Assembly: GCA_027493775.1 (NCBI GenBank)
Contig: JAOSKE010000001.1
Span: 741,651 to 805,650, forward strand
From: Kiritimatiellia bacterium
GTDB lineage: Bacteria > Verrucomicrobiota > Kiritimatiellia > CAIVKH01
Direction: 5' to 3'
Length of the DNA stretch: 64,000 nucleotides
This document shows positions 1-64,000 of the stretch, in pieces. The position numbers and the translations under genes were made by a program. How positions within the stretch are numbered: position 1 is the first letter of the stretch; each line of letters opens with the position of its first letter. The notes under the pieces are model-generated. The model had not been told where the DNA came from, searched no databases, and saw only the letters and a program-made list of their open reading frames with translations.

Positions 1-756
1 CGTTTGCAACGCACCATAGAGGTCTTCGCGCACCGTCGCGCCCTCGCGCTCGAACGGCGGAATGTAAAGCGTCACGCGCGCGGGCGTGTCCTGCGTTGCG
101 CTCAGATGCGACTGCTGCAACCCGAGCAGCTTCGAGCGGCTGTACTGAAACACTTCGTTCATGATTCCACTTTCCTGCTGATTGATCGTCAGGAAGTCCG
201 CAAGCTCGGCGTTCACCTTGAACGACTCGTCCACCGGTTCAAAACGCAGGCGTCCCACATAATCCTGTTTCAATAAAAACCGACCCTTCAGATTACGCAG
301 CACCCAGTTGGCCAGCTCCTCGTACTGCTTGCTCATCGCGCGATTCGCAAACAACAAATTTTCGTTTTCACGCCGAATATTTGACGCCTCATCGGATGGC
401 CGCGACACATCCGCCTCCGCAACCCCGTGCCGCGCAGAAGGTGATGCAAGTTTTGCGGAGTCGTGTGTCGAAACGGCGGATGCGGACGCCGCGGCAACCG
501 CGCCCGGCATTTGCGCACTCGGGCCTCCCGCAATCAGCCAGCCCGCAAAGCCGAATCCGAGAAACCCCAGAACCACAAACGCCACGGCCACGCGACGCCG
601 GGCAACAATCGGGTCTGACGACGTTGACTGATTCGGAACCAACAGCGACGCGCGACAGTTCGGGCAATCCACCACCTGCCCGACCGCGCTGGACTCAATC
701 GCCAGTCGGCGGCGGCAGGCGGTGCATCGAAAAAATATCTCTCCGTTCGAGTCCAT
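1..756 (-). CDS. Hypothetical protein, partial (runs off the window start). N-terminal CxxC..CxxC zinc-ribbon, then one TM helix, then a soluble domain.
   Basis: The ATG is at 756 on the minus strand, right after an in-frame TGA. Translation runs MDSNGEIFFRCTACRRRLAIESSAVGQVVDCPNCRASLLVP, then a hydrophobic stretch VAVAFVVLGFLGFGFAGWLIA, then ...MSKQYEELANWVLRNLKGRFLLKQDYVGRLRFEPVDESFKVNAELADFL... with no stop to position 1. The ORF track misses it because it has no stop inside the window. The listed 4..276(+), 381..890(+) and 389..667(-) ORFs are Arg/Pro-rich alternative frames of this gene. Confidence 0.45.
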   Translation of the reverse strand, partial: MDSNGEIFFRCTACRRRLAIESSAVGQVVDCPNCRASLLVPNQSTSSDPIVARRRVAVAFVVLGFLGFGFAGWLIAGGPSAQMPGAVAAASASAVSTHDSAKLASPSARHGVAEADVSRPSDEASNIRRENENLLFANRAMSKQYEELANWVLRNLKGRFLLKQDYVGRLRFEPVDESFKVNAELADFLTINQQESGIMNEVFQYSRSKLLGLQQSHLSATQDTPARVTLYIPPFEREGATVREDLYGALQT

Positions 757-816
757 GCTGGCAGTGTAAATCGGTTGATGGCGTTTTCAAGAATCGGCGA
801 AAATCGGACGGACGAA

Positions 817-1719
817 TTAATCGCGGCGAATCACAATCTTCCGACCTGATTTCCTGCGTGGATCGGAGGTGTCATAAACCACGAACTTGATCCCCGGATA
901 TTCCTTGCCCAATTCCTTGTTAATAAATTTTTGAACCGCCTCCACGTTTTTCTGATCATCATCGGAAAAACCTACACTGATCGTTGTCGCCTTGGTTCGA
1001 TTGCGCACCAAACTCAGCGCGTGTTGGACAAACTCACGAATCGCGAACTGCTTCGCCTCCTCCGGACTTTCCGAACCGCCAATTTTGCGCCCCATCAACT
1101 GCTGGAACTCCGGCGACGTCACGCCACGGTACCGGCAGAGGTCAAGGAATTGCGACAGCACCTGCCGATCACTCATTCCGCTCGGATCGCCATCGAAATA
1201 CGCAATATAGCCGCGTAGGTTATCGAGCATCGCCTTCTTTTCTTCCGCCGTGAGCACACGACGAATAAAATACTCAACACCCTTCCGAATCGCCGCCGCA
1301 CTGTGTGAACGCGCGGTGATAATGGCGAATAATCGCCCCTCTATCAGGGCATTACGGAATTTCTGAAAGCTAGGCGCTCCCTTCGCCTTCCCACTGATAA
1401 TCGGACGCAACGCCTTCCGTGTATCATCCAGAAACGCGTCAATCCCACGGCTGCCAATGTCGTAAAAATCGGAGAACGCCAAATCCCAATCATTGCCGAC
1501 CGGGCGAAGGTTCTTCATCTCCCGTCGGACCCTTGCAAACTGCGCCGTTGTGACATCGTGTTTTTTCCAGCCGCTCCCCGATTTCTTTTCGAGATGAATC
1601 TTTGTTGGCATGTGGAGGATATTGTCGTCCCAGTCGAACATATAGTACTTGAGATGGAGCGGACGACCCCAAGTGAATACAGGACTTGCAGTCTTACGAC
1701 TTGTCTTCTTTTTGCTCAT
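817..1719 (-). CDS. HAD-superfamily hydrolase-like protein, possibly phosphatase/nucleotidase-like.
   Basis: 300 aa. FDWDDNI resembles HAD motif I (DxDx[TV]), FAIITARS fits motif II, and GKAKG and GFSDDD fit motifs III and IV. Its start overlaps the upstream amidase stop by 4 nt, so the two are probably co-transcribed. Confidence 0.45.
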   Translation of the reverse strand: MSKKKTSRKTASPVFTWGRPLHLKYYMFDWDDNILHMPTKIHLEKKSGSGWKKHDVTTAQFARVRREMKNLRPVGNDWDLAFSDFYDIGSRGIDAFLDDTRKALRPIISGKAKGAPSFQKFRNALIEGRLFAIITARSHSAAAIRKGVEYFIRRVLTAEEKKAMLDNLRGYIAYFDGDPSGMSDRQVLSQFLDLCRYRGVTSPEFQQLMGRKIGGSESPEEAKQFAIREFVQHALSLVRNRTKATTISVGFSDDDQKNVEAVQKFINKELGKEYPGIKFVVYDTSDPRRKSGRKIVIRRD

Positions 1720-2701
1720 TTACCCTCCAGTTGCGCACGCTTCGCTAAATTCAAATAATTGATCGTACCACGCGCAAGCGATTGCGCCAATGCCTCACGC
1801 CGGGATTCCTGCAAAAGCTGTTCCTCTTCGCGCGCGTTCGAAACAAATGCGCACTCCACCAAGACCGCCGGACACGGCGCATTCTTTAAAACCAGAAAGC
1901 GTGATCGCTTCACACCGCGGTCGTTCGCGCCCAAACGTTGCGTCATCGCGCGTTGGATCTGATATGCCACAACCGTGTTCGCGGCTTCAAAGCGATTTCC
2001 CGGTTGCGTCAAATTCGAAAGCCCGCCCGAGGTGGACTCGTAGCCGGCCGCCGCCAACACATACGTCTCCGCCCCTGCCGCTGCTGTACTGGCTGCGGAG
2101 TTGAGGTGAATACTAATAAACAAATCAGCGCCCCACCGTTGCGCCTTGCGACTGCGCTCGTCCAATTCGACGAAACGATCATTCTCGCGCGTGAGATACA
2201 CCTTGAATCCCGCATTCACCAAATGTGTGCGCAACCGACGCGCCACATCCAGCACCACCCGTTTCTCCTCCACCCCCGCTTCCCCTTCGCGCCCGTGTCC
2301 TTTCCGCCGTGCCCCGGATCAATCACAATCACCCGATGTCGCGCATTTTTCAGATAGCCCTCCGGTCGCTGCAACGGATCCAGCACCACTCGCGCGTCCA
2401 CCTCGCGCAGCGCCCACCGTCCGCGCACACGCACCATCGGAGAGTGCAGCCAGACCAGCGTGCCATCGTAAAGCACCTCCCGCCCGTCCGTTTTGAAAAT
2501 GATTTTTAGCGAGCGGTTTTGCAGCGTAATCCGCTGGGCCGCTGGCCCGACGATGTCCATTCGGTAAAGCGAGGCGATATCGCGCAACGCGATATATTTT
2601 TCCTTTTCGTGCCAAAACACGGGCAAATTCGTCGGCGCAGGCGCTGCGCGCAGGCCCGGCGCAAAAGCGAGGAGGATCGCAATAATCAGCAGGCGTCTCA
2701 T
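1716..2701 (-). CDS. N-acetylmuramoyl-L-alanine amidase (AmiC-like: signal peptide, AMIN domain, Amidase_3 catalytic domain). The frame is interrupted once at a C5 run, either a pseudogene or a sequencing error.
   Basis: The N-terminal frame (2216..2701) reads MRRLLIIAILLAFAPGLRA...VIVIDPGHGGKDTGAKG. The C-terminal frame (1716..2273) reads EEKRVVLDVARRLRTHL...ETYVLAA...VLVECAFVSN. Together these match Amidase_3. The frames switch at the ccccc run at 2273-2277. Confidence 0.7.
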
Positions 2702-2825
2702 AATTAATGCCGCGCATTCTAGGTGAGACCGGCCAGGAAACGAGAACATTGTTGTGCATCCGTGCATTCTGCTTTGCATTGTCTATTTCCACCGCGTGGT
2801 GTAGAGTTACTCCAGCGAGGTTGTT

Positions 2826-3263
2826 ATGAAGCGAATTCTTGTGCCGCTCGATTTTTCTTCAACCAGCGACAAGGTACTGGATGCTGCGATCGCTGCCGCC
2901 GAATCAATGAACGCCGAGCTTTGCCTACTCCACGTCGCAAAGCCCGAGCCGGAATTCGTCACCTACGAACCCGGCCCCGAATCCGTCCGCGAGGCGGTCG
3001 CGAGAGAGATGGCAGACCTGCACCACAAATTACAGAAACTCGAAAAAGATCTCAAAGCGCGGGGACTGAAAGTCAGCGCGCTGATGATTCAGGGCTACAC
3101 GGTGGAAAAAATTCTACAGGAGATGGAGCGCCTCAACGTTGATCTCGTCGTAATGGGCTCCCACGGACGCGGCGCGCTCTACAACATGCTCCTCGGCAGC
3201 GTCTCCGAAGGCGTCCTCCGCAAAAGCTCCCGCCCCGTGCTCATCGTGCCGGTGAGGAAATAA
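2826..3263 (+). CDS. Universal stress protein (UspA family).
   Basis: 145 aa. MKRILVPLDFSSTSDKVLDAAI... and the C-terminal VVMGSHGRGALYNMLLGSVSEGVLRKSSRPVLIVP are classic UspA signatures. Confidence 0.8.
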   Translation: MKRILVPLDFSSTSDKVLDAAIAAAESMNAELCLLHVAKPEPEFVTYEPGPESVREAVAREMADLHHKLQKLEKDLKARGLKVSALMIQGYTVEKILQEMERLNVDLVVMGSHGRGALYNMLLGSVSEGVLRKSSRPVLIVPVRK

Positions 3264-3383
3264 GCCGACCGCGGAATTGTGCGTTTTCCGCGATCAACAA
3301 TTTTACTGTCCCGTGGTGAACGATTGATTGGGCCGTGCGCTGCACAGCTTTCGAGTGTCGCGTTTCATCCCTCTGTTCCCTTT

Positions 3384-3806
3384 TCATTTAATCATCAATG
3401 TCACAATCAACCGCCCCTCGCCCTGGGGGACGCCGCCGAGGATGGTGGGTTTGTTGCGCTCTAGACCTACGCCGGTGCTGAGTAGTCGGGTGTCGCCTCT
3501 CTGCCAGGTTACTTCCACGCGATTCTTTTTTCCGCGTTGCAAATAAAGGACGTGACCGTCTTCCAACGCGACTGTGGCAGATGCGCCGTCGGGAAGAATC
3601 ACGGACGATTGCGCGAGAAGCCGGTAGGTTTCAAAACGCAGGACGGGGCGCAGCAAATAGTCCACGCGCTCCAAGCGACGATCCAGAGGGGCGGGTTCGT
3701 TCGATGCCAAAATCAGCATCGCCTCCACCTCCATCGGCGCGGCCTCGGTCGGCGTGACTACGCCCAAAAGAAACACCGCGAATAAAATGCCGGCAATTAC
3801 TTTCAT
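3384..3806 (-). CDS. Secreted hypothetical protein, third gene of the ECF sigma operon.
   Basis: Probable start MKVIAGILFAVFLLGVVTPTEAAP (signal peptide). It overlaps the anti-sigma stop by 4 nt. Confidence 0.4.
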   Translation of the reverse strand: MKVIAGILFAVFLLGVVTPTEAAPMEVEAMLILASNEPAPLDRRLERVDYLLRPVLRFETYRLLAQSSVILPDGASATVALEDGHVLYLQRGKKNRVEVTWQRGDTRLLSTGVGLERNKPTILGGVPQGEGRLIVTLMIK

Positions 3807-4291
3807 ATTCCCGCCTCGCCAACTGTACCCTCTTCGGGCGTCATCAGCCAAATAACAACTGCACCGCTCGCTTCATCCTCATACACCATAGCGCTGGAGC
3901 CCGGCAACTCCGCCTCCACCCATTCCACACGCGGAATCGCTGCATCCGCCGTCGTCGGCAACATCAAACGCACGCCGACAAATCCCAGTAATATCAGCAC
4001 AATCGCAGACGCGGCGAGCCAGCCCCAATTCCAATCGAATACACTAACTTTGCGCTCGGGCCGTCGCCCCGAAATCTGACGAAGCTCGCGTCGCACATTA
4101 TTCCAAACCACTTCCGCAGGTGGAACAGGAATCGCCTGATTGCGCAGCAACTCGCCGACCTCCGTCCACGCCCGCTCCGCCTCCGCAAGTTCCGCCGCGT
4201 GTTCAGCGCCCTGCCCCAGCTCGGCCTCGTGTGGGCGCAATTCGCCATCGCGCTTGCGACTGAGCTGTTCGAGTTGTTTTTCCAGTTTCAT
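3803..4291 (-). CDS. Putative anti-sigma factor (single-pass membrane protein).
   Basis: It sits immediately downstream of the ECF sigma gene with a 4-nt start/stop overlap. Helical charged N-terminus, then a TM segment WGWLAASAIVLILLGFVGV, then a periplasmic tail. The start was chosen at MKLEKQLEQL. Confidence 0.45.
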   Translation of the reverse strand: MKLEKQLEQLSRKRDGELRPHEAELGQGAEHAAELAEAERAWTEVGELLRNQAIPVPPAEVVWNNVRRELRQISGRRPERKVSVFDWNWGWLAASAIVLILLGFVGVRLMLPTTADAAIPRVEWVEAELPGSSAMVYEDEASGAVVIWLMTPEEGTVGEAGI

Positions 4292-4902
4292 CGCATTCCC
4301 TTCATTTGTTCCTGCACTAGCCGCCGCGCATAAAAAATACGGGACATCACCGTGCCCGCCCTGCACTTCATTACCTGACCGATCTCGCGGTACGACATCC
4401 CCTCCACCTCGCGCAAAATCAACGCCGTTCGATGTTCCGGCGACAACTGATCCAGCGCGCGCTCAAACGCTTCCTGCACTTCCTGACGCTCCAGCCCGCG
4501 ATCCGGCCGCCCATCATCCGGCCTCTGCCACTCCACCGCCGGACGCGGCTCGCGATCCGGCTCTTCATCCAGCGACACTTCCTTCCGCCGCGCGGAACGT
4601 CGGCCATGGTCCAGCACCGAGTTCACCGCGATCCGATACAACCACGTAAAGAACTGCGCATCGCCCTTGTAGCTGTCGAGCCGCTGCCACGCCTTCACCC
4701 ACGTCTGCTGCTCCAGCTCACGCGCGTCCTCCACATCACTGACCATTCGATAAATCACCCCGTACACCCTTCCATGGAACAGTTTCACCAACTCGCCGAA
4801 TGCATCCTCATCGCTTTGCCTCGCCCGAGCCACCAACTCCGCCACCACCTCCGGCGACGGGCCTTCATTTTTATTAGACGGCTCTGACGCGGGATTATTC
4901 AT
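4288..4902 (-). CDS. ECF-type RNA polymerase sigma-70 factor.
   Basis: The region-2 box reads FGELVKLFHGRVYGVIYRMVSDVEDARELEQQTWVKAWQRLDSY. The region-4 box reads LDQLSPEHRTALILREVEGMSYREIGQVMKCRAGTVMSRIFYARRLV. Start placed at MNNPASEP. Confidence 0.8.
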   Translation of the reverse strand: MNNPASEPSNKNEGPSPEVVAELVARARQSDEDAFGELVKLFHGRVYGVIYRMVSDVEDARELEQQTWVKAWQRLDSYKGDAQFFTWLYRIAVNSVLDHGRRSARRKEVSLDEEPDREPRPAVEWQRPDDGRPDRGLERQEVQEAFERALDQLSPEHRTALILREVEGMSYREIGQVMKCRAGTVMSRIFYARRLVQEQMKGMR

Positions 4903-4931
4903 ACGCGCCAAAATCAGCCGAACGCGAAAAC

Positions 4932-5043
4932 TTCCAACCCTTGGAAGTCGTTTCAGAACAAAGTTCCAACCCTTGGAACTTTTGGGACGAAAAAACTTCC
5001 AAGGGTTGGAAGTCGGACGCAAAAGGACTTCCAAGGGTTGGAA
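4932..5043. repeat. Four phased copies of a 15-bp palindrome TTCCAACCCTTGGAA (or TTCCAAGGGTTGGAA) at 32-33 bp spacing, in the ECF sigma promoter region.
   Basis: Copies lie at 4932-4946, 4964-4978, 4997-5011 and 5029-5043. The first two have a CCC centre and the last two a GGG centre. The same motif recurs twice at 21942-21989. Confidence 0.5.
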
Positions 5044-5104
5044 GTTTTAACTCGGGCGGCGGCGCACGCGCGAGAAACGGGGGTTTTGATGGAGAAAACG
5101 TGCG

Positions 5105-6046
5105 TCATTGATTTGGTGGGCGGCGCGCGGTCCAGCCGATGTCCACATATTCCCAATCCACGTTCTCTTTTCGGAGCGTCACGACGCCGAACCCTTCTTC
5201 TGTTCCAAACCACGGGCCGCGCCACCACTTCGCACACACCGCGCCGCCGGTAATGAAGGTCGTATCGCGCCAACGCAACAGTTCGTTGACGTGGTTATGC
5301 CCCTGCAACACCAACGGCAGGTGATGGCGTTTGAACACTTCCAACACTTCGCGATTGTTCACAATCGCGCGGTTCCTCGGCGCAGGCACATCGTTTCCCA
5401 GTGTTGCAGCCTGGAACGAGGAAAGCAATGGCATGTGCGTGACGAGGATAATCGGAGTCGTCGCGTCCACTCGCGAAACGTCATCGCGCAGCCACTTCAT
5501 CTGTTCGTCATCAATGAAGCCGCGATACTTCACTTCGTCGCGGGTGATTTGAACGCCGTCGAGCAGGATAACGTGATAACCGCCAGCATCGAACGAGCGG
5601 TAAATTTCTTTGATCCCTAACTCCTCTCGAAACATCGAGCGCGGGTCCGCTTCCGGCGCTGAGCCATCTTCCGGCATTGCGCCGACAATGTCGTGATTCC
5701 CCATCGCGACCTCGGTGGTCGGTTCCACTAGCTCAAACAGACTTTCACGAAACGCCTTCCAGCGCGGCGCGACAACGTCTCGTCCATTCTGGAAACCATC
5801 GGTGATGCAATCGCCCCCACAAATCACAAGGTCGGGCTTTCGCTCATTGATCAAGCGCGCGGTGAGTCGCAACGCCTCGGGTGTTTCCCATTCCACGCGG
5901 GTATGAATATCCGTAAAGAAGGCAATCCGGAGGGACTCGCGCGGGGCGTCGGGCGCGGCGGCCCAACTGGAGCGCTGCGGCCAGCCGATGGCCCAGGCGG
6001 CTGCACCTGCGCTCGTGGCCAGAAGAAACTGTCGGCGATTCATCAT
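5105..6046 (-). CDS. Tat-exported calcineurin-like metallophosphoesterase.
   Basis: MMNRRQFLLATSAGAAAWA is a twin-arginine signal. GNHD and the GDxxD/GDCITDG motifs are typical of the metallophosphatase fold. Confidence 0.75.
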   Translation of the reverse strand: MMNRRQFLLATSAGAAAWAIGWPQRSSWAAAPDAPRESLRIAFFTDIHTRVEWETPEALRLTARLINERKPDLVICGGDCITDGFQNGRDVVAPRWKAFRESLFELVEPTTEVAMGNHDIVGAMPEDGSAPEADPRSMFREELGIKEIYRSFDAGGYHVILLDGVQITRDEVKYRGFIDDEQMKWLRDDVSRVDATTPIILVTHMPLLSSFQAATLGNDVPAPRNRAIVNNREVLEVFKRHHLPLVLQGHNHVNELLRWRDTTFITGGAVCAKWWRGPWFGTEEGFGVVTLRKENVDWEYVDIGWTARRPPNQ

Positions 6047-6739
6047 AGCGCACTCACTCTGCGATCCCGTCGCTTTCGACGAGCCACATCATACCGTCCG
6101 ACAATGATCACAACAAGCACGAGCGTTCCCAAAACAATTTGCGCCTGCGCTTCCGTACACCACGTAATGATCTGGTTGCTGACCGGGCTGTGATAAACAC
6201 CGGGCCGCGCGCGCGCTTCCATTTCTGCCCGGCGATCAGGCGACCAATCGCGCCCCGACTCGCGCATACTGTGGCCGAACCAATGTTCAAGGAGTTGCTG
6301 TTCGCGAAATGCAATGGTGGCTAGGCGCGTATTTTCGCTTGGAGAATGTTGGCTGTCTCGGGAGAACTGATAGTTTCTGTCGCGCCGGAACAGTCGCACA
6401 CGAAATTCGTGGACGAACGGGTCGGAAATCGGCGTGTAGCGGCGCAAAAAGAAATCGTACTGCGCATCCCTGCCAAAGCGATTCATCTTGGATGCAACAT
6501 CCTTGGCGCGAAGTTCATCGGCGCTTTGCAAGTCTTCCTTGGTCAGGCGTGACTTGAACGTGCCCACCCCCCGCATCCGTGTGGAGATAGCCGTATTCGG
6601 TCATGACCTCCTCAAAGATGAATAAGTCGGGGCGATAGACATAAAACATCCGCCACAAGTCCGGCGTGTTCGATGCAATTCCGAACAACAGAATCAAAAT
6701 CAATCGCGTCTGCCGCCACGCCGTACGCGCGGAGCGCAC
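6043..6739 (-). CDS. Paralogous soluble domain of the upstream VanZ-like protein, frame-disrupted. Possibly a continuation of 6700..8556.
   Basis: ORF 6043..6576 aligns to the central domain of the 618-aa protein (YTPISDPFVHEFRVRLFRRDRNYQF versus YTPARDPFAHEAMVHLFRRNHYFTV). ORF 6515..6739 (…LILILLFGIASNTPDLW…) aligns to the TM stretch after a VanZ domain. The frames switch at the C6 run at 6567-6572 and the C5 run at 6774-6778. Confidence 0.4.
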
Positions 6740-8556
6740 ACCAAACGGCTTGCCGCACAGCGCGGGCGCGAAGCCCCCACCGCGAGGCCGAGCTGCATCA
6801 CTGCAACGGCCAATACGTTGATTCCGATGTCGCGGAAATCAAAATACCGGCCCGGTAGCGCCCACTGCACAATCTCATCGCCAATTCCGAGGATGCTGCC
6901 GAGTAACGTAGACACCACGTACGCGCCACGGTCGGGATAGCGCCGACTGAATGCGCGAAAGAGCAGAAGCGAAAGGATGCCATATTCGACGAGGTGCAGT
7001 GCCTCTTCCGGGCGACGCCGCAGGGCCCACGCCGTGGCCCCGTAGAGGATGAACATCCCGGCCAACACAAGACCTTGATGTCGGGTTATTGCGCCGACAT
7101 GCCGACGCAAATATGCAACCGCGCCAATCGCACCGGCAACGATAGCACCTGCGACGATCCATAAGAATGCGGTGATTCCGAAATGAGCGGCGACCCAGTG
7201 TTGAATCGCGCGGGCGAAGGGAATCAAACAGTAGATGAGAAGCGTCCAGAGAACGACCGGTCCCCAATCACGGGCCGGTGGCGACCATCTCGGTTTGCCC
7301 CAGCGAATGAAAATGAAGGCGTCCACGAGTAGAACGCAAAAAATGATCATCCATATCCCACGTTCCGTGAATCGGTGAATGAGATTTTCGCTCACCTCGC
7401 TGGTATAGCGGCGATCCAGTTGGGCATTCGCCTTCAGCGCTTCGTCCAGTTCCTCCGTCCACTGAAAACTCGTGTGCGCGAGGGTGTTTGAGAAGTAGCG
7501 TTCGAGGATTTGGTTTTCGCGATACGCGACATTCGCGTGAAATGCGTAAGACGCAGGGTCGAAGCGGTATTTGGGAAGAACGGTGAAGTAATGATTGCGC
7601 CGGAAGAGATGCACCATCGCCTCGTGCGCGAATGGATCACGGGCGGGTGTATAGACGGCCAGAAAGCGCTTGTACGCAGCAGGTGCTTTGTGCGCTTCAA
7701 TGATCGCGCCCACTTCGGCCCCGCGCTCTTTGTCCACCCAGATGAGATCGTCTCGGTCAAAACGCGAATAGAAGCGCAGGTGGTCCGGGTCTTCGTGACG
7801 CCACCCGTACTCGCTCATCGCTTGTTCGTTATCCAAGAGGAATGTTAGCGCCGGGAGTTGTTTGGAAATTTTCGCTGCGGCATAAGGCGTATTCGAGGCA
7901 CAGCATCCAAACAGCAGCGCTTGGGCGGCGACTAAAATGGTTGCACAGCGAATGCTGGCGGGGCGGATCGCCGATTTGATGAAGGGCGGAACAAAGCCAA
8001 CAGCGAGGCCGATTTGAACAAGCACAATCGCGAGCGCGTTGTGCGAGAGGTCGCGGGGGTCCCAGTAGCGGCCGGGAGTGAACCACTGCAAAATTTCGTC
8101 GGTTGTGCTGACCAGTGCGCCGATCAGCAGGACGTTCAAATAGATGAGCGGGTCGTGTTGGCGATGGGACAGTGCGCGGAAGATCAGGATGCTGAGTATG
8201 CCGTATTCAACGAAGTGAATCGCTTCCGAGGGCGTACTGGTTAGTTTGAAGGTACCGAGGAGAAAGACTCCCGCGATCGCAACGAGCGTTGCAATCCGCG
8301 CCCACGGCATACGTCGCAGTCCGCGCACGAGATGAATGAGGAGCAATACAGCAGCGACGACGATGAAAGCTACGGTGATCCATTGGAGGGATGCGTGGCC
8401 AAGATGCTGATTGAACCAGTCTTGGATTTTCCGTGCGAATGGGACGGTGCAGAAAATAGCGACCGCCCATAACGCAGCATAGAGCCAACTGACTGCTTCT
8501 TTTTTCTCGCGGTGGGGCCTGAAACAAACCGGTTCCTCTTCCGGCCTAACAGCCAA
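6700..8556 (-). CDS. Tandemly duplicated VanZ-like membrane protein, each unit a VanZ-like domain plus a soluble domain.
   Basis: Two VanZ signature blocks: STTDEILQWFTPGRYWDPRDLSHNALAIVLVQIGLAVG and GIGDEIVQWALPGRYFDFRDIGINVLAVAVMQLGLAVG. The N-terminal halves are similar too (…VPFARKIQDWFNQHLG versus IPFARAIQHWVAAHFG). The C-terminal 30 aa look frame-shifted. Confidence 0.6.
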   Translation of the reverse strand: MAVRPEEEPVCFRPHREKKEAVSWLYAALWAVAIFCTVPFARKIQDWFNQHLGHASLQWITVAFIVVAAVLLLIHLVRGLRRMPWARIATLVAIAGVFLLGTFKLTSTPSEAIHFVEYGILSILIFRALSHRQHDPLIYLNVLLIGALVSTTDEILQWFTPGRYWDPRDLSHNALAIVLVQIGLAVGFVPPFIKSAIRPASIRCATILVAAQALLFGCCASNTPYAAAKISKQLPALTFLLDNEQAMSEYGWRHEDPDHLRFYSRFDRDDLIWVDKERGAEVGAIIEAHKAPAAYKRFLAVYTPARDPFAHEAMVHLFRRNHYFTVLPKYRFDPASYAFHANVAYRENQILERYFSNTLAHTSFQWTEELDEALKANAQLDRRYTSEVSENLIHRFTERGIWMIIFCVLLVDAFIFIRWGKPRWSPPARDWGPVVLWTLLIYCLIPFARAIQHWVAAHFGITAFLWIVAGAIVAGAIGAVAYLRRHVGAITRHQGLVLAGMFILYGATAWALRRRPEEALHLVEYGILSLLLFRAFSRRYPDRGAYVVSTLLGSILGIGDEIVQWALPGRYFDFRDIGINVLAVAVMQLGLAVGASRPRCAASRLVCAPRVRRGGRRD

Positions 8557-8571
8557 CCCGAGTTTTCTGAA

Positions 8572-10104
8572 TCAGGGGTGGATGCGGCCGGTCTCTTCTG
8601 TCAGCTTACGCAGACGTTGTTTGATGTCTTCGGTAAGCATACCGGGCAGAAGGCGCCAGCGCCAGTTTCCACTTTTTGTGCCGGGCACGTTCATGCGCGC
8701 TTCGGTGCCGAGTCCGAGCAAGTCCTGCATGGGGAAAACGGCAGTGTTGGCATTGGAACGAAGGGCGAGTGCAATGAGGTCCCAGTGGATTTCACTTCCA
8801 TCGCTCTGGAGATAGTGAAGGATCGCATTGCGTTCTGCTTCGATTTCCGCGTGGCTGCGGGTGCTTCCCTCGCCCGGTTCGCTGCGGAACCAGCCGACGG
8901 TGGTGTCGTTGTCGTGCGTACCGGTATAGACGACGCAGTTGGGCGGGTAGTTATCGGGGCGATATTCCGCCGCCTTTGCATCGTTTCCAAATGCGAATTG
9001 CAGCACGCGCATTCCGGGCAAATTGAACTGATCGCGCAGAGCGTCCACATCGGGCGTAATCACGCCGAGGTCTTCCGCGATGATCGGCATATCGCCCATC
9101 TGCCGCAGCAGCGCGTTGAAGAGATCCGCGCCGGGGCCGGGAACCCATCGCCCATTGATTGCAGTCTCTGCGTCGCCGGGAATTTCCCAATAACCCGCGA
9201 AGCCACGGAAGTGGTCAATACGGACGATGTCCACCATCTCAAAAATTTTGAGCAGGCGCGCCACCCACCACTTGTAATCCTGTGCCTTATGCACATCCCA
9301 ACGATAAAGCGGATTGCCCCACAACTGACCCGTCGCGCTGAAATAGTCCGGCGGGACACCGGCGACAATGGAGCAGGAGCCGTCCTCTCTGATGTAAAAC
9401 AGTTCCGGGTTCGCCCACGCGTCCGCGCTATCGTGTGCGACAAAAATCGGGATGTCACCGATAATCTTGATTCCGCGTTCGTGGCAATAGTGCCGCAACT
9501 GCCGCCACTGTTCGTCGAACAGCCACTGCAAGATTTTCGCGTTGCGAATGGCGGTGCGATACTGTCGGCGCACATGAATGAGCGCTTCGGGGTCGCGCCG
9601 CACCAATTCCGGCTCCCAAGTGTGCCACGGCTCTAGGTTGTGCGCTTCTTTGAGCGCCATAAAGAGGGAGAAGTCCTCCAGCCACTCGCCGTTCCGCTCG
9701 CAGAACTCAACAAAAGATTGGCGCTGCGTCGGAGAGGCTTTGCGATCGAAGGAACGGCAGACGGAACGCAACACGGCAGTGCGCGCCTCGATGACGGGGC
9801 CATAGTCCACGCTATTCGACGGGAAGTGAGGGAAGCGAGTCAACGCCGTCGGATGCAACAAACCGTCTTCGACCAACATCTCCAGGCTGATGAAGAGCGG
9901 ATTTCCCGCGAAGGTGGAAAACGACTGATACGGAGAATCGCCGTAACCCGTGAGACCATGCGGCAGAATTTGCCAGAGGTGTTGTCCCATATCCACCAAC
10001 GCATCCGCGAACTCGCGCGCGCTGGGGCCGAGGTCGCCCATCCCGTACCTGCCGGGAAGCGAGGTGATGTGCATCAAAATACCACTTTCGCGTGGAAATT
10101 GCAT
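8572..10104 (-). CDS. malQ: 4-alpha-glucanotransferase (amylomaltase, GH77).
   Basis: ILMHITSLPGRYGMGDLGPSAREFADAL…GQHLWQILP…GDSPYQS… is the GH77 N-terminal signature. Start placed at MQFPRESGILMHI. Confidence 0.85.
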   Translation of the reverse strand: MQFPRESGILMHITSLPGRYGMGDLGPSAREFADALVDMGQHLWQILPHGLTGYGDSPYQSFSTFAGNPLFISLEMLVEDGLLHPTALTRFPHFPSNSVDYGPVIEARTAVLRSVCRSFDRKASPTQRQSFVEFCERNGEWLEDFSLFMALKEAHNLEPWHTWEPELVRRDPEALIHVRRQYRTAIRNAKILQWLFDEQWRQLRHYCHERGIKIIGDIPIFVAHDSADAWANPELFYIREDGSCSIVAGVPPDYFSATGQLWGNPLYRWDVHKAQDYKWWVARLLKIFEMVDIVRIDHFRGFAGYWEIPGDAETAINGRWVPGPGADLFNALLRQMGDMPIIAEDLGVITPDVDALRDQFNLPGMRVLQFAFGNDAKAAEYRPDNYPPNCVVYTGTHDNDTTVGWFRSEPGEGSTRSHAEIEAERNAILHYLQSDGSEIHWDLIALALRSNANTAVFPMQDLLGLGTEARMNVPGTKSGNWRWRLLPGMLTEDIKQRLRKLTEETGRIHP

Positions 10105-10215
10105 GAATCTTGCTCCTTCGTTTATCCTGCAAAATGCGGGCACTGTTATCTATGCCGCAAGGGATTGTCACGCTTTTTGCCTCTTCCGCGCATCTTCTTG
10201 ACACCGTGCGCGTGT

Positions 10216-10227
10216 TTGATATATCAA
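10216..10227. promoter_or_regulatory. AT-rich perfect palindrome TTGATATATCAA in the malQ/feoA divergent intergenic region. Candidate Fur-type operator for feoAB.
   Basis: The 12-bp palindrome is about 25 bp upstream of the feoA start. Fur boxes are AT-rich 6-1-6/7-1-7 palindromes, and feoAB is classically Fur-regulated. Confidence 0.25.
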
Positions 10228-10249
10228 CCAAACATTTGCTGTGCCAAAC

Positions 10250-10531
10250 ATGATCAAACCGCTGCCAATCACCTGTGTGCCACCGTCGGCGCCTCTTGAT
10301 TCCCTGAGCGCCGGAGAGAGCGCCGTGGTGAGTCACGTCGAGGCGTCCGACGATGATATGCGTCGCCTGATGACTCTGGGAATTTGCACGGGCCGGCGCA
10401 TTGAACTGGTTCAATGCGGAAATCCGATGATTGTCCGAATTTTCGGTTCACGCCTCGGAATCTCCCGCCGGCTCGCGTCGCGGGTCATGGTGCAACAGTG
10501 TCGCCATAACTCCACCACGGAATCTTTGTGA
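10250..10531 (+). CDS. feoA: Ferrous iron transport protein A.
   Basis: Small SH3-like protein (…LSAGESAVVSHVEASDDDMRRLMTLGICTGRRIELVQCGNPMIVRIFGSRLGISRRLASRVMV). Its stop overlaps the feoB start (ATGA). Confidence 0.7.
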   Translation: MIKPLPITCVPPSAPLDSLSAGESAVVSHVEASDDDMRRLMTLGICTGRRIELVQCGNPMIVRIFGSRLGISRRLASRVMVQQCRHNSTTESL

Positions 10532-12556
10532 TCGCTCCAGGCGCAACTCTTGAACAACCCGTCCGACGCTGCGTGTCCCGCGTCGTTCTGCTCGGAAATC
10601 CGAATGCGGGAAAAACATCGCTCTTCAACATGCTCTCTGGGCTGCGCGCGAAGACGGCGAATTTCCCCGGAACCACGGTTTCGCACCGGATGGCAAAACT
10701 GGAAACGGCGGGGCGCACGGTCCACCTCATAGATTTGCCCGGCTTGTACAGCTTGCAGCCGACAACGCCGGAAGAGCGGGTCGCGGCTGGCGCATTTAAA
10801 GGAGACTCCTCAATCGGCCCAAAGCCCGACGGCGCAATTCTTGTCGTGGACGCGACCAATCTTGAACGAAACCTGTTTCTGGTGAGTCAGGCGCTGGAAC
10901 ATGACACCCCCGACCGTTCTCGCGCTCAACATGATTGATGCCGCGGATGCGGATGGAATCAAAATTGATGTCGCAGGTCTGGCCATCGAACTCGGTTGCC
11001 CGGTGATTCCCGTCAGCGCGCGAACCGGGCGCGGGATTGACGACCTCAAGCGGGCGCTCGACGAAACTCTGGACAACCATACAGCGCGGAATCCGACAAC
11101 ACTACAAGCGGCGATGGCGTGCCACGCCTGCGCCATCTGTCCGTTTCAAAACCGTTACACGTGGACGGAGGGCGTCGCGAAGCGCCACGCAAAATCGAAA
11201 ACCGAAAAGCCGGACAGACACACCGAGGCGATTGACCGGATACTCACCCACCCCGTCGGCGGACTTGCGGCCTTTCTGTCTGTCATGGCGGTGATGTTCT
11301 ATCTGATTTTCCAGCTCGCAACCGTGCCGATGGATTTAATTGACCACCTCTTCGTCACCTTGGGAAGCGTGGTGGCGAAATGGATCCCGGCAGGTGATTT
11401 GCAAAGCCTAGCGGTCAATGGAATCATCGGAGGCGTCGGCGGGATTCTCGTCTTCCTTCCGCAAATCTGCATTCTTTTCTTCTTCCTCGCGCTGTTGGAA
11501 GACACGGGCTATCTCGCGCGCGCGGCATTTGTGATGGAGCGTTTAATGCGCCGAATCGGATTGCCGGGCAAGGCGTTCGTGCCGCTGCTGTCGGCCCACG
11601 CCTGCGCCATTCCGGCAATCATGTCCACGCGGGTCATTGAGGATCGCCGCGACCGATTCATCACCATTTTGATCGCGCCACTGATGTCCTGCTCCGCGCG
11701 TATTCCGGTGTACACCCTGGTCATCGCGCTGCTCTTCCCCCGCCAGCCCGGCCTCGCGGCGTTGACCTTTCTGGGCGCATACGCGGTGGGAATTGGAATG
11801 GGCCTGCTCGCGGCGTTCGTCATGAAGCGAACAATTCTTCCCGGCGAAGCGCGTCCGCTGGTTCTTGAATTGCCGCGGTATCGGATCCCCGGCGTACGCA
11901 CCGCGTTCCTCCACATGTACGATCAGGCGCGCATGTTCATCAAGCAGGCTGGGACGGTGATTCTGCTGATTTCGATTATTCTCTGGGCGCTGGCGACGTA
12001 TCCAAAATCGGAAACGCCGCAAGAGGTTCATGATATGCGCGCGGAAGCCGCGCAGCTCGCCGCCGCTGGTGACACCGACGGGGCCGCGTCGCTTACAAAA
12101 GAGGCAGCGCATCACGAGGATCAATACGCCCTTGCCAACTCCTACGCCGGTCGCCTCGGCCGTTTCTTTGAACCGGCGCTGGCGCCGTTGGGATTCAACT
12201 GGCAGATCGGCATCGGCATTGTGACTTCGTTCGCCGCGCGCGAGGTGATCGTCTCCACCCTCGCCGTGGTCTATGGCGTGGGTTCTGATCGGGCCGAGGA
12301 GGAGCCGAAATCGCTCTATGACAATCTGCGTTCCGCAAAACGCGCCGATGGATCGCCGGTCTTTACGACGGCCACCGCGTTCAGCCTGCTGATTTTCTAC
12401 ATCCTCGCCGCGCAGTGTCTCGCCACCCAGGTCGTCACGCGCAAAGAGACGGGCAGTTGGAAATGGGCCGCGCTGCAACTCGTCTATATGAACGTGTTGG
12501 CCTACGCCGCTTCGTTCGTGATTTATCAAACACTGCGCGCGTGCGGAATATCCTAG
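10528..12556 (+). CDS. feoB: Ferrous iron transporter FeoB. The G-domain and membrane domain are in two frames.
   Basis: 10528..10938 carries the G domain (VVLLGNPNAGKTSLFN, FPGTTV, IDLPG). 10901..12556 continues TVLALNMIDAADADGIKIDVAGLAIELGCPVIPVSARTGRGIDDL plus gate motifs and a polytopic membrane domain. The frames switch at the C5 run at 10907-10911. Confidence 0.8.
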
Positions 12557-12576
12557 CCGGAGAACCTCCAGCAAAC

Positions 12577-15443
12577 TCAGTGCGCGAGCTCGCGCAACTT
12601 TGCTTCGTCGGCGGAGGATATGATTTTTGAATTCGCCAGGGTCTCGCGCGCCAGCGCCGTTGCGGCTGGAGTATCGCCTTTTCGGGCGAGCCAATCTAGT
12701 TGCGCGAAAATCGCGCTGATCAACTCGGGGTTTGCATCCCGCGCAGTTTTAATTTCCTGTCCTGCACGCTCCAAATCGCCCTGTTCAAGAAACGCTCGAC
12801 CGAGCGCCTCGTGGGCGCGGGGATATTGCGGCATGCGCAGAATGGCTTCTGTGGCGGATTGAACAGCCGCATCCAACTCGCCACGTCGGCGCTGAACATT
12901 GGAAAGCTCAACGAGCACGCGGGGCGCACGCTGGCGGGCCAGTTGCTCCTTCAGAACAGCCTCGGCCAGATCCAACCGCCCTCTGGCCCGCAACAAAATC
13001 GCGAGCGCAAAATTTGCATCGTCATTGGTAGGCGCCACGGCAAGTATTTGATTCAACAACCGCTCCACGGAACTCCAGTTCTCCGTCGCCATTTCCAAAT
13101 CCAGCAGACGCTGCATGAGGGGGAAATCACCGGGACGCCGCGCAAGCGCAAGGGCGTAGTATTCGCGTGCGCCGGAAATGTCACCCTGTTGCTGGCGCAT
13201 CCGCCCCATCAGTTCCGAGACGATGGGCCAGTCTTGTCCCAAAAGCTTCATTTGTTTGAAGCTTCGCTCGACGGCGTCCGGACGGCCTTCGCGGAATCCG
13301 GCCAGCGCCGATATGATCCATGCGTCCGCAGAATCCGGGTGCGCGACAAGAAAACGCTCCAGGCGGCGATTTGCTTCGGGCGACTCGCCCTGCTCGAAAA
13401 GTCGCGTGATTATCTCCAAGTCCGGATCACTTTTTTGCGCGACTGCGTTTTCCGCGCCATTTGAGAGCAACTCCACAGCGGCGCGACTGCGTAAATGCCC
13501 ATAACGGACCGCAAGTCGCATCGGGCTGCGCGGCGGCGATCGCTGTAATTCCTCGGCAAGCAAGGTGGATGCGGCTGTGGTGTCCACCGGTTCGTCGGCA
13601 TCCCCGGCCAACACAAGGAGGTTCAACGCCGCGCTCACATTTTGGGGTTCGAAGGAAAGAGCTTTTTCGTACGCGCGGAGCGCTTCAGACGGATGTCCGG
13701 TATATTCCATAAATACTCCAACATCGTTTGCAACATGCGCGACTTGCAGGCGCAATCGCTCGACAAACAATTTACTCGTCGGGAAATTTGTAGAGAGTTG
13801 CGGCAGCGTTTTCTCCACCACATTCCAATAATCAACATTCCGCTGCCAAATCTGCTCCGGATCCAGATCCGAACGTTCCGCAGCGCCGAGGTATGTAATC
13901 CCCATCGGCACCGGCTCCAATCCCTCGATCAGCCAGATGTCCGGTCGGGTTGAAATAGCCAAGCGCTCCACTGCGGTTTCATCCTGCCGCAGCCAGGCTG
14001 AAATCAGCGGGCTGATCCCGGCCAATGCAAGACTTTGAAAACGCGGATCGTCAAATAAAGAGGAAACATACCGGCGATAGGTGAAGGCCTCGGCCTGATG
14101 CAAATTCACGTAGTTGAATTTCGCGCCGCGCCGAAACGCCTCCAGTTGCAGAAGGTCTTCCATCAAACCATCGCCCACCCACAAGGTGCGCCCGGACGCC
14201 AGGCCCAGTGTGGCGCGCGTCAGCGTGGCAGCGGCGGAGGCGGCGGATTTGGTATTGGCAGTCGGCAGATTTCTGGCCCCGACTGCGACAAATAAAATTA
14301 GGGTGCCGACGAGGAGGACAGGAAAAAACGAGCGACGCTTTCTCAGACTCCGCGTTCGAGACGCCACTCGCGCTTCATTGATCAGAGAAAATCGCGCGAT
14401 CAACAGGCCCAAGGAGTATGCGACGAGGAGATAGGGCGTGACCAGCAGGGGCGTTGTCCCCAAGACGCGCCACGGGGAGATTATTCCGTTGAAAAGAATC
14501 GTTAATAAAATACCGAAGAGCACGAGATAGAAAAGCAACATCCGCGCATTGGCTTCTTCGCGCCGTTGCGACAGCCAAAGAACGGCCCACGGCACGGTCG
14601 TCCCCACGAACAATAGCAGCCAGCCGTGGCGCGGCACGCTGGAAAGAACCAGTCGCTTCCGGTCCAACAAAAAGGTCTTCAGGACATCCCAGTAGGATGT
14701 CGCCTCGCGCCAGGTCGCCGCAGAAAGGTGATAATACTCTCGAACAGCGAGCAGGAAAAGAGAGGCGCCTAGAAGGCCGAGCAGCAAAGTGGGAGCCCCA
14801 GACGCGCGGGGTTAGCTGCCGCATTAAGAAGGACTGGTAAAACACGTAGCACGCGATCAATGGGAGAAATATCGCGAATGTGGCCACTTCCGCCAAGCCC
14901 ACGCCATAAGCGAACGCAAACGCAAAAAGCCAGGCCGGCCGGGTGGTGATGCGGTAACGCTGAAGAAGAAACAAGCTGCCGATAAGGAGAAGGAGGTCGA
15001 ACGAGGCAGGGTGAGCGCGGTTGGAAACAAGCCAAACCGGAATGCTGGTCATCAGGAATCCCGCCCCCGCCCCCGCTGCGAGTATTTTGATCCAAGGATT
15101 GCTCTGGGCCGTCGCCTTCTGAACGGACCCCGGACAGTAGCATCAGATATACGAGCGCAACACTTCCTGCGCCACACACGGCGCTAAAGAGATTCAGCGA
15201 GCGCGCAAAATGTGCCGGGGTCAGATGCGCAAGCGAGCGCGCAATCCACGACCACACCGGATATTCCATCGAAGGGAACGGCGCAATGTGGAGCATCTGC
15301 ACCAACCAGGAAGCGCTGATCTCAGGATCCACCTGAGACGAACCTGTGACAACAAATAGAGCAAGCGCCCCAAGCGACAAAATGACCGCAATCAGGCGCG
15401 CGCTTTGCTCAGCCTTTGAAGACAAGGTATTTTCGGCAGACAT
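12577..15443 (-). CDS. Large membrane protein. N-terminal polytopic domain (DUF2723/TMEM260-like glycosyltransferase-type fold, tentative), C-terminal TPR repeats. Two frame breaks.
   Basis: Three ORFs chain together. 14769..15443 gives the N-terminus (MSAENTLSSKAEQSARLIAVILSLGALALFVV…DPEISASWLVQMLHIAPFPSMEYPVWSWIARSL). 14375..15052 gives TM helices. 12577..14787 gives more TM helices and then many TPR-like repeats (LALARRPGDFPLMQRLLDLEMATENWSSVERLLNQILAVAPTNDDANFALAILLRARGRLDLAEAVL…). The frame changes coincide with C-rich runs at 15061-15076 and 14796-14799. Confidence 0.55.
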
Positions 15444-15903
15444 AATTAATCAACAACGCTGCAATTAACTTCCCAATATACGAAAAAGTCGTACTGAAGT
15501 GAAGGAATCGAATCATCGCCCACCCGAGAAAAGTTCCCACACAAACACTCGCGCCCGATACGGCATAGAACAACGCCATTTCGACGGCCCAGTGATAGCG
15601 GCCCGGCTCGAAGACCCAGAAAATATTAATCAGGTAGGCCGTCAAATTTGAAAAAATAAAGGCCAGCGCGGTGCAAATGACAAAGCGGCGGGAGCGCTCA
15701 GCTTCTTCGACATGCTCAACGGAGAGGTGCAGGCGGGTCACAAGGGGGTCATTTTCGCGCAACGCGGGAAATATCCGCCACGCGAGGAAAAAGAAAATGA
15801 CCATGTCCACAGCGGTGGCGACGCCGCCGGCAATGGCGTATTTCAGAAACTGCACGAACGGACCCGCATCGCGTTGTAGGAACTGTTGAAGAAATTCCTG
15901 CAT
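15409..15903 (-). CDS. GtrA-family membrane protein (polysaccharide/glycan synthesis accessory).
   Basis: 164 aa with 4 TM helices. FVQFLKYAIAGGVATAVDMVIFFFL… and …GKLIAALLINYVCRKYLVFK are typical GtrA-like. It overlaps the upstream TPR/membrane gene start. Confidence 0.65.
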   Translation of the reverse strand: MQEFLQQFLQRDAGPFVQFLKYAIAGGVATAVDMVIFFFLAWRIFPALRENDPLVTRLHLSVEHVEEAERSRRFVICTALAFIFSNLTAYLINIFWVFEPGRYHWAVEMALFYAVSGASVCVGTFLGWAMIRFLHFSTTFSYIGKLIAALLINYVCRKYLVFKG

Positions 15904-15915
15904 AAATCGAAGGGC

Positions 15916-17052
15916 CTATTCGCGGTTGATCAGCTCAAGGAGTTCAGCCGGAAGCGGCTGGACGGAAGCTAGGATCGCCTGCGTCTCGCCATGCTCGGAA
16001 GGCACGGTCAAACGCTCTCCGGCTGTGTGCCCGATCAGTGTCTCCGCCATTCGAGAGTTAGACGAAATGATGCCGTGTTCGGGATCGCCATCCCAAACGC
16101 CGAGGATGGAGTAGGTCTCCTTCTTACCATCGCCATATTCGAGCGTAACCACGGTACCCAGCCCCGCCTTGTCGAACGGGAGCTCGCGGAAATCGCTCGG
16201 GGCGACGCGATGCAGATCGGCCATCAGTTCGTCGCGCCGACGGAAGAGAATCGTCTGCGCCTCTTTTGCTGCCTTGTATTCATGGTTTTCGCGCAAATCG
16301 CCGTAGCTGCGCGCAAGGGCAATGTCTTTTGCAACCTGTGGAATTTCGACATTGATGATGCGATCCAGCAAATGCTGGCGTTCGCGGTAGCTCCGATGCG
16401 ATGTGATCGGCCCGCGTGACGCAACCGGCTGATCATCGCGAGCCGCAAGCAACGGGGCGAGATCCGGAGAGTTCTTCACCATGTGTCCCAGCACGGATGC
16501 GCGGTCAAGGGCGGGCCACCCGGTGGACTCCTTAATGCGCAACAGCAGGTGCTCCAGCTCGGGCCGGGATAACCGGCTCATCAAATCCTTGAGCCATTCC
16601 CGCTTTGAGAACCGTTCGCGGAGCTGGTTCTGCGCCTTCAGGCGTTCGCCGCTCGCCTCCTGTTCGGCCGCCTCCACCATAAGCTGCGCCATCAGGGCAA
16701 TCGAGCCAAGCTTCCACTCTTCGCACTTTTCAACATGGCGTCCAAGCCAGCTCAACAATTCCAATGAAGGCGTCCGAGCGTCAAAGGCGTGTTTGAAGAT
16801 TTTTGCGGCTTCCTGCTCGTAATTTGTTTCCTGGAGAAACAGCATGGCCTCGTTGAGAATCCCTATTTCGGAACCGCTCCAAACGCGCAAGCAGCAACGC
16901 CTGCACTGCTTCCTGATTTCTGCCGTACAGATAGTGCAGAAATAAACGCAGCGGGCGTGAGGGCAGTTGCTTGATCGTCTCGTCAAACACGCGGCCTTGG
17001 AAGAAATCAGGAACCCGCGCGCCATCCAGTTTCGCATCAAGTCCAAGCTCAC
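15916..17052 (-). CDS. GreA/GreB C-terminal domain protein, probably the C-terminal part of a large Gre-like factor.
   Basis: YGDLRENHEYKAAKEAQ matches the GreA YGDLSENAEYxAAKE motif, and …VVTLEYGDGKKETYSILGVWDGDPEHGIIS… is an FKBP-like C-terminal domain. The first roughly 60 aa of the ORF (Cys/Arg-rich) look out of frame. Confidence 0.6.
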   Translation of the reverse strand: MSLDLMRNWMARGFLISSKAACLTRRSSNCPHARCVYFCTICTAEIRKQCRRCCLRVWSGSEIGILNEAMLFLQETNYEQEAAKIFKHAFDARTPSLELLSWLGRHVEKCEEWKLGSIALMAQLMVEAAEQEASGERLKAQNQLRERFSKREWLKDLMSRLSRPELEHLLLRIKESTGWPALDRASVLGHMVKNSPDLAPLLAARDDQPVASRGPITSHRSYRERQHLLDRIINVEIPQVAKDIALARSYGDLRENHEYKAAKEAQTILFRRRDELMADLHRVAPSDFRELPFDKAGLGTVVTLEYGDGKKETYSILGVWDGDPEHGIISSNSRMAETLIGHTAGERLTVPSEHGETQAILASVQPLPAELLELINRE

Positions 17053-18100
17053 TGGCCGCCATCGCCAGCCGCGCCGGGGTGGCGAAATCCACGCTGGTCG
17101 CGCCTTTTAATCCGAACGCGAGGCGATCAAGCAATACGCGTTGCTGCGTCTCGGTGAACTCCTGCTCCGCTTTCCGTCCGGCAAGCTCTTCGAGAGCAGT
17201 AACGATCTTGGGAAGGCTCCGCTCGCGGGCCAGCGTGTCGAACCACTGGTCTTCCTGGGACTGGGAGCCGTCCTGAATGTGCAGGGGTTCGGAACGGCTC
17301 GCGGGGACGTAAATGGACGGATCCGCCTTGAGTTTTTTGCGCGCGGCTTCCCAAAACTTTTTCCAATCGCTCTCGTTGACAATTCCAGCGACAAGCGCGG
17401 CTTGAAGCTGGGCAACAGTCAATGGCCCCAAACTGCGCAACGCCATGCGAACCACTTCCGCCGGATTGTCCCTCACCAATACGCGAAGTTCTTCGGCTCG
17501 TTTGCGCTTCCACATCAAGAGATGGTCTTCGCCGACCGGCGACAGGCTCTCACCCGCATAGCTGAGCGACATCAGATGGCCAACGCGACGATCAAAATCT
17601 ATTTCTACCTTCTTGTTGAAACTATCCACGCGATTGACAACGCCGAGTCCCCACGTGCGGTCATAAACCAACACGCCCTCTTTCAGGCTCAGCAACATAC
17701 GCAAGCGGCGCACCGCCTCCGCCGGAGCGCCGGGGCGGGAAAAGCCAGCTTCGTCAACCAGCGCCTTTTCGGCCCACTCGCCCCCTAGGATATCCAGCGC
17801 TTCCTCCGTCCAGTTAATATCTTTCTTCCGGTCCAGCGCTGCCCATCGGGCGCGGAGATGCAATGCCTCCAGCGCCTCATCGGTTTTCTTGCGTTCAGCA
17901 AGCGTGTCCTGCAACAGCTCAACGCGTTGCTCCGCCTGCGCCGCATGTCCTCCATTGCGGAGTGCGCGCAGCGCTGCAAGCAGCAACGGCACATCTATGC
18001 GCGATTTTCCGATTTGGGCGAGAAACCATTCTTCGGTTTGACTTTCAGCGGACGGGATATCTTTTGTTTGTGATTCAGACATTGTGGGCAGCCCCTTCAA
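16781..18100 (-). CDS. Hypothetical protein, the likely N-terminal two-thirds of the Gre-like factor.
   Basis: 439 aa. The last roughly 25 aa (…NRDSQRGHAVSPGNKLRAGSRKNLQTRL) look out of frame. The alternative frame continues …ARLERSGSEIGILNEAMLFLQETNYEQEAAKIFKHAFD… into 15916..17052, so a single roughly 720-aa protein with one frame break near 16850-16880 is likely. Confidence 0.45.
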   Translation of the reverse strand: MKGLPTMSESQTKDIPSAESQTEEWFLAQIGKSRIDVPLLLAALRALRNGGHAAQAEQRVELLQDTLAERKKTDEALEALHLRARWAALDRKKDINWTEEALDILGGEWAEKALVDEAGFSRPGAPAEAVRRLRMLLSLKEGVLVYDRTWGLGVVNRVDSFNKKVEIDFDRRVGHLMSLSYAGESLSPVGEDHLLMWKRKRAEELRVLVRDNPAEVVRMALRSLGPLTVAQLQAALVAGIVNESDWKKFWEAARKKLKADPSIYVPASRSEPLHIQDGSQSQEDQWFDTLARERSLPKIVTALEELAGRKAEQEFTETQQRVLLDRLAFGLKGATSVDFATPARLAMAASELGLDAKLDGARVPDFFQGRVFDETIKQLPSRPLRLFLHYLYGRNQEAVQALLLARLERFRNRDSQRGHAVSPGNKLRAGSRKNLQTRL

Positions 18101-18177
18101 AGAGCAAGTAGCATAGAGTTTCGTGAAGCTGACTCAAGCATTGATGCACAGACTGTGCAAATCAGTGCGAACCCGAT

Positions 18178-19055
18178 ATGTTCCCACCCATGTCAACACC
18201 ACGAGTCCTCACTGTACGCCAAGTTGAACGAGGCACAAGCCTTGAACAATTCCTCATTATGCGCCTCGGCGTATCCCGCAAACAGGCCAAACGAATGCTG
18301 GACGAGCGCCGCGTCTTTGTGAACGGAAAACGAATCTGGATGGCCCGCCATGAATTGCGCTCGGGCGACGAAGTGGAGACGCCCCCGCGCCCGGCTCGAA
18401 ACCCGCCTCGCCCCGCCCCGCCACCCTTCGTGTCATCTATGAGGACTCACTCATTTTCGTAGTGGACAAACCCGCTGGCCTGCTGAGTACCGGCCCCGAT
18501 AGCGTTGAATCGCGCCTTCGCGCAATGCATCCGGAAATTTTACCCGTACACCGACTGGACCGCGAAACCAGCGGCTGCCTCATGTTCGCCCGAACTCCGG
18601 AAAGTCAGGCGACAATGGAAAAGGAATTTGAAGGGCGGCGTGTTGAAAAAGTGTACCAAGCAATTGCGATTGGACTCTTCCCCCCCACCCTCACCAAGCT
18701 GGAACGACCGGTCGGCGGACTCACCGCGCTCACCGAATTTCGCATCGTGCGTCGCAACCCCGTCGCATCTCATATTGAAGCCCGACCCCGCACCGGTCGA
18801 ACTCATCAAATTCGCGTGCATCTCCAACAAGCGGGGTTTCCACTCGCCGGTGATCGAATGCACTCCACGCGCGCCGTGAAGGACGAATTGATTCGGCAGC
18901 TTCCGCGTCAAATGCTTCACGCGTGGCGACTGTCCTGGAACGACCCCGTCAGTGGAGAACGGAAGAAAGCGCAGGCCACGCCTCCAGTAGATTTTCGCGA
19001 CACCCTCGTCGCGTTGCGGCTCGCGCCCCTGCCTAAACGCGGTGGCGGAAGGTGA
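18178..19055 (+). CDS. RluA-family 23S rRNA pseudouridine synthase (S4 domain plus catalytic domain). Frame break between the domains.
   Basis: 18178..18462 carries the S4 domain ([33 protein letters not shown]). 18462..19055 carries the catalytic domain ([19 protein letters not shown]…VEKVYQAIA). The alternative frame reads …[21 protein letters not shown] across the junction. The shift lies in ccccgccccgccaccc at 18411-18426. Confidence 0.75.
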
Positions 19056-19260
19056 TTCGACCCTTGGTCAAATCATAGGGCGACATTTCAATCTTCACAC
19101 GGTCGCCATTGGTAATTTTGATGAAGTGTTTGCGCATTTTTCCCGAAATGTGCGCAAGAATTTCGTGACCGCTCGCCAACTTCACGCGATACATCGTCGC
19201 GGGCAATACCTTCGTCACCGTCCCATCCACTTCAATAATGTCTTCTTTTCCGCCAGCCAT
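19033..19260 (-). CDS. infA: Translation initiation factor IF-1.
   Basis: 75 aa: [75 protein letters not shown]. It aligns almost residue-for-residue with the E. coli IF-1 S1-fold. Confidence 0.9.
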
Positions 19261-19694
19261 AGTTTCCTTTACGTTTTTTCAAACAACCGCGCACCATAGA
19301 CTCCCCCACCCACAAAGCGCAAGCGGTATGCACGGATTATTTGTGATCTCCAAGGTATCGGATTTTGCCATTCCTGAACTAAAATATTGCGATGGTTTCT
19401 CCGTAGCCGTCCGCGCTGAAGGCGGCGGGTGAACCAAGCCCGCGCGGTCAACACGGGCGACTACAGAAAACGACCCCTATCGCGCTCTATTGCCAGATAA
19501 ACATCTCATCATTTCCAACTACGGTTTTAACTGATAAACGCCTACTACCTGTGGTTCGTCCCCGACTCCAAGGTTCGCGCCATAAAATACAACAAGAGCG
19601 CCCGGTCACACGGCTGCTTGACTCACCCAAACGAACCGCTAGTATCGCCGACCAACGAACTCACATTTCGCCGCGTCTCACAGGATTCGCAATC

Positions 19695-20318
19695 ATGTCA
19701 AACACACCCCCACACAACCGCGCGGCGCGCTGGCGAATCAATCTCTCGCGCCTCGTCGCCATCGCGCTCCTAGTCCCCGCGCTTTTTACAGAAAGTCGCA
19801 TGGAATTGCATCCGATGGTTGAAGGTCTCCTGTTCCTTACGGGATGCGGATTTGTCGCGCTCGCAACCGTCGGCCGGCTTTGGTGCTCGCTCTACATCTG
19901 CGGCTATAAGACAAACAATCTGATCGCGGTCGGCCCCTATTCCCTTTCGCGAAATCCCCTTTATGTCCTCAGCCTGATCGGCGCAGTCGGTGTGGGCATG
20001 ACGACGGAAACGCTCACCATTTCTGCGCTCATTCTGCTCGCCTTTGCGATCTATTATCCCTCGGTCATCCGCTACGAGGAATCCGTGTTACGCGCTAGGC
20101 ACCCGGAAGAGTTCGCACGCTATTGCGCAGAGGTGCCGCGCTTCTGGCCGCAGCCCTTCCGCTTCTTTGTCGAACCGGCGGTGTATGAGGTGAAACCGCG
20201 CGCCTTCCGCAAAGCGATGGGTAGCGCGATCTGGTTTGTGATCTTGGTCGGCGTCTTGGAATTGGCCGAATCTTTGCGCGAAGCGCACATCATTCCGACG
20301 TGGTTTCAGCTCTGGTAA
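19695..20318 (+). CDS. Isoprenylcysteine carboxyl methyltransferase / phospholipid methyltransferase family membrane protein.
   Basis: …LIAVGPYSLSRNPLYVLSLIGAVGVGMTTETLTISALI…RYEESVLRARHPEEFARYCAEVPRFWP matches the ICMT/PEMT C-terminal signature. Start placed at MSNTPPHN. Confidence 0.65.
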   Translation: MSNTPPHNRAARWRINLSRLVAIALLVPALFTESRMELHPMVEGLLFLTGCGFVALATVGRLWCSLYICGYKTNNLIAVGPYSLSRNPLYVLSLIGAVGVGMTTETLTISALILLAFAIYYPSVIRYEESVLRARHPEEFARYCAEVPRFWPQPFRFFVEPAVYEVKPRAFRKAMGSAIWFVILVGVLELAESLREAHIIPTWFQLW

Positions 20319-20348
20319 TTACTTAACGCGGGTACACCCGCCTCCATC

Positions 20349-21960
20349 ATGAACACCGAGTTGCTCAACCGACCTGTTCCTTGGCACCTTCTCCTTCTGC
20401 TCGCTCTGCTCCTTTGGGGCGGCGAATACGTTCAGCGCCAACTTTGGGCGCCTGATGAGGCGCGCTATGCGCTAATCTCGCGCGAAATGCGGCAGGACTC
20501 GCACTGGCTCGTTCCGTTTCGACAGGGCGAATTCTATTCTCACAAGCCTCCGCTTATCTTTTGGCTGACCAATGCAGGCGTTGCGGCGGGACTGCCGGAG
20601 CGCGTCGCCGCGCGCGTGCCGAGCTTTCTCGGTGCGCTCATGGCGCTGTGGGCAATCACGCGCCTTGCTGTGCGCTGGTTCGATGTGCGCACGAGCTGGT
20701 GGGTCGCCCTGCTCCTTCCGACCTCTTTTCTCTTTTGGAACAAAGGCGGATTCGGCCAAATTGATGCCTTGTTGTTGGGTCTGGAAATGATGGGGCTATT
20801 CTTGCTCTTCACCTCCGATCCGACCAAGAGCGCACGCCGCATACCCGCGTATCTTTTTTTTGGCCTAGCCGTTCTCGCCAAGGGCCCGGTGGGACTGCTC
20901 ATTCCGATGGCGGTTTATGCCTCAGCCTCCTTCGCCGCCAACGAAGGCGTGCGCACGCGAGGCTGGCACTGGATTTGGGGCCCGTTGCTGGCGTTGGCTG
21001 TTCCCGGGCTTTGGCTCGCCGCCGCGTGGTGGCAGGGCGCACCGGATGGATTCTTTCGCGAGTTATTATTCAAACAAAATATCGGACGCGTCACCGGCGA
21101 ATTCGGCGGACACACCCAATCGTGGTACTACTACCTGCTCCACTTCCCGCTGGATTTTCTTCCGTGGACCCTCCTGCTGCCGCTCGCCGCGCTGGCGCTC
21201 CTGCGATGCGACAAAGATACGAAGGAATTTCGCCGACTCATCACGTGGATCGGAACCGTGATCATTCTCTTCAGCCTCAGTTCAAGCAAACGCAATCTCT
21301 ACATCCTCCTCGCCCACCCCGCCGCCGCACTGCTCATTGCAGCAAGCATTCCACATTGGTCGCTCGCCTCGGCAGCGCTGCTCCGGCGCAGCCGCATCAT
21401 CCTGCTCGCCTTCTTCGCCCTGCTTCCGGCAGGGCTGATCGCAATCGTATTCATTCCCCAGGTGCATATGCCGTGGTGGGCCAGCGCAGTGCCCGCGCTC
21501 GCGTCCCTTGCGGGTCTGATAATCGCCCTTCGCGCCACGCTGAAAAGTCCGGATTCGCCGCGCTGGCTCGCGTCGCTCGCCCTCGCCGTGTTGTTCACCT
21601 TCGCCAGCGTCGGCGCGATGATCTATCCGCAAATCAACGCGAAGAAAACGCCGCACGAAATCGAGCCCCATCGCCGCGCGCGTCCTCCAACCCGGCCAGT
21701 ATTTGATTTTATACAAACAGCAGGGCGAAATCGAAGCGCTCTATGCAAATCGGCCAGGCCGGATGGCGGACACGAAAGACGAGTTGCTTGAGCTGCTCGC
21801 CGCACAGCCCGCAAACCTCATCTTGGCAGATGCCAAGAATCTCGACATAGTGCTCTCCATCGTTGGCCCCGACCATCCGCATGGCTTTTTTGAGTACGGC
21901 GAGAAGAAACGGGTCTGGATCGAAATTGCGCCACCCCACATTTCCAACCCTTGGAAGTAG
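20349..21960 (+). CDS. ArnT-like / PMT-family (GT39/GT83) glycosyltransferase. The C-terminal roughly 85 aa are in a second frame.
   Basis: The N-terminus APDEARYALISREMRQDSHWLVPFRQGEFYSHKPPLIFWL is the GT83/GT39 signature, followed by about 12 TM helices. 21703..21960 (MILYKQQGEIEALYANRPGRMADTKDELLELLAAQ…) is the expected C-terminal soluble domain, in a different frame after the cccc run at 21666-21669. Confidence 0.7.
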
Positions 21961-21989
21961 TCCGCGAAAGTATTTCCAACCCTTGGAAC
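21942..21989. repeat. Two more copies of the TTCCAACCCTTGGAA palindrome, 33 bp apart, between convergent genes.
   Basis: Copies at 21942-21956 and 21975-21989. The first overlaps the last codons (…ISNPWK*) of the glycosyltransferase. Confidence 0.45.
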
Positions 21990-22176
21990 TTTTGCCCGAC
22001 AAAATGCAGTCAGCGAAAAGGCGAAAAAATCAGGAGAAATGGAAAAATGGGGTCAGATAGCATGAAAGGCGGTTAGATCTCCGTATTGACGGATATCGGT
22101 TTTTCTTCGCGCAATATGATGTTAGCGCCCCGCCCCTTCCCGGAGCGCGAGGGGGTCGGATGGATGTTCAGATGCC

Positions 22177-22950
22177 CTACTCGTTCTTGGCGTCGAAACC
22201 AAAGGTCCACGTCAACCCTGCCGTTGCAATGAAGTCCGGGGCATCGCCCTTGAGCTTCGATCCACCGGCAATATCGATCATGAGGCTTTCCACAGGAGTC
22301 CAGCGAAAGCCGGTGTTGTACTGCACGACCGTGTCGGCGCCGCCGGTTGTTTCCCGCTCGGCAAACACCTCGCCCACCCACTGCACGGCGTCCAGCGCCT
22401 GATAGTCAAGCGCCACGCCGTAATGGAAGACGTCCTCGTCCGGGCCGCCGATCCACGAATAGCCGACATTGAGATGTGCGCTCGCGCTTTCTCCGAGGGA
22501 ACGCGAGGCGATCCAGGACAGGTCGTAGTCCGTCTCGCCGCTTCCAAATCCCTTGTCCTCATCCGCAGTCGGGAACTTCACCGACGCGGCAAGAGCGTGC
22601 CGCGCGCCAAGCGGACAGGAATCGATGAACCGCCATTTCGCGCCGAGGGTCAAATCGCCGATGCTGCTTTCGCGGCGTGACACCTCCGCGCCGGCGTCAT
22701 CAAGCGCCTCCATTCGCCTCTCGAACTGCCCGCCAAAGCCCACGCCCGCCTCGACGTTGGGAGCCACGCCATACGCCAGACCGAACGGCATATCCCAATG
22801 CTTGTAGCCGGAATCGCGCTCGTAGGCGGCTCCCGCCTCGAACTCAAATTGCCCAACATCCACGGGGTCTGCATCGTCAATCGCCAGGGGCCGCCCGGCA
22901 AAGGCAACGCCCGCGCACGCCAACACACCCACATGACCGCCACACAAAAC
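22177..22950 (-). CDS. Outer-membrane beta-barrel protein (MetA/phenol-degradation-like transporter family, tentative).
   Basis: Alternating amphipathic beta-strand pattern (…LAYGVAPNVEAGVGFGGQFER…LTLGAKWRFID…ASVKFPTADEDKGFGSGETDYDLSWIAS…LNVGYSWIGG…VVQYNTGFRWTP…LTWTFGF). ORF 22177..23253 overlaps nikR, so the start was trimmed to a GTG/signal-like stretch (HVGVLACAGVAFAG). Confidence 0.45.
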   Translation of the reverse strand, partial: VLCGGHVGVLACAGVAFAGRPLAIDDADPVDVGQFEFEAGAAYERDSGYKHWDMPFGLAYGVAPNVEAGVGFGGQFERRMEALDDAGAEVSRRESSIGDLTLGAKWRFIDSCPLGARHALAASVKFPTADEDKGFGSGETDYDLSWIASRSLGESASAHLNVGYSWIGGPDEDVFHYGVALDYQALDAVQWVGEVFAERETTGGADTVVQYNTGFRWTPVESLMIDIAGGSKLKGDAPDFIATAGLTWTFGFDAKNE

Positions 22951-23072
22951 ATTCTCTTTTCGTTCACTCGCAATCCTCGCTCCGCTTTTCTCGCCCGTTT
23001 CACACGGACATGGCGTAATACGTATCAAGGAAACGTAATATTCTGCAAGCAGAATGGCCGGACCGGCGGCGC

Positions 23073-23486
23073 TCAGGAAAGCCGCTCGCCGGTCGTTGCG
23101 GCGGCAAGCGAAACGTGCTTCAACCCCTTCACCGCCTTGAGCCGCGTGAGCATGCGCCCGATCTCGCGGGGCGCACCCCGAACCGCGAGGATTTCCAAAC
23201 AGTTGTCGTGGTCCAGATGAATATGTTGAGTTGAAATGATGGCCTTGTGGCAATCGTGCTGAACCTCCGTCAGCGTCTTCACAATGTCCCGCTTGTGATG
23301 ATCGTAGACCATGACAATCGCGCCCGCCACCTCGTCACCCGCCTGCCATTCCTGCTGCACGAGACACGCACGAATCAAATCGCCAACGGCCTTTGATCGT
23401 GTGGGGCAGCGGTCAGCCCGAATCTTGGCGTCAAACCGCCGAACCAGTGCCGCATCGAGCGATATGCTGAAACGTGTTAACGACAT
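23073..23486 (-). CDS. nikR: Nickel-responsive regulator NikR.
   Basis: MSLTRFSISLDAALVRRFD is a ribbon-helix-helix N-terminus. The C-terminal metal-binding domain carries …IVMVYDHHKRDIVKTLTEVQHDCHKAIISTQHIHLDHDNCLEILAVRG, the NikR His/Cys cluster. Start placed at MSLTRF. Confidence 0.7.
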   Translation of the reverse strand: MSLTRFSISLDAALVRRFDAKIRADRCPTRSKAVGDLIRACLVQQEWQAGDEVAGAIVMVYDHHKRDIVKTLTEVQHDCHKAIISTQHIHLDHDNCLEILAVRGAPREIGRMLTRLKAVKGLKHVSLAAATTGERLS

Positions 23487-23808
23487 GCTGCTGCTCCCTT
23501 CGCTACGGGCGGGAAGCATAGCAGTCGGGGGATTCTGGGGCAACCGCATCGGATCCCCCTCCAGCGCATGGTGCAGGACAGGATTTTGGGTGAGCTCGGA
23601 TTCCGAGCGCACATGGCGATGGAAACGGCTCCCACGCTCAGACTTTCGTTCGTGATGGTAGGGCCCGACCGCCCTCCATAGACGGGCAAGCTGAGGCAGG
23701 CCGGGGATTGTTGAGAACGTCAGGGCTGGAACCGACCCCCGCCGCCTCAAAGAAAATGTCCTACATCCCGACGCACATCATCCGTGAACACGCGATTGTC
23801 GCGCGGCT

Positions 23809-24875
23809 CTATTTTTTCCCGTTAATCCGTCCCTCGACCCACGACACCACCACACCGGCGGCGAGAATCACGAAAACGAGCCCGAGCAGATAAACGTTGA
23901 AGCTCTCGCCGACGGCGGCCTTGAGCTGCTTGGCAAACAGCATCTTGAGCCCGACAATCATCAGCACGAGAGAGAGCGAAAGCTTGAGGTACTTGAAGCG
24001 GTCAAGCATACCGGCAAGGGCAAAATAGAGCGAGCGCAGGCCGAGGATCGCGAACACGTTGCTGGTGAAGACGAGAAACGGGTCGGCGGTGATGGCGAAG
24101 ATCGCCGGAATGGAATCGACCGCGAACACGACATCAACCGTCTCGATCATAATCAGCGCGAGCGCGAGCGGGGTGAGAAACAGCGTTCCGAGCGCGGCCT
24201 TCTGCAACGCCGGGTCGGTTGCGGCATCAATCGAGCCGGGCATGACGCCTTCGCCGGCCGCAACGGAACCGGCGCGCACGGCGAAATGTTGTCCGTGATA
24301 ATGAGCGGTCACCGGCAGGAATTTTCGCGCGACGCGCACCATGATGTTGCGGTCCGGCTGAATCTTCTCCGCCCGGGCAAAGAGCATCTTGATGCCGGTG
24401 ATGACGAGAAACACGCCGAACACGTAGAGAATCCAGTGGAAGCGGGTGATCAGCACCGCGCCGACGCCAATCATCGCGCCGCGCAGAACGAGAGCGCCGA
24501 GCACGCCCCAGAAAAGAACGCGATGCTGATAGAGGGCGGGCACACCGAAGAAGCTGAAGATCATCGCAATGACGAAGATATTGTCCACGCTCAGCGACTT
24601 CTCGACCACATAGCCGGTGACATACTTGATCGCCGCCGTGCGGCCATTGTTGATCAAACCGTCCGAGGCATCCACCGCGCCCCCATGCCCAGCCAGTGGT
24701 TCTCATAGCCGAAGTACACGAAGATCGAAAACAACAGGCCCAGCGTCACCCAGACCGCCGACCAGCCGAGGGCTTCGCGGACCGACACCACATGCGCCTT
24801 GCGATGGAACACGCCCAAATCAAGCGCGAGCATCGCGAGCACAAAAAGAATGAAGGCGGACCAGATAACGAGCAT
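23809..24875 (-). CDS. TerC-family integral membrane protein. One frame break.
   Basis: 24654..24875 is the N-terminus (MLVIWSAFILFVLAMLALDLGVFHRKAHVVSVREALGWSAVWV…). 23809..24675 carries the rest (…EKSLSVDNIFVIAMIF…). The frames switch at the C5 run at 24680-24684. Confidence 0.75.
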
Positions 24876-24902
24876 GAAAAGTCTCCGTGACGCGGCTGTA
24901 TC

Positions 24903-25396
24903 TAGCCCGGATTATTCACGAAAAAACATGAAATACCGTTAAAATAATATTGGAAAACCTTTGCAACGTGCTATTGTTTAGATTGTTACAAAAAACCATA
25001 ACACAAGGTCTTCCAACGCCTGATACTTGCACAGACTGTCTTCTTTTTCCAGAACTTTTTCACAAGCCTCTTCACGTCAAATTCTCCGACCAGCGCCCCT
25101 CCAGTGATGGCGGCCTTTTGCTCCTCAAGGCGCGTGACCGAAAGATGAATCTTTGTCCGCGTTTGGCCGATGCCATCCTGGATCGCCGAGACGCCGCCAA
25201 GGTCGAACACTCGCTGCTCACCGGCTCATCCCCCGGATGGCTCCGCTATGCCAATGAGCGCTAGCAATCGCGAGAAAAGCCGTCTCCGGCCGCGCTTTGC
25301 CGAGCTTCAACACCGCGAAAACTTCAACTCCACAAAACTCACCTTTGCCATCCCGGAATTTATGCGCGTCCCAAGAGGTTCATGAATAATCCGGGA
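24903..25396. mobile_element. Internally deleted (MITE-like) derivative of the IS4-superfamily element whose full copy is at 52383..54075.
   Basis: Left end CCCGGATTATTCACGAAAAAACATGAAATACCG… and right end …GAATTTATGCGCGTCCCAAGAGGTTCATGAATAATCCGGG match the ends of the full copy. Only about 490 bp remain, with no intact transposase. Confidence 0.6.
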
Positions 25397-25541
25397 TAGT
25401 GCGCCGAAAAATCTTTACAACACCCCAGCCCTCCAAGACAATTCCACAACCGACAGTAGACGCATACGATCAGAGCAAGGAGCACACAAACACTCGCCCA
25501 CTCAATCGGATGTGATCCTAAACCACACTCGGAGGTGAACA

Positions 25542-26213
25542 ATGAACCGATGGAGACTGAAGCAGAAGGTTGTTTTGCTGGCCATACTCGGGTTGGCCGG
25601 AGGAACCGCACACCCTGTCTTGGCCGATCTGTTTCTCGTGGATTATACGGTAACCATCAACATTGAGGACGGCGGCACCGTCTTCGGTGAATCTGGTTCG
25701 GTTTTGTTGAATGCATCCTATCTATTGGACACGGATGCTGCGCCTGTCATTCTAATCTCGGCGGGAACGTCTTTCGGGGAGTTCACGTACCCTGTGGACT
25801 GGTATGGCTATGACGCCTCTGCAGTATCCGCGTTGACGGCATCTTTCGGGACGAAGACATGGGAGGTCGATGATATAGAGTTACTGATCCCGGAATTCGG
25901 CATCCAATCCCATGTCTGGTTCGATGCTCCGCTCGTTCATGGCGCAACCCCGAACACATGGCTCACCCTCTCGGACGATGACGGAGATATAACCTTTGGG
26001 GGTAGTTTATGCGGGTCACCCAATTGCGAACTACAGAAGGAGGCGATAATTATCGAAAACACGTTAAACGATGATTATGGATATGGATCGCCGCTCACTG
26101 TAACGATAACGGCCGTGCCAGAGCCGCGAACGATCTCGCTGCTGCTGGCTGCTACAGCATCGCTCTATCTTGCACGCCGGAAAACGAGCTGCCGGAACGC
26201 GAGTCAGACCTGA
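25542..26213 (+). CDS. PEP-CTERM sorting-domain protein (exosortase substrate).
   Basis: N-terminal signal peptide. The C-terminus VPEPRTISLLLAATASLYLARRK has the PEP motif, then a TM segment, then basic residues. Confidence 0.7.
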   Translation: MNRWRLKQKVVLLAILGLAGGTAHPVLADLFLVDYTVTINIEDGGTVFGESGSVLLNASYLLDTDAAPVILISAGTSFGEFTYPVDWYGYDASAVSALTASFGTKTWEVDDIELLIPEFGIQSHVWFDAPLVHGATPNTWLTLSDDDGDITFGGSLCGSPNCELQKEAIIIENTLNDDYGYGSPLTVTITAVPEPRTISLLLAATASLYLARRKTSCRNASQT

Positions 26214-26462
26214 ATGGCACTAAGAGCCTATCCGAAAATTCATCATTTGACAGTTTTCGTGCGCTGAGGTTGTCGAGGTCGGCGTTTCATCTGCAAGCAC
26301 GTCGTTGACAAGATCGTCCATTCGACGGTCTCGCCCTTCGTGAAGGCCAGCGCTTCGGCCAATGCGTTGAGCGCCATTCGGGTCAGCCCTCAGCGGTCTA
26401 TTGGTTGTCTATTGCGGTCTATTGGGGTCGCGTCTAGACATTTGGTTCCGCTGAAAAACCCC

Positions 26463-26666
26463 CTACTTGCGGATGCGCCCTTTTGGTTTGGCGGGCTGCG
26501 TTCGGATAAGGTGAAGTTCATGGCGGTCGAGTAGTTCCCACTCGACTTCTTCACCGCCCCCCAAGCCGATGGCGGCGGCCAGCGGAATGGGGATGTTGAC
26601 GTAAAGGCGAACCTTCACGCCCTTGGATCGAATAGCCTGCACTTTTAATGGATAAGTTGTTGTCAT
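26463..26666 (-). CDS. Small AbrB/MazE-like (swapped-hairpin) protein, a passenger ORF inside the IS, divergent from the transposase.
   Basis: 67 aa. MTTTYPLKVQAIRSKGVKVRLYVNIPIPLAAAIGLGGGEEVEWELLDRHELHLI is AbrB-like. An identical ORF sits in copy B with one substitution. Confidence 0.35.
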   Translation of the reverse strand: MTTTYPLKVQAIRSKGVKVRLYVNIPIPLAAAIGLGGGEEVEWELLDRHELHLIRTQPAKPKGRIRK

Positions 26667-26713
26667 TTCGATACGCTATCTGATAGACTAGCTATTAGCA
26701 AGAGGAAATTATC

Positions 26714-28366
26714 ATGAGTCTTCCGCCTGTCCAGCAACAACGAAGTCTCTTTGAGGTCAACGTGCAATTCGCGGGCCTGTTCAAGTCGGCGCCAGCGAAT
26801 CGCTTTGGCTTCTTCAGCGACACGATCATGCCGCAACTGCGCGAACTGCGCCCGCAACTTGAAGCGATGTATTGCGCGGACAATGGCCGCCCCGCCGAGG
26901 AACCCTCGCGGATGTTGGCCGTGTTGATCTTGCAATTCATGGAGGGACTGCCCGATCGCAAGGCGGTGGAGGCATGCACCTATGATCTGCGATGGAAGAT
27001 GGCGCTATGGATGGAAACGGATGAAGCGGCCTTTCACGCCACCAGCTTGGTGAAGTTTCGCAATCGGCTCCTGGAGCACAACCTCGTCGAGATCGGATTT
27101 GACGCCGTGCTCCAAGCCATGCGCAAGGCGGGTTATCTCAAGGCCCATAAAGCGCAGCGTCTGGACTCGACGCATGTCATCGGTTTGGTCAGCCACATGA
27201 GCCGATTGGAATGCGTTCGAGAGGCCATGCGGCTGGCGATGGAAGTATTGGCGGAGTTGCCCGAAAGCACACGTCCTGGATCATGGTCCCTGTGGTGGGA
27301 ACGGTATGTGCAGAGCGCCTTGGACTTCAAAACGGATGTAGAGACGCTCAAGCAGAAGATGACTCAGGCGGGCGAGGACGCCCGCGCGATCTTGGCATGG
27401 ATCGAGACGCAGGTTGATGCGGTCAAAAGCATGAAGTCGGTGAGTGTTTTACGGCGGGTGTACGAGGAAAACTTTCAACAAGAAGTGGGCGGTCAGACCG
27501 AGCAGACCCACTCGCGACCGTCCGGTGCGGTATATAATCCGCACGACCCGGATGCGCAGTGGAGCGCCAAGGGGACTATCGCTGGCAAGAACAAGGAGTG
27601 GGTGGGTTACAAAGCCCAAATCGCGGAGACTCTGCCAAGCGCGAAGCCGGAGATGAAGGCGCCCACCGACGCGGTAATCACCGCCATGGTCACCCAACCA
27701 GCCATAACGAGCGATCACGGATCGATCTCGGATGTGGAAGAGGAGTGGAAGCGCGAAGATTTGGACAAGCCGAAAGAGCTTTATGTGGATGGCGGCTATA
27801 TCTCCGGGGAGGCGCTGGCCGATGCGGGGCGTGAAGAGCGCGAGATTCATGGCCCCGTTCAACCGGCCCCGAAGCGCGGCGACCGCTTCAGCGCTGAGAG
27901 TTTTGACGTGGACATCGATCAGCGGGTGGCGATCTGCCCGGCCCGCCATGCCAGCACCAACTGCAGTCGCCTCGATGAAGTCAGTGGTAAGATCCACTAC
28001 CGCTTCGAATGGAATAACCATCTCTGCCAAGCGTGTGAGCTTCGCAGCCGTTGCCTGGGAGCCAACCAACGCCATCGGACGCTACTGGTGGGTCAGTATC
28101 ATTCACACATTCAGGCCCGTCGCCGCGAAATGAAAACGGGGGCGTTCAAAGAGCGGATGCACAAACGCAATGGGGTGGAAGGAACGATCAGCGAGCTAAA
28201 AAGAGGCTACGGACTGAGGCGGTGTCGGTATCGAGGGTTGATAAAAACCAGTTTGCAAAACTACCTCATTGGGGCCGCCTGCAACATCAAGCGGTGGGCC
28301 CGCCGCTTGGCCTGGGAAGCGCTTGGAAATGATGAGATCGGAATAGATCAAGCAGTCAGGGCGTAA
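26714..28366 (+). CDS. IS5/IS1182-family DDE transposase (550 aa).
   Basis: The C-terminal KRNGVEGTISELKRGYGLRRCRYRGLIKTSLQNYLIGAACNIKRW is the DDE_Tnp_1_6 signature. A long helical N-terminal domain is also present. Confidence 0.85.
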   Translation: MSLPPVQQQRSLFEVNVQFAGLFKSAPANRFGFFSDTIMPQLRELRPQLEAMYCADNGRPAEEPSRMLAVLILQFMEGLPDRKAVEACTYDLRWKMALWMETDEAAFHATSLVKFRNRLLEHNLVEIGFDAVLQAMRKAGYLKAHKAQRLDSTHVIGLVSHMSRLECVREAMRLAMEVLAELPESTRPGSWSLWWERYVQSALDFKTDVETLKQKMTQAGEDARAILAWIETQVDAVKSMKSVSVLRRVYEENFQQEVGGQTEQTHSRPSGAVYNPHDPDAQWSAKGTIAGKNKEWVGYKAQIAETLPSAKPEMKAPTDAVITAMVTQPAITSDHGSISDVEEEWKREDLDKPKELYVDGGYISGEALADAGREEREIHGPVQPAPKRGDRFSAESFDVDIDQRVAICPARHASTNCSRLDEVSGKIHYRFEWNNHLCQACELRSRCLGANQRHRTLLVGQYHSHIQARRREMKTGAFKERMHKRNGVEGTISELKRGYGLRRCRYRGLIKTSLQNYLIGAACNIKRWARRLAWEALGNDEIGIDQAVRA

Positions 28367-28595
28367 TACGCCATCCAAAAGAACGAAGGCGCGGGCAAAA
28401 ATGAGCAATCGAACGAATACAGTATGGCAATGCGCATGCCACCCCGCACGTTACGTATGTGTTGTGGCGAAGCGACTGCATATAAGAATGCAGGTCTGTA
28501 AGTTTTGTTGAGCGATGAGTTTTTTAAAGAGGGGTTTTTCAGCAGAACCGAATGTCTAGACTTGACCCCAACTGCTCCCCCAACTGCTCCCCAAC

Positions 28596-28899
28596 TGCTG
28601 GTTTGCAAAATTACCTCATTGGGGCTGCCTGCAACATCAAGCGGTGGGCCCGCTGCATGGCCTGGGAAGCGCTTGGAAATGATGAGATGGGAATAGATCA
28701 AGCAGTCAGGGCGTAATACGCCATCCAAAAGAACGAAGGCGCGGGCATAAATGAGCAATCGAACGACTACAGTATGGCAATGCGCATGCCACCCCGCACG
28801 TTACGTATGTGTTGTGGCGAAGCGACTGTATATAAGAATGCAGGCCTGTGAGCTTTTTTGAGCGATGAGATTTTTGAAAGAGGGTTTTTCAGCAGAACC
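28596..28899 (+). mobile_element. Partial extra copy of the IS 3' end (transposase tail plus right end) between copies A and B.
   Basis: 28596..28716 repeats the last roughly 40 codons of the transposase (…LQNYLIGAACNIKRWARCMAWEALGNDEMGIDQAVRA*). The tail ends in GGGTTTTTCAGCAGAACCGAATGTC, abutting the left end of copy B. Confidence 0.5.
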
Positions 28900-28925
28900 G
28901 AATGTCGGTTCTGCTGAAAAACCCC

Positions 28926-29129
28926 CTACTTGCGGATGCGCCCTTTTGGTTTGGCGGGCTGCGTTCGGATAAGGTGAAGTTCATGGCGGTCGAGTAGTTC
29001 CCACTCGACCTCTTCACCGCCCGCCAAGCCGATGGCGGCGGCCAGCGGAATGGGGATGTTGACGTAAAGGCGGACTTTCACGCCCTTGGATCGAATGGCT
29101 TGCACTTTTAATGGATAAGTTGTTGTCAT
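28926..29129 (-). CDS. Small AbrB/MazE-like passenger protein, copy B.
   Basis: Differs from 26463..26666 by G to A at one position (…IGLAGGEEV…). Confidence 0.35.
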   Translation of the reverse strand: MTTTYPLKVQAIRSKGVKVRLYVNIPIPLAAAIGLAGGEEVEWELLDRHELHLIRTQPAKPKGRIRK

Positions 29130-29176
29130 TTCGATACGCTATCTGATAGACTAGCTATTAGCAAGAGGAAATTATC

Positions 29177-30826
29177 ATGAGTCTTCCGCCTGTCCAGCAA
29201 CAACGAAGTCTCTTTGAGGTCAACGTGCAATTCGCGGGCCTGTTCACGTCAGCGCCAGCGGATCGCTTTCGCTTCTTCAGCGACACGATCATGCCGCAAC
29301 TGCGCGAACTGCGCCCGCAACTTGAAGCGATGTATTGCGCGGACAATGGCCGCCCCGCCGAGGAACCCTCGCGGATGTTGGCCGTGTTGATCTTGCAATT
29401 CATGGAGGGACTGCCTGATCGCAAGGCGGTGGAGGGATGCACCTATGATCTGCGATGGAAGATGGCGCTATGGATGGAAACGGATGAAGCGGCCTTTCAC
29501 GCCACCAGCTTGGTGAAGTTTCGCAATCGGCTCCTGGAGCACAACCTCGTCGAGATCGGATTTGACGCCGTGCTCCAAGCCATGCGCAAGGCGGGTTATC
29601 TCAAGGCCCATAAAGCGCAGCGTCTGGACTCGACGCATGTCATCGGTTTGGTCAGCCACATGAGCCGATTGGAATGCGTTCGAGAGGCCATGCGGCTGGC
29701 GATGGAAGTATTGGCAGAGTTGCCCGAAAGCACACGTCCTGGATCATGGTCCCTGTGGTGGGAACGGTATGTGCAGAGCGCCTTGGACTTCAAAACGGAT
29801 GTAGAGACGCTCAAGCAGAAGATGACTCAGGCGGGCGAGGACGCCCGCGCGATCTTGGCATGGATCGAGACGCAGGTTGATGCGGTCAAAAGCATGAAGT
29901 CGGTGAGTGTTTTACGGCGGGTGTACGAGGAAAACTTTCAAGAAGTGGGCGGTCAGACCGAGCAGACCCACTCGCGACCGTCCGGTGCGGTATATAATCC
30001 GCACGACCCGGATGCGCAGTGGAGCGCCAAGGGGACTATCGCTGGCAAGAACAAGGAGTGGGTGGGTTACAAAGCCCAAATCGCGGAGACTCTGCCAAGC
30101 GCGAAGCCGGAGATGAAGGCGCCCACCGACGCGGTAATCACCGCCATGGTCACCCAACCAGCCATAACGAGCGATCACGGATCGATCTCGGATGTGGAAG
30201 AGGAGTGGAAGCGCGAAGATTTGGACAAGCCGAAAGAGCTTTATGTGGATGGCGGCTATATCTCCGGGGAGGCGCTGGCCGATGCGGGGCGTGAAGAGCG
30301 CGAGATTCATGGTCCCGTTCAACCGGCCCCGAAGCGCGGCGACCGCTTCAGCGCTGAGAGCTTTGACGTGGACATCGATCAGCGGGTGGCGATCTGCCCG
30401 GCCCGCCATGCCAGCACCAACTGCAGTCGCCTCGATGAAGTCAGTGGTAAGATCCACTACCGCTTCGAATGGAATAACCATCTCTGCCAAGCGTGTGAGC
30501 TTCGCAGCCGTTGCCTGGGAGCCAACCAACTCCATCGGACGCTACTGGTGGGTCAGTATCATCCACACATTCAGGCCCGTCGCCGCGAAATGAAAACGGG
30601 GGCGTTCAAAGAGCGGATGCACAAACGCAATGGGGTGGAAGGAACGATCAGCGAGTTAAAAAGAGGCTACGGACTGAGGCGGTGTCGGTATCGAGGGTTG
30701 ATAAAAACCAGTTTGCAAAATTACCTCATTGGGGCCGCCTGCAACATCAAGCGGTGGGCCCGCCGCTTGGCCTGGGAAGCGCTTGGAAATGATGAGATCG
30801 GAATAGATCAAGCAGTCAGGGCGTAA
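29177..30826 (+). CDS. IS5/IS1182-family DDE transposase, copy B (549 aa).
   Basis: Near-identical to 26714..28366, with a one-codon indel (ENFQEVGG versus ENFQQEVGG). Confidence 0.85.
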   Translation: MSLPPVQQQRSLFEVNVQFAGLFTSAPADRFRFFSDTIMPQLRELRPQLEAMYCADNGRPAEEPSRMLAVLILQFMEGLPDRKAVEGCTYDLRWKMALWMETDEAAFHATSLVKFRNRLLEHNLVEIGFDAVLQAMRKAGYLKAHKAQRLDSTHVIGLVSHMSRLECVREAMRLAMEVLAELPESTRPGSWSLWWERYVQSALDFKTDVETLKQKMTQAGEDARAILAWIETQVDAVKSMKSVSVLRRVYEENFQEVGGQTEQTHSRPSGAVYNPHDPDAQWSAKGTIAGKNKEWVGYKAQIAETLPSAKPEMKAPTDAVITAMVTQPAITSDHGSISDVEEEWKREDLDKPKELYVDGGYISGEALADAGREEREIHGPVQPAPKRGDRFSAESFDVDIDQRVAICPARHASTNCSRLDEVSGKIHYRFEWNNHLCQACELRSRCLGANQLHRTLLVGQYHPHIQARRREMKTGAFKERMHKRNGVEGTISELKRGYGLRRCRYRGLIKTSLQNYLIGAACNIKRWARRLAWEALGNDEIGIDQAVRA

Positions 30827-31152
30827 TACGCCATCCAAAAGAACGAAGGCGCGGGCAAAAATGAGCAATCGAACGAATACAGTATGGCAATGCGCATGCC
30901 ACCTCGCACGTTAAGTATGTGTTGTGGCGAAGCGACTGCATATAAGAATGCAGGTCTGTGAGCTTTTTTGAGTGATGAGTTTTTTAAAAGAGGGGTTTTT
31001 CAGCAGAACCGAATGTCTAGACTTGACCCCAATTCCCCTACTGCCGCGACCCCAATTCCCCGCCAATTCCCCGCGTAGCACGAGCGCCCGTCAGAACGCG
31101 AGTAGGTCCGAGGCCCGCACCAGTGGGCCGAGGTAACATGACATGCCAACGA

Positions 31153-31683
31153 TTACGGTTCAGCCGCAACAGCACCACGGTCAACGATGCTGACGTCAAC
31201 AGCGCTAAACTTCCACTGGCCGTTTGTCTCCACGACGCGGATATCGTACTTCTCGCGCACAGTCATCTTGCCCCGGGACGACACAACCACTGCAACGATC
31301 TGAGTAGGCGACTGATTGGGGAACGCTTGGAAGTCTTCCAGCTTGATGCTGTGGAAGCCCGCCCGTTCATGCGCAGCATTGAAATCACGGCCCCGAGATT
31401 CTGGAATGGCATCTTCGCGCTCAACACCCGCAATGGCTTTGCGCGCTTCGGGCGTCAGATAGAAAAGGTAATCCCGCAAATTCGCCTCCACGTTGCTCTT
31501 CAAGAACCCAAGGAACGTCTTTTGTGGGGTCGAACAGTCGCGATGCGGAAGAGTATTCGCCACCGCGCGCGAAAGCTCTTGTCCTTGAAGTGCTGCCAGC
31601 GAAGGAGACTCTTCGGGCGGGCCGCCATGCACAGACAACGCAAACGCGAGAAGAAGCGGAAATAGTGCTGTTGGCTTTACCAT
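31153..31683 (-). CDS. Secreted hypothetical protein (NTF2-like/SnoaL-like fold suspected).
   Basis: Start MVKPTALFPLLLAFALSVHG is a signal peptide. The gene lies directly downstream of, and overlaps, the 1143-aa protein gene. Confidence 0.4.
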   Translation of the reverse strand: MVKPTALFPLLLAFALSVHGGPPEESPSLAALQGQELSRAVANTLPHRDCSTPQKTFLGFLKSNVEANLRDYLFYLTPEARKAIAGVEREDAIPESRGRDFNAAHERAGFHSIKLEDFQAFPNQSPTQIVAVVVSSRGKMTVREKYDIRVVETNGQWKFSAVDVSIVDRGAVAAEP

Positions 31684-34600
31684 GATCCACCTGACTTTGT
31701 GACATTGGTCCAGACTGGCGTTCCCGACGTTTCGTCCCAATACCAATAGACGTGAGGACTACTGTTGGCATCGATGACACAGGCATTCCGCCCGACGCCG
31801 AGGTCATTGGCTTGCTTCCACGCATCCACAATAGAAGCGCCTCCGCCCAAGGCGGACAGGAAGTTGGAGATGATTCCCGCCGAACCTTGATTATCAAGCG
31901 GAGCAGACCAGTTATAGCCCAAGAAATACTTCGGCCCAGTCGGTTCCCACTGGGCACCGGGCGACCACGCTCCTCTGGCCGCATACCACTGCAGCCAAGT
32001 GCCCAAGCCGAAACTCTGTGCGCGGTAATCCTTAATATCCAAGACAGAGCACCCAGCAAGGACTACGTAGTGCATATCCTTGTCCCAATAGCCGGTGACG
32101 TCGCTTGCCGAAAAACCACCCTGCAAAACCGCGGTGTCATGGCCACCATGTCCCGAGTAGTAGAAGTAATCCGCCTGATTCATGAGCTGGCGTTTGTGAC
32201 TGATCCCACAACTGTACTCGGCGGTAAGCACCTCCCGCCCCGCCGCGATAAAGAAGGTCTCATCAACTGGACTATTCGGCGGCGTCGATTCGAGATCGCC
32301 GTAGTTGGTGCTGCGGCCTCGTGTTTCCGCAGATGAGCCGCTCTCGAACGCTTCGCCGTCCGTCAGATTGGAGGGATCGGAAGAACTGCTGCTTCCGTGA
32401 TCGATCCACGCCTTCTCCGTGACTGAATCGCTCTCCTGACTCGGCAGGACACCGAGCGAAATCAGTTGAGCGCGCGTCAGTGCAACCCGCAACTCGGAGT
32501 ACCCACTTCCCTGCGTCAACGTCGTGTTCTGCGCAGTCAACGTAAAGTCTTGGCCGCTCGGAGCGGTCTCCGAAGTCTTGATCTTCAACGTCGTGCCGAG
32601 TGCGTCGAAGATGGTTTGAAGGTCGTTTAGTTGTGGCGTGATCTTGATCTTTATCCGGGTGTCCTTGTCCGAGAGGATGACTTTCCTTTCCTCCAGGTCG
32701 GCCCATCCCGAGTCGTCCGGATCGGCGAAAGTGATGTCCACAGAGAGGACGGCCATCTTATACTCGCCGCCCAAGGTGTTCGTATAGTCCGGATGCATGC
32801 CGAGATCCTGCACGAACAAGTAAGGGCGCGTATCGGCTCCTGCGCTGGCGCTGGTCACAACCTCCTGGTCACTGAGCCAGTGGACCCCTTTTTCAGTTGC
32901 GCCCCGCCACACCACCCGAAATTCCTCTTGCGTGCGACCCTCTTTAACCCAAACACACAAATCCATATCCGCCTTTAATCCCTCGAAATAGGTTTTGACC
33001 CATCCCTCCAAGCCAATATCCGTCATTCCATCGTTTACCCAACCCGGCAGCGAAGATTCATACCTGATAACATAGGGCTGGGCCATGGTGGAGTTTATAT
33101 CGTTGGGATCGCTGTTTTGTGCCAATTCATCATAATTTGAGATGCCGTCCCCATCCGCATCCGCATACAGATTGGTGCCTGGAAATGCCATCTCCCAACT
33201 ATCGGGTATCCCGTTGGCGTTTTCGTCGAGTACCAAGGGATTCCAGCCGTTGGCGATTTCATACGGGTCGCTACCCCACCAGTCGGACACCGCGCCAGAT
33301 GGCGGCGGCCAAGGAAATATGTCGCCATCCGTCGCCCAAGTGTTGGGATTCGTGCCGTGGGTGATGCATTCGGCATAGTCGGAGAGCCCGTCTCCATCGC
33401 TGTCGGCGTTGTGGCGGTCTGTGGGTTCCCCATAAGGGTTCAGGCTGCCTGTCAATTCCTCCTGATCGGTAAGCCCATCCCCGTCTGAATCGGGAATGTC
33501 GGCGGAAGAATTGGAGGTTGGGCTGCTTGTATACTGCCAGTCCATCACTTGATCGGTATCGTGCCCGTTGAACCGCCGATAAAGGCTCCTGCCGGCCCCC
33601 GCCGAAAGGGCATTGCTGCTAATCCAGCCGGTGGTGTCCAGTCCATGCGGGTTGAAGTTGGCGGCATTGCCGCCATACATCAGGCAATCGGCCACAAAGG
33701 TATTCGTGCCCACTTCCGCTGCGAGCCGCACCGCCGCTGTTGCGTCATTGGTGAACCGGTTGGGCATGGTGAAATCCACTTCCAAATCGCGATTCGTCAC
33801 CAGCGATCCGCCCAGCAGCAGGAACCGGCCCGGATCAATCCAGGTATTAGGCGGGAACACATAAGCATTGGTATAAGCTGTATCGGCAACCTGAATGACG
33901 AAGCCACCGAGATCCACAGGATAGCGTCCGGCGGAATATAGTTCGATCCACTCCTTGCCCCAATCCGTACCCGACGCGTCGTAAAGAACTTCATTGAGAA
34001 CGACGCCCCGCGCCAGCTTGGGAGCGCTGAACCGGTCGAGCGGATCGGTTTCCTCGGCCAGTTCCTCCGCATCGCTCCACCCGTCCCCGTCGGTGTCAGG
34101 ATTTCCGGGATCGGTGCGGTGAATGAAGATTTCCGCGCCATCGGTCAGCCCGTCGCCATCGGAATCCAACCGGTTCGCCACGGCATAAAACCGGACTCGG
34201 GCACTGGTGGGAATGTTCGCATCTTCAAAGATGCCAACCCCGTTAGTCAACACCAGATTGGTTGTCAGGCATTCCCACGCGTTTTCGATGCCGTCGAAGG
34301 GCGGGGAAACCGGATGCCAAGCCGTATGGCTGTTGGTCAAAACTTCGTCGTATTCGTTGGTCCAAACCACCACGGAAACGCTGGACGTGTGCCAAACGGT
34401 ATAGGCGAACACTTCGGCGGCGCTCGCTCCGTTCGTTACCGTGATCCGCATGGAACCATTGGTCAGGCACTGAATCCCGGCTATACCGAACTCGTTTGCG
34501 CCCAAGCTGCGCAAGACCATCCCGCCGGTCTTTTTCGTTTTGGCGGTCCGGGCTTCTTCGTACTCCGCGATGCGGCTTTCGGTGTATAGGTACGGCTCGA

Positions 34601-35108
34601 CATCCTCGGAGGGAAGCAAATCCAGTTGCAAGGTCACGCGGGACGGATCGGCATCCTCCGGCCATTCTCGGAAAACTTGATCGGTACGGATGGCCGCAAT
34701 CAGCTTGCCATCGGCGTTGAAAACAAGCGTTTCCCGCGTATCGGGGTCCAGCGTCAGCGAAAGCGGATAGATTGCCACGCTGTTCTTGTCCTCTCCTAAA
34801 AGCTCGGCCAGAAACTTCTCGTCGAAGTTCCTGGCGTCGAAAGGTACCACAGCCGGGGACATTGGCTGCACCCAAGAAAATCCCGGCGGAGTCATGCGAT
34901 TAAACACACGGCGCTGGACTTCTGCGCCTTCCGCCAAGTCCTGAATGTCTAAAACCTCATTCGCCATGAAATCAGCGTATTGCTCGGCATCAATTGCGGT
35001 GGGTTCTTCGGCGCGGGGAGGAGGCGACGCAAATGAAACAAGACATAGCGCGGTCAAAAGCGCAGCGATCCCGATAGCGGCTTGGGGATGCGTGTTCGAC
35101 TTATTCAT
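31677..35108 (-). CDS. Large secreted multidomain protein: signal peptide, thrombospondin type-3-like Ca-binding repeats, a lamin-tail (LTD)-like domain, and a C-terminal caspase/clostripain-fold cysteine peptidase-like domain.
   Basis: Signal peptide MNKSNTHPQAAIGIAALLTALCLVSFASP. TSP3 repeats (DSDGDGLTDGAE, DTDGDGWSDAEE, DSDGDGLTDQEE, DSDGDGLSDYAE, DADGDGISNYDE). LTD-like segment VVLNEVLYDASGTDWGKEWIELYSAGRYPVDLGGFVIQ. C-terminal His/Cys dyad context DYFYYSGHGGHDTAVL … YVVLAGCSVLDI. Confidence 0.65.
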   Translation of the reverse strand: MNKSNTHPQAAIGIAALLTALCLVSFASPPPRAEEPTAIDAEQYADFMANEVLDIQDLAEGAEVQRRVFNRMTPPGFSWVQPMSPAVVPFDARNFDEKFLAELLGEDKNSVAIYPLSLTLDPDTRETLVFNADGKLIAAIRTDQVFREWPEDADPSRVTLQLDLLPSEDVEPYLYTESRIAEYEEARTAKTKKTGGMVLRSLGANEFGIAGIQCLTNGSMRITVTNGASAAEVFAYTVWHTSSVSVVVWTNEYDEVLTNSHTAWHPVSPPFDGIENAWECLTTNLVLTNGVGIFEDANIPTSARVRFYAVANRLDSDGDGLTDGAEIFIHRTDPGNPDTDGDGWSDAEELAEETDPLDRFSAPKLARGVVLNEVLYDASGTDWGKEWIELYSAGRYPVDLGGFVIQVADTAYTNAYVFPPNTWIDPGRFLLLGGSLVTNRDLEVDFTMPNRFTNDATAAVRLAAEVGTNTFVADCLMYGGNAANFNPHGLDTTGWISSNALSAGAGRSLYRRFNGHDTDQVMDWQYTSSPTSNSSADIPDSDGDGLTDQEELTGSLNPYGEPTDRHNADSDGDGLSDYAECITHGTNPNTWATDGDIFPWPPPSGAVSDWWGSDPYEIANGWNPLVLDENANGIPDSWEMAFPGTNLYADADGDGISNYDELAQNSDPNDINSTMAQPYVIRYESSLPGWVNDGMTDIGLEGWVKTYFEGLKADMDLCVWVKEGRTQEEFRVVWRGATEKGVHWLSDQEVVTSASAGADTRPYLFVQDLGMHPDYTNTLGGEYKMAVLSVDITFADPDDSGWADLEERKVILSDKDTRIKIKITPQLNDLQTIFDALGTTLKIKTSETAPSGQDFTLTAQNTTLTQGSGYSELRVALTRAQLISLGVLPSQESDSVTEKAWIDHGSSSSSDPSNLTDGEAFESGSSAETRGRSTNYGDLESTPPNSPVDETFFIAAGREVLTAEYSCGISHKRQLMNQADYFYYSGHGGHDTAVLQGGFSASDVTGYWDKDMHYVVLAGCSVLDIKDYRAQSFGLGTWLQWYAARGAWSPGAQWEPTGPKYFLGYNWSAPLDNQGSAGIISNFLSALGGGASIVDAWKQANDLGVGRNACVIDANSSPHVYWYWDETSGTPVWTNVTKSGGSW

Positions 35109-35141
35109 GAGTTATTTTTCGGGTCTATTGGGGGTCTATTC

Positions 35142-35566
35142 GGGTCGAGTAAAGACATTTTCTATTTAGCGCCTTCTCGCAATACAGATAAACGCATACT
35201 CGTGACGAATAGGTAGCTGAGGCGGGCAAGTGAGGTCGGCCAATACGGTGCTGTTGTAGGCGGTTGTTCAAACGAGTTGTCACAGGGTCTGACGACGAGA
35301 GCGAAGCGAGGAGGGACTCAGGGAACGAGTCGAAGCCACAGCAAGAAAGTTCATACGGTTGCAACATGTCTAGTTTTCCACGATTTTGCGCCATAATACA
35401 GCCCGCAAACGAACCACGCAGTTAACCATCAACCCTCCCCAGATCGTTGTCAACACGCCTTTTGCCTTGGCCAAAATCACCGATCATGAGAATTGATCCC
35501 CACTCCCCCGTTTTGATTTTTGGACGCGAGAACACAAACCAAATGTCGAATGTCTAGACTTGACCC
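35142..35566. repeat. REP/BIME-like non-coding element (about 425 bp) bounded by the inverted 19-bp palindromic termini GGGGTCRAGTCTAGACATT … AATGTCTAGACTTGACCCC. Copy 1.
   Basis: Left terminus at 35142-35159 (degenerate: gggtcgagtaaagacatt). Right terminus at 35548-35566. The interior is conserved with copies at 55022-55446 and 63017-63393. GGTCTATTGGGG direct repeats precede the left end. Confidence 0.55.
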
Positions 35567-35998
35567 CAACTGCTCTAACTGCTCCGGTGTCTTATTTAAA
35601 GCGTTGTTCAAATATTTTATACATACCTCAATTAGCTTTAGTCGCTCATCTTGCGCATCTACTAAACACGTGCTCAACTCTGCAGTGGCAGAGGTAGGCC
35701 ACACCTTTAATACACCACGAACATTCGGGTTCAAATAGACCTCAATACGACGCATCATGACATCACCGCTGATCCAAGTTCCAAATATAGAACACAAAAA
35801 CCTAAACAGATAGCTGCCAGCGTATTCACGCAAATATGAACCGCGCATCTCTCTTACAAAATAACCGCGACCATACGCGAGCAGGGTTATCTGTTCTTGT
35901 GGTGTTGTCGCAGAATCAACGCCTACATCCTGCCATCCATGGCGCTTCTTAATAAATTTTATATTGCTAATCTCATTCACCCGGCTCACGCCCTTCAT
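35477..35998 (-). CDS. Immunity-protein candidate for the CT3 Rhs toxin. Reads through its normal stop because of a 1-bp deletion relative to the paralogue at 55470..55877.
   Basis: The first 134 aa ([28 protein letters not shown]…CIKYLNNA) are identical to the 135-aa copy at 55470..55877. An A-run (tttaaag versus tttaaaag) shifts the frame, so the ORF extends into the REP-like element. The gene is AT-rich compared with the Rhs core. Confidence 0.5.
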
Positions 35999-36692
35999 TT
36001 TTTGGGGTTAGTTCATTTTCAATTGCCTCTCGTGCGGTCTGCTCTAGAAGTGCTTTAATCGGATGAGCCAACAGCGTCTTTAGATTAGGCCCATCATTAA
36101 TAAAATCTGCAATACCCTCAGAAGCGGGACCCTCGCCCAGAAGTGTGGTCACAATCTTCCTGATAAGCTCTTCGCTTGCCTGAATCGCTTGCCCGGGAAC
36201 CTTCAGTAGTTCTTTCGCTTGTTCTGCGAGTTGGGAGGCGACGTTGTCGTAAGCATCTACAAGATGCTCCCAAACCGCACCTGCAAAATTATTAAGCGTA
36301 TATTCTCCAGCTTTCCAAGCCGCATCGCGTGGGTTCTCTCCCAACCCAAGCGGGTCGATATAATTGACCGGATCCCCATGACAGTACAGATACAGATTTG
36401 CCTGTCCGCCCCGAAACAGTATGGGGTCTTTGGCCAGCCATCTCCCAGTCATCGGATCATAATCCCTGTAGCCAAATCGGACCAAGCCCGTGCCAGGGTC
36501 ATACATACCACCCGCGAATCCGAATGGCTGAAATCCCGGGTTCGTGTCCTCCAGAACACTGCCCCATTCGTCGTAGTCCATCCGCTGCGCAACGGCGCCG
36601 GTCTGGGCATCCACCACCAGCCGCACGCTGCCAAGATGATCTGTAATGATCCGATACACATTTCCGGTCGTCATCATGCCTATACTCTTCAT
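35973..36692 (-). CDS. Orphan Rhs C-terminal fragment: end of the Rhs core plus a C-terminal toxin domain of unknown activity (CT3).
   Basis: …[105 protein letters not shown] is the RHS repeat-associated core (DPxGL), followed by a roughly 130-aa CT domain. The same CT sits at 55852..56250. Confidence 0.7.
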
Positions 36693-36811
36693 GACGGTTA
36701 CCTCCGGGCTTCGTGGCGGGCCACCATGGCCGCGTCGTCAATTGCTTGATGGGCATTTTTACCCGCCCTTCATGTTATCTGACCCCGTTTGCCTGCTACG
36801 ACAATCACCCT

Positions 36812-36866
36812 CGCGATACCGAAATTTATCCGCGTCCCAAGAGGTTCATGAATAATCCGGGCTAAC
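36812..36866. mobile_element. Solo right-end fragment of the IS4-superfamily element (as at 54020-54075).
   Basis: CCGAAATTTATCCGCGTCCCAAGAGGTTCATGAATAATCCGGGCT matches the right terminus of 52383..54075. Confidence 0.45.
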
Positions 36867-36905
36867 CGCCTTTCATGCTATCTGACCCCTATTCCCTGAC
36901 CCCAA

Positions 36906-37619
36906 CTACTCCATCCCGTTCATCTCCCCTTGGCCATTACTGATGATCGCTTCGAACCACGATAGGTAATTCATAATGCCATGGCAGGCAATGGCAGGAT
37001 ATAGACTCTTATAGCGGTCATAAATCACTGTAATTGAAAAGATGAATATAACTCGAACAAGAAAACTCCGTACACTTGTTGTCGATGATAAGTGCATCAC
37101 CGAGTGTAGTAACGTAACAATTATCATACTCAGTGTTCTTCCCCAACGATCTCGCAAGGCTTGATAGATCATGCCTCGGTAAAGCATTTCTTCAGCAATA
37201 GGTGATGCCAATACACTGGTAAACCCGCGAACGGTTGTCAGCAGTATTACGCTTTTTATAAAGTGCTCGCCGGTGGAATCAAAAAGTATTGGGATCCTTA
37301 TAGCTGATGGAGAAACGACAACGTGTACAGTCAAGTATATGGCAAGACCAAGCACACCACCACGAATTAGGCCGCGACTGCGCTGCTCCCGCGTGAATCC
37401 AAGCAAATCCCACGTCGCAGAATGTCGGCGGAGTATTGTGCCGACTCCGACAAGGACCGCTACATCGTAAAGGAAAACGGCAACGTAGGGATTGTGTCGT
37501 AGTGAATTGCTGAAACAAACTGCGGTCCCTATCGTAACAACCAGCGCAAACGTCCACACAAAGGCGCAGTCACGTACAGACCATGGGACGCGATCGCCTG
37601 AGTGCGGAGTCGCGTTCAT
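36906..37619 (-). CDS. CPBP/Abi-family intramembrane metalloprotease (CAAX protease self-immunity). Immunity candidate for the CT2 orphan toxin.
   Basis: Polytopic membrane protein with the EEMLYRG (EExxxR) motif and HxxxH-like …LLHSVMH… It overlaps the stop of the 37616..39379 toxin gene. Confidence 0.65.
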   Translation of the reverse strand: MNATPHSGDRVPWSVRDCAFVWTFALVVTIGTAVCFSNSLRHNPYVAVFLYDVAVLVGVGTILRRHSATWDLLGFTREQRSRGLIRGGVLGLAIYLTVHVVVSPSAIRIPILFDSTGEHFIKSVILLTTVRGFTSVLASPIAEEMLYRGMIYQALRDRWGRTLSMIIVTLLHSVMHLSSTTSVRSFLVRVIFIFSITVIYDRYKSLYPAIACHGIMNYLSWFEAIISNGQGEMNGME

Positions 37620-39379
37620 TCATCCCCGAAATCCGGTTGGGTAAAGGAATCCAGAATGGGAGTGATTATATTCAACATGTCCACAGCTTGGTCTCCAGTC
37701 GCGGACGGGAGGCTGTCACGATACTCCTGGTATTGCTGATAGAAACCGAATGGAACACAGTCTGTGACATCCTTCCATGCATCGCAAAGACCTTTTCTTA
37801 CCTTGTCAATGGTGTCATCAATAAGATGGTAAATGATTTCAATTTCCTTTTTTGTCGAATCTATAATAATTTCTTGTATATCTTGAAAAAACAATTTAAC
37901 TTCTTCCCCTGTACCGTACGGATCAAATTTATTGACAGGATCGTTTCCAATATATACGTATAAATTCGCTTGTCCTCCCCGGAATAAAATAGGATCTTTA
38001 GCGAGCCAGCGACCCGTCGTTGGGTCATAATCCCGATAGCCGAACCGCGTCAGCCCGGTATCCGGATCGTACAGTCCACCCGCGAACCCGAACGGCTGAA
38101 AGCCCGGATTGCTGTCCTGTAGGACGTTCCCCCATTCGTCGTAGTCCAAGCGTTGCACCACATCGCCGCTGGCAACATCAATGACCAGCCGTACGCTCCC
38201 CAAGTGGTCCGTAATGATCCGATACACATTTCCGGTCGTCACCATATAGTCCGGCACATTTACCCTGGTGGCGTACACAAATCTGGCAACTACTTGATTA
38301 TTTGAGTTGACCTCCGCCGCCGGCGTCAGAAAGCCTTGATATACCCACCCTTTATTCAACACACCATTAACCTTCTTGCCCACGCGCCGCCCCAGCGGAT
38401 CCAAGAGATATTCGTATGTATTGGTCCCAACCCGTACCTCCATCAGGCTGCCCCGCGTATCATACCGCGTGGCTCGCGTCGGAACTGCTCCATACATATT
38501 GGTCACCTGACCGTTCGCATTGTACTGGTACTGAATCAGACCCCAGAAGCTGGCCGTCAGCCGATCCTGGGCATCGTATTGATATGTTCTCGATGATCCC
38601 GCAATCCAGCTATTAGTCCGGTTTCCATTGGCGTCATACCAGTACCGCGCGCGCAGGCTTCCATTGGTGTACACCTCGTGGAGTCGCCCCACGGAATCAT
38701 ACACATAGGCGTAATTGTTTGTGACGCCCTCGATTCTCTCCAACCGATTCGTGATCCGTCCCAGCTTGTCGTATGAGTAGTCCACGCCGTAATAGACGTA
38801 ATCGTTGTCGAATACAGCTTCGTATGAACTCATCTCTCCGAGGGCATTGTACTTCCGGCGGTCACCGATATCGCCGACGACGGCATTGGTCAACCAGCCG
38901 CTAACCGTATCGCGATATAGCGTCATCGTCCCTGCATTCGTCAACAATCCGTCCAGGTCATACCCATACGCAACCGCGCTACCGCCCAACTCGACGCTCG
39001 AAATCCGAAAGTCGTTGTTGTAGCTGTAGCTCATGCGCCCAGTGATTACACCGCTTTGCGTCAGGTTCGTCAACAGTCCTCCGTCATAACCGAAGATCAA
39101 GCTTGCCCCGTTGGTCGCGTAGATGCCGCCCAACCGCCCCCGTGCGAGTGCGTAAGCCGAGCATGGGGGCTTGGGGTCTGATCCCGCGCGCGCCGCACGC
39201 ATCGCAGGAGACATGCCAGTGCGTCGTCGCGCTGGCGCGGCTCCTGGGCGCGCGCGTCCGCCTGTGGCGAGCTTGTCGAGCCAGCGCGAGTGAGCGTACG
39301 CGAACGAGCATAACGAGCGACCAACGGGAGCGAGTAGCTCCGAGGGCCGCGCCAGCGGCCCGAGGCAAGAGACAATCAC
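37616..39379 (-). CDS. Orphan Rhs C-terminal module (YD repeats, Rhs core, and CT2 toxin domain). Rhs homology begins near 39190.
   Basis: From …CACGRLGGIYATNGASLIFGYDGGLLTNLTQSGVITGRMSYSYNNDF… onward it is about 85% identical to the main Rhs (39725..43631) through …[33 protein letters not shown]. Then comes a unique roughly 100-aa CT (…GTGEEVKLFFQDIQEIIIDSTKKEIEII…). The first roughly 85 aa of the ORF are out-of-frame GC-rich junk. Confidence 0.7.
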   Translation of the reverse strand: MIVSCLGPLARPSELLAPVGRSLCSFAYAHSRWLDKLATGGRARPGAAPARRRTGMSPAMRAARAGSDPKPPCSAYALARGRLGGIYATNGASLIFGYDGGLLTNLTQSGVITGRMSYSYNNDFRISSVELGGSAVAYGYDLDGLLTNAGTMTLYRDTVSGWLTNAVVGDIGDRRKYNALGEMSSYEAVFDNDYVYYGVDYSYDKLGRITNRLERIEGVTNNYAYVYDSVGRLHEVYTNGSLRARYWYDANGNRTNSWIAGSSRTYQYDAQDRLTASFWGLIQYQYNANGQVTNMYGAVPTRATRYDTRGSLMEVRVGTNTYEYLLDPLGRRVGKKVNGVLNKGWVYQGFLTPAAEVNSNNQVVARFVYATRVNVPDYMVTTGNVYRIITDHLGSVRLVIDVASGDVVQRLDYDEWGNVLQDSNPGFQPFGFAGGLYDPDTGLTRFGYRDYDPTTGRWLAKDPILFRGGQANLYVYIGNDPVNKFDPYGTGEEVKLFFQDIQEIIIDSTKKEIEIIYHLIDDTIDKVRKGLCDAWKDVTDCVPFGFYQQYQEYRDSLPSATGDQAVDMLNIITPILDSFTQPDFGDE

Positions 39380-39762
39380 CTAGCGCCAAGCGTAACATTC
39401 AAGGGCAAGACGGTGAACGCGGCAAAAACGACTGCAAGAATAACCAATAGAATGCCCGCGACTCGCAATGTGGCACTGTAATCGTGCGCGAAATGAATGC
39501 GCTGATTGACAACCCACAATAGAATTGACGCGGCCGCCAACACCCAAGGCAGGCACCACCAGACAGGCTGCATCACGTACAGCGAACCGGCCTTTTCTTC
39601 ATAAATTTCCAAAAGAAAAGGCCGAAGGCCGCGGACGAGAAACGCACACCCCAGCCAGAGCAACAACCCAAGAAAGGCAGAAGTCGAAATTGTTTGAATG
39701 TGTTTCAATGCGCGCTTCACAAAGTTACTTCTGTGGAGGATCGGGATCTGGTTTCTTGCCAC
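39376..39762 (-). CDS. Small membrane protein. Immunity candidate for the main Rhs CT1 toxin.
   Basis: 128 aa with 3 TM helices (…AFLGLLLWLGCAFLV…, …WWCLPWVLAAASILLWVV…, …GILLVILAVVFAAFTVL…). It overlaps the Rhs stop. Confidence 0.45.
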   Translation of the reverse strand: MARNQIPILHRSNFVKRALKHIQTISTSAFLGLLLWLGCAFLVRGLRPFLLEIYEEKAGSLYVMQPVWWCLPWVLAAASILLWVVNQRIHFAHDYSATLRVAGILLVILAVVFAAFTVLPLNVTLGAR

Positions 39763-42700
39763 ATCCTTGATCCTTCATTTGGTCCAGAATCCAGTCGATC
39801 AATCGTTGGTGCCGCCACACTTCGATCATTCCCCAGTAATTCCACTTATTGCCAGGCTGATCCAAAACAGCATCATCAACCTTATTCGCGATTTGGCCCA
39901 TAAGGTGGGCAAAACCTCCAAGAATAGATTCGCCGATGCTTTTCTCGAATTCGTTGATCACAGGGTCGGGGTGTCCAGAGGCGGGATTACCCGCTTGATA
40001 GCCTCCGACTTGGCTCGGCGGAACCCCCTGTTGTGCAACCTGCATCGCAATCGCTTGGCCTTCCTGGGCAAGACCAAGTGCGGTCTGCAATTCTTCGCAA
40101 GTGTAAAGGCCCCAGGGATCGATGTAGTTGATCGGGTCGCCGTAACAGTAAGCGTAGAGGTTCCAACCTCCTCTAAACAGGATGGGGTCTTTAGCGAGCC
40201 ACCTTCCAGTCATCGGATCATAATCGCGGTATCCGAACCGCGTCAGCCCGGTATCCGGGTCATACAGACCTCCCGCAAACCCGAACGGTTGGAATCCGGG
40301 GTTGGTGTCCTGCAACACGTTCCCCCACTCGTCGTAGTCCAACCGCTGAACCACCTCTCCGCTATCAACCTCAATGACCAGCCGCACGCTGCCCAAGTGG
40401 TCCGTGATGATCCGATACACATTCCCCGTCGTCTGCATGAAGTCCGGCACGTTTACCCGCGTCGCATACACGAACCGCGCCCGCAGGCTCCCGTCTGCGT
40501 TCAGTTCTGCGATCGGCCGCAGAAACGACTGGTAAATCCAGCCCCGCTCAAATTGGCCATTGACCTTCTTCCCAATGCGCCGCCCCAATGGATCGAGCAG
40601 GTATTCGATATCCGTTCCGTCGGGCAGTCCGACGAACGCCAAGCTGCCCCGCAGGTCGTAGTCATACGTGATGGTATCCCCGGAATTCGTGCTGAACTCG
40701 TCCACTGAAAAGTTCAACCAGCCGTTTGCGTGAAAATAGTTGGTCACCCCGCTGTACGAGGTCAACTGGTCCTGCTCGTTATACGTCCACTGGCGCGTCT
40801 GCCCCATCACCCAACTGCCGGTCCGGTTTCCATTCGCGTCATACCAGTACCGCGCACGCAGGCTTCCATTGGTGTACACCTCGTGGAGACGCCCAACAGA
40901 ATCATACACGTACGCATAGTTGTTTGTGGCGCCCTCGATTCTCTCCATCCGGTTCGTAATCCGCCCCAGTTTGTCGTATGAGTAGTCCACGCCGTAATAA
41001 ACGTAATCGTTGTCAAATACAGCTTCGTATGAACTCATTTCGCCAAAGCCATTGTACTGCCGCCGGTCGCTGATGTCGCCGACGACTGCGTTGGTCAGCC
41101 ATCCGCTCGCCGCGTCGCGGTACAACCTCATCCCTCCCGCATTCGTCAATAACCCGTCCGCGTCGTAGTTGTAGGCCGCGACGTTGCCACCGAATCCGAT
41201 CCCCGCCACCCGAAAGTCGTTGTTGTAGCTGTAGCTCATGCGGCCGGTGATTACACCGCTTTGCGTCAGGTTCGTCAATAGTCCTCCGTCATAACCGAAG
41301 ATCAAGCTCGCTCCATTGGTCGCGTAAATCCCGCCCAACCGCCCGCAGGCGCAGTCATAGACGTTGGTCACTTTGTTTTCCGGCCACTGAACACCAACCA
41401 GGAAGCCAGCCTGATTGTATTCGTTGGTGATTACGCGTCCATCAGGATACGAAATGCTCGTGAGATGGCGCGCTTCGTCCCAGGTCATCAACATGTTTGT
41501 CGGTCCGCCGACCGAAGGCGAGGAATAACGATCCAACAACCCCACGGCGGTGTAGCCCAACGTGTGCTCTGTCCTACCGGGCGGCGTTACCCCAATCGGG
41601 GCGGTTGTCGGCTGGGGTCTCAACCCGATTACAGAACTGTCGGGCAGCACAACATTCGTCACACGTCCAATAGCGTCTCCCCGCAACAATACCGATTCGT
41701 CCAATGCGTTGGTAAACGCAGCCCGAAAACCGTTTGTAGCATAGGCCAGATGCACGACCCGATTAGACTGTTGAATTTTACTCATACGGCCATAAACGTC
41801 ATAATCTACCGTCACAGGAATGATGCCGGGCATATTCCATTGAACGGGCCGCCACTGCGAATCGAATTCGACTGCGCTCGTCTTCCCCATCGGCGAAACA
41901 CTCTGTAGCGTACGATCAATGGAGCTGAAAACAACCTGTGAAGTCCGTCCATTTACCGTGATCCAGTTTGTAAACGAGAGCAGTTGGCTTGCCGGGTTGG
42001 TTGGAACGAGAAGCGAATATGACCTGCCGATGCGGATGTCGTTCGTCAATCCAGCAGGCGTACGCACCACAATTTGCGTCTCAACCATAACGGAGGAACC
42101 GAAGCGAGGATCAGCAACCGATCGGGTTAAGGTCACCATCCCATTGGGGCTGGTGACCTCGGAGGTCAGCCCGTCGGAACTGGTTCTGGTTCTCGTCACG
42201 GCGCCGGCTGAATTGATTGCTTCATCAACGCGGTCTCCATTCCAATCCGTAGATGAATTATAAACATTTGTCCGATTCAGCGAGTACGTATGTACAATAC
42301 TTTTTCGGTTATATACATTCGCTAGAGTCACCGCATCGAAGCCACCCGCCGGATCTTCCGCCCGCATGGCCTTGCCTTCGGCATCATAGGTGACCGCATA
42401 AACAAATCCTCGGCGCGAAACGATATTGGTGAGCAAACCCGATTCCGAGTATCGGAACAAGTTGGTTTCGCCGGCAGGATTAACCAATCCGGCGAGCCAC
42501 TCATTGCTGACAACAAGATCGGTCTTTAGCCCGAATGGCCCTATAATGGCGGTTACCTGCCCATTGGTCATTCTCACCAGCGTTGTGGTCAGGCTGTTTG
42601 CGTCAACGACCTCCGTCAACAGATTGTTCGTGTCGTACACGAACGTATAAATATCTGCTCCGGTCAGCGCATCGACCGTTCGTAAATGCCGCCCATCCGG

Positions 42701-43631
42701 ATCCAGGACATAGTATTCGCTGCCGTCCGTCGCAACGGCAGCAAATTCGTTTGTGGGCGGGGTATTGGTGATGGAGAAAGAACATTCGGCATATCCCACG
42801 GGCGCAATTTTTCGATCACGGCCTTGACCTTCATGTAGATACCCGCTTTTCCCGTCGTACGAATGATATAAATTGATCGTCCAGCCACCCAACCCCCGAG
42901 AGCTGGCGGGCAAAGCTCCGAGATAAGAAACATCCTTTTTTTTTGCGAGAGGTATACCAAGGGATAATCGGCCTCTGCCTCAGTTGATCTTCCGTATATA
43001 GTTCTGACTCTCCAGCTACAGAATACAAACCCGAACGCTCTGTAATCGGCTTGTTTACAATTGCATGCGGATCCAATACATATCCCCCGTCAATAGGGGA
43101 AATAGCGCCACGGCTGGAGGTGATAAATAGTCCTCCAGAATATCGTTCGCCGCTAACGTTTTCATATTCATCCAGCGTGAGTTTATCCATAAATATTGCA
43201 GTCGAGTCCACAACGGCTGGTGTTGTTCCATAAACAAAATTACTTTCGGCATCGCGACCATCCCACAAAAGGCTCCAATAGTGATTGGTGAATGGCGCCG
43301 CCTGTGTATGCCTGAATATGCGCCCGGCAATATTCACTGTTAACTCAACGGATATCATGTTGTTCGGAAATGTATTCGGGTCGGCATACCACACAACAAG
43401 GTTATACGCGGGCATATACCCGCGAGTTCTTCGGCTGGAATAGTGCAGCACAAAAGGCGTGCCTACAACCGGCATGTCTTCATGAAAGCTCGCATCGGAC
43501 AACACAATATATCCATAATTCGTGGGGGTGACGGGACTGTCGGGCGGGGTCTGTTTTGCGGCCCAGCCGTCTTGCGCAACGGCCCATACCACGCCAAGAA
43601 CGAGACCCATCAAGGAAAGGCGACGATTCAT
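39725..43631 (-). CDS. Rhs/YD-repeat polymorphic toxin (WapA-like, Sec signal peptide) with C-terminal toxin domain CT1. One frame break at an A9/T9 run.
   Basis: 42831..43631 is the N-terminus (signal peptide MNRRLSLMGLVLGVVWAVAQDGWAA). 39725..42913 carries many YD repeats (…GRITNRMERIEGATNNYAYVYDSVGRLHEVY…), the core …[33 protein letters not shown], and then a roughly 130-aa CT. The frames switch at the T9 run at 42936-42944 (…SRKKK…). Confidence 0.8.
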
Positions 43632-44278
43632 GGTTCACATCCTTTGCAGGGATTCCCTGAAATGACCCGGGGCAAAACGCGCTCAAAGCCCGATAAGGGA
43701 TTGCTCGCCATCGAGCGAGCCGCCAAATCTTGGGCAAGCGCTGGATTTGTCTCTTTCAACAACTGAAGCGCAACTATCCGATTTTGATCTTCGGCTTTAT
43801 CGGAGAGAAGCAATGCCGTCGCCGCATTTTCAATGTCGCTGGAAGAAGCCTTGGGGTCCGATTTCATCACCAGCATAGCCGTGCCGGCGCTTTTGTTTTT
43901 CACATCAAACGCCGTTTGTTTCAAAAAATCGCCAATGGCGCGTTGCTCCGAAGCCGAAACTTTCTCGCGCAGGTTTAGCTGTAAATACTGCATGATATAT
44001 TCGCGCGTAACGCGCTCGCAGTCAGTCTCGCCCGCAATCGCAATCAATCGCTGCGCCAAATTGGGAACAGGCGGCGATTTCGTTGTGATGCGCCGCAAGA
44101 GCCGATCTTTCTGTCCCAGCCATTCTCCGGCGGAAATATCCTTTGGCGGCTCTTTCATCGCAATGTAGGCCAACGCCCGTTCATCTTCGGTTAAGCCTTC
44201 ATTGGACCACACAAAGGGGTTCTGAGCCGCTGCGGAATATCCGGCAACAACAATGAACAAAATGAATAATGCCTTCAT
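43628..44278 (-). CDS. Secreted hypothetical protein between the giant LamG/TSP3 protein and the Rhs toxin (start/stop overlaps on both sides).
   Basis: Signal peptide MKALFILFIVVAGYSAAAQ. 216 aa, helical. ATGA-type overlaps at 44275-44278 and 43628-43631 indicate one operon. Confidence 0.45.
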   Translation of the reverse strand: MKALFILFIVVAGYSAAAQNPFVWSNEGLTEDERALAYIAMKEPPKDISAGEWLGQKDRLLRRITTKSPPVPNLAQRLIAIAGETDCERVTREYIMQYLQLNLREKVSASEQRAIGDFLKQTAFDVKNKSAGTAMLVMKSDPKASSSDIENAATALLLSDKAEDQNRIVALQLLKETNPALAQDLAARSMASNPLSGFERVLPRVISGNPCKGCEP

Positions 44279-47200
44279 GGTCCGCCGTGCCTCCCTATGA
44301 AGTTCGTCCCTTGGTAAACATCAATGATGTTGCAGAACGCGCCGGGTTGGTACTTGATGAACCGCACATTCAGCACGCCGGTTTCATCAAACTGCGAGGG
44401 CAGCCACTGATTGGTGATTCCACCATCTTCATACATGACGCCACCGATAATGACCTTGCCCTGAATTGACAAATCATCGAGCAAGGGACTCAGAACAAAT
44501 GGATTTTCGTACAAATAATAATCGGCGCTGCAGGCGCCTAGCCGCGTAAACCCGGTGTCCGAATCGGCTCCGAAACGAAAAGCGCGGGCTTTTGTTGAGG
44601 CGATGATCGGCCCCTGCGAACCCAAGCGGGCAACGATACCGTGTTCGTCGGGTGTCAATGCCGTAAGGCGGAATGTTCGCGGCGTTGCGTAGGCATCTTC
44701 TTCAATAATCAAATTATTGCCCGACTCAAGAAGCACATTCGTGGACAGGCCCGGAGACGTCCATGACCGGGGCACCCTATGCCAACACGCGGGGCTCTCG
44801 TCAAAGTTTGCTGAATATACGAGCACGGTAATGGCGCCATATTGAGTGGGACCAGCAGCGGGGTAATATGCGCCGGAAACCAGATAGCTTCCGGTTGAGG
44901 CAAACGTGTGGGCAATAGCAGCGCCGGCGGCAAGTCCCGTATAGTTGGAGCCACCCGTGATCGTAATGCTGTGCGTGCCTGATGTTGCCCCAACAGGAAA
45001 GGCCGATAACTTCAGTGCATCATTGAGCCGAATTGAAAGTGTGGCCCTATTCGTCAGCACATCGGTTGCAGACCACGTGACCAGACAGGTGGAAATCAAT
45101 CCGCTGTGCTGGAATTCAAAGCGGCAAGCGGTCGCATTGGTCAAGTTCAGCGGCACATTGGCGTACCACCGGCCATCAATACCGGACTGAACCGTGACTC
45201 CGCCATCAGCCGAAATCAGCCCGACGAATGGATCCGGTCCCTCCACACAGGCCGGCGAGATGGCGCTGGAAACGCTGTTTGTATCCAAGCCGCTCAATCG
45301 TGCCAGTCGGTTCTCTACCCAATCTTTCTGTCCGTCCTCATCCGTATCGGCGCCATCCAGTTGGATCAGTCGTATCGTATGGATACTCAGGCGACGGGCG
45401 TCGGATGCATTATCCCATTCAAGGGTCAGCGAATAAACACCTGCGGTCATCCATGGTGTGAAGAATCCCGCCCGCCCGCTTCCGTTGGTTTCAGCAAAGA
45501 GGATTTGTCGCCCCAGATAGGCTCCGCCTACCTTGGCTTTCAATTCATATGAGTTTAGCGTTTTCCACGACTCGCAATCGCCGCCCTCAACTTCGATGCG
45601 ATAGATATCGCCCGTGGGTATTGTCAGGTTATACCTAACGGCACCTCGCAATCCGACCGAGCACAGATAATCGCCGTCTTCAGTCCATGGCCCTAAACGG
45701 CTAACCGTAGCGGTTCCCGGCATTTCAGATACCGTGACATAATTCGTGTAGTCGGCTTGAAGCGGGTTGCTGCCGAAGTCATACACCTCCATGGCGTCAT
45801 CCAACCCGTCGCCATCACTATCTTGAGAAAAGGGATTTGTTCCGTGCTGGTATTCTTCAAGATTTGAAAGTCCATCCCCATCCGAGTCCAACAGGGCATC
45901 GCTTGGATCATTAGGATTAAGTCCGTTGATATATTCCCAATTATCGGGCAATCCGTCGGCATCGGTATCCGCACTTTGTGGATTCGTCCCAATACGATAT
46001 TCGTCCAGGTTGGATAACGTGTCGCCATCGGGATCTAAAACGGCATCTTCAGGTGCGTTTGTACTCAAAATAGCGGGCCATAAAACCTCCCATCGATCAG
46101 GCATTCCGTCGTGATCGGTGTCCTTGCTTACCTGGACGGAAATATCGTCGAAATAAACATGCCCCGGAGGGACAAGATTTACGGTCGGAGCGACAGTGCG
46201 CAGTGATATATGGGCGAACCCCGCGCGGCTGGGCACCAAGCTCGTGATTGAATAATACAGCCACGTATCTTTTGCATGTTCCGCAGTCATCCTTGCCGTA
46301 TCGACCCGTGTTTTGTGCCCATCTGTCGAGTCGTAATACTCCAAATCAATGACCGCATATCGGTCTCCGCTGAGCGCATTTGTATCGATACCATTTGTCA
46401 CGGAGGGGGTGTACAGCCAACCACCGACAACCAGTTCTTCTCCCGGATGCACGACAATCCGTTGATAGGCGCCGTCCAAGTCTCGGGCCACAAATGACCG
46501 AATCCCACTGTGAACGATTGAAGTAGAAACGCCGCCATCCAAGCCAAACCCGCCCCAATTGGGCATATTGGTATGCGAAGTGGGCGTCCCCGTTTCAAAT
46601 CCTCCGTTCCGAAAACGAGTTTTGTCTGGATCCAGCCGATAATCGGCATTGAAAAATTGCGGGCCAACCGCTTGCGGATAAACGATGTAATTATTGTAAC
46701 CGTATCCGTTTCCGAGTTCCTGAGGTTTATCGATAACCCACAGATATGATTCTTGCTGAGCATTCGTGAGCACTCGGAGAAGTATTGAATAATACGCTTG
46801 GACGTAGTTGCTTTCGACCGCCGACGGCATCGGCCACGAGAACTTGAACACCGGGAGCGTCACCTGCCCCATGGTTGGCATTCCATGGAAGGGATTCGCT
46901 GAAGCGATTACCACATTTGAATAAAATGTACCCGCATATTCGGGGGAAGCCCAATTGCTACCGTTTGTCGTCCAGGAAAATCGCAGGAACAGTTGAGTGG
47001 TACTGCCATCACGCAATCCAAGCTTCGGCGGCAAAACCAAAAATGCAGTATTGGTTTTCGAGTCGTAATCCACCATCAGGAAGCGCTGCCAGTTTTGCGG
47101 AACGGGTTCCCATGTCGCAATGCTGTCACTGGAGCGCGAATGATAAACCCAATTGCTGTTGATCCCCGTTATGGCAATCGTGTTGGTCGGATTGCGCCCC

Positions 47201-50200
47201 AAGATTAATTCTGTTCCGTCATCGATTCCATCGCTGTCCGTATCAAAAACCAGCGGACTGGTTCCGTATATAAAAAGCTCGTCGTAGTCTGAAATCCCGT
47301 CTCCATCCGTATCTGTCAGACGGGGGTCAGTACCATGAACATTGATTTCATCCCAATCAGATAAACCGTCTCCGTCAGAGTCTTGAACATTCGGATTCGT
47401 GCCCAGTTCGTATTCCTGAAGATTGGACAACCCATCGCCATCCGCATCTCCGAGGGCGTCGTACATCGTGGCCACGTCGTTGCTGGAGAGAGCGGAGGTG
47501 TAGAGACGAACGTCGTCGAGCTGGCCTTTCCAAAAATAGCTGTCGCCCGGATCGTTGGCCCAACCAATGCGCAGTTCTGGTTCCATCGCGGGTGAAAAAC
47601 TTCCGCCGTTGGAGGCGACTTCCACTCCGTCGCGATAGAGACGGGTGGTCGAACCGTCGCGGGTCAGGGTGATTTGCGTCCACTTTCCGGCAATCGGGGA
47701 TTGGTGAATCGGGAAGGAGCTTCCACCGGCACAATTAGCAAGAAAACCGCCATAGCCATTGTTGAAGTTGTCCCAACCGAGCCAGAAACCTTTGTACAGG
47801 TAGCCGCAAAGAATGAAGTCGGCGATGATGGAGGGGTAATGCGAAGTGAAGGTTCCGTCGAGATTTACCCAGGCGCTGGCCGTAAATGTCGAACCCGTTA
47901 TCATGGCCACGGGCTGCAAGACTCTTACGTAATCGTCCGTGCCGTCGAACGACAAGGCGCCGCCCAGCATCCCGGAGGTCCAGGCGTTGGTCGGCATGTT
48001 GACCAATTGCCCGTTATAGCCGCTGCCCGCCGAGTTCAATGCGTTTGTCCCTTCCGTTTCATCGAATTTCCACCAGCCCTCGCCCTCCGCGGGCACACGC
48101 GAGGTCGGATTGAATCCATGCAGCATCTCCCACCAATCCGGCATTCCGTCCGCGTCGGAGTCGGGATCGATGAGCACAAGGTTTGCGTTCGTTGTGCTTT
48201 GCGCCAGCAAAATAGGGTTGTTGCTATACGCTCCCCACGCCTCGGCGTTGTCTTTCGACGCATTCGTGTTCGAATCCCGATATGCCTTCAACCGGTAGCT
48301 GGTCTGATTGGGAATATTGCTGATCGTGTATGGGCCGGGACCGGGGATGGTTGTCGTGAAGAGGGAGAGGTTCGTTCCGGAACCTGTCGCATACAGGCTC
48401 GCTACTTCGTCGCCATCGAGGGTACGCGCGTAGATTTTCACCTCGTCAATGCGCCCCTTCCAGTAGCGATTGGGAGCCGTTGAGTATCCGTTTCCGATGG
48501 CCACGTTGTCCATGGATGGGTTGAGGCCCACCGTTCCACCCTGTCCCTGATGGGAGGAGTGAAACTTGTACGTCCCGTTGTAGTACCCCCACGCATTGCT
48601 CCGATTCCACGTCAGGACGATGTGTTGCCAGCTTGCCGTTGGCATGCTGGCGGTGTACCAACACTGGCCGGTCAGACCCAGGCCGCCCCCGATAAATTCC
48701 CCCGTGCTGTAGGCTTCAAACCGAATGCAGTCGTCCCATCCGGCATAGTCTGTGGTGAACGGGTTTCGCCAGTTTTCCACTTCATCGGGGTTAACCCAGT
48801 AGGAAATGGTTCCTTCGGGCAGTACCCCCATGGGGCCAACAAGGATGTGATCGTTGGTGCCGTCATACCAATAAGCGCCGCCGCGATAGCCATTTGTGAC
48901 ATAAACAGCGCCGTTAACGATTCCAGTATAAAGCGGTGAGATCAGGTTTGAAACGCGACTCGTGTTCGGAATGTCGAAATCGTAGTGAAGCAGAAGCCCG
49001 GCTTCGATTTCGGCGCTCACAATGATCGGCCCCGTTTGTCGCCCGCTATACGTGATCACGCCGGCAAGGTTGACGGGATAAGAATCGGGCTGAGTCGGAT
49101 CGGTGCCTGCCTGGAGTTCCAACCAGTCAGCAGCGCCATCGCCGTCGCTATCGGGATCATACAGATCAATATCCACGCCGACCTTGTCAGCGCCCAGGAG
49201 AAAGCCGTTGCCATCATAAAACCCGACGGGCTCAAAATAATCTCGCATGCCATTTCCGTTGCTGTCCAGCCAGGCCATTACCCAGTAGTTGCTCAGAGTC
49301 GGCACGTGCGCGAATGAATAGGCGCCTGTGGTTGATTGGGAGGTGGTGCGCGTGTATTCGTCCGTGAAGCTGCTGCGGTAAATCCCCGCAATTTCCGCAT
49401 CGGTCAAGGTGGCGCGATAAAGCTGCACTTCGTCCATGAGGCCCCTAAAGGTCCAACCAGCTCCAGGGGACAGGTCGCCCAGGGCAGCGGTTACGTTATT
49501 GGATCGAATGGGCTGCGTGGCGAACACCGCGCTGGTGGCCACGAGACTGCCGTTCAGATAGAGCTTCGTTTGGACGCCGTTATAGGTTGCGAAGAGGTGC
49601 TGCCAGACGCCGTTGGTGATAATTGAGTCCTTAATGGCATCGCGAACACCATTTTGGTCAGCCGGCAGTATGCGCGTTTCAACACTCGATCCGTTGTTAG
49701 CCAAAATCATGTAGAGAGAGTCATCCCCAAAATAGGTCTTGCCCAATATGCCACCGAGCCAGATGCCAGGCTCGGCCTGAATCCATGCGCCCCAACTCAG
49801 ATTGTTGATGCCGACGGCCTGATATAGTTTTCCGAGTGTGATGGTGTCATTCCCGTCGAACGAATAGGCGCCGCCATGCTTGCCATTCGTTGTCCAGGTC
49901 GCCCCATTGACGGTCAGCGGAGTCTGCCAGGCGCTGTTGTCATACGTCGGTCTTGTGGCATCAAAACTCAATGATAACGCCGGTTGGTTTGTGATTACGG
50001 GATAAGCGGTGAGCTGAATGTGCAAGGCGCCCGTCTGTGATCCCGTGTAGCCGATTCGGCCGCTGAGCGTTGCTGGGAATGAGGCAGGGTTCAGTGGGTC
50101 GGCGCCATAAAATATTTCGAAAAAGTCCGTAGCGCCATCCCCGTCGCTATCAGCGGACTGAGGGTCAGTGCCCAATGCGTATTCTTGAGCATCGCTCAAT

Positions 50201-50403
50201 CCGTCGCCATCCGTATCTGTCACGAAAAGATCGGAATAATCAATCCCTGCATCAAAAATTCCGTTCCCGTTGCTGTCCTCTATAAAGTCAGCCAGCCCAT
50301 CGCCATCCGCGTCATTCGTCGTGCCGTAATGGAAGCCGATATCCCCAATGGAATTGGTCTCGCGCAACCCGCTCGCATCCGTAGTGTAGTGGTACATTCC
50401 CAC
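44275..50403 (-). CDS. Giant (>2042 aa) extracellular protein with repeated LamG-like (concanavalin-A-like lectin) domains and thrombospondin type-3-like Ca-binding repeats. The 5' end is truncated or disrupted by the ISL3 insertion.
   Basis: Multiple LamG-type jelly-roll units (…GGAYSFDGNDTITLG…WQHLFATYNGVQTKLYLNGSLVA…, …WQHIVLTWNRSNAWGYYNGTY…, …WTQITLTRDGSTTRLYRDGVEV…). TSP3 repeats (DTDGDGLSD, DSDGDGATD, DPDSDGDGAADW, DADGDGLSNLQE, DSDGDGLSDWDE, DTDGDGISDYDE, DTDADGLPDNWE, DSDGDGLSNLEE, DSDGDGLDD). The listed start is a GTG. The frame stays open upstream to about 50520 (…ANYLHPGSPAVNAGGTNADAVGMYHY…), where the ISL3 begins. Confidence 0.7.
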   Translation of the reverse strand: MGMYHYTTDASGLRETNSIGDIGFHYGTTNDADGDGLADFIEDSNGNGIFDAGIDYSDLFVTDTDGDGLSDAQEYALGTDPQSADSDGDGATDFFEIFYGADPLNPASFPATLSGRIGYTGSQTGALHIQLTAYPVITNQPALSLSFDATRPTYDNSAWQTPLTVNGATWTTNGKHGGAYSFDGNDTITLGKLYQAVGINNLSWGAWIQAEPGIWLGGILGKTYFGDDSLYMILANNGSSVETRILPADQNGVRDAIKDSIITNGVWQHLFATYNGVQTKLYLNGSLVATSAVFATQPIRSNNVTAALGDLSPGAGWTFRGLMDEVQLYRATLTDAEIAGIYRSSFTDEYTRTTSQSTTGAYSFAHVPTLSNYWVMAWLDSNGNGMRDYFEPVGFYDGNGFLLGADKVGVDIDLYDPDSDGDGAADWLELQAGTDPTQPDSYPVNLAGVITYSGRQTGPIIVSAEIEAGLLLHYDFDIPNTSRVSNLISPLYTGIVNGAVYVTNGYRGGAYWYDGTNDHILVGPMGVLPEGTISYWVNPDEVENWRNPFTTDYAGWDDCIRFEAYSTGEFIGGGLGLTGQCWYTASMPTASWQHIVLTWNRSNAWGYYNGTYKFHSSHQGQGGTVGLNPSMDNVAIGNGYSTAPNRYWKGRIDEVKIYARTLDGDEVASLYATGSGTNLSLFTTTIPGPGPYTISNIPNQTSYRLKAYRDSNTNASKDNAEAWGAYSNNPILLAQSTTNANLVLIDPDSDADGMPDWWEMLHGFNPTSRVPAEGEGWWKFDETEGTNALNSAGSGYNGQLVNMPTNAWTSGMLGGALSFDGTDDYVRVLQPVAMITGSTFTASAWVNLDGTFTSHYPSIIADFILCGYLYKGFWLGWDNFNNGYGGFLANCAGGSSFPIHQSPIAGKWTQITLTRDGSTTRLYRDGVEVASNGGSFSPAMEPELRIGWANDPGDSYFWKGQLDDVRLYTSALSSNDVATMYDALGDADGDGLSNLQEYELGTNPNVQDSDGDGLSDWDEINVHGTDPRLTDTDGDGISDYDELFIYGTSPLVFDTDSDGIDDGTELILGRNPTNTIAITGINSNWVYHSRSSDSIATWEPVPQNWQRFLMVDYDSKTNTAFLVLPPKLGLRDGSTTQLFLRFSWTTNGSNWASPEYAGTFYSNVVIASANPFHGMPTMGQVTLPVFKFSWPMPSAVESNYVQAYYSILLRVLTNAQQESYLWVIDKPQELGNGYGYNNYIVYPQAVGPQFFNADYRLDPDKTRFRNGGFETGTPTSHTNMPNWGGFGLDGGVSTSIVHSGIRSFVARDLDGAYQRIVVHPGEELVVGGWLYTPSVTNGIDTNALSGDRYAVIDLEYYDSTDGHKTRVDTARMTAEHAKDTWLYYSITSLVPSRAGFAHISLRTVAPTVNLVPPGHVYFDDISVQVSKDTDHDGMPDRWEVLWPAILSTNAPEDAVLDPDGDTLSNLDEYRIGTNPQSADTDADGLPDNWEYINGLNPNDPSDALLDSDGDGLSNLEEYQHGTNPFSQDSDGDGLDDAMEVYDFGSNPLQADYTNYVTVSEMPGTATVSRLGPWTEDGDYLCSVGLRGAVRYNLTIPTGDIYRIEVEGGDCESWKTLNSYELKAKVGGAYLGRQILFAETNGSGRAGFFTPWMTAGVYSLTLEWDNASDARRLSIHTIRLIQLDGADTDEDGQKDWVENRLARLSGLDTNSVSSAISPACVEGPDPFVGLISADGGVTVQSGIDGRWYANVPLNLTNATACRFEFQHSGLISTCLVTWSATDVLTNRATLSIRLNDALKLSAFPVGATSGTHSITITGGSNYTGLAAGAAIAHTFASTGSYLVSGAYYPAAGPTQYGAITVLVYSANFDESPACWHRVPRSWTSPGLSTNVLLESGNNLIIEEDAYATPRTFRLTALTPDEHGIVARLGSQGPIIASTKARAFRFGADSDTGFTRLGACSADYYLYENPFVLSPLLDDLSIQGKVIIGGVMYEDGGITNQWLPSQFDETGVLNVRFIKYQPGAFCNIIDVYQGTNFIGRHGGP

Positions 50404-50510
50404 GGCATCGGCATTGGTTCCACCCGCGTTGACTGCGGGGCTGCCTGGGTGAAGATAGTTGGCTCCCCGCTGTTCTGTGTGGGTAGCCGATCGGGGGCTC
50501 TGCCCCCCGG

Positions 50511-52085
50511 ACCCCCGGGATTTTTCGCTTTGAGGCTACCCCGCAGGCGGGTAGGACAGGCGCCACGGCGGTCTGTGGCCGCCGTGGCGGCCTGCGGGTT
50601 TAGCCCCTGAGTCGGCGCTCGGGTTGCATCCCTGCAGTGCCCTATCCTCCGCTCAGGCCGCCCGGAATGTACCGCAGGGGCGTCGGATGGGACAAGTCTA
50701 TGCAGATGAACGAGCTGTTTCGGGTCGCGCTGGGGTTGGATGCCCCGTGGCAGGTCACCAAGGTCGAGTTTTCCGAATCCGACGGAAAACTCCAACTGTG
50801 GCTGGATTTCCCGGCCGGCAGCACGTTCCCGTGTCCGGTTTGCGCCAAGTCCGGCTGTGGCGCGTACGATACCGAGGAGCGAACTTGGCGGCACCTGAAC
50901 TTCTTCCAGCACCAGACGTTGCTCCACGCCCGCCAACCCCGCATCCAGTGTCCGGAACACGGCGTCAAGACCGTGGAGGTGCCTTGGGCGCGTCCCGGAA
51001 GCGGCTTCACGCTGCTGATGGAGGCGTTCATTCTCCTGCTGGTGCAAGGCGGGATGACCGCGGCTCAGGTCGGCCGCCTGATCGGTGAGCACGACACGCG
51101 GATCTGGCGAGTTCTCCAGCACTATGTCCAAGACGGACGTCGCCGGGCCGATTTCTCGGATGTGAGCTTGGTGGGGATGGACGAGACGTCGCGGGCGCGG
51201 GGGCACTCCTACATCACTCTGTTCATGGACTTGATGCCGGGCCATCGGCGCGTGCTCTTTGTCTGCCCGGAGCGCGATGCCCAGACGGTCGGCTTCTTTC
51301 GGGAAGACTTCGTGCAGCATGGGGGTGATCCCGACGCCATCCGCCGGGTCTGCATGGACATGTCGCCGGCCTTTATGAAGGGAGCGGCGGAGCATCTGCC
51401 GCACGCCCAGATCACATTCGACCCCTTCCACGTTGCCAAGCTCGCTGGCGAGGCAGTCGATGCCGTGCGACGGGAGGAACAGAAACGACGCCCGGAGCTC
51501 AAGGGGACGCGCTATCTCTGGCTCAAGAACGAGTGGAATCATACCGAGAAACAGGCCGAGCAGTGGGCGGCCATCAAAGGTTGCCGTCTCGAAACCGGCC
51601 GCGCCTGGTTGCTCAAGTCCGCGCTACAGGATGTGTTCCTGCCCGAGAACCGGGTCGATGGCCCAGCGCTTCTGACCAAGTGGTGTGCGTGGGCACAGCG
51701 TAGTCGGCTGGTCCCCATGCTCGAACTGGCCCGCACGCTCCGGCGGCACTGGACAGGCGTCGTCAACTGGTTCGACTCCCAGATCAGCAACGGCGTTCTG
51801 GAGGCCATCAACGGGTTGGTCCAAGCCGCCAAACGCCGCGCCCGCGGCTACCGCAACGTCAACCACCTCATCACCATGATCTACCTGCTGCTGGGCAAAC
51901 TCGACTTCCACTTGCCCACACTGTCACCGGCGGTTACCCACACCAAATAGCGGAGAGGCAACATTTAAGACCGTGCCCCACCGTGGTAAGGCGCGTGGCA
52001 AGCGACCTCAGGTGATCTTAACTTAGCGCCATTCAGGGCTGACCCCTTTTGGCTTGGCGAGGTCGTTTTTCGAAAAGATTTTCCA
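50511..52085 (+). mobile_element. ISL3-family insertion sequence (boundaries approximate) inserted in the 5' part of the giant LamG gene.
   Basis: The transposase has ISL3 hallmarks. The left region contains a GC hairpin GCCACGGCGGTCTGTGGCCGCCGTGGC. I could not define inverted repeats cleanly. Confidence 0.5.
50700..51950 (+). CDS. ISL3-family transposase.
   Basis: N-terminal zinc ribbon (CPVCAKSGC…CPEHG), then VGMDETSRARGH, DPFHVAK and ISNGVLEAINGLVQAAKRRARGYRN. Start placed at MQMNELF rather than the upstream-extended 50637. Confidence 0.85.
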   Translation: MQMNELFRVALGLDAPWQVTKVEFSESDGKLQLWLDFPAGSTFPCPVCAKSGCGAYDTEERTWRHLNFFQHQTLLHARQPRIQCPEHGVKTVEVPWARPGSGFTLLMEAFILLLVQGGMTAAQVGRLIGEHDTRIWRVLQHYVQDGRRRADFSDVSLVGMDETSRARGHSYITLFMDLMPGHRRVLFVCPERDAQTVGFFREDFVQHGGDPDAIRRVCMDMSPAFMKGAAEHLPHAQITFDPFHVAKLAGEAVDAVRREEQKRRPELKGTRYLWLKNEWNHTEKQAEQWAAIKGCRLETGRAWLLKSALQDVFLPENRVDGPALLTKWCAWAQRSRLVPMLELARTLRRHWTGVVNWFDSQISNGVLEAINGLVQAAKRRARGYRNVNHLITMIYLLLGKLDFHLPTLSPAVTHTK

Positions 52086-52124
52086 AATATTTTTGAGCAG
52101 GGGTTTTTCAGCAGAACCAAATGT

Positions 52125-52345
52125 CTAGACGCGACCACAACTGTTGCACGTGGTGCGAAAAGTCATTCCGGCTGAAAAGGGAAAGCAGTTGGCTGAACAA
52201 ACTGGCCTTGTGTGCGCTCATCTTGCGGGGTCTCCTGGTCGGGCTTGTTGGATATTTTCACCTTCAGCCGACCTCCAGAGCCCTTTTCTAAAAACTTGTT
52301 TTGGCTGCCTAGCCGAATATTTTCTTCAGCATCACGCAAGATGCG
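52125..52345 (-). pseudogene. 5' fragment of an IS4-family element (same family as 58120..59475), truncated by insertion of the IS4-superfamily element at 52383.
   Basis: About 95% identical to 59270-59480, including the transposase start (MSAHKASLFSQLLSLF…) and the upstream IS end (…CCCTTTTCTAAAAACTTGTTTTGG…). Confidence 0.5.
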
Positions 52346-52382
52346 ACTTTCAAGAAGCCCCTTCGACACGAGAAATCTGCCG

Positions 52383-54075
52383 CTCCCACTAGCCCGGATT
52401 ATTCACGAAAAAACATGAAATACCGTTAAAATAATATTGGAAAACCTTTGTAACGTGCTATTGTTTAGATTGTTACAAAAACCATAACACAAGGTTTTCC
52501 AATGCCTGATACTTGCACAGACTGTTTTCTTTTTCCAGAACTTTTTCACAAGCCTCTTCACGTCAAATTCTCCGACCAGCGCCTCTCCAGTGATGGCGGC
52601 CTTTTGCTCCTCAAGGCGCGTGACCGGAAGATGAATCTTTGTCCGCGTTTGGCCGATGCCATCCTGGATCGCCGAGACGCTGCAAAGGTCGAGCACTCGC
52701 TGCTCAGCCAACTCCAGCAACGCATCTTTGCTCTGGCCGCAGGCTATGCAGATACCAACCAAGCCGCCGCCCTGGCCAATGACCCGATGTTCAAGCTCGC
52801 CTGCGGACGCTCTCCTTGACGATTCGGCTCTCGCCAGTCAACCCACGCTCTCGCGCTTTGAAAATACCGCCAGCGCCTCCGATTTATATCGGATGAGTTC
52901 TGCGTTCATTGATGCCTTGCTCGCGTTGCTGCAAAAGCGTCACCGCGCTCCGCGGCGAATATGGATGGATGTAGATCCCACCTGCACTCCCACCTACGGC
53001 GCACAGCAACTGACCCTCTTCAATGGATACTATGATACGTGGTGCTATCTGCCCTTGGTCTTCACCATTTCATTCGACGCTGATCCTCGCAAATATCCGC
53101 TCGTACTGCTCTTGCGCCCAGGCAATGCGGACGCCATGCAGGGTGTTTTGCCCGTTCTTCGCCGCTTGATCCCTCGCCTGAAGACGCTCTGGCGCAAAAG
53201 CCATCTCTGGCTGCGCGCGGACAGCGCGTTTGCTCGATCCGACTTGCTCGACTGGCTTGACCAGCAGCGTATCGGCTACGATATAGGAGTCGCCTCCAAT
53301 GGCGTGTTGGCGCGTGAAATGAAAGAAGCGCTGGAGGTGGTGCGCGAGCTGGCGACACGCGACCAGGAGACGGTCACCTTCTACCTCGACACTTTATATC
53401 GCGCGAAGAGGTGGAGCCGCCCACGGCGGGTACTCTGTAAAGTTGAGGTGGTTCATGCTCTTGAGAAGGCGCCACGGGACAATGTTCGCTATCTGGTCAC
53501 GACGGGTACGAGCAGTCCGAAGCACGGTTTTGGACGGTACTACGGACATTCGGACATGGAGAATAGTATCAAGGAACTTAAGCACGATGCGGCCTTGGGT
53601 CGCTTTTCTTGCTCTCGGGCCAGCGCCAACCAGTTTCGAGCGATTCTTTCGTTGGTTGCGCTGACGCTTGTTCAGGGCTTGGCCTCCTCGTGGAAGGGCG
53701 GCGAGCTTCGTTCGCAAATGGATACGCTGCGCACTTGTTTGCTGAAGGTTGCGGTTCGGGTCAAGGAGACGGCCCGGCGAATCGTGATTGAGCTGGCCGA
53801 GGATTATCCTTGGAAACATCGCTTTCGGCGCTGCGCCCTGGGACTTGGTGCGGTTCCGATTTAGCCGCAACGACGCTCTGTAAATCCAGCCCTGCTCCCC
53901 GGCTCATCCCCGGATGGCCCCGCTATGCCAATGAGCGAAAAAAATCGCGAGAGAAGCCATCTCCGACAGCGCTCTGCAGAGCTTCAACACCGAGAACTCA
54001 TCAAATCCACGAAATTCACCCTCGCGATCTCGGAATTTATGCGTGTCCCACGGGGCTCATGAATAATCCGGGCTA
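52383..54075 (+). mobile_element. IS4-superfamily (IS4/IS701-like) insertion sequence with roughly 17-bp terminal inverted repeats CCCGGATTATTCA(C/T)GA.
   Basis: Left end CCCGGATTATTCACGAAAAAACATG. Right end …CATGAATAATCCGGGC. A deletion derivative sits at 24903-25396 and a solo end at 36812-36866. Confidence 0.65.
52502..53864 (+). CDS. DDE transposase of the IS4-superfamily element, in two frames (52502..52819 and 52656..53864).
   Basis: The N-terminal frame ends …DPMFKLACGRSP*. The second frame continues …LLDDSALASQPTLSRFENTASAS… through the DDE region (…WMDVDPTCTPTYG…, …LRADSAFARSDLLDWL…, …YGHSDMENSIKELKHD…). The break lies near 52810-52820. Confidence 0.65.
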
Positions 54076-54338
54076 GCAGCGGACGCAAGATTTGTCTCCA
54101 ATATGCGATAACCCGGCCTAAACGACACTTCTACCCCATACTTCGACCTCATCCACAATGTCAATTCGTCGTCACTCTGAGGAAGCCTTTTTTCAACGGC
54201 AACGTACTCGTTCAATGCGAGCGTGAAGTGTCGATCACGCATAGCAACAAACAACCATTTGTACAATGATATTACTAGCATCGCGGCCAACGCAAGGATA
54301 GCCAGCCACACGACGACGCGCTTTCTAATTTTTCTCAT
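54057..54338 (-). CDS. Small membrane-anchored protein. Immunity candidate for the CT4 orphan toxin.
   Basis: 93 aa with an N-terminal TM (VVVWLAILALAAMLVISLYKWLFVA). It lies directly downstream of 54359..55000. AT-rich. Confidence 0.4.
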   Translation of the reverse strand: MRKIRKRVVVWLAILALAAMLVISLYKWLFVAMRDRHFTLALNEYVAVEKRLPQSDDELTLWMRSKYGVEVSFRPGYRILETNLASAASPDYS

Positions 54339-54358
54339 CTGGCATTGCTATAGGTGGA

Positions 54359-55000
54359 TTACGGCTGCGGAAGCAGGTTTTGGCATGCTGTTCTACAGTT
54401 GTGGCCGATCAGATTATACTCCGGCTGCATAGCCGTATATGCCTCGGCACGTATGTCGGCTGCTGTTGCCTCCTCGGGACTAACCGGATGAGCAACATAG
54501 TCATCACTGGGAAGCAACTGTTTGTCGAGTGGCAGAGGGGGGCCGTAAGTAGCCAGACCGGGAACCCAATCAAGCAGCGTCGAGAGTGTTAAGTCATTCG
54601 CTGGCCGGAAGTCGAATCTGCGATAGCCATCTGGCGTCGGAATTAGCAGATATGTGTGATTAATTCCTTCTGGATTCATTCCAGTGTAGACGGCATTGCC
54701 TTCTCCCAATCCCAACGAATCCACCCAATTGACCGGGTCGCCATGACAGTAGAGATAGAGGTTCGCTTGGCCACCTCCGAATAGGATGGGGTCTTTGGCT
54801 AGCCATCTTCCAGTCATCGGATCATAATCCCGATACCCGAACCACGTGAGACCCGTATCCGGGTCGTAGAGCCCCACCCGCAAACCCGAACGGCTGAAAG
54901 CCCGGATTTGTGTCCTGTAGGACGTTCCCCCATTCGTCGTAGTCCATCCGCTGCGCAACCGCGCCGGTCTGGGCATCCACAACCAGCCGCACGCTGCCAA
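54359..55000 (-). CDS. Orphan Rhs C-terminal fragment with a distinct CT4 toxin domain. One frame break.
   Basis: The core …[58 protein letters not shown] is followed by a roughly 120-aa CT ending …[20 protein letters not shown]. The upstream part ([47 protein letters not shown]) is in another frame (ORF 54822..55073), with an extra C in the run at 54872-54875. Confidence 0.6.
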
Positions 55001-55021
55001 GATGATCCGTAACGTCTATTC

Positions 55022-55446
55022 GGGTCGAGTCTAGACATTTTACAGTTAGCGTCTTCTCGCAATACAGATGCACGTATATTCCGGGACGAACAGGTCGCTG
55101 AGGCGGGCGAGTGAGGTCGGTTAATGCGGTGCTGTTGTAAGCGGTTGTTCGAGCAAATTGTCACAGGGGTTAGTGACGAGAACGAGGCGAGGGACTCAGA
55201 GAGGTAGTCGAAACCACAGCAGGAAAGTTCATTCGGTTGCATCGCATCTACCCTTCCACGATCTCGCGTCATAATTCAGCCCGCAAACGAACCACGCAGT
55301 TAATCATCAACCCTCCGCCGCCTTAGGTCAACACGTCTTTTGTCTTGGCCAAAATCACCGATCATGAGAATTGATCCCCACTCCCCCGTTTTGATTTTTG
55401 GACGCGAGAACACAAACCAAATGTCGAATGTCTAGACTTGACCCCA
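55022..55446. repeat. REP/BIME-like element, copy 2 (GGGTCGAGTCTAGACATT … AATGTCTAGACTTGACCCC).
   Basis: Termini at 55022-55039 and 55428-55446. The interior is about 90% identical to 35142-35566. Confidence 0.55.
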
Positions 55447-55469
55447 ACTGCTCTAACTGCTCCGGTGTC

Positions 55470-55877
55470 TTATTTAAAAGCGTTGTTCAAATATTTTATA
55501 CATACCTCAATTAGCTTTAGTCGCTCATCTTGCGCATCTACTAAACACGTGCTCAACTCTGCAGTGGCAGAGGTAGGCCACACCTTTAATACACCACGAA
55601 CATTCGGGTTCAAATAGACCTCAATACGACGCATCATGACATCACCGCTGATCCAAGTTCCAAATATAGAACACAAAAACCTAAACAGATAGCTGCCAGC
55701 GTATTCACGCAAATATGAACCGCGCATCTCTCTTACAAAATAACCGCGACCATACGCGAGCAGGGTTATCTGTTCTTGTGGTGTTGTCGCAGAATCAACG
55801 CCTACATCCTGCCATCCATGGCGCTTCTTAATAAATTTTATATTGCTAATCTCATTCACCCGGCTCACGCCCTTCAT
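55470..55877 (-). CDS. Immunity-protein candidate for CT3 (intact copy, 135 aa).
   Basis: [26 protein letters not shown]…[10 protein letters not shown]. It lies immediately downstream of the CT3-encoding Rhs fragment. Confidence 0.5.
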   Translation of the reverse strand: MKGVSRVNEISNIKFIKKRHGWQDVGVDSATTPQEQITLLAYGRGYFVREMRGSYLREYAGSYLFRFLCSIFGTWISGDVMMRRIEVYLNPNVRGVLKVWPTSATAELSTCLVDAQDERLKLIEVCIKYLNNAFK

Positions 55878-57862
55878 TTTTTGGGGTTAGTTCATTTTCA
55901 ATTGCCTCTCGTGCGGTCTGCTCTAGAAGTGCTTTAATCGGATGAGCCAACAGCGTCTTTAGATTAGGCCCATCATTAATAAAATCTGCAATACCCTCAG
56001 AAGCGGGCCCCTCGCCCAGAAGTGTGGTCACAATCTTCCTGATAAGCTCTTCGCTTGCCTGAATCGCTTGCCCGGGAACCTTCAGTAGTTCTTTCGCTTG
56101 TTCTGCGAGTTGGGAGGCGACGTTGTCGTAAGCATCTACAAGATGCTCCCAAACCGCACCTGCAAAATTATTAAGCGTATATTCTCCAGCTTTCCAAGCC
56201 GCATCGCGTGGGTTCTCTCCCAACCCAAGCGGGTCGATATAATTGACCGGATCCCCATGACAGTACAGATACAGATTTGCCTGTCCGCCCCGAAACAGTA
56301 TGGGGTCTTTGGCCAGCCATCTCCCAGTCATCGGATCATAATCCCTGTAGCCAAATCGGACCAAGCCCGTGCCAGGGTCATACATACCTCCCGCGAACCC
56401 AAATGGCTGAAATCCCGGATTTGTGTCCTCCAGAACATTGCCCCATTCGTCGTAGTCCATCCGCTGCGCAACGGCGCCGGTCTGGGCATCCACAACCAGC
56501 CGCACGCTGCCAAGATGATCTGTAATGATCCGATATGTCGTTCCCGACCGCACCATATAGTCCGGCACATTCACTCGCGTCGCGTACACGAACCGGGACT
56601 TCACGCTTCCATCCGCATTCAACTCCGCAATCGGCTTCAGGAAGTCCTGATAGACCAGCCGTTGCACGGTCGTGCCATTCACACTCTTGGCGATGCGCCG
56701 CCCCAGAGGGTCAACGCTGTACCGAATCGCAGAAACCGTGGAGCTGACGGCAAGCAGGCTGCCCCGAGCGTCATAGCGGTATGCGGTTCCGACTCCGCCA
56801 ACGCTCTTGTTCGTCAGCGTGCCACGGTCATCATGCTGGTAGGTCGTCGCCCCGTAGCTCAACAGGCGATCCTGCGCGTCGTAGTGACCCACAAGCGACG
56901 ACCCGCTCAGTATGGCATTTGTGCGGTTCCCATTTGCGTCGTATTGATATTTTGCGCGCAGCGAACCATTGGTATGCACCTCAATCAGCCGCCCCGCCGC
57001 ATCATAGGAATAGGTGTATAGGTTCGTCTGATTCTGAATGCGCTCCACCCGGCTGGTCATCCGCCACATTGCATCGTACCCATAATCGAATGACAGCAGA
57101 TTTGTTCCGCCAAAATCACTGGCGGATGCCTGTAGCTCCCCAAATTTGCTAATTTGTCGCATATCGCTCACATCGCCCAGAACCGTGTTCGTCACAAACC
57201 CACTTGCGGCATCCCGATTCAGCCGCAATTGACCGGCATTGGTCAACAATAGATCAAGATCATAGCCGTATCCAATACCATCACCATTGAGCGTAATCTG
57301 GCTCAAGCGGAGGTCCGGACTCCATGCATACCCTACCCGTCCCGTGACAGAGCCACCCCCAGGTCACGTTTGTCAGCAGGCTGCCATCCCAGTCTAAAGC
57401 CAGAGAGGACCCGCTTGTGGCAACGATGGAAATCGGGTGCCCGTTTGCGTAGGCGACCGCAATCCGGTTCTCCGGCCACCGGACCTGACTCGCCTGCCCC
57501 GCCGCATTGTACTGGTTGGTGATGGTCGCCCCGCCCGGCAGCCGTATGCTCGTCACCTGGCGGCGCGCATTCCACGTGAGGAGAAGATTCGTGTCCACAC
57601 CAGCCAAGCCGGGGGCCGAATAGCGACCCAGAAGACCAACGTTGTTGTAGTCCATCTGATGTTCAGCCTTATCGGGCGGCCGTACTCCGCCCAGGTTGGA
57701 AGACTTGTCGTACCGCAGTCCGATGGTCTTCGCATCCGGTTGCAGCAGATTCGTGACCCGACCGGCGGGATCGGAATCCAGCCGGTACGACTGCAGCAAA
57801 CTGTTGGTGAGCGCGCCCCAAAATCCATTCGTTGTATAACCGAGTCCAAAAGCACGACGCAC
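55852..57862 (-). CDS. Rhs fragment (about 670 aa of YD repeats and core) ending in the CT3 toxin. One frame break at a C5 run.
   Basis: ORFs 57281..57862 and 55852..57306 abut. The paralogue 60837..63230 reads straight through the same region with cccc (62233-62236) where this copy has ccccc (57356-57360). Core …[35 protein letters not shown]…, then CT3 identical to 35973..36692. Confidence 0.7.
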
Positions 57863-57876
57863 AGCTCCAGTGTGTT

Positions 57877-58066
57877 TTGGGGTCGAGTCTAGACATTGTA
57901 CAGTTCGCCGCTTGTCTTTGAGATGGCCTCTCGATTGCGACCGCGCGACGTCACATGGTGCCGGACGCCTTCAATGTCAATTCTCAATGGCCTGCTCATA
58001 CCGATCTTGTATTCATTCTCGACACGTCGGCGCAAGCCACAATGTCGAATGTCTAGACTTGACCCT
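57877..58066. repeat. REP/BIME-like element, copy 3 (190 bp), whose interior is an inverted 5' fragment of the RAYT gene seen at 63440-63520.
   Basis: Termini GGGGTCGAGTCTAGACATT (57877-57895) and AATGTCTAGACTTGACCC (58047-58065). The reverse complement of the interior (…caagatcggtatgagcaggccattgagaattgacattgaaggcgtccggcaccatgtgacgtcgcgcggtcgcaatcgagaggccatc…) matches 63405-63500. Confidence 0.5.
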
Positions 58067-58119
58067 AACTACTCTCAACATCACTGCTGTCCAAAACGCG
58101 CGAAAGTCTGACGAAAGAG

Positions 58120-59475
58120 GGGCCCTATTCCCTGAAAAAAGCATCGTTGGGTCGTTTGCGCAAAACCGATCCCCCCCCTTTTATGAAGGACATGGGTTCT
58201 GCTGTCCAAGATCGAGTTCCCAGAACTCAGCTTGAACGAAAGGGGGCGGAAACGGCGGTGTTTCATAGGGACGCTCGATCCAGACCCACAAGTCCCGGTA
58301 GGTGAAAAGGTTCAGCCGCAGCAGCGCCACGAGGTTGGAGAGGTGCCAGCCGCATTTGGATTTGAACTGCAGGTACTTGATCAGGAGTATGGCGATCAAT
58401 GCTGTCCAAATCTGGATATGCACCGCGTTGGCGGAGGTGCCGACGAAGGTCTTGATGCGGAGATTCTGCTTGAGGTCCTTGAAGAACAGTTCGATCTGCC
58501 AGCGGGCTTTGTAGATCTGGGCGATGGTGGATGCGGCCAGATGCAGATTGTTGGTGAGAATCACCAGTTCCTCCTGTTTGTCTTCCCGCCAGACCGTGAT
58601 CCGGCGGTACTGCCTTTTGATCCGCCGTCCAGCCTGAAAGACGTGAAACTCCCCGATCTCATCGGCGCGGACGGGTGAGTCGGCAGGCACCTCGCGCGAC
58701 TCGGTGCGATACCAGTCGGCGTGCTTCTTCATCCGTGTCACGAAGAACACGCCCTCGGCGCTCCAGCGCTCAAAAAGGTGGTAATCCACATAGGCGCGGT
58801 CCATGACCACGATACTGCCCTTGGGCAACGGTAAACCCCGAGCAGTCTTTAACTCGTGCTCACGACCCTCGGTGATATGCGCAAAGACCGGAAGACAGCC
58901 GTCATGGTCCAAAAGAAGGTGCATCTTTACCGCCCCTTTGGTCTGGCGGTATTTCGCCCAGTCGAATGCGGAAGCACACAGGTCAATCACCGTGGCATCG
59001 AGGCTCATCAGTTTGTTTTTGAAGCGGAATGGCTTGCCTGGGGCGACCGCCCGACAGGTTCCAAGCAGATCGTAGAAGAGCCGTTGAAAAAGCTGCCAGG
59101 GGCGATGTTGGTTCGCGTAGGCCAGCGTCGAGCGCGCCGGACCGACACTCATCCCCAGATGGGATAGTCGGCCTTCACAACATTGCAGACCCTGCGTGAT
59201 CTCCCGGAGACTGCGACTGTTGGTGAGCTGGCAGAAGAGCATGGCCACAAACTGATCCCAGCAACTGAAGCCCTTCGATCGGTACTCGGCATTCACCTCG
59301 CGCACGTGGTGCGAAAAGTCATTCCGGTTGAAAAGGGAAAGCAGTTGGCTGAACAGACTGGCCTTGTGTGCGCTCATCTTGCGGGGTCTCCTGGTCGGGC
59401 TTGTTGGATATTTTCACCTTCAGCCTACCTCCAGACCCCGTTTCTAAAAACTTGTTTTGGACACTACTGTCTCAA
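58120..59475 (-). mobile_element. IS4-family insertion sequence (boundaries approximate).
   Basis: Contains the transposase 58181..59377. The 5' flank sequence is shared with the truncated copy at 52125-52345. Confidence 0.55.
58181..59377 (-). CDS. IS4-family DDE transposase (398 aa).
   Basis: …VVMDRAYVDYHLFERW…, …LVILTNNLHLAASTIAQIYKARWQIELFFKDLKQNL… matches the IS4 YREK signature. Confidence 0.85.
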   Translation of the reverse strand: MSAHKASLFSQLLSLFNRNDFSHHVREVNAEYRSKGFSCWDQFVAMLFCQLTNSRSLREITQGLQCCEGRLSHLGMSVGPARSTLAYANQHRPWQLFQRLFYDLLGTCRAVAPGKPFRFKNKLMSLDATVIDLCASAFDWAKYRQTKGAVKMHLLLDHDGCLPVFAHITEGREHELKTARGLPLPKGSIVVMDRAYVDYHLFERWSAEGVFFVTRMKKHADWYRTESREVPADSPVRADEIGEFHVFQAGRRIKRQYRRITVWREDKQEELVILTNNLHLAASTIAQIYKARWQIELFFKDLKQNLRIKTFVGTSANAVHIQIWTALIAILLIKYLQFKSKCGWHLSNLVALLRLNLFTYRDLWVWIERPYETPPFPPPFVQAEFWELDLGQQNPCPS

Positions 59476-59656
59476 CATGACGGGCCACTATGGCCGCGCC
59501 TTCAATTGCTTGATGGGCATTTTAATCACGCTTCGGCGTGAATGCCGCATCTACGGGCTCTAACCGCCTTTCATGCTATCTGACCCCTTTAGTCTCTGAC
59601 CCCTTTAGTCTCCGGGAGAAACGGGATACAAGAACCGATCCCATTCGTCCGGCACG

Positions 59657-60298
59657 CTAAAACGAGGATTCATTACGTCTCGCTTCGATCTCCGTAATCA
59701 TGCCATTTACAAGCCGCCGAATATCACCGCTTTCGTCGTATTTGATATTTTCAAGATATTGACTGCGACTTTCAGAATTGGTGCCCACAAAGTAGAGCGC
59801 GACGCCCAAACAGGCTTTAATGCGACCATCGCTATTTCTATATCGTTCTTCCAACTCAGCGATATTATTCGTGGGCCGGGTTAGCGCTAACGCAATAGAG
59901 AGTTCACGCTGTACCTGCCAATATTCTTCCGTTTGGACAAGCGCCAATAGGTCTGGCTCTACCGTTCCGTCTCGGAACCTACCCAGTGATTGCACGGCGA
60001 AAAAACGAATGCGCCAAGAAGGGTTCGCCAGTTGCGATACTAAAATCGGAACTGCATCCGCCTCTGTGCGCCGCCCCAAATACTGCATCGCCATGATCGA
60101 GACCGTCTCATTTGTATCGCGAACGAGATCAACAATATCGTCAGTGTGGATGATGGAGGAATGTAAATTTGTGAGAACCGAAATATCATCAGTCATCAAT
60201 AGTTCACGTAATTCATCTTTAGATATACGCTTAGAACAAGCCGTGCCTATAAATATCGCGCAAATTACTGCGCCGAGAAGCATTCCTTTTTGATTCAT
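59657..60298 (-). CDS. HEAT-repeat lipoprotein. Possible immunity or accessory protein of the CT5 module.
   Basis: Lipobox MNQKGMLLGAVICAIFIGTAC|S. PBS-lyase/HEAT-like repeats (…DAVPILVSQLANPSWRIRFFAVQSLGRFRDG…). AT-rich. Confidence 0.45.
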   Translation of the reverse strand: MNQKGMLLGAVICAIFIGTACSKRISKDELRELLMTDDISVLTNLHSSIIHTDDIVDLVRDTNETVSIMAMQYLGRRTEADAVPILVSQLANPSWRIRFFAVQSLGRFRDGTVEPDLLALVQTEEYWQVQRELSIALALTRPTNNIAELEERYRNSDGRIKACLGVALYFVGTNSESRSQYLENIKYDESGDIRRLVNGMITEIEARRNESSF

Positions 60299-60571
60299 CT
60301 ATCGGGTACGCCTTCTTGGCAGGTCTCTATATGGATTTCCCGGTGGAGGCCTATTGCCGAAATCAACACCCGAATCAAGCTCCTCAAACATATCGTAACT
60401 AATTGCATTATCGTTTAATAGCTCTACGTATGTCTCTGTAAATGTCGTAATCCCTTCAGTTACGGCGATTGGGCCACTCGGTGATGGATTAATCCAGAAC
60501 AGATTGACCGCGTCTGCACCAGTTGGCATAACCAATGCTGTTGGTTGGCGCGTGGCTTCATTGCTACTCAT
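60299..60571 (-). CDS. Hypothetical small protein (90 aa).
   Basis: ORF only, between the membrane protein and the lipoprotein, in the same orientation with start/stop overlaps. Confidence 0.3.
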   Translation of the reverse strand: MSSNEATRQPTALVMPTGADAVNLFWINPSPSGPIAVTEGITTFTETYVELLNDNAISYDMFEELDSGVDFGNRPPPGNPYRDLPRRRTR

Positions 60572-60789
60572 AAAGCACGATCACCGCTTACCTTGTTCTT
60601 GGTCGTGACCAACGTATTTATCAAAGCGACAATATCTTGTTGCAGACTTAGCCTAATGAATTGACACGCGCAGACCTGAAGACCAGCAGCAGACAAGATC
60701 ATAAAGACAAACCCCTCCACCACATTATGCCCGCTAACACTCACAACAAGAGCGGCCAAGAACATAAAACTAAATATAATCGCAGCCAA
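60568..60789 (-). CDS. Small two-TM membrane protein. Immunity candidate for the glycine-zipper CT5 toxin.
   Basis: 73 aa, MAAIIFSFMFLAALVVSVSG … FVFMILSAAGLQVCACQFI. It is the first gene downstream of the Rhs fragment. Confidence 0.35.
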   Translation of the reverse strand: MAAIIFSFMFLAALVVSVSGHNVVEGFVFMILSAAGLQVCACQFIRLSLQQDIVALINTLVTTKNKVSGDRAL

Positions 60790-60836
60790 TGTGGCGGTGA
60801 TATATTTTTTCTAATCGCTCTATTATCTATCATTAA

Positions 60837-63230
60837 TCACTTGAGGCGAGGAGTTGATGTTACCAAGGGATATGGCTCGAAGTTGATTAAATCATTTACT
60901 TCAATCAAATGATCCGCAACTGGTCCGTCACGCCAGTTGTCTACGACATCATCGATCTGATCAGGAACAGTTAACAGCTCCCAGATACCAAATATGACGA
61001 GTACAGCACCACCACCGATTACCAAAGGAAGACTTCCGATGGCCGCACCGCCACCAGCTACAATGCCTCCAAGCGCAGAAACAATTCCCTGCCATAGCAG
61101 CCCATTGGGATCAATATAGTTAATTGGATCCCCGTGGCAATAGAGGTACAGGTTGGCTTGGCCTCCTTCAAACAAGATAGGGTCTTTGGCCAGCCACCTC
61201 CCAGTCATCGGAGCATAATCGCGGTATCCGAACCGCGTCAGACCCGTGTCTGGGTCGTATAAACCTCCCGCAAACCCGAACGGCTGGAATCCCGGATTGG
61301 TGTCCTGCAACACGTTCCCCCATTCGTCGTAGTCCATCTGCTGCGCAACCGCGCCGGTCTGGGCATCCACAACCAGCCGCACGCTGCCAAGATGATCTGT
61401 AATGATCCGATATGTCGTTCCAGAACGCACCATATAATCCGGTACATTCACTCGCGTAGCGTACACGAACCGGGACTTCACGCTTCCATCCGCATTCAAC
61501 TCCGCAATCGGCTTCAGGAAGTCCTGATAGACCAGCCGTTGCACGGTCGTGCCATTCACACTCTTGGCGATGCGCCGCCCCAGAGGGTCAACACTGTACC
61601 GAATCACAGAAACCGTGGAGCTGACGGCAAGCAGGCTGCCCCGAGCGTCATAGCGGTATGCGGTTCCGACTCCGCCAACGCTCTTGTTCGTCAGCGTGCC
61701 ACGGTCGTCATACTGATATGTCGTCGCCCCGTAGCCCAACAGGCGATCCTGCGCGTCGTAGTGGCCCACAAGCGACGACCCGCTCAGTATGGCATTTGTG
61801 CGATTCCCATTTGCGTCGTATTGATATTTCGCGCGCAGCGAACCATTGGTATGCACCTCAATCAGCCGCCCCGCCGCATCATAGGAATAGATGTATAGGT
61901 TCGTCTGATTCTGAATGCGCTCCACCCGGCTGGTCATCCGCCACATTGCATCGTACCCATAATCGAATGACAGCAGATTGGTTCCGCCAAAATCACTGGC
62001 GGATGCCTGTAGCTCCCCAAACTTGCTAATTTGTCGCATATCGCTCACTTCGCCCAGCACCGTGTTCGTCACAAACCCACTTGCCGCATCCCGATTCAGC
62101 CGCAATTGACCGGCATTGGTCAACAATAAATCAAAATCATAGCCGTATCCAATGCCATCACCATTGAGCGTAATCCGGCTCAAGCGGAGGTCCGGACTCC
62201 ATGTATAGCCTACCCGTCCCGTGACAGAGCCACCCCAGGTCACATTTGTCAGCAGGCTGCCATCCCAGCCTAAAGCCAGAGAGGGCCCGCTTGTGGCAAC
62301 GATGGAAATCGGGTGCCCGTTTGCGTAGGCGACCGCAATCCGGTTCTCCGGCCACCGGACCTGACTCACCTGCCCCGCTGCATTGTACTGGTTGGTGATG
62401 GTCGCCCCGCCCGGCAGCCGTATGCTCGTCACCTGGCGGCGCGCATTCCACGTGAGGAGAAGATTCGTGTCCACCCCAGCCCAGCAGGGTGCCGAATAGC
62501 GACCCAGAAGACCAACGTTGTTGTAGTCCATCTGATGTTCAGCCTTATCGGGCGGCGTCACCCCGCTCAGATTGGAGGACTTGTCGTACCGCAGTCCGAT
62601 GGTCTTCGCATCCGGTTGCAGCAGATTCGTGACCCGACCGGCGGGATCGGAATCCAGCCGGTACGACTGCAGCAAACTGTTGGTGAGCGCGCCCCAAAAT
62701 CCATTCGTTGTATAACCGAATCCAAAAGCACGACGCACACCTCCAGTGCCGATCGCGAACTGCTGCAACCGACCGTGAACATCATATGCAACATCGATGG
62801 GATACAACCCCGGTAGCTCTATCCGCTCCGCGCGCCCGTTTGCATTATAGATTACCCTGCGGGTTCTGCCCTCGGGACTCGTCAGCGACGCCATTCGATT
62901 CGACGCCTGATACGACGCTACATACGCTGGTCGGTCATTAATGCTGAAGACATTCGTGAAGGAAACGAGGCTTAACACGTCACCGGGATCCGACAACGAG
63001 GCGGCTCGGGATCTATTGGGGTCGAGTCTAGACATTTTATATTTAGCGCCTTCTCGCAATACAGATAAACGCATATTCGGGACGAATAGGTAGCTTAGGG
63101 GGTTGTTCGAGCAAGTTGTCACTGGGTTTGGTGACGAGAATAAGGCGATGGACTCAGAGTAGGAGTCGAAGCCACAGCAAGAAAGCTCATTCTGTTGCAA
63201 CATGTCTAGCTTCCCACGATCTTGCGCCAT
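60837..63230 (-). CDS. Rhs fragment (about 700 aa of YD repeats and core) with a glycine-zipper, membrane-type CT5 toxin domain. The ORF initiates inside the REP-like element and reads across its terminus.
   Basis: The N-terminal roughly 60 aa (MAQDRGKLDMLQQNELSCCGFDS…[12 protein letters not shown]) are encoded by element 63017-63393; MSRLDP is the translated palindrome AATGTCTAGACTCGACCCC. The Rhs body is about 97% identical to 55852..57862. The C-terminus …[71 protein letters not shown]… is a GxxxG-rich hydrophobic tip. Confidence 0.7.
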   Translation of the reverse strand: MAQDRGKLDMLQQNELSCCGFDSYSESIALFSSPNPVTTCSNNPLSYLFVPNMRLSVLREGAKYKMSRLDPNRSRAASLSDPGDVLSLVSFTNVFSINDRPAYVASYQASNRMASLTSPEGRTRRVIYNANGRAERIELPGLYPIDVAYDVHGRLQQFAIGTGGVRRAFGFGYTTNGFWGALTNSLLQSYRLDSDPAGRVTNLLQPDAKTIGLRYDKSSNLSGVTPPDKAEHQMDYNNVGLLGRYSAPCWAGVDTNLLLTWNARRQVTSIRLPGGATITNQYNAAGQVSQVRWPENRIAVAYANGHPISIVATSGPSLALGWDGSLLTNVTWGGSVTGRVGYTWSPDLRLSRITLNGDGIGYGYDFDLLLTNAGQLRLNRDAASGFVTNTVLGEVSDMRQISKFGELQASASDFGGTNLLSFDYGYDAMWRMTSRVERIQNQTNLYIYSYDAAGRLIEVHTNGSLRAKYQYDANGNRTNAILSGSSLVGHYDAQDRLLGYGATTYQYDDRGTLTNKSVGGVGTAYRYDARGSLLAVSSTVSVIRYSVDPLGRRIAKSVNGTTVQRLVYQDFLKPIAELNADGSVKSRFVYATRVNVPDYMVRSGTTYRIITDHLGSVRLVVDAQTGAVAQQMDYDEWGNVLQDTNPGFQPFGFAGGLYDPDTGLTRFGYRDYAPMTGRWLAKDPILFEGGQANLYLYCHGDPINYIDPNGLLWQGIVSALGGIVAGGGAAIGSLPLVIGGGAVLVIFGIWELLTVPDQIDDVVDNWRDGPVADHLIEVNDLINFEPYPLVTSTPRLK

Positions 63231-63393
63231 AATTCAGCCCGCAAACAAAACACGCGGTTAATCATCAGCCCTCCGCCGCTCGCTGTCAACACAGACCTAA
63301 ACCACCGATAACAAGAATTCATCCCCATTCCCCCGTTTTGATTTTTGGACGTGAGAGCACAGGCGCAAATGTCGAATGTCTAGACGTGACCCC
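63017..63393. repeat. REP/BIME-like element, copy 4, directly adjacent to the RAYT gene.
   Basis: Termini GGGGTCGAGTCTAGACATT (63017-63035) and AATGTCTAGACGTGACCCC (63375-63393). The interior is conserved with copies 1 and 2. Confidence 0.55.
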
Positions 63394-63462
63394 ATCTGCT
63401 CTGAAAACAAGATCGGCATGAGCAGACCATTGAGAATCGACATTGAAGGTGGGTGGATCATG

Positions 63463-64000
63463 TGACGTCGCGCGGTCACAATCGCGAGGCCATCTATCGA
63501 GACACAAAGGATCGAGCGCATTTCCTCGATCTGCTGGAACAGCTGAGCGAGCAGCATCGCATAGAGATTCATGCGTACGTGTTGATGACGAACCATTATC
63601 ATCTTTTAGTGCGTAGCCCTGAAGCCAACCTGAGCCGGGCGCTTCAATGGCTGAATGTCAGCTACAGCATCTGGTGGAATCGTCGCCACGGGCGGTGTGG
63701 CAGTGTGTTCCAGGGCCGATTCAAGGCGGCGCTTGTTGAGGGCGGGGCTTGGCTTCTGTCGCTGAGTCAGTATATCCATTACAATCCCGTGGCCGTGAAG
63801 GGATTGGGCTTGAGTAAGCAGGGCAAGGCGCTTGAGGGACGCGGCTGGGCGACGCCGACGGCGGAAATGGTCGCGATGAGATTGAAGGGATTACGAGAAT
63901 ATCGCTGGAGTTCCTATCCGGCGTATGTCGGCTATGCAAAGCCGCCAGCGTGGTTGAATACCAAAGAAGTGCTGGCCCGAGTGAAGGGCGGAAGGCGGGG
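63463..64000 (+). CDS. Y1 HuH transposase of the REP-associated type (RAYT / TnpA_REP, IS200-like superfamily). Partial: runs off the window end.
   Basis: GTG start. …IEIHAYVLMTNHYHLLVRSPEANLSRALQWLNVSYSIWWNRRHGRCGSVFQGRFKAALVEGGAWLLSLSQYIHYNPVAVKGL…YRWSSYPAYVGY… shows the HuH motif (HYH), the GxxWQGRFK block and the YIHxNPV block characteristic of RAYTs such as E. coli YafM. No stop before 64000. Confidence 0.7.

Follow-up and report, generated by a model that had tools for sequence, protein, structure and literature searches.

How an Rhs toxin with a Sec-type signal peptide relates to the giant lectin protein and the small secreted protein encoded before it, and whether it depends on a T6SS, is the question raised by this locus. 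The window, i.e., the whole stretch of DNA that was analyzed, spans 64,000 nucleotides. With moderate confidence, we interpret the locus as one that encodes, in a Kiritimatiellae host, a polymorphic toxin exported by Sec and independent of a T6SS, with a helper pair preceding a variable toxin slot. The preliminary description of the locus was correct in part, and its interpretation is partly supported; as it had stated, every gene of the locus lies on the minus strand. The toxin gene comprises the following features:

39725..43631, minus strand: main Rhs/teneurin-like toxin gene (1301 aa once one A is removed; two ORFs in the window)
43557..43631, minus strand: Sec-type signal peptide of Rhs, 25 aa (read directly from the sequence)
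43209..43490, minus strand: FN-plug domain of Rhs, aa 48-141 (aligned to the BiTLP FN-plug)
42936..42944, minus strand: A9 homopolymer breaking the Rhs frame, T9 on the plus strand (window compared with contigs L001-L004)

The Rhs protein contains TEN_YD-shell (100.5 bits), RHS_repeat (4.5e-12) and Rhs_assc_core (TIGR03696, 2e-21) domains, and its core is weakly similar to TccC/YenC2. Its best PDB match is BiTLP (9pt5_A, E 1.9e-127), whereas T6SS Rhs proteins match at 1e-23 or weaker in the PDB comparison. The FN-plug aligns with residues 732-823 of the BiTLP FN-plug (whole-sequence E 1.3e-14) and with metazoan teneurin FN-plugs at E about 1e-11; the Pfam model FN-plug_TEN1-4 scores 22-25 bits, under its 27.8 cut-off. 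By sequence, the closest family is thus that of the bacterial teneurin-like proteins. The Sec signal noted earlier, MNRRLSLMGLVLGVVWAVAQDGWAA, holds when judged by eye, with a basic n-region (MNRR), a hydrophobic h-region (LSLMGLVLGVVWAV) and an AxA-like c-region (AQDGWA, predicted to be cleaved before the following A). Only 22 residues separate the predicted cleavage site from the FN-plug, and the domain search of Rhs returned no PAAR, VgrG-binding, SpvB, DUF6531, DUF4150 or wall-binding domain, in line with the earlier view that the N-terminus has no PAAR or VgrG link. Likewise, the reported absence of Hcp, VgrG, PAAR and T7SS genes within 64 kb is borne out for ORFs of at least 150 aa, none of which contains an Hcp, VgrG, PAAR, Tss or T7SS Pfam domain; a motif scan of the shorter window ORFs found no PAAR-like ORF. 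These observations support the view of Rhs as a Sec-signal toxin without a T6SS link. It is very improbable that Rhs is an effector of a T6SS or another dedicated system encoded outside the window, with a hydrophobic N-terminus that is not a cleaved signal peptide. Many Gram-negative Rhs toxins are T6SS cargo (established knowledge; PMC13018210 discussion), and the inspection covered 64 kb of a 1.4-Mb contig; however, the domain content of Rhs, the proximity of the FN-plug to the cleavage site, the far greater similarity to Sec-targeted teneurin-like proteins and the lack of any T6SS gene in the window all argue against such a role.

The preliminary description treated Rhs as a single ORF and overlooked a frameshift, which splits the gene in the window into 42831..43631 (266 aa) and 39725..42913 (1062 aa). 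The break falls at the A9 run, the longest homopolymer of the window; deletion of one A yields the 1301-aa Rhs, the ORF being otherwise intact across 3.9 kb. The frameshift is probably an assembly error, since four independent short-read metagenome contigs of the same locus (L001-L004) contain A8 and a continuous 1301-aa gene. Three of them are 99.96-99.98% identical to the window, in which housekeeping and conserved genes are also frameshifted at short homopolymers. The A9 tract could also be a real variant, in which case Rhs would be a pseudogene or a phase-variable gene.

The preliminary description ended the locus at 39376; two orphan Rhs-tip/immunity cassettes, in fact, carry it on to 35477:

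39728..40105, minus strand: toxin tip CT1, 126 aa past ..DPWGL (DPxGL boundary read from the sequence)
39376..39762, minus strand: candidate immunity gene 1, a 128-aa membrane protein, or 114 aa from GTG 39720 (directly 3' of CT1)
37616..39379, minus strand: orphan Rhs cassette 1, Rhs core with a different tip, CT2 (TEN_YD-shell 1.7e-29; Rhs_assc_core 3.3e-19)
36906..37619, minus strand: candidate immunity gene 2, a CPBP/Rce1-like (Abi-type) membrane protein (Rce1-like PF02517, 2.9e-16)
35973..36692, minus strand: orphan Rhs cassette 2, core tip with CT3 (Rhs_assc_core 5.6e-23)
35477..35998, minus strand: candidate immunity gene 3, 173 aa, soluble (directly 3' of CT3)

The 38-nt overlap described between Rhs and its immunity gene exists only if the most upstream GTG, 39762, is the start; the in-frame GTG 39720, which begins 4 nt past the Rhs stop, is an equally good choice. 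Candidate immunity protein 1 displays three hydrophobic segments in a hydropathy scan (3-TM), and candidate immunity gene 2, which shares an ATGA overlap with orphan cassette 1, encodes several. CT1 has no match in Pfam or NCBIfam, and no family match was obtained for candidate immunity proteins 1 and 3. Homology of orphan cassette 1 to the main Rhs begins at 39139, with 85% DNA identity to 40821-41344. Orphan cassette 2 is duplicated at 55014-56535 (95.4% identity), and candidate immunity gene 3 stays with CT3 in that copy. Overall, the orphan cassettes share 83-85% core DNA identity with the main Rhs and differ in their tips; recombination in the shared core DNA could thereby swap the Rhs tip. 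Since two of the three candidate immunity genes encode integral membrane proteins, the tips may act on the target envelope from outside the cytoplasm. The region is rich in IS elements, REP-like repeats and duplicated cassettes, and at least five transposase genes, together with several truncated fragments of Rhs, lie within the surrounding 30 kb.

Upstream of the toxin, the giant gene meets an insertion sequence:

44275..50457, minus strand: 5'-truncated gene of a giant lectin/Ca-repeat surface protein (Pfam domains, frame, IS boundary)
50458..51962, plus strand: ISL3-family insertion sequence that ends the giant gene (transposase domains, inverted repeats)

As reported earlier, the giant protein has LamG/TSP3 content, with three Laminin_G_3 stretches (7.8e-52) and eight TSP3_bac stretches (4e-46), and the adjoining transposase (50637..51950) belongs to the ISL3 family (DDE_Tnp_ISL3, 6.4e-73, with HTH and Zn-ribbon domains). 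The 5' boundary had been placed at about 50520. The frame is indeed open upstream, up to 50535, and the ISL3 element adjoins it, but the native sequence ends at 50457, in ..Y-L-H-P-G-S-P-A-V-N-A-G, because the left of the two 32-nt inverted repeats (50458-50489 and 51931-51962) begins at 50458. About 2060 native codons are left; in the public annotation, the gene begins with the ATG of MYHYTT and encodes 2040 aa without a signal peptide, and the database protein P0129 is 100% identical to the giant ORF. No target duplication is present at the element, where the flanks TGAAGATA and ATTTAAGA differ, and no remnant of the 5' part was found upstream of the break. IS debris lies to the right of the element. 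Complete relatives (L006, L008, L013 and L017) begin with signal peptides, which upholds the earlier claim that the N-terminus and its signal peptide were severed, and the sequence supports an ISL3-associated break as the event that took away the 5' end. An IS-mediated rearrangement would have cost the gene its promoter, signal peptide and N-terminal domains in this genome, and the giant helper is probably dead here because of these losses. The whole locus might even be a decayed relic in this strain, with the giant decapitated, A9 real, and neither helper nor Rhs made; only the immunity genes might then still matter. The missing 5' end, A9 in the assembly, and the truncated Rhs fragments and transposase genes nearby would suit such decay, yet we regard it as unlikely in view of A8 in the four short-read contigs, the other homopolymer frameshifts in conserved genes and an Rhs ORF that is intact save for the A tract.

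Two components of the presumed helper pair recur elsewhere:

44275..45762, minus strand: conserved module that closes the giant protein, its final 495 aa and the stop codon (homologues, profile search, AF2)
43628..44278, minus strand: gene of the C-module's conserved partner, a secreted alpha-helical protein of 216 aa, HEAT/ARM-like (overlaps, AF2, HMM)

Judged from its sequence, the last ~500 aa of the giant protein are an uncharacterized module, which is a new result. The C-module itself has no Pfam or NCBIfam match, the matches in this stretch coming from TSP3 repeats only. It is predicted to fold into a jelly-roll, a helix and several Ig-like sandwiches (AF2 pLDDT 80.2), for which Foldseek against the PDB returned generic Ig arrays only. 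Homologues (L005-L018 and P0124-P0128) share 27-46% identity, and a profile search retrieved 1716 representatives at E<=1e-3, at least 1000 of them at E<=1e-30; nearly all have the module at their extreme C-terminus and are lectin/TSP3 proteins with a signal peptide. Among 27 family representatives, 22 have a signal-peptide-like start; TSP3 occurs in 23, PA14 in 8, LamG in 6 and GLEYA in 3, and C-module proteins thus carry, by domain content, adhesin-type N-termini.

The 216-aa gene has an ATGA overlap at each end, with the giant gene at 44275-44278 and with Rhs at 43628-43631, exactly as first described. Its N-terminus, MKALFILFIVVAGYSAAAQ, is signal-peptide-like and contains the sole hydrophobic segment (residues 1-19). 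The structure prediction proposed earlier for this protein gave an all-helical AF2 model (pLDDT 79.5) but no specific match in the PDB. Comparison by hhalign links it to the small proteins encoded at other loci (probability 97.6%, E 3.5e-12), whose HMM, built without it, matches it at E 2.3e-15; several of these partners match HEAT_2. Imm-HEAT proteins occur in polymorphic toxin systems of Planctomycetes and Verrucomicrobia (PMC3482391), and the gene lies directly 3' of the giant gene, so that the 216-aa protein could be imagined as immunity to a toxic giant C-terminus, genes 1 and 2 forming their own toxin/immunity pair. This is hardly plausible, as the C-module, instead of being polymorphic, is conserved between lineages right up to its end, its predicted jelly-roll and Ig-like sandwiches have no enzyme-like match, and the small protein, too, is either exported or anchored in the membrane.

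A homologue of the 216-aa gene directly follows the C-module gene in all ten lineages with downstream sequence (window/L001-4, L005, L006, L008/9, L010/11, L012, L013, L014, L016 and L017), and the cassette genes overlap or nearly abut. The third gene encodes a signal peptide in 9/9 lineages with its start sequenced, and its type varies. It is of the Rhs type in four: the window, L012 (RHS_repeat 7e-17), L010 (DUF6531) and L013 (DUF6531 3e-13). In L006, it has an alpha/beta-hydrolase match under the Pfam cut-off and a GxSxG motif; in L009, DUF6973, with a TM protein next; and in L016, an HExxH motif. Downstream in L016, two proteins share 61% identity in their N-termini but have unrelated C-termini, a sequence pattern that is a signature of polymorphic toxins. 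The non-Rhs third genes are putative toxins, a role suggested by weak matches or short motifs. The conserved gene order, i.e., synteny in about ten diverged lineages only, supports a functional link of the giant/216-aa pair with the toxin, as the preliminary description had supposed. A less probable, though serious, alternative is that the lectin/TSP3 and HEAT-like proteins are an independent adhesin unit, downstream of which toxin genes merely collect, with neither a physical nor a mechanistic link to the export or delivery of the toxin; the site might, for instance, be insertion-tolerant or provide a strong promoter. The high variability of the third gene favors such independence, as does the crowding of the region by IS elements, repeats and duplicated cassettes. 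A Cys-containing N-terminal domain is common to the third genes of L006, L008/9, L010/11 and L012, and hhalign and HMM comparisons found none in the window Rhs; moreover, L006 encodes an Rhs tip of the same family outside the third slot, another 5 kb downstream and preceded by a Y1 transposase gene. Conversely, the small gene and its successor are joined by start/stop overlaps in the window, L006, L008/9, L013 and L017, the third slot holds a signal-peptide protein in all nine lineages with its start sequenced, and the domain common to four lineages is what would be expected of a docking or trafficking domain.

We therefore favor a functional cassette, in which gene 1 would encode a surface protein that has a signal peptide, lectin and TSP3 calcium-binding repeats that vary, and a C-terminal module of ~500 aa that is conserved, gene 2 a small extracytoplasmic HEAT-like protein, and gene 3 a signal-peptide toxin. 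Rhs, which would fill this third, variable slot, may be a minimal teneurin-like toxin consisting of a signal peptide, FN-plug, YD shell, DPxGL self-cleavage core and 126-aa tip, with a putative membrane immunity protein encoded directly after it. Co-transcription of the locus genes is inferred, and we infer a scaffold or delivery role for the giant protein: genes 1 and 2 may form a cell-surface adhesin with a tether or adaptor, which would display or hand over the periplasmic toxin for contact-dependent delivery. The helper pair recurs before other secreted toxins in related bacteria and may aid their display or delivery.

Several known systems resemble parts of this arrangement. Tc (ABC) toxins also place a very large upstream protein beside an Rhs cocoon (TcB-TcC) with a cleaved toxic tip; unlike them, the present locus lacks an SpvB or beta-propeller TcB part, the giant protein contains nothing TcA-like among its domains, and Sec signals are found on all proteins of the locus. 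WapA of Bacillus subtilis is a Sec-exported, wall-attached Rhs toxin with WapI immunity, and shares with Rhs the Sec signal peptide, Rhs repeats, polymorphic C-terminal toxin, adjacent immunity gene and independence of T6SS. The 'WapA-like' label given earlier is nevertheless a poor fit: WapA has wall-binding repeats and a monoderm envelope, whereas Rhs lacks a wall-binding domain, its nearest sequence family is the bacterial teneurin-like proteins, and its host class is diderm, so that it needs an extra step across the outer membrane. TraA/TraB of Myxococcus offers an analogy, with no homology claimed: this surface receptor, which is conserved except for a lectin domain (PA14) that varies, mediates cell contact, and Sec-exported polymorphic SitA toxins reach neighboring cells through TraA/TraB outer-membrane exchange. 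PA14 and GLEYA are present in 8/27 and 3/27 C-module proteins. The SitA toxins, which are lipoproteins, have their genes elsewhere in the genome, whereas the toxin gene here is translationally coupled to the putative receptor operon.

MafB of Neisseria is a Sec-signal polymorphic toxin always preceded by a conserved exported accessory gene, MafA (PMC3482391; PMC4287609), with immunity genes and orphan cassettes after it; a role as surface anchor has been proposed for the accessory (Zhang et al. 2012, PMC3482391; PMC4287609). The Rhs locus has the same layout, with a conserved exported accessory upstream and immunity genes and orphan cassettes downstream. There is no sequence relationship, however; the accessory here is a pair, one large lectin/TSP3 and one HEAT-like protein, and instead of MafB-N proteins, Rhs or other large proteins serve as toxins.

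Raoelijaona et al. (2026, PMC13018210) describe bacterial teneurin-like proteins as Sec-targeted polymorphic toxins whose immunity genes lie downstream; their delivery machinery is unknown, and the BiTLP tip is toxic only if sent to the periplasm (PMC13018210). BiTLP (Bacillus inaquosorum, PDB 9pt5/9ifo) resembles Rhs in carrying a Sec signal peptide, FN-plug, YD shell and Rhs core cleavage motif, in ending with a short polymorphic tip (about 15 kDa), in being followed by an immunity gene and in having no dedicated secretion apparatus nearby; the sequences match strongly, at E 1.9e-127 in the shell and at E 1e-14 in the FN-plug. Rhs differs in having no NHL propeller, BiTLP residues 923-1265 being without counterpart, and no N-terminal adhesion or TIP domains, since the gap between signal peptide and FN-plug is only 22 residues. 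Teneurin-like proteins have been reported from six phyla, Kiritimatiellota (PVC group) not among them (PMC13018210), which places the Rhs host outside that range. Unlike in BiTLP, adhesion-type domains are encoded here in a separate upstream gene.

The locus lies on the minus strand of the 35.4-50.5 kb region and, in order from the giant ORF, comprises the following features:

44275..50403 from the first GTG, with the frame open to 50535, minus strand: giant ORF of the 5'-truncated lectin/TSP3 surface protein
43628..44278, minus strand: 216-aa ORF of the HEAT-like small protein
42831..43631 and 39725..42913, minus strand: Rhs gene in two ORFs
39376..39762, minus strand: 128-aa ORF
37616..39379, minus strand: Rhs C-part of 587 aa (orphan 1)
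36906..37619, minus strand: 237-aa ORF
35973..36692, minus strand: Rhs tip of 239 aa (orphan 2)
35477..35998, minus strand: 173-aa ORF

The giant and 216-aa genes, and the 216-aa and Rhs genes, are joined by ATGA overlaps exactly where the preliminary description had placed them (44275-44278 and 43628-43631). The 38-nt overlap it had given for the Rhs gene and the 128-aa ORF holds with the first GTG, but translation could also begin at an in-frame GTG immediately downstream of the Rhs stop codon. The 216-aa protein is identical to an NCBI protein annotated as hypothetical. Scanning for promoters and terminators gave signals at chance level, and an Rfam search of the window returned no matches.

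The Rhs protein had been described as the product of a single gene; in the window, it is encoded by two ORFs in different frames that meet at an A9 run on the coding strand (42936-42944), which is the window's longest homopolymer. Deletion of one A yields an uninterrupted protein of 1301 aa, and an A8 run with a continuous Rhs ORF is present in all four short-read contigs of the locus (98.8-99.98% identity), which are independent short-read assemblies from three Logan runs and one ENA metagenome. Frameshifts at short runs of G or C also interrupt two conserved housekeeping genes, which suggests an indel-prone assembly: the amidase_3 gene is split near 2270 (window 1716-2779), and the FeoB gene lacks its N-terminal G-domain, with a frameshift near 10905 (window 10560-10960). 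Because of the four A8 contigs and these frameshifts, the A9 run most likely stems from an indel error in a long-read assembly, while it may alternatively be a real variant or a slippage-prone tract. Under the preferred reading of an assembly error, caution is due toward the split Rhs gene of the public assembly, which is probably a homopolymer artifact.

The repaired Rhs protein starts with MNRRLSLMGLVLGVVWAVAQDGWAA, predicted by eye to be a Sec type I signal peptide. Its RHS/YD shell is recognized by TEN_YD-shell (100.5 bits; cut-off 50) and RHS_repeat (4.5e-12), and its Rhs-associated core by TIGR03696 (2e-21; score 76.3, cut-off 32.5 bits); the core ends in GDPINYIDPWGL, fitting PxxxxDPxGL. 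Residues 48-141 correspond to an FN-plug, aligning with that of BiTLP, the teneurin-like protein (TLP) of Bacillus inaquosorum, at E 1.3e-14 and with those of teneurin-2/3/4 at about 1e-11; the Pfam FN-plug model scores 22-25 bits here, under its cut-off of 27.8. Residues 296-1179 form a teneurin-type YD shell that matches 9pt5_A (BiTLP) at E 1.9e-127 and metazoan teneurins at about 1e-45, compared with only 1e-23 to 1e-7 for T6SS Rhs proteins. The NHL beta-propeller between plug and shell is absent, with no NHL Pfam match in the Rhs protein; Rhs 237-277 aligns to BiTLP 882-922 and Rhs 296 to BiTLP 1266, leaving about 340 BiTLP residues unmatched. The predicted signal-peptide cleavage site is followed by only 22 residues before the FN-plug, and there is therefore no room for the TIP domain and N-terminal adhesion modules that are present in 96% of TLPs (PMC13018210).

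The earlier statement that the window contains no T6SS parts was borne out. Pfam scans of window ORFs of at least 150 aa returned transposases, Rhs fragments and housekeeping genes, with no T6SS or T7SS component among them; VgrG, Hcp and Tss genes are absent from the 64-kb window, and a motif scan of the window detected no PAAR-like small ORF. The Rhs protein itself carries no PAAR domain, VgrG/adaptor-binding N-terminus, SpvB or other trafficking domain according to Pfam, even at E<=1.

Upstream of the giant gene lies an ISL3-family element, with its transposase at 50637..51950 and 32-nt inverted repeats at 50458-50489 and 51931-51962. Since the inverted repeat starts at 50458, the native giant-gene sequence ends at 50457, and the frame beyond it is IS sequence; the frame, previously traced upstream to about 50520, is indeed open to 50535, but its native part is shorter. 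The eight bases flanking ISL3 differ between the two sides, and the DNA to its right (51963-52706) consists of remnants of two further IS types, in which 52146-52304 copies the end of an IS4-like element at 59302-59460, and 52389-52706 is a copy of 24902-25220 that continues into the gene of an IS1380-like transposase (52656..53864). A tblastn search of the upstream DNA with complete relatives revealed no giant-gene remnant beyond 50457. The 5' part of the giant gene has thus been lost by rearrangement and not by simple insertion, and the window's copy of the cassette is damaged by this IS-mediated event. The giant protein lacks its N-terminus and signal peptide because of the IS break, as had been surmised; complete relatives start with signal peptides, and the public annotation begins the giant at an internal ATG, without one. 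The IS-free 5' end was not recovered, as the short-read contigs reach only to 47479. The database protein P0129 turned out to be this truncated protein of the window itself, and a homologue search for an IS-free orthologue with the N-terminal 300 aa of the giant was swamped by TSP3 repeats, missing even the giant itself.

Genome and metagenome scans with the C-terminal region of the giant turned up relatives in a marine Verrucomicrobia MAG (L006) and in eleven metagenome contigs, at 27-46% identity. The part common to these relatives is the last ~500 aa, or in some the last ~1000 aa, and the ~500-aa module (C-module) is matched at the C-terminus of the giant with an HMM E-value of 2.7e-216. 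A word-indexed profile search with the C-module found only 5 proteins, and an exhaustive search was required to show the family, giving 1716 representatives at E<=1e-3 and 1000 at E<=1e-30. Proteins with the module are 450-4285 aa long and almost always carry it at their very C-terminus. Among 27 sampled members, 22 have signal-peptide-like starts, and the accompanying domains are TSP3 (23), PA14 (8), LamG (6), DUF1349 (5), RCC1 repeats (3) and RHS repeats (1). The C-module itself has no Pfam or NCBIfam model; its AlphaFold2 prediction (pLDDT 80) displays a jelly-roll, a helix and several Ig-like sandwiches, for which a PDB structure search returned generic Ig-array matches only. A second large protein of the window, with TSP3_bac and Lamin-tail domains (1143 aa; 31677-35108), adjoins the orphan cassettes downstream and lacks the C-module.

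A homologue of the 216-aa protein directly follows the C-module gene in all ten lineages whose contigs continue. The 216-aa protein aligns with the small proteins of the other loci at an hhalign probability of 97.6%, and an HMM from which the window sequence was left out matches it at 2.3e-15, along with the small proteins of relatives' contigs L013 and L005. These partners begin with a signal peptide or a membrane anchor, several match HEAT_2, and the 216-aa protein is predicted to be an all-helical solenoid (pLDDT 79.5). The third gene of the cassette encodes a signal peptide and overlaps the small gene or starts at most 30 nt away, except in L014; its type differs by lineage:

Third genes behind the C-module/HEAT-like pair
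Window, L010, L012 and L013: an Rhs-type gene
L006: a gene resembling those of alpha/beta-hydrolases and encoding a GxSxG motif; a signal-peptide protein comes next
L009: a DUF6973 protein, with a TM protein behind it
L016: a protein with an HExxH motif, then a HEAT protein
L014: an Ig-repeat protein, truncated at the end of the contig

The main Rhs gene of the window follows this pattern, with a signal peptide, a putative toxin tip of 126 aa (CT1) and then an immunity-like protein with three TM segments. In L016, a second protein shares the N-terminus of the third-gene product (61% identity over 127 aa) and has an unrelated C-terminus. The region L016:12505-18469 encodes two signal-peptide proteins whose N-terminal Ig/PKD-like domains are 61% identical and whose C-termini (HEFGH in one) are unrelated. 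Behind each comes a protein of ~410 aa, and the arrangement resembles a tandem array of polymorphic toxin and immunity genes downstream of the pair. Four lineages have third genes whose products share a Cys-containing domain (N-[PD]-C) at the N-terminus; the window's Rhs was rejected as a carrier of it (hhalign probability 0.1%; no HMM match). Literature searches on DUF6973 and on Kiritimatiellae with Rhs found nothing.

Three different tips (CT1-CT3) stand behind near-identical Rhs cores in the window, each followed by a small gene that is a candidate for immunity. None of CT1, CT2, CT3 and immunity candidates 1 and 3 belongs to a Pfam or NCBIfam family. Candidate 1, the ORF after CT1, displays three hydrophobic segments in a hydropathy scan. 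Orphan 1 shares 83-85% DNA identity with the core region of the main gene, differs in its tip, and passes through an ATGA overlap into a gene for a CPBP/Rce1-like membrane protein, a common bacteriocin immunity type. Two of the three immunity candidates are membrane proteins, and the tip of BiTLP requires periplasmic targeting for its toxicity (PMC13018210); both points would fit tips that act on the envelope.

The short-read contig L002 passes at 5348-5784 from main Rhs to orphan-1 sequence at a shared stretch; compared with window 41344-40908 (main) and 39139-38703 (orphan 1), it switches to 50/50 matches with orphan 1 against 33-47/50 with the main gene. This join reflects either a chimera of the assembly or a natural tip replacement in which CT1 was deleted together with its immunity gene.

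Further Rhs fragments surround the operon. The orphan-2 tip and its 173-aa partner are duplicated ~20 kb away in direct orientation (35134-36656 and 55014-56535; 95.4%), so that the copies lie on both sides of the main operon, and another Rhs body repeat occupies 56231-57872 and 61107-62748 (94%). Another 5'-truncated Rhs gene (60837-63230) is followed by a HEAT_2 protein (59657-60298; 4e-14), probably an immunity protein of the Imm-HEAT type; its assignment to the family of the 216-aa protein was considered and rejected, the two proteins not being homologous. REP-like repeats of ~40 nt (57877-57916, 55019-55058, 63016-63055, 35541-35569 and 55419-55447) mark the 5' borders of truncated Rhs fragments, and the window holds a Y1 (IS200/RAYT-like) transposase homologue (63459-63989, plus strand) and a fragment of another (57904-57999, minus strand). 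Y1_Tnp genes likewise flank an orphan Rhs tip in L006 (10157-11445), which is 64% identical to the window's Rhs core, precedes a 125-aa membrane protein and lies 5 kb downstream of the L006 cassette with the hydrolase-like third gene. An IS with a DDE_Tnp_1_6/DUF772 transposase is present in two tandem copies (26444-28571 and 28907-31032; 98.6%), separated by 307-nt repeats.

As far as searches of Pfam, NCBIfam, the PDB and the literature show, the conserved pair is previously undescribed. We tentatively propose, as a possible rather than a probable reading, that the lectin/TSP3 C-module protein and its HEAT-like partner may form a widespread, undescribed apparatus that displays or delivers Sec-exported polymorphic toxins at the outer membrane of the PVC group. 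Its cargo, i.e., teneurin-like Rhs proteins, hydrolases and metallopeptidase-like proteins, would be moved across or from the outer membrane, with the choice of target cell made by the variable lectin head. A 2026 structural study of TLPs (PMC13018210) states that the route by which Sec-exported toxins of the Rhs and teneurin-like types exit the diderm cell and enter the target is unknown; if the proposal is true, the pair would supply the missing delivery machinery for them. It offers a concrete two-gene candidate, translationally coupled to toxins and conserved in ten diverged lineages, with specific proteins now named for deletion, pull-down and co-fold work. In addition, the C-module family, with at least 1000 sequence clusters and no Pfam or NCBIfam model, is a new annotation target for Verrucomicrobia and Kiritimatiellae genomes.

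Among known systems, the window's Rhs shares the FN-plug and the teneurin-type YD shell with TLPs but lacks the NHL propeller that sits between them in teneurins and TLPs. It is a teneurin-like polymorphic toxin, Sec-dependent and accompanied by orphans, from a phylum in which TLPs have not been reported. Typical TLPs have adhesion domains fused to the toxin (PMC13018210), as does L010, whose Rhs-type protein is a fusion with LamG and Ig domains, whereas in the window the adhesion domains reside on a separate gene, i.e., a split architecture. WapA also has a Sec signal peptide, which in the window's Rhs is read from the sequence; however, WapA has cell-wall binding repeats on a monoderm surface, whereas the window's Rhs has no wall-binding domain, and Kiritimatiellae are a diderm lineage. 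Tc toxin BC combines a SpvB/TcdB region, a beta-propeller and a TcA partner, none of which is found in the Rhs or the giant, and likeness to TccC/YenC2 is confined to the core tip. The suggestion that the giant serves as an adhesin or scaffold, a putative role, is supported by the comparative evidence of the conserved cassette, since the pair is constant, the toxin variable and the architecture split. A constant exported pair with a variable, coupled signal-peptide toxin and its immunity gene is the pattern expected of a toxin accessory apparatus, and the closest described logic is that of MafA/MafB of Neisseria (PMC3482391).

Follow-up and report, generated by a model that had tools for sequence, protein, structure and literature searches.

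We propose, with a confidence of roughly 70%, that the array of rhs fragments described here (array II) is the remnant of a second, decapitated rhs locus, encoding a YD-shell polymorphic toxin, together with its displaced tips, in a Kiritimatiellae genome. Within the window (the whole 64,000-nt stretch of DNA analysed), array II lies upstream of the main rhs operon and shares only 51% protein identity with it, which does not fit an orphan array of that main rhs. Loci of this kind are already well known; the toxin tips match nothing described. Pfam identifies YD-shell and RHS repeats in both long fragments (A and B), all core ends carry a DPxG(L/T) motif, and GC content is 44-47% across the tips versus ~57% in the bodies. 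Since no tip or immunity ORF has a detectable homologue, all activities proposed for them below are predictions from composition and position.

Fragment B (61098..63015, minus strand) is a 5'-truncated Rhs/YD shell of ~636 codons that ends in DPNGL and is likely the decapitated head gene. It matches the Pfam families TEN_YD-shell (1.6e-25) and RHS_repeat (1.8e-17), and its best PDB match is a bacterial teneurin-like protein (9pt5, 6e-72). From residue 75 onward it aligns to the main rhs product at 51% identity, and only from residue ~297 of the main YD-shell, so we assign A and B to a lineage separate from the main rhs. The 797-aa ORF that contains B begins with ~72 codons of MITE read-through rather than Rhs. 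Its mechanical start is an ATG (63230) inside the MITE, in frame with B, and the exact 797-aa product is absent from the protein collection searched. Fragment A (56221..57866, minus strand), recognized by alignment to B and by Pfam, is likewise an Rhs/YD shell without its 5' part; its 548 codons end in DPLGL. Rather than the single ORF originally reported at 55852..57862, it is split by a surplus G in a G5 run at 57360, which causes a +1 frameshift and leaves ORFs 57281..57862 and 55852..57306.

The presence of two long Rhs/YD fragments on the minus strand was confirmed; past DPLGL in A and DPNGL in B, their C-terminal tips are unrelated. The similarity is less extensive than the ~670 aa at ~97% identity first estimated: A and B share 544 codons at 95.4% amino-acid and 94% nucleotide identity. 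Amino-acid identity is 96.3% over codons 1-463 and 90% over the final 81. At the DNA level, ~97% identity ends around position 56475 for A and position 61352 for B, and the final 81 core codons are ~77% identical. The corresponding dS values are 0.082 for the body (dN/dS = 0.21) and 2.7, which is saturated, for the final 81 codons. Tip exchange on a conserved Rhs body, as originally proposed, is therefore real, but the exchange point was misplaced at the DPxGL codon; nucleotide alignment of both fragments puts the breakpoint ~245 nt upstream of it. Because the final 81 codons are so divergent relative to the body, the terminal part of the core travels with the tip. In B, this cassette-linked core end, delimited by sliding identity and dS, occupies 61098..61352 (minus strand; ~81 codons).

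The tip that follows B, CT5 (60837..61097, minus strand; 86 aa and a stop codon), comprises a 40-residue hydrophobic segment and an acidic tail. Hydropathy and motif analysis found the glycine zipper that had been noticed earlier (S8xxxG12xxxG16) within the hydrophobic stretch, and the composition makes the proposed role as a membrane tip plausible. The putative CT5 immunity ORF (60568..60789, minus strand) lies 47 nt past the tip, and topology prediction placed two TM segments in its 73-aa product, as anticipated. All family and homologue searches with CT5 were without a match, as were family searches with the 73-aa product. By analogy with the toxins considered next, CT5 would most likely insert into membranes and depolarise them, and is putatively neutralised by the two-TM protein.

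In Pseudomonas aeruginosa, the Rhs toxin Tse5 is pore-forming and its immunity protein Tsi5 has two TM segments (PMC9637101, PMC10684867). CT5 is likewise predicted to be a hydrophobic, non-enzymatic tip that ends an Rhs shell; in the small protein encoded after it, two TM segments are predicted. Unlike Tse5, CT5 is short (86 aa) and sits on a headless carrier without a link to a T6SS, and no sequence similarity was detected between the two. BiTLP of Bacillus inaquosorum has a hydrophobic 92-aa CTD that damages membranes once exported (PMC13018210; PDB 9pt5/9ifo), a parallel to CT5, although the two sequences are not similar. The membrane-depolarising toxins TelE, EsxX and TspA (T7SS) and CdzC/CdzD carry glycine zippers (PMC12744356, PMC5380434). 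Like the predicted CT5 system, they have a (G/A/S)xxxGxxxG motif within a hydrophobic helix of the C-terminal domain and a membrane-bound immunity protein; however, their scaffolds belong to LXG/T7SS or type I secretion, and CT5 has neither sequence homology to them nor a match to the Pfam families.

The clearest case of displacement lies past CT5 and its 73-aa ORF. The sequence indicates that an older tip, CT6, had its core end and 5' third replaced by the CT5 cassette; what remains is the CT6 3' end and a HEAT immunity candidate. The 73-aa, 90-aa and HEAT lipoprotein ORFs reported past CT5 are all present, but the 90-aa ORF (60299..60571) is a remnant of the displaced tip: it consists of the CT6 3' end (60299..60493, minus strand; 64 codons) fused in frame to 26 codons for which a Logan contig (L001) with intact CT6 offers no counterpart. 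The order in that contig is core-DIIGL-CT6 (95 aa)-HEAT, and its identity to the window over 60493-59640 is 99.9%. The HEAT-repeat protein (59657..60298, minus strand; 213 aa; Pfam HEAT_2, 4e-14) has a lipoprotein-like signal and a cluster of 14 members. Because it directly adjoins intact CT6 in another metagenome, we consider it the immunity candidate of CT6 rather than of CT5. The earlier description of this region had missed the CT6 displacement. A second HEAT copy, 99% identical, is found elsewhere on the contig that holds the window.

Fragment A carries CT3 (55852..56220, minus strand; 122 aa and a stop codon), an acidic tip predicted to be all-helical, for which an AF2 single-sequence model reached a pLDDT of 53 and searches detected neither a family match nor a homologue. 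Its putative immunity ORF (55470..55877, minus strand) has an authentic length of 135 aa, and the same product occurs on 8 independent Logan metagenome contigs from several samples. The reported presence of CT3 and its downstream ORF twice in the window was borne out: 35450-36500 and 55330-56380 differ at 2 positions in ~1050 nt (99.8% identity). The second cassette (35450..36660, minus strand), at the distal end of array I, comprises the right part of a MITE, the immunity ORF, the tip and ~100 core codons. There the downstream ORF (35477..35998) is 173 aa long, as it runs into the MITE following a T4-to-T3 change. The left MITE parts beside the two copies are only 80-84% identical. On contigs of other samples the cassette is 99-99.9% identical, and its near-identity at two loci and in these samples indicates at the sequence level that it is mobile.

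A third, short core fragment (54707..55018, minus strand; ~104 codons, from VTDHLGSV to DSLGL) carries CT4 (54359..54706, minus strand; 115 aa and a stop codon). Removal of a surplus G in a G4 run near 54872 gives a continuous 218-aa frame. CT4 has a His at position 17 and a Cys in an 11-residue motif near the C-terminus. In permuted papain-fold enzymes, namely the LRAT/H-Rev107 and PPPDE/DeSI families, the His precedes the Cys. As in these enzymes, a comparison that we treat as a lead only, the His of CT4 would lie on a predicted early beta-strand and the Cys, in a motif resembling xNCxxx, would open a C-terminal helix ~85 residues later; unlike them, CT4 matched nothing in profile, sequence or structure searches, whichever threshold was applied. 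Pfam, NCBIfam and PDB searches were without a match, and a search of 1.84 billion representative proteins returned only CT4 itself and one repetitive 1566-aa protein that we judged spurious. With no detectable homologues, the suggested papain-like nature of CT4 lacks statistical support, and its AF2 model was unusable (pLDDT 45). The single-TM protein of 93 aa noted past CT4 (54057..54338, minus strand; TM by hydropathy), its putative immunity ORF, is present but not full-length: the stop and the 5 codons before it fall within an IS inverted repeat (54057-54076), which makes the ORF 3'-truncated.

Fragments B, A and CT4 are all headless, and each starts within ~5 nt of a MITE left end. A MITE-like element of ~380 nt with IS1182-type TIRs (63016..63395) lies directly upstream of B on the minus strand, a short MITE-type element of 192 nt with IS1182-type inverted repeats (57877..58068) abuts the 5' end of A, and a further MITE-like element (55019..55447) separates the CT3 immunity ORF from the CT4 fragment. 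The TIR motif has 12 matches versus 0.01 expected; these termini also delimit an IS1182-family element whose transposase has 550 aa. The sequence upstream of the 63.4-kb MITE is unlike Rhs, up to the end of the window at 64000.

We suggest that B was formerly the head gene, of which the first ~560 codons, encoding the signal peptide, the plug and the initial third of the shell, have gone missing at an IS1182-type MITE end. Incoming cassettes, in each of which ~80 core codons are joined to a tip and its immunity gene, probably entered by homologous recombination inside the conserved shell or core, with an illegitimate join downstream, so that the earlier tip was displaced further downstream. 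Past B, the displaced tips follow in this order: the CT6 stump and HEAT immunity candidate, then fragment A with CT3 and its immunity ORF, then the short core with CT4 and its truncated immunity ORF. In its present form array II is presumably silent and unable to export a toxin. Its most likely role would be that of a tip store, from which recombination may move tips onto an intact rhs gene. The window contains no intact rhs of the A/B lineage, and re-arming through recombination is our inference; the CT3 cassette appears already to have been transferred between both rhs lineages of the window. The immunity genes of the array may still guard against toxins from neighbours.

It is doubtful that the MITEs were themselves the vehicle, with cassettes moving as MITE-linked units, by transposase in trans or by MITE-MITE recombination, to build the array. 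A MITE end does occur at each fragment junction of array II, the CT3 duplication has one limit exactly at the outer MITE end (the other lies in the core), and the link between CT3 immunity ORF and MITE is preserved on contigs of other samples. However, just ~120 nt on the inner side of the MITE belong to the near-identical tract, in keeping with ordinary gene conversion in which the MITE served as homology arm; target-site duplications are absent around the MITE-linked units, array I has orphan junctions free of MITEs, and the evidence comes from one window. The truncated B protein may be expressed from the in-frame ATG and the promoter-like site within the MITE (63289-63261). We nevertheless find it unlikely that the headless fragments are active through a MITE promoter (and start codon, for B) as intracellular toxin-antitoxin-like modules or expressed orphans. 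The conserved site TTGACA/TTGACC-17-GATGAT points at the fragments in two MITE copies, and all four MITE-type copies share their orientation relative to downstream genes, including an intact 1143-aa gene at 35108; Salmonella orphan rhs genes, described as expressed in one report (PMC7043789), offer a precedent. Against this, promoter-like sites are not enriched (9 versus 8.2 in shuffled sequence), the MITE reading frame varies from copy to copy and does not match the frames of A and CT4, and both of these fragments are frameshifted.

We regard it as quite improbable that CT5 is a chance hydrophobic read-through past a broken core, with a spurious 73-aa ORF. The failure of every search with the two proteins, and the absence of both the CT5 tip and the 797-aa product from the protein collection, would agree with such a reading. 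Yet CT5 begins exactly past an intact DPNGL, stays open for 86 codons in 44% GC DNA (a chance of ~0.01 by our estimate), falls, in our judgement, in the size range of the other tips (six, of 95-126 aa), resembles no other part of the window in any frame, and is followed by the two-TM ORF in the layout of Tse5/Tsi5. An assembly artefact, in which both bodies or both CT3 copies would be strain variants of one locus placed in tandem, is more improbable still. In its favour, the CT3 copies are nearly identical. The sequence comes from a MAG whose contig is 1.4 Mb long, and all four single-base indels (in A, CT4, the main rhs and the CT3 immunity ORF) lie inside homopolymer runs, which suggests uncorrected long-read data; some of the apparent pseudogene features may thus be sequencing errors. 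The two bodies, however, differ at 122 of 1681 aligned positions with a dN/dS of 0.21, begin at different shell positions and carry different tips and flanks, so that they are not a simple assembly duplicate, as was originally argued, and between them lies unique DNA with the CT6 stump, the HEAT gene and an IS4 element. On neither side is the flank of the CT3 cassette the same in the two copies, the divergent MITE parts included.

The array is best compared with the rhs arrays of dissociated (orphan) tips that arise through C-terminal displacement, described by Jackson et al. (2009, PMC2935791) and by Poole et al. (2011, PMC3150448). In the picture given by the former, partial cores of varied length carry differing tips in a low-GC trough with frameshifts. 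Array II shares with them direct-oriented partial cores of varied lengths, an unrelated tip and small downstream ORF per core, low-GC tips, frameshifted fragments and the visible displacement of one tip by a more recent one. It differs in lacking an intact upstream head gene of its own lineage, the head gene itself being truncated; in the MITE or IS at every fragment junction; in the length of its fragments (up to 636 codons); and in its Kiritimatiellota host with Sec-type rather than T6SS-type Rhs. No T6SS genes were found among the ORFs tested. The main rhs has a signal peptide and an FN-plug-like ORF, whose FN-plug score is under the Pfam threshold, and its shell has the teneurin-like structure 9pt5/9ifo as best structural-database match (5.5e-116). 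It resembles bacterial teneurin-like proteins in its Sec signal, FN-plug-like region and DPxG cleavage motifs, as well as in polymorphic CTDs that are small (~15 kDa) and have a single immunity gene behind each; unlike in those proteins, the space between plug and shell is too tight for an NHL domain. The host phylum is not on the list in the teneurin-like protein paper (PMC13018210).

Insertion sequences also interrupt the array. H-rpt (ISAs1-type) elements occur inside E. coli Rhs elements (PMC3032704) and are, as here, IS-related repeats amid rhs tips; the repeats of array II are instead short and non-autonomous, have IS1182-type ends and lie exactly at fragment 5' ends. We identified an IS4-family transposase gene (58181..59377, minus strand; Pfam DDE_Tnp_1, 8e-30, and DUF4372; NCBI name IS4 family transposase) in an element that spans roughly 58.1-59.56 kb, in which a search for TIRs gave none that were clear. 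A second IS element (52389..54076, plus strand), with a DDE_Tnp_1_4 transposase (52656..53864) and 20-nt TIRs, cuts off array II at its downstream end, and an internal-deletion derivative of it is located at 24902-25399.

The second orphan array of the window (array II, 54057-63395, minus strand) is most plausibly a second, decapitated rhs locus, which holds four tip/immunity cassettes and is interspersed with two other insertion sequences (IS) and with short non-autonomous elements bearing IS1182-type ends (MITEs). It comprises a 5'-truncated Rhs body (fragment B) with tip CT5, the stump of a tip CT6 with a gene for a HEAT-repeat lipoprotein, a second truncated body (fragment A) with tip CT3, and a short core fragment with tip CT4. 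A genuine, multi-layered Rhs tip array is present as originally predicted, although several of its details had been misdescribed. The layout described by Jackson et al. (2009, PMC2935791) is found in part: there are direct repeats of partial cores of variable length, differing tips and a low-GC trough, with six core ends in 27 kb. Multiple core-end matches were detected in just four of the related loci fetched; the window has six. However, no intact rhs gene lies immediately upstream, as B, the 5'-most unit, is itself truncated, and the only near-complete rhs gene in the window is located downstream of array II and is 51% identical.

By exact sequence match, the window sits on a 1.4-Mb contig from a metagenome-assembled Kiritimatiellae bacterium (protein accessions MCZ7591290-7591308); all genes under discussion are on the minus strand. 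Array II is upstream of the main toxin operon, with a cluster of IS elements between the two. The operon consists of a 2042-aa ORF (44275..50403, minus strand), two small ORFs and a split YD-shell gene, and is followed by array I, which contains the CT2 and CT3 orphans. The two parts of the main rhs gene, a 266-aa signal-peptide/FN-plug-like ORF (42831..43631, minus strand) and a 1062-aa YD-shell ORF ending in tip CT1 (39725..42913, minus strand), are separated at a run of nine A's (42936-42944, minus strand), and the gain or loss of one A would join them. Sequencing error, pseudogene formation or a slip-strand switch may account for the split. No components of a type VI secretion system (T6SS) were identified among the ten larger ORFs checked in the first 26 kb.

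Both A (57866-56221) and B (63015-61098) contain YD/RHS shell repeats (Pfam TEN_YD-shell, 4e-27 for A and 1.6e-25 for B; RHS_repeat, up to 1.8e-17), and the matches of the shell among PDB sequences are Rhs and teneurin shells. Bacterial teneurin-like proteins come closest: 9pt5_A, with a teneurin-type shell, matched B at 6e-72 and the main gene at 5.5e-116, far ahead of T6SS Rhs structures (~1e-25). The autoproteolysis motif PxxxxDPxGL occurs at the core end of A, of B (there as GDPINYIDPNGL) and of the CT4 fragment, with unrelated sequence directly after it. As predicted, the tips of A and B are wholly unrelated, the divergence being complete past DPLGL and DPNGL. The N-terminal delivery part of an exportable shell (signal peptide or PAAR, and plug) is missing from A, B and the CT4 fragment. 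Specifically, B aligns to the main shell ORF only from residue 297 of the latter onward and at 51% identity, indicating that its head is missing and that it derives from a different rhs lineage. Missing from B are the signal peptide, plug and initial third of the shell; A starts ~90 codons later than B and the CT4 fragment ~100 codons before its core end. The closest genome relative of the B body is found in a Verrucomicrobia MAG (53% identity).

The FN-plug domain (PF24329) is absent from A and B; the main gene's 266-aa ORF alone gives a sub-threshold score, 25.0 bits against a cut-off of 27.8. No match to an NHL beta-propeller was obtained; the plug ORF of the main gene abuts the shell ORF, leaving no room for one, and residue 57 of the shell ORF already matches residue 1266 of the Bacillus teneurin-like protein (BiTLP). 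Given the missing space for an NHL domain and the sub-threshold FN-plug score, we call the main gene a putative Sec-type YD-shell/Rhs toxin with a teneurin-type shell, and not a teneurin-like protein.

A and B had been predicted to share ~670 aa at ~97% identity; we find 544 shared codons with 95.4% amino acid identity, and a self-comparison aligned 56231-57872 with 61108-62748 at 94.1% over 1642 nt. The fragment described at 55852..57862 does contain an Rhs body with CT3, but A is in frame only after removal of one extra G at 57360 and otherwise forms two ORFs. The DPxGL motif, relative to which the breakpoint was to be located, is not where identity falls. In nucleotide alignments the drop lies further upstream: a sliding comparison gives 93-100% identity between 57866 and ~56475 and 76-78% over the final ~245 nt ahead of the tip. 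Nei-Gojobori estimates are dS 0.082 and dN 0.017 (ratio 0.21) for the first 463 codons, and dS 2.7 (saturated) and dN 0.064 for the last 81. The low DNA identity and saturated dS over these last 81 codons argue that the core end, 'hyperconserved' at the protein level, is part of the incoming cassette, with the crossover in or upstream of the core end. The unit of exchange extends ~80 codons back into the end of the 'conserved' core. The signature of purifying selection in the body suggests that A and B diverged mostly as still-functional genes, possibly in separate genomes.

A Logan metagenome contig, L001 (sample SRR25626493), encodes the exact HEAT protein and, immediately before its gene, an Rhs core end (…HGDSINQKDIIGL) followed by the 95-aa tip CT6. 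The window is 99.9% identical to L001 over 60493-59640. Upstream of 60493 the two differ: the window has CT5 and the 73-aa ORF there, and its core end matches the L001 core end at only 89.6% identity. The 73-aa, 90-aa and HEAT ORFs predicted to follow CT5 are present as described, but the 90-aa ORF is a CT6 remnant, comprising 26 codons without a counterpart in L001 and the last 64 codons of CT6 (stump 60493-60299), and the HEAT gene adjoins intact CT6 in L001. The HEAT protein is a candidate CT6 immunity protein and would lie outside any CT5 operon. Given the CT6 stump here, the intact core-CT6-HEAT arrangement in L001 and the 99.9% identity past the junction, we consider this direct evidence that an incumbent tip, CT6, was displaced by an incoming cassette, which fits the C-terminal displacement model of Jackson et al. 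The predicted displacement holds, except that the join is not at DPxGL. For the CT6 event, the state before displacement is preserved in a different metagenome. The 1.4-Mb contig of the window encodes the HEAT lipoprotein once more (MCZ7591085.1, 99% identical), outside the window and ~220 protein accessions away, and hints at a third rhs locus, perhaps an intact CT6-bearing gene of the A/B lineage.

CT3 and its immunity ORF were correctly predicted to occur twice in the window; the copies differ at 2 sites in ~1050 nt. Near-identity spans the inner ~120 nt of a MITE, the immunity ORF and the tip and reaches into the core, and the outer MITE parts beside the two copies are just 80-84% identical. 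At its 5' end, the CT3 orphan of array I changes to main-lineage sequence ~20 nt past the end of the A homology. The cassette has therefore sat on both rhs lineages, themselves only 51% identical, and moved between them, most simply via gene conversion, for which the MITE and the core would have served as homology arms. The CT3 cassette recurs at 99-99.9% identity on contigs from other samples, where its link to the MITE is kept. The immunity ORF has a 135-aa form in eight contigs from several samples, and a 173-aa copy runs into the MITE through a T4 to T3 change. The CT3 tip is acidic and all-helical by prediction (AF2 single-sequence model, pLDDT 53, of insufficient quality for fold comparison). 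On another Logan contig (L034:1-495, SRR16642463), the C-terminal end of a tyrosine recombinase (…TTAIYTHV) is encoded ~250 nt upstream of a very short CT3 orphan with core from WLAKDPILF, an arrangement recalling recombinase-associated immunity islands. No such recombinase gene is present within the window.

The 20-mer ATGTCTAGACTCGACCCCAA occurs 12 times in the window against 0.01 expected, and constitutes the terminal inverted repeats of an IS1182-family element and of four short non-autonomous elements (35139-35569, 55019-55447, 57877-58068 and 63016-63395). The IS1182-family element is complete (26422-28571; 550-aa transposase, NF033551, 1.6e-79), a second, tandem copy (~28885-31032) is 98% identical to it, and a solo IS1182-type end lies at 52121-52140. 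The Rhs homology of B, A and the CT4 fragment starts at most ~5 nt from the left end of a MITE-like element, and the 797-aa ORF opens with ~72 codons of MITE sequence. This in-frame MITE-B fusion is probably due to chance, as the MITE copies do not keep a common reading frame. The idea that the MITE encodes a conserved small protein was rejected, the frame being lost in the 35-kb copy, and no Rfam match pointed to a structured RNA in the MITE or the spacers. The interior (57921-58015) of the 192-nt element beside A (57877-58068) is 87% identical, in inverted orientation, to 63402-63495, which flanks the 63-kb MITE immediately beyond its right end; the 192-nt element therefore did not arise from the 430-nt MITE by simple deletion.

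We speculate that IS1182-derived MITEs provide portable homology arms, and perhaps outward-facing promoters, that move core-end/tip/immunity cassettes between rhs loci and possibly drive the headless fragments, and that CT4 and CT5 found new toxin families; taken jointly, we regard this as unlikely (probability of roughly 0.15). If the MITE reading were true, it would reveal parts for toxin diversification in the Kiritimatiellota, a phylum with unstudied Sec-type YD-shell toxins. The locus type itself is ordinary and leaves the accepted model unchanged, its value being that of a clean example and a source of putative toxin domains. Tip exchange on a YD-shell is resolved here to single nucleotides, outside the well-studied Proteobacteria. 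As to decay of the array, four single-base indels were found (counting that of the A9 run in the main gene), all in homopolymers, and for these long-read error is a serious competitor to decay as the cause. One surplus G in a G4 run breaks the CT4 fragment, which without it forms a single 218-aa frame. The 93-aa ORF predicted after CT4 exists as described, but it terminates within a 20-nt inverted repeat belonging to the IS at 52389-54076.

The 86-aa CT5 tip contains a hydrophobic stretch of 40 residues, within which S8xxxG12xxxG16 falls. Hydropathy bore out the transmembrane (TM) predictions: residues 6-46 of CT5 are hydrophobic (mean Kyte-Doolittle up to 2.2), and the 73-aa product of 60568..60789 has a hydrophobic N-terminal half of 45 residues, long enough for two TM segments. 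The glycine-zipper motif, (G/A/S)xxxGxxxG (PMC12744356), is matched by SALGGIVAG and GIVAGGGAA at tip residues 8-20, with GxxxG at 12 and 18. By analogy, CT5 is likely a membrane-depolarising glycine-zipper tip with a two-TM partner. It resembles Tse5-CT/Tsi5 in having a hydrophobic tip, predicted to form TM segments, and a two-TM partner (the putative immunity protein), its hydrophobicity and size are paralleled by the 92-aa C-terminal domain (CTD) of BiTLP, and it shares composition and motif with glycine-zipper depolarising toxins. No similarity of sequence to Tse5-CT, the BiTLP CTD or glycine-zipper toxins was detected. CT5 matched no glycine-zipper family profile in Pfam (E up to 10) or NCBIfam (E up to 1), and nothing among PDB sequences below E = 0.5, where the Tse5 chain 8cp6_B (1121 residues, matched by B) may lack the CT.

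CT4 had been described as carrying a papain-like-looking motif, a reading that found no support from papain-clan matches in Pfam (E up to 10), NCBIfam, PDB sequences or 1.84 billion proteins. A full HMMER scan of the 1.84 billion representative proteins returned only CT4 itself and one spurious repetitive protein. An AF2 single-sequence model (mean pLDDT 45, fold untrustworthy) has three strands, with His17 on the second, and a C-terminal helix from the Cys. The His...Cys order and the Cys at the predicted helix start are compatible with a permuted papain-like fold, a guess at this model quality. Apart from HEAT repeats, the tips and immunity ORFs gave nothing meaningful against Pfam, NCBIfam and PDB sequences. 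All tips and immunity ORFs were likewise without tblastn matches in 32 related rhs loci from GTDB genomes, and a plasmid tblastn returned none. CT5 and CT4 were not detected in JGI metagenome scans, and the exact 73-aa and 205-aa products are absent from the protein records looked up. A word-indexed protein search found none of CT5, CT4 and CT3 and also missed the queries' own clusters; these negatives carry little weight, as the CT4- and CT3-containing proteins P0001 and P0017, which are cluster representatives there, went unreturned. The locus adds four putative tip/immunity pairs without relatives in current databases.

The region 50.6-54.1 kb is a pile-up of IS remnants and includes an ISL3 transposase gene (50637..51950). 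Past the solo IS1182-type end and ahead of the next IS, 52146-52304 is a 159-nt fragment from the 5' end of the IS4-family element (97% identical to 59302-59460); no convincing inverted repeats were found for IS4-family element ends in array II. A ~500-nt internal-deletion derivative of the DDE_Tnp_1_4 IS at 52389-54076 lies at 24902-25399, with both ends kept (97% and 84% identity). The MITE at 35139-35569 lies upstream of 31677..35108, with 26-30 nt between its end and the start codon; this intact gene encodes a secreted protein of 1143 aa that combines bacterial TSP3 repeats with a lamin-tail domain, and given the proximity it must be transcribed through or from the MITE. By eye, the C-terminal region of this protein has a caspase-like look (…YYSGHGGH…VLAGCSVLD…). 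In array I, the ORF after CT2 (36906..37619) encodes a 237-aa homologue of CPBP/Rce1-like membrane proteases (PF02517, 2.9e-16), a family in which some members are bacteriocin immunity proteins.

What the first reader, a model, noticed from the sequence alone, without database searches (positions are those of the whole stretch)
63017..64000. A RAYT-type Y1 transposase sits beside a family of palindrome-bounded elements that punctuate the Rhs toxin cassettes
A partial gene at the window end has all the RAYT signatures (HAYVLMTNHYHLL, GSVFQGRFKAALV, YIHYNPV). It starts 70 bp from the right terminus of a 377-bp non-coding element bounded by the inverted 19-mer GGGGTCRAGTCTAGACATT. The core GTCTAGAC is itself a palindrome and the full 2x19-mer can form a hairpin. 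Four such elements lie at 35142-35566, 55022-55446, 57877-58066 and 63017-63393. Half-sites flank both IS5/IS1182 insertions at 26425, 28550, 31011 and 52113. The 190-bp copy at 57877-58066 carries, in inverted orientation, the first roughly 100 bp of the RAYT gene plus its upstream leader. This is REP/BIME-like behaviour: a Y1 enzyme acting in trans on hairpin repeats. But the elements are several hundred bp long with a conserved interior, and every full copy sits exactly at the 5' boundary of an orphan Rhs CT/immunity module. I think this looks like a RAYT-mobilised element family that has become the junction, and possibly the cassette-exchange scar, of a polymorphic-toxin array. I know of no established description of such an arrangement.
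Basis: partly seen in the sequence, partly recalled or inferred. Interest (0 to 1): 0.8.

Follow-up and report, generated by a model that had tools for sequence, protein, structure and literature searches.

The report
Tyrosine-transposase element family (TIRtron) with mini-derivatives
The repeated 19-base motif is the terminal inverted repeat of an already described but little-studied class of mobile element that encodes a RAYT-like tyrosine transposase; the window holds a broken copy of that gene and four non-coding derivatives scattered through an insertion-sequence-rich Rhs toxin locus, so the find is real but largely ordinary.

Summary
The 19-mer occurs 12 times (0.01 expected by chance). 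It bounds elements at 35141-35567, 55021-55445, 57879-58066 and 63018-63393. A Y1/HUH transposase gene starts at 63419.

The interpretation needs correcting in five ways.
- The 19-mer is not a REP-like hairpin. It is the outer part of the terminal inverted repeat of a "TIRtron", an element encoding a TIRYT (TIR-associated tyrosine transposase; Di Nocera 2013, Quentin 2018 subclass 2.1). In Patescibacteria, Saccharibacteria and Verrucomicrobiota the same 18-mer encloses a 313-344 aa homologue, whose stop codon lies inside the right repeat.
- The window's gene is a frameshifted remnant that has lost its own upstream repeat.
- The 190-bp element is an internal-deletion derivative. The roughly 400-bp ones are MITE-like non-autonomous relatives.
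- The IS1182 copies are unrelated DDE elements that inserted into these repeats, so the "half-sites" are split repeats.
- Three element ends do abut 5'-truncated Rhs fragments. These look like rearrangement breakpoints in a region also holding IS4-like, IS1380 and ISL3 elements, not a dedicated cassette-exchange device.

Host: a Kiritimatiellia bacterium. Verdict: new member of a known kind, of modest interest.

The parts
63419..64000 (+). 5' part (residues 1-193 of about 340) of a TIRYT-class Y1/HUH tyrosine transposase gene. It is frameshifted after codon 13, lacks its own upstream TIR, and is cut by the window end.
   Evidence: Pfam Y1_Tnp 45 bits. Two tblastn segments in different frames. 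69% identical to the TIR-bounded L014 protein. HUH (H60-Y61-H62) and Y119 are invariant.
63018..63393 (.). Non-coding MITE-like element of 376 bp bounded by inverted TIRs (63018-63036 and 63375-63393). Conserved short extensions lie outside the TIRs: TCTATT on the left and ATCTGCTC on the right.
   Evidence: No protein similarity inside. The ends pair when folded as single-stranded DNA.
57879..58066 (-). 188-bp internal-deletion derivative of the autonomous element. It consists of TIR, leader, first 26 codons of the transposase, last codons (YNV*) and TIR.
   Evidence: A population variant (L028) has an IS1182 inside its right TIR and a 142-bp deletion next to its left end.
55021..55445 (.). 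MITE-like element of 425 bp. It lies between the immunity-like gene of one Rhs module and the truncated start of the next orphan Rhs fragment.
35141..35567 (.). MITE-like element of 427 bp with a degenerate left TIR. It is a copy of 55021-55445 within a 1.5-kb segmental duplication (35134-36656 matches 55014-56535).
26424..28569 (+). IS1182-family DDE insertion sequence (core 26444-28549, transposase 26714-28366) flanked by the outer 20 nt of two split TIRs. It is not a member of the tyrosine-transposase family.
   Evidence: NCBIfam IS1182 268 bits, Pfam DDE_Tnp_1_6 and DUF772. The core terminus GGTTCYGCTGAAAAACCCC occurs without the 19-mer in 35 of 45 metagenome flanks.
28601..31030 (+). A partial IS1182 3' end (28601-28899), then a second full IS1182 core (28907-31010) with GAATGTC on both sides, then a TIR half (31012-31030).
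52090..52138 (+). Solo, more diverged IS1182-type right end (87% to the 28521-28574 end) joined to a TIR half (52120-52138). An ISL3 element lies next to it.
60837..63017 (-). 5'-truncated Rhs/YD-repeat fragment with its C-terminal toxin region. Its truncation point abuts the left end of the 63018 element.
   Evidence: Pfam TEN_YD-shell and RHS_repeat. The ORF runs into the element.
55852..57872 (-). 5'-truncated, frameshifted Rhs fragment, 94% identical to 61107-62748. Its truncation point abuts the left end of the 57879 element.
54359..55012 (-). Short orphan Rhs fragment (from the TDHLGSVRL motif onward) plus a C-terminal toxin region. It starts at the left end of the 55021 element.

Best explanation
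The 19-mer is the outer part of the roughly 26-bp terminal inverted repeat (TIR) of a TIRtron. A TIRtron is a mobile element of about 1.1 kb made of TIR, a short leader, a tyrosine (Y1/HUH) transposase gene of about 340 codons, and a second TIR. The gene's stop codon lies inside the downstream TIR.

This Kiritimatiellia window holds no intact copy. It has:
- a gene remnant at 63419 onward, frameshifted and without its upstream TIR;
- one internal-deletion derivative of 188 bp;
- three MITE-like elements of about 400 bp that keep only the TIRs and short asymmetric extensions.

Most likely mechanism (inferred, not shown): an intact TIRYT elsewhere in the genome mobilises these elements in trans by single-strand cleavage and ligation, as in IS200/IS605 and RAYT/REP systems. 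The two TIRs would be recognised either paired as a fold-back stem in single-stranded DNA or as duplex by the C-terminal DnaA-like helix-turn-helix domain. Cleavage would fall some 7-9 nt outside the TIRs, which would explain the conserved but unlike extensions at the two ends.

The IS1182 copies are separate DDE elements that inserted into TIRs at repeat positions 14-20. The Rhs association reflects insertion, followed by deletion or recombination, in a disposable region rich in repeats.
For: Shown
- The same 18-mer bounds complete genes for 313-344 aa Y1 proteins in L010, L014 and L019, with the stop codon (AAT GTC TAG) in the right TIR.
- 8 of 23 genome loci with the 18-mer have a homologous gene or fragment alongside.
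- The window protein is 69% identical to the TIR-bounded L014 protein, and HUH and the catalytic Tyr are invariant.
- More distant homologues carry variant TIRs that start GGGGTCAC. This fits the published GGGGWSAS tip.
- Relatives have a weak C-terminal Bac_DnaA_C match, as in Quentin's subclass 2.1.
- The 57879 element keeps codons 1-26 and YNV* between TIRs.
- A single TIR does not fold, whereas two juxtaposed TIRs do (-18.5 kcal/mol, z = -10).
- The extensions GTCTATT (left) and AACTRCTC (right) recur in five to six independent contexts.
- A 100%-identical population variant has a 142-bp deletion ending 9 nt outside the TIR.

IS1182 as an intruder
- Its core terminus occurs with unrelated flanks in 35 of 45 cases.
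- L048 shows a 7-bp duplication of TIR positions 14-20.
- In L028 the IS joins the inner remainder of a TIR.
Against: - No intact TIRtron was seen in this organism. The best database homologue is only 69% identical, and the source genome is not in the genome collection.
- No empty site or excision product was found, so mobility and the exact element boundaries are inferred.
- No biochemical work on TIRYTs turned up in the papers searched, so the single-strand mechanism is by analogy.
- The interior of the 400-bp elements has no detectable relation to the gene. Their descent from a TIRtron rests on the ends alone.
- Two IS1182 copies are flanked on both sides by outward TIR halves. That needs an extra step, such as two insertions plus recombination, or insertion into a TIR dimer.
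Confidence: 0.78

Rival explanations
1. The 19-mer is the terminal inverted repeat of the IS1182-family element itself. On this view the short elements are ordinary MITEs mobilised by its DDE transposase, and the Y1 gene is an unrelated neighbour.
For: - A complete IS1182 (26424-28569) is bounded by the 19-mer in inverted orientation, and the inverted symmetry runs on for about 39 bp.
- The window's IS1182 ends other than the left end of the second copy, and the ends of L025-L027 other than L027's right end, carry the 19-mer.
- 10 of 45 related IS ends in metagenomes carry a GGGGTC-type segment at the same spacing.
Against: - 35 of 45 related IS ends have unrelated flanks directly at GGTTCYGCTG.
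- In L027 and L028 one side of the IS is the inner continuation of a TIR, not an inverted copy.
- L048 has a 7-bp target duplication lying inside a TIR.
- The 19-mers flanking IS copies that are 98.6-99.9% identical differ at positions 7-8.
- The 18-mer bounds Y1 genes in three phyla with no IS1182 gene inside the element.
Confidence: 0.08
2. This is a classical REP/BIME system. Each 19-mer would be a REP hairpin, the gene a domesticated single-copy RAYT, and the elements BIME-like clusters.
For: - The protein's best NCBIfam match is REP_Tyr_transpos, and database sources name homologues RayT.
- 68-bp TIR dimers resembling REPINs occur in a Planctomycetia genome.
- In L031 the gene is flanked by TIR dimers.
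Against: - A single 19-mer has no stable hairpin, and there is no GTAG tag.
- All scores fall below the RAYT family cut-off, at 56-74 bits against 80.
- The gene lies inside the repeats and its stop codon sits in the repeat.
- Homologues often sit on contigs of 1-1.4 kb, as multicopy elements do.
Confidence: 0.05
3. The elements are a functional junction for exchanging Rhs toxin/immunity cassettes. They would act as recombination sites selected for shuffling orphan modules.
For: - Three element left ends abut truncated Rhs fragments.
- The 1.5-kb duplication runs from an element end into the conserved Rhs core.
- Population variants L025, L026 and L028 again place TIR ends at Rhs-locus breakpoints.
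Against: - No module border in the first array (36.7-44 kb) carries an element.
- Elements and TIR halves also sit at non-Rhs sites: 26.4 kb and the left side of 35141.
- IS4-like, IS1380, ISL3 and IS1182 elements share the region.
- The start codon inside the TIR is in frame with only one of three fragments.
- The same TIR family occurs in phyla and contexts with no Rhs.
- Orphan modules with retained core fragments are the usual Rhs layout without any such element. This last point rests on general knowledge of Rhs loci, not on a test here.
Confidence: 0.07

Closest known systems
TIRtron / TIRYT (TIR-associated tyrosine transposase; Di Nocera, De Gregorio & Rocco 2013, PMC3733652; subclass 2.1 of TnpA-Y1 in Quentin et al. 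2018, PMC6006769)
   Same: - RAYT-like Y1/HUH protein of about 340 aa.
- The gene is enclosed by long terminal inverted repeats that start GGGGTCA/GGGGTCG (published tip GGGGWSAS).
- The repeats also occur as moderately abundant non-coding families and as dimers.
- Relatives have a C-terminal DnaA-like helix-turn-helix domain.
   Different: - This TIR lineage has a GTCTAGAC palindromic core and is near-identical across distant phyla.
- The copy in the window is degenerate.
- Not mentioned in the passages of the two papers that I read: the conserved asymmetric extensions, the tandem junction repeats and the IS1182 insertions.
REPtron: RAYT/TnpA-REP with REP, BIME and REPIN sequences
   Same: - Related catalytic domain.
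- Non-autonomous repeats presumably mobilised in trans.
- Inverted repeat pairs can form long hairpins, as REPINs do.
   Different: - REPs are short units that each fold on their own and carry a GTAG tag. The 19-mer does not fold alone.
- RAYTs are flanked by REPs outside the gene, and the REP-associated ones are reported to be typically single-copy. This last point is from my own knowledge of the literature, not from the papers read here.
IS200/IS605 (IS608, ISDra2) single-strand 'peel and paste' transposition
   Same: - HUH plus a single catalytic tyrosine.
- The two ends are unlike beyond the recognised structure.
- No target-site duplication is apparent.
- This is the model from which the proposed mechanism is borrowed.
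   Different: - TnpA there is about 130-150 aa.
- The ends carry separate subterminal hairpins, not terminal inverted repeats.
- The NCBIfam IS200 score here is only 16 bits.
Insertion sequences that target repeated palindromes (REP-targeting IS, mentioned in PMC3733652; IS1272 of the IS1182 family, which targets inverted repeats without duplications, PMC5678879)
   Same: An IS1182-family element sits inside inverted-repeat sequences belonging to another repeat family.
   Different: - Here the insertion point is fixed at TIR positions 14-20.
- At least two cases show a 7-bp duplication.

Membership tests
TIRtron / TIRYT | Encodes a Y1/HUH tyrosine transposase related to RAYTs (HUH motif and catalytic Tyr present) | tested here: met
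   Pfam Y1_Tnp 45 bits. NCBIfam REP_Tyr_transpos is the best hit. H60-Y61-H62 and Y119 are invariant in the alignment.
TIRtron / TIRYT | The gene is enclosed by long terminal inverted repeats rather than REP hairpins | tested here: inconclusive
   - In the window the gene lacks its upstream TIR and its 3' end lies beyond the window.
- The feature is met in close relatives (L014 at 69% identity, L010, L019, L023).
- It is also met in the 57879 deletion derivative of the same lineage.
TIRtron / TIRYT | The TIR tip fits GGGGWSAS | tested here: met
   63375 copy GGGGTCAC, an exact fit. Other copies read GGGGTCAA, GGGGTCGA or GGGGTCGC, one mismatch each. Homologues L029 and L031 read GGGGTCAC.
TIRtron / TIRYT | C-terminal helix-turn-helix (Bac_DnaA_C / HTH_23 / HTH_28) domain of subclass 2.1 | not testable with these tools
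   The window ends at residue 193. Relatives P0003 and the L023 protein give sub-threshold Bac_DnaA_C hits (25.4 and 18.4 bits against a cut-off of 31.5).
REPtron (RAYT with REP/BIME) | The repeat unit is a short imperfect palindrome that folds on its own and carries a GTAG (or CGTC) tag | tested here: not met
   The 19-mer alone folds at -0.4 kcal/mol, z = -0.16, and the versions with flanks are no better. There is no GTAG at either end.
REPtron (RAYT with REP/BIME) | The protein reaches the curated RAYT family threshold | tested here: not met
   NCBIfam NF047646 scores 56.6 bits for the window fragment and 56-74 bits for full-length relatives, against a cut-off of 80.
IS200/IS605 | The TnpA matches the IS200 family profile, and the ends are subterminal hairpins without inverted repeats | tested here: not met
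   NF033573 scores 16-26 bits against a cut-off of 55. The ends are inverted repeats.
MITE (for the 376-427 bp elements) | Short, non-coding, bounded by the TIRs of an autonomous element, several copies | tested here: met
   Three long copies plus one more in L026. No protein similarity inside. The TIRs are shared with gene-bearing elements.
MITE (for the 376-427 bp elements) | Target-site duplications flanking each copy | tested here: not met
   No direct repeats at the element edges. Conserved unlike extensions are found there instead.
IS1182 family (for 26444-28549 and 28907-31010) | DDE transposase matching the family profile, with its own terminal inverted repeats | tested here: met
   - NF033551 scores 268 and 265.5 bits, just under the equivalog cut-off of 270, and is far the best hit. 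Pfam DDE_Tnp_1_6 and DUF772 also match.
- The core termini GGTTCYGCTGAAAAACCCC are conserved in 49 metagenome loci.

The most novel reading that the evidence does not exclude
Three things seen here are not mentioned in the passages of the two TIRYT papers I read, and they could jointly open up the mechanism of TIRYT elements.

1. A clade of IS1182 elements inserts specifically at positions 14-20 of TIRYT-type repeats in many unrelated environmental lineages. 22% of its ends show this, against 0.5% by chance.
2. TIRtron ends carry unlike conserved extensions of 7-9 nt, and often tandem copies of 'flank plus repeat tip'. Both point to offset, strand-specific cleavage.
3. In this Kiritimatiellia population the element ends are recent breakpoints, within sequence that is otherwise 100% identical. 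These breakpoints truncate and reshuffle Rhs toxin modules.

If all three hold, TIRYT elements would be active single-strand transposons with their own parasite IS and a measurable role in toxin-locus turnover.
Probability: 0.3. Interest if true: 0.5.

Novelty: new member of a known kind. Interest (0 to 1): 0.33.

Why it matters
TIRYT/TIRtron elements appear in only three papers of the searched library (two distinct works, one held in two versions), and those contain no biochemistry. This locus and its relatives offer four things:
- a very widely conserved repeat sequence;
- a clean deletion derivative that links gene and repeats;
- population variants suggesting recent activity;
- a second IS family that recognises the repeats.

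For annotation the practical lesson is twofold. These 19-mers should be masked as mobile-element ends. The Rhs 'orphans' beside them are products of rearrangement. Neither is evidence for a new toxin-cassette exchange system.

Tried and rejected
- **Extending the contig past 64000.** The exact-protein look-up of the nearby 213-aa gene returned only a 1-kb contig. The MalQ look-up returned nothing.
- **Finding the source genome.** It is not in the genome collection: no locus reproduces the window.
- **Metagenome scan with a conserved interior segment of the 400-bp element.** 0 hits.
- **Rfam scan of the whole window.** No family matched.
- **blastx of the element interiors against TIRYT proteins.** Nothing below E = 0.2.
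- **Sequence search of solved structures with a full-length relative.** No hit.
- **Search for an empty site by comparing L025 with L026.** The element sits at a breakpoint, not at a simple insertion.
- **Test of GAGYAGTT as a target motif at the Rhs junctions.** It is not adjacent in the uninterrupted Rhs copy.
- **Palindromic-target idea** (an IS inserted in CTAG of a 24-bp palindrome). Dropped: no intact palindrome exists in the window, and the IS core boundary lies at GGTTC.
- **An outward start codon in the repeat driving the orphan Rhs fragments.** It is in frame in only one of three cases.


Full report

Yes. GGGGTCRAGTCTAGACATT matches at 12 places with up to three mismatches, against 0.01 expected from shuffles. 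The GTCTAGAC core occurs 11 times against 0.21 expected.

Inverted pairs bound elements at 35141-35567, 55021-55445, 57879-58066 and 63018-63393. The three long ones align end to end.

A self-comparison adds two qualifications:
- 35134-36656 and 55014-56535 form one 1.5-kb segmental duplication (95.4% identity), so those two elements are copies by descent.
- 57921-58015 is an inverted 87% match to 63402-63495, the start of the gene at the window end.

The gene has the quoted motifs and hits Pfam Y1_Tnp (45 bits). Its reading frame breaks after codon 13 (…GGWIM*). Homologues align to 63418-63456 (residues 1-13) and, in another frame, to 63459-63995 (residues 15-193).

**2. What the 19-mer is.**

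One scan of representative genomes with GGGTCRMGTCTAGACATT found 23 loci. They come from Planctomycetia, Verrucomicrobiota, Kiritimatiellia, Victivallales, Patescibacteria, Saccharibacteria, Burkholderiales, Gammaproteobacteria and Muiribacteriota.

In L010 (2820-3843), L019 (43-1045) and L014 (283-1390), an inverted pair of the 18-mer encloses a single gene for a 313-344 aa protein. That protein begins MSRPLRI… and carries NHYHL and YIHxNPV. Its last codons and stop (AAT GTC TAG, '…NV*') lie inside the right repeat.

In total, 8 of the 23 loci have a homologous gene or gene fragment beside the repeat. The window protein is 69% identical to the L014 protein. HUH (H60-Y61-H62) and Tyr119 are invariant across the family alignment.

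Homologues at 57-65% identity (L029, L031) are enclosed by variant repeats, GGGGTCACGTCTTCACATT and GGGGTCACATCTCCACATT. The palindromic GTCTAGAC core is therefore specific to one lineage, while the GGGGTCA tip is general.

**3. This kind of element is already described.**

- Di Nocera et al. 2013 (PMC3733652) named RAYT-like genes flanked by long terminal inverted repeats 'TIRtrons' and their proteins 'TIRYTs'. [quoted passage not shown]
- Quentin et al. 2018 (PMC6006769) place most TIRYTs in subclass 2.1 of the TnpA-Y1 superfamily, which is marked by a C-terminal DnaA-like or HTH domain.

The data here fit both descriptions. Two relatives give weak Bac_DnaA_C matches at residues 278-321. Full-length relatives score 56-74 bits on NCBIfam's RAYT model (cut-off 80) and only 16-26 bits on the IS200 model.

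A single 19-mer has no hairpin of its own (-0.4 kcal/mol, z = -0.16). Only two repeats placed side by side pair (-18.5 kcal/mol, z = -10). The REP/BIME label therefore fails on its defining feature, and the TIRtron label fits.

**4. What the elements in the window are.**

The 57879-58066 element, read on the minus strand, consists of:
- TIR;
- a 48-nt leader;
- ATG plus 26 codons of the transposase;
- …TAC AAT GTC TAG within the other TIR.

It is a plain internal-deletion derivative of an autonomous element.

The elements of about 400 bp share the TIRs, including the inner ACATTYKACATTT part. They have no detectable coding relation to the gene and no Rfam match. They are MITE-like non-autonomous relatives.

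All four lie in the same orientation. Outside the TIRs they carry short conserved sequences that differ between the two ends:
- (G)TCTATT on the window-left side (GTGTTTT in 57879);
- AACTRCTC on the window-right side.

These extensions recur in independent contexts, including metagenome contigs L025 and L026. I found no target-site duplications.

The gene at 63419 is preceded by the right end of the 63018 element in the wrong orientation. Only 19 nt of the usual leader remain. It has lost its own upstream TIR as well as its reading frame.

**5. The IS1182 'half-sites'.**

The 550-aa proteins at 26714-28366 and 29177-30826 are IS1182-family DDE transposases. Their element's own termini are GGTTCYGCTGAAAAACCCC.

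A metagenome scan for that terminus gave 49 loci. In 35 of 45 distinct flanks the adjoining sequence is unrelated to the 19-mer. In 10 of 45, a GGGGTC-type segment starts exactly 19-20 nt outside the terminus, against 0.5% by chance.

Individual cases show what happened:
- In L048 the IS is flanked by a 7-bp duplication (GAAAATT) that corresponds to positions 14-20 of a TIR variant.
- The second IS copy in the window has GAATGTC on both sides.
- In L028 the IS joins GACATTCGACATTG, the inner continuation of the 57879 element's TIR.
- In L027 only one side is a TIR outer half.

So the IS is an intruder that inserts into TIRs at a fixed place. The 19-mers beside it are split TIRs.

Copies flanked by outward halves on both sides (26424-28569 and L025) need an extra step. 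That could be two insertions followed by recombination, or insertion into a TIR dimer. I could not tell which.

IS1272, another IS1182-family member, is reported to target inverted-repeat structures without target duplications (PMC5678879).

**6. The Rhs context.**

The host is a Kiritimatiellia bacterium: its MalQ is 85% identical to that of a Kiritimatiellae MAG. Rhs/YD-repeat genes lie on the minus strand.

The left ends of the 55021, 57879 and 63018 elements abut Rhs fragments truncated at three different points. The left neighbour of the 35141 element is a TSP3/LTD gene.

The same stretch holds other mobile DNA:
- an IS4-like element (58181-59377);
- an IS1380 element (52656-53864);
- an ISL3 element (50637-51950);
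- a solo IS1182 end.

Borders between Rhs modules in the first array (36.7-44 kb) carry no element.

Contigs from the same population, 98.8-100% identical to the window in the stretches they share with it, show further rearrangements at TIR ends:
- L028 has a 142-bp deletion (window 57728-57869) that ends 9 nt outside the TIR.
- In L025 an Rhs gene is cut at the position equivalent to 61892 by a TIR-IS1182-TIR unit.
- In L026 a copy of the 400-bp element abuts an immunity-like gene.

None of these is a simple insertion with a recoverable empty site.

I read this as mobile-element insertion followed by deletion and recombination in a repeat-rich, dispensable region. I do not read it as a dedicated exchange device. 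The ATG inside the TIR is in frame with only one of the three adjoining fragments.

**7. Mechanism.**

What is shown is the anatomy: the TIRs, the gene inside them, the unlike extensions, the absence of duplications, deletion derivatives, and population-level breakpoints at the ends.

What is inferred is as follows. By analogy with IS608 and with RAYT/REP systems, a TIRYT supplied in trans cleaves one strand a few nucleotides outside the TIRs and rejoins it. The two TIRs would be recognised either as a fold-back stem in single-stranded DNA or through the C-terminal helix-turn-helix domain.

The copy in the window is probably inactive.

**8. Verdict.**

- The REP/BIME framing, the reading of the IS1182 half-sites, the claim that no description exists, and the cassette-exchange idea are not supported.
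- Novelty: new member of a known kind.
- The by-products may interest people who work on mobile DNA. They are the IS1182 targeting of TIR positions 14-20, the tandem junction repeats, and the near-identical TIR across phyla.

Noticed in passing
window 26395-26423, 28570-28600, 31031-31075; also L008, L010, L014, L019, L023: The DNA just outside many TIRs consists of two or three tandem copies of a unit made of 8-10 nt of flank plus the TIR tip (for example CCCCAACTGCTC x3, or GGGGTCAATCTAG x3 in L019). 33% of TIR flanks have a repeat of at least 8 nt within 53 nt, against 4.7% of random windows. The cause is unknown; it may be a footprint of repeated cleavage and rejoining.
   Followed up: partly
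L036-L084 (metagenome loci); window 28900-28906 and 31011-31017; L048 8318-10320: An IS1182 clade with termini GGTTCYGCTGAAAAACCCC sits 19-20 nt inside GGGGTC-type TIRs in 10 of 45 independent flanks (0.5% expected). Two cases show a 7-bp duplication of TIR positions 14-20. This suggests targeted insertion into TIRYT repeats.
   Followed up: partly
window 28885-28925: A partial IS1182 right end and the left end of the next full copy are separated by only 7 nt (…CAGCAGAACC GAATGTC GGTTCTGCTG…). Together they form a near-perfect palindrome. This looks like a tandem-dimer or circle-type junction, or an insertion right beside an existing copy.
   Followed up: no
L010, L019 compared with window 63018-63036: The 18-nt TIR is identical between this Kiritimatiellia window and Patescibacteria/Saccharibacteria elements whose transposases are only 38-41% identical to the window's. 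Closer homologues (57-65% identical) have changed TIR cores.
   Followed up: partly
L002, L004, L011, L017, L018 (one Planctomycetia MAG): At least six copies of a 68-72 bp element made only of two inverted TIRs and an AT-rich spacer, rather like REPINs. No transposase gene lies within the fetched flanks.
   Followed up: no
L039 760-1300 (also L053, L070): An IS1182 5' portion, with a TIR outer half and tandem AGCAGCTAC repeats outside it, is truncated and followed directly by a TIRtron with a different TIR variant. The two element types appear to insert into or next to each other repeatedly.
   Followed up: partly
window 24902-25220 = 52389-52706 (97%); 52146-52304 = 59302-59460 (97%); 22045-22085, 36862-36903, 59552-59603: Further short repeats are shared between the IS-rich stretches. 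They are probably ends or fragments of the IS1380 and IS4-like elements. Not analysed.
   Followed up: no
window 31677-35108 and 44275-50403 (minus strand): Very large predicted proteins (1143 and 2042 aa) with bacterial TSP3 repeats, a lamin-tail domain and Laminin_G_3 domains flank the first Rhs array.
   Followed up: no
window 36906-37619 (minus strand): A CAAX/Rce1-like membrane protease homologue sits where an immunity gene would be expected, downstream of an Rhs C-terminal region.
   Followed up: no
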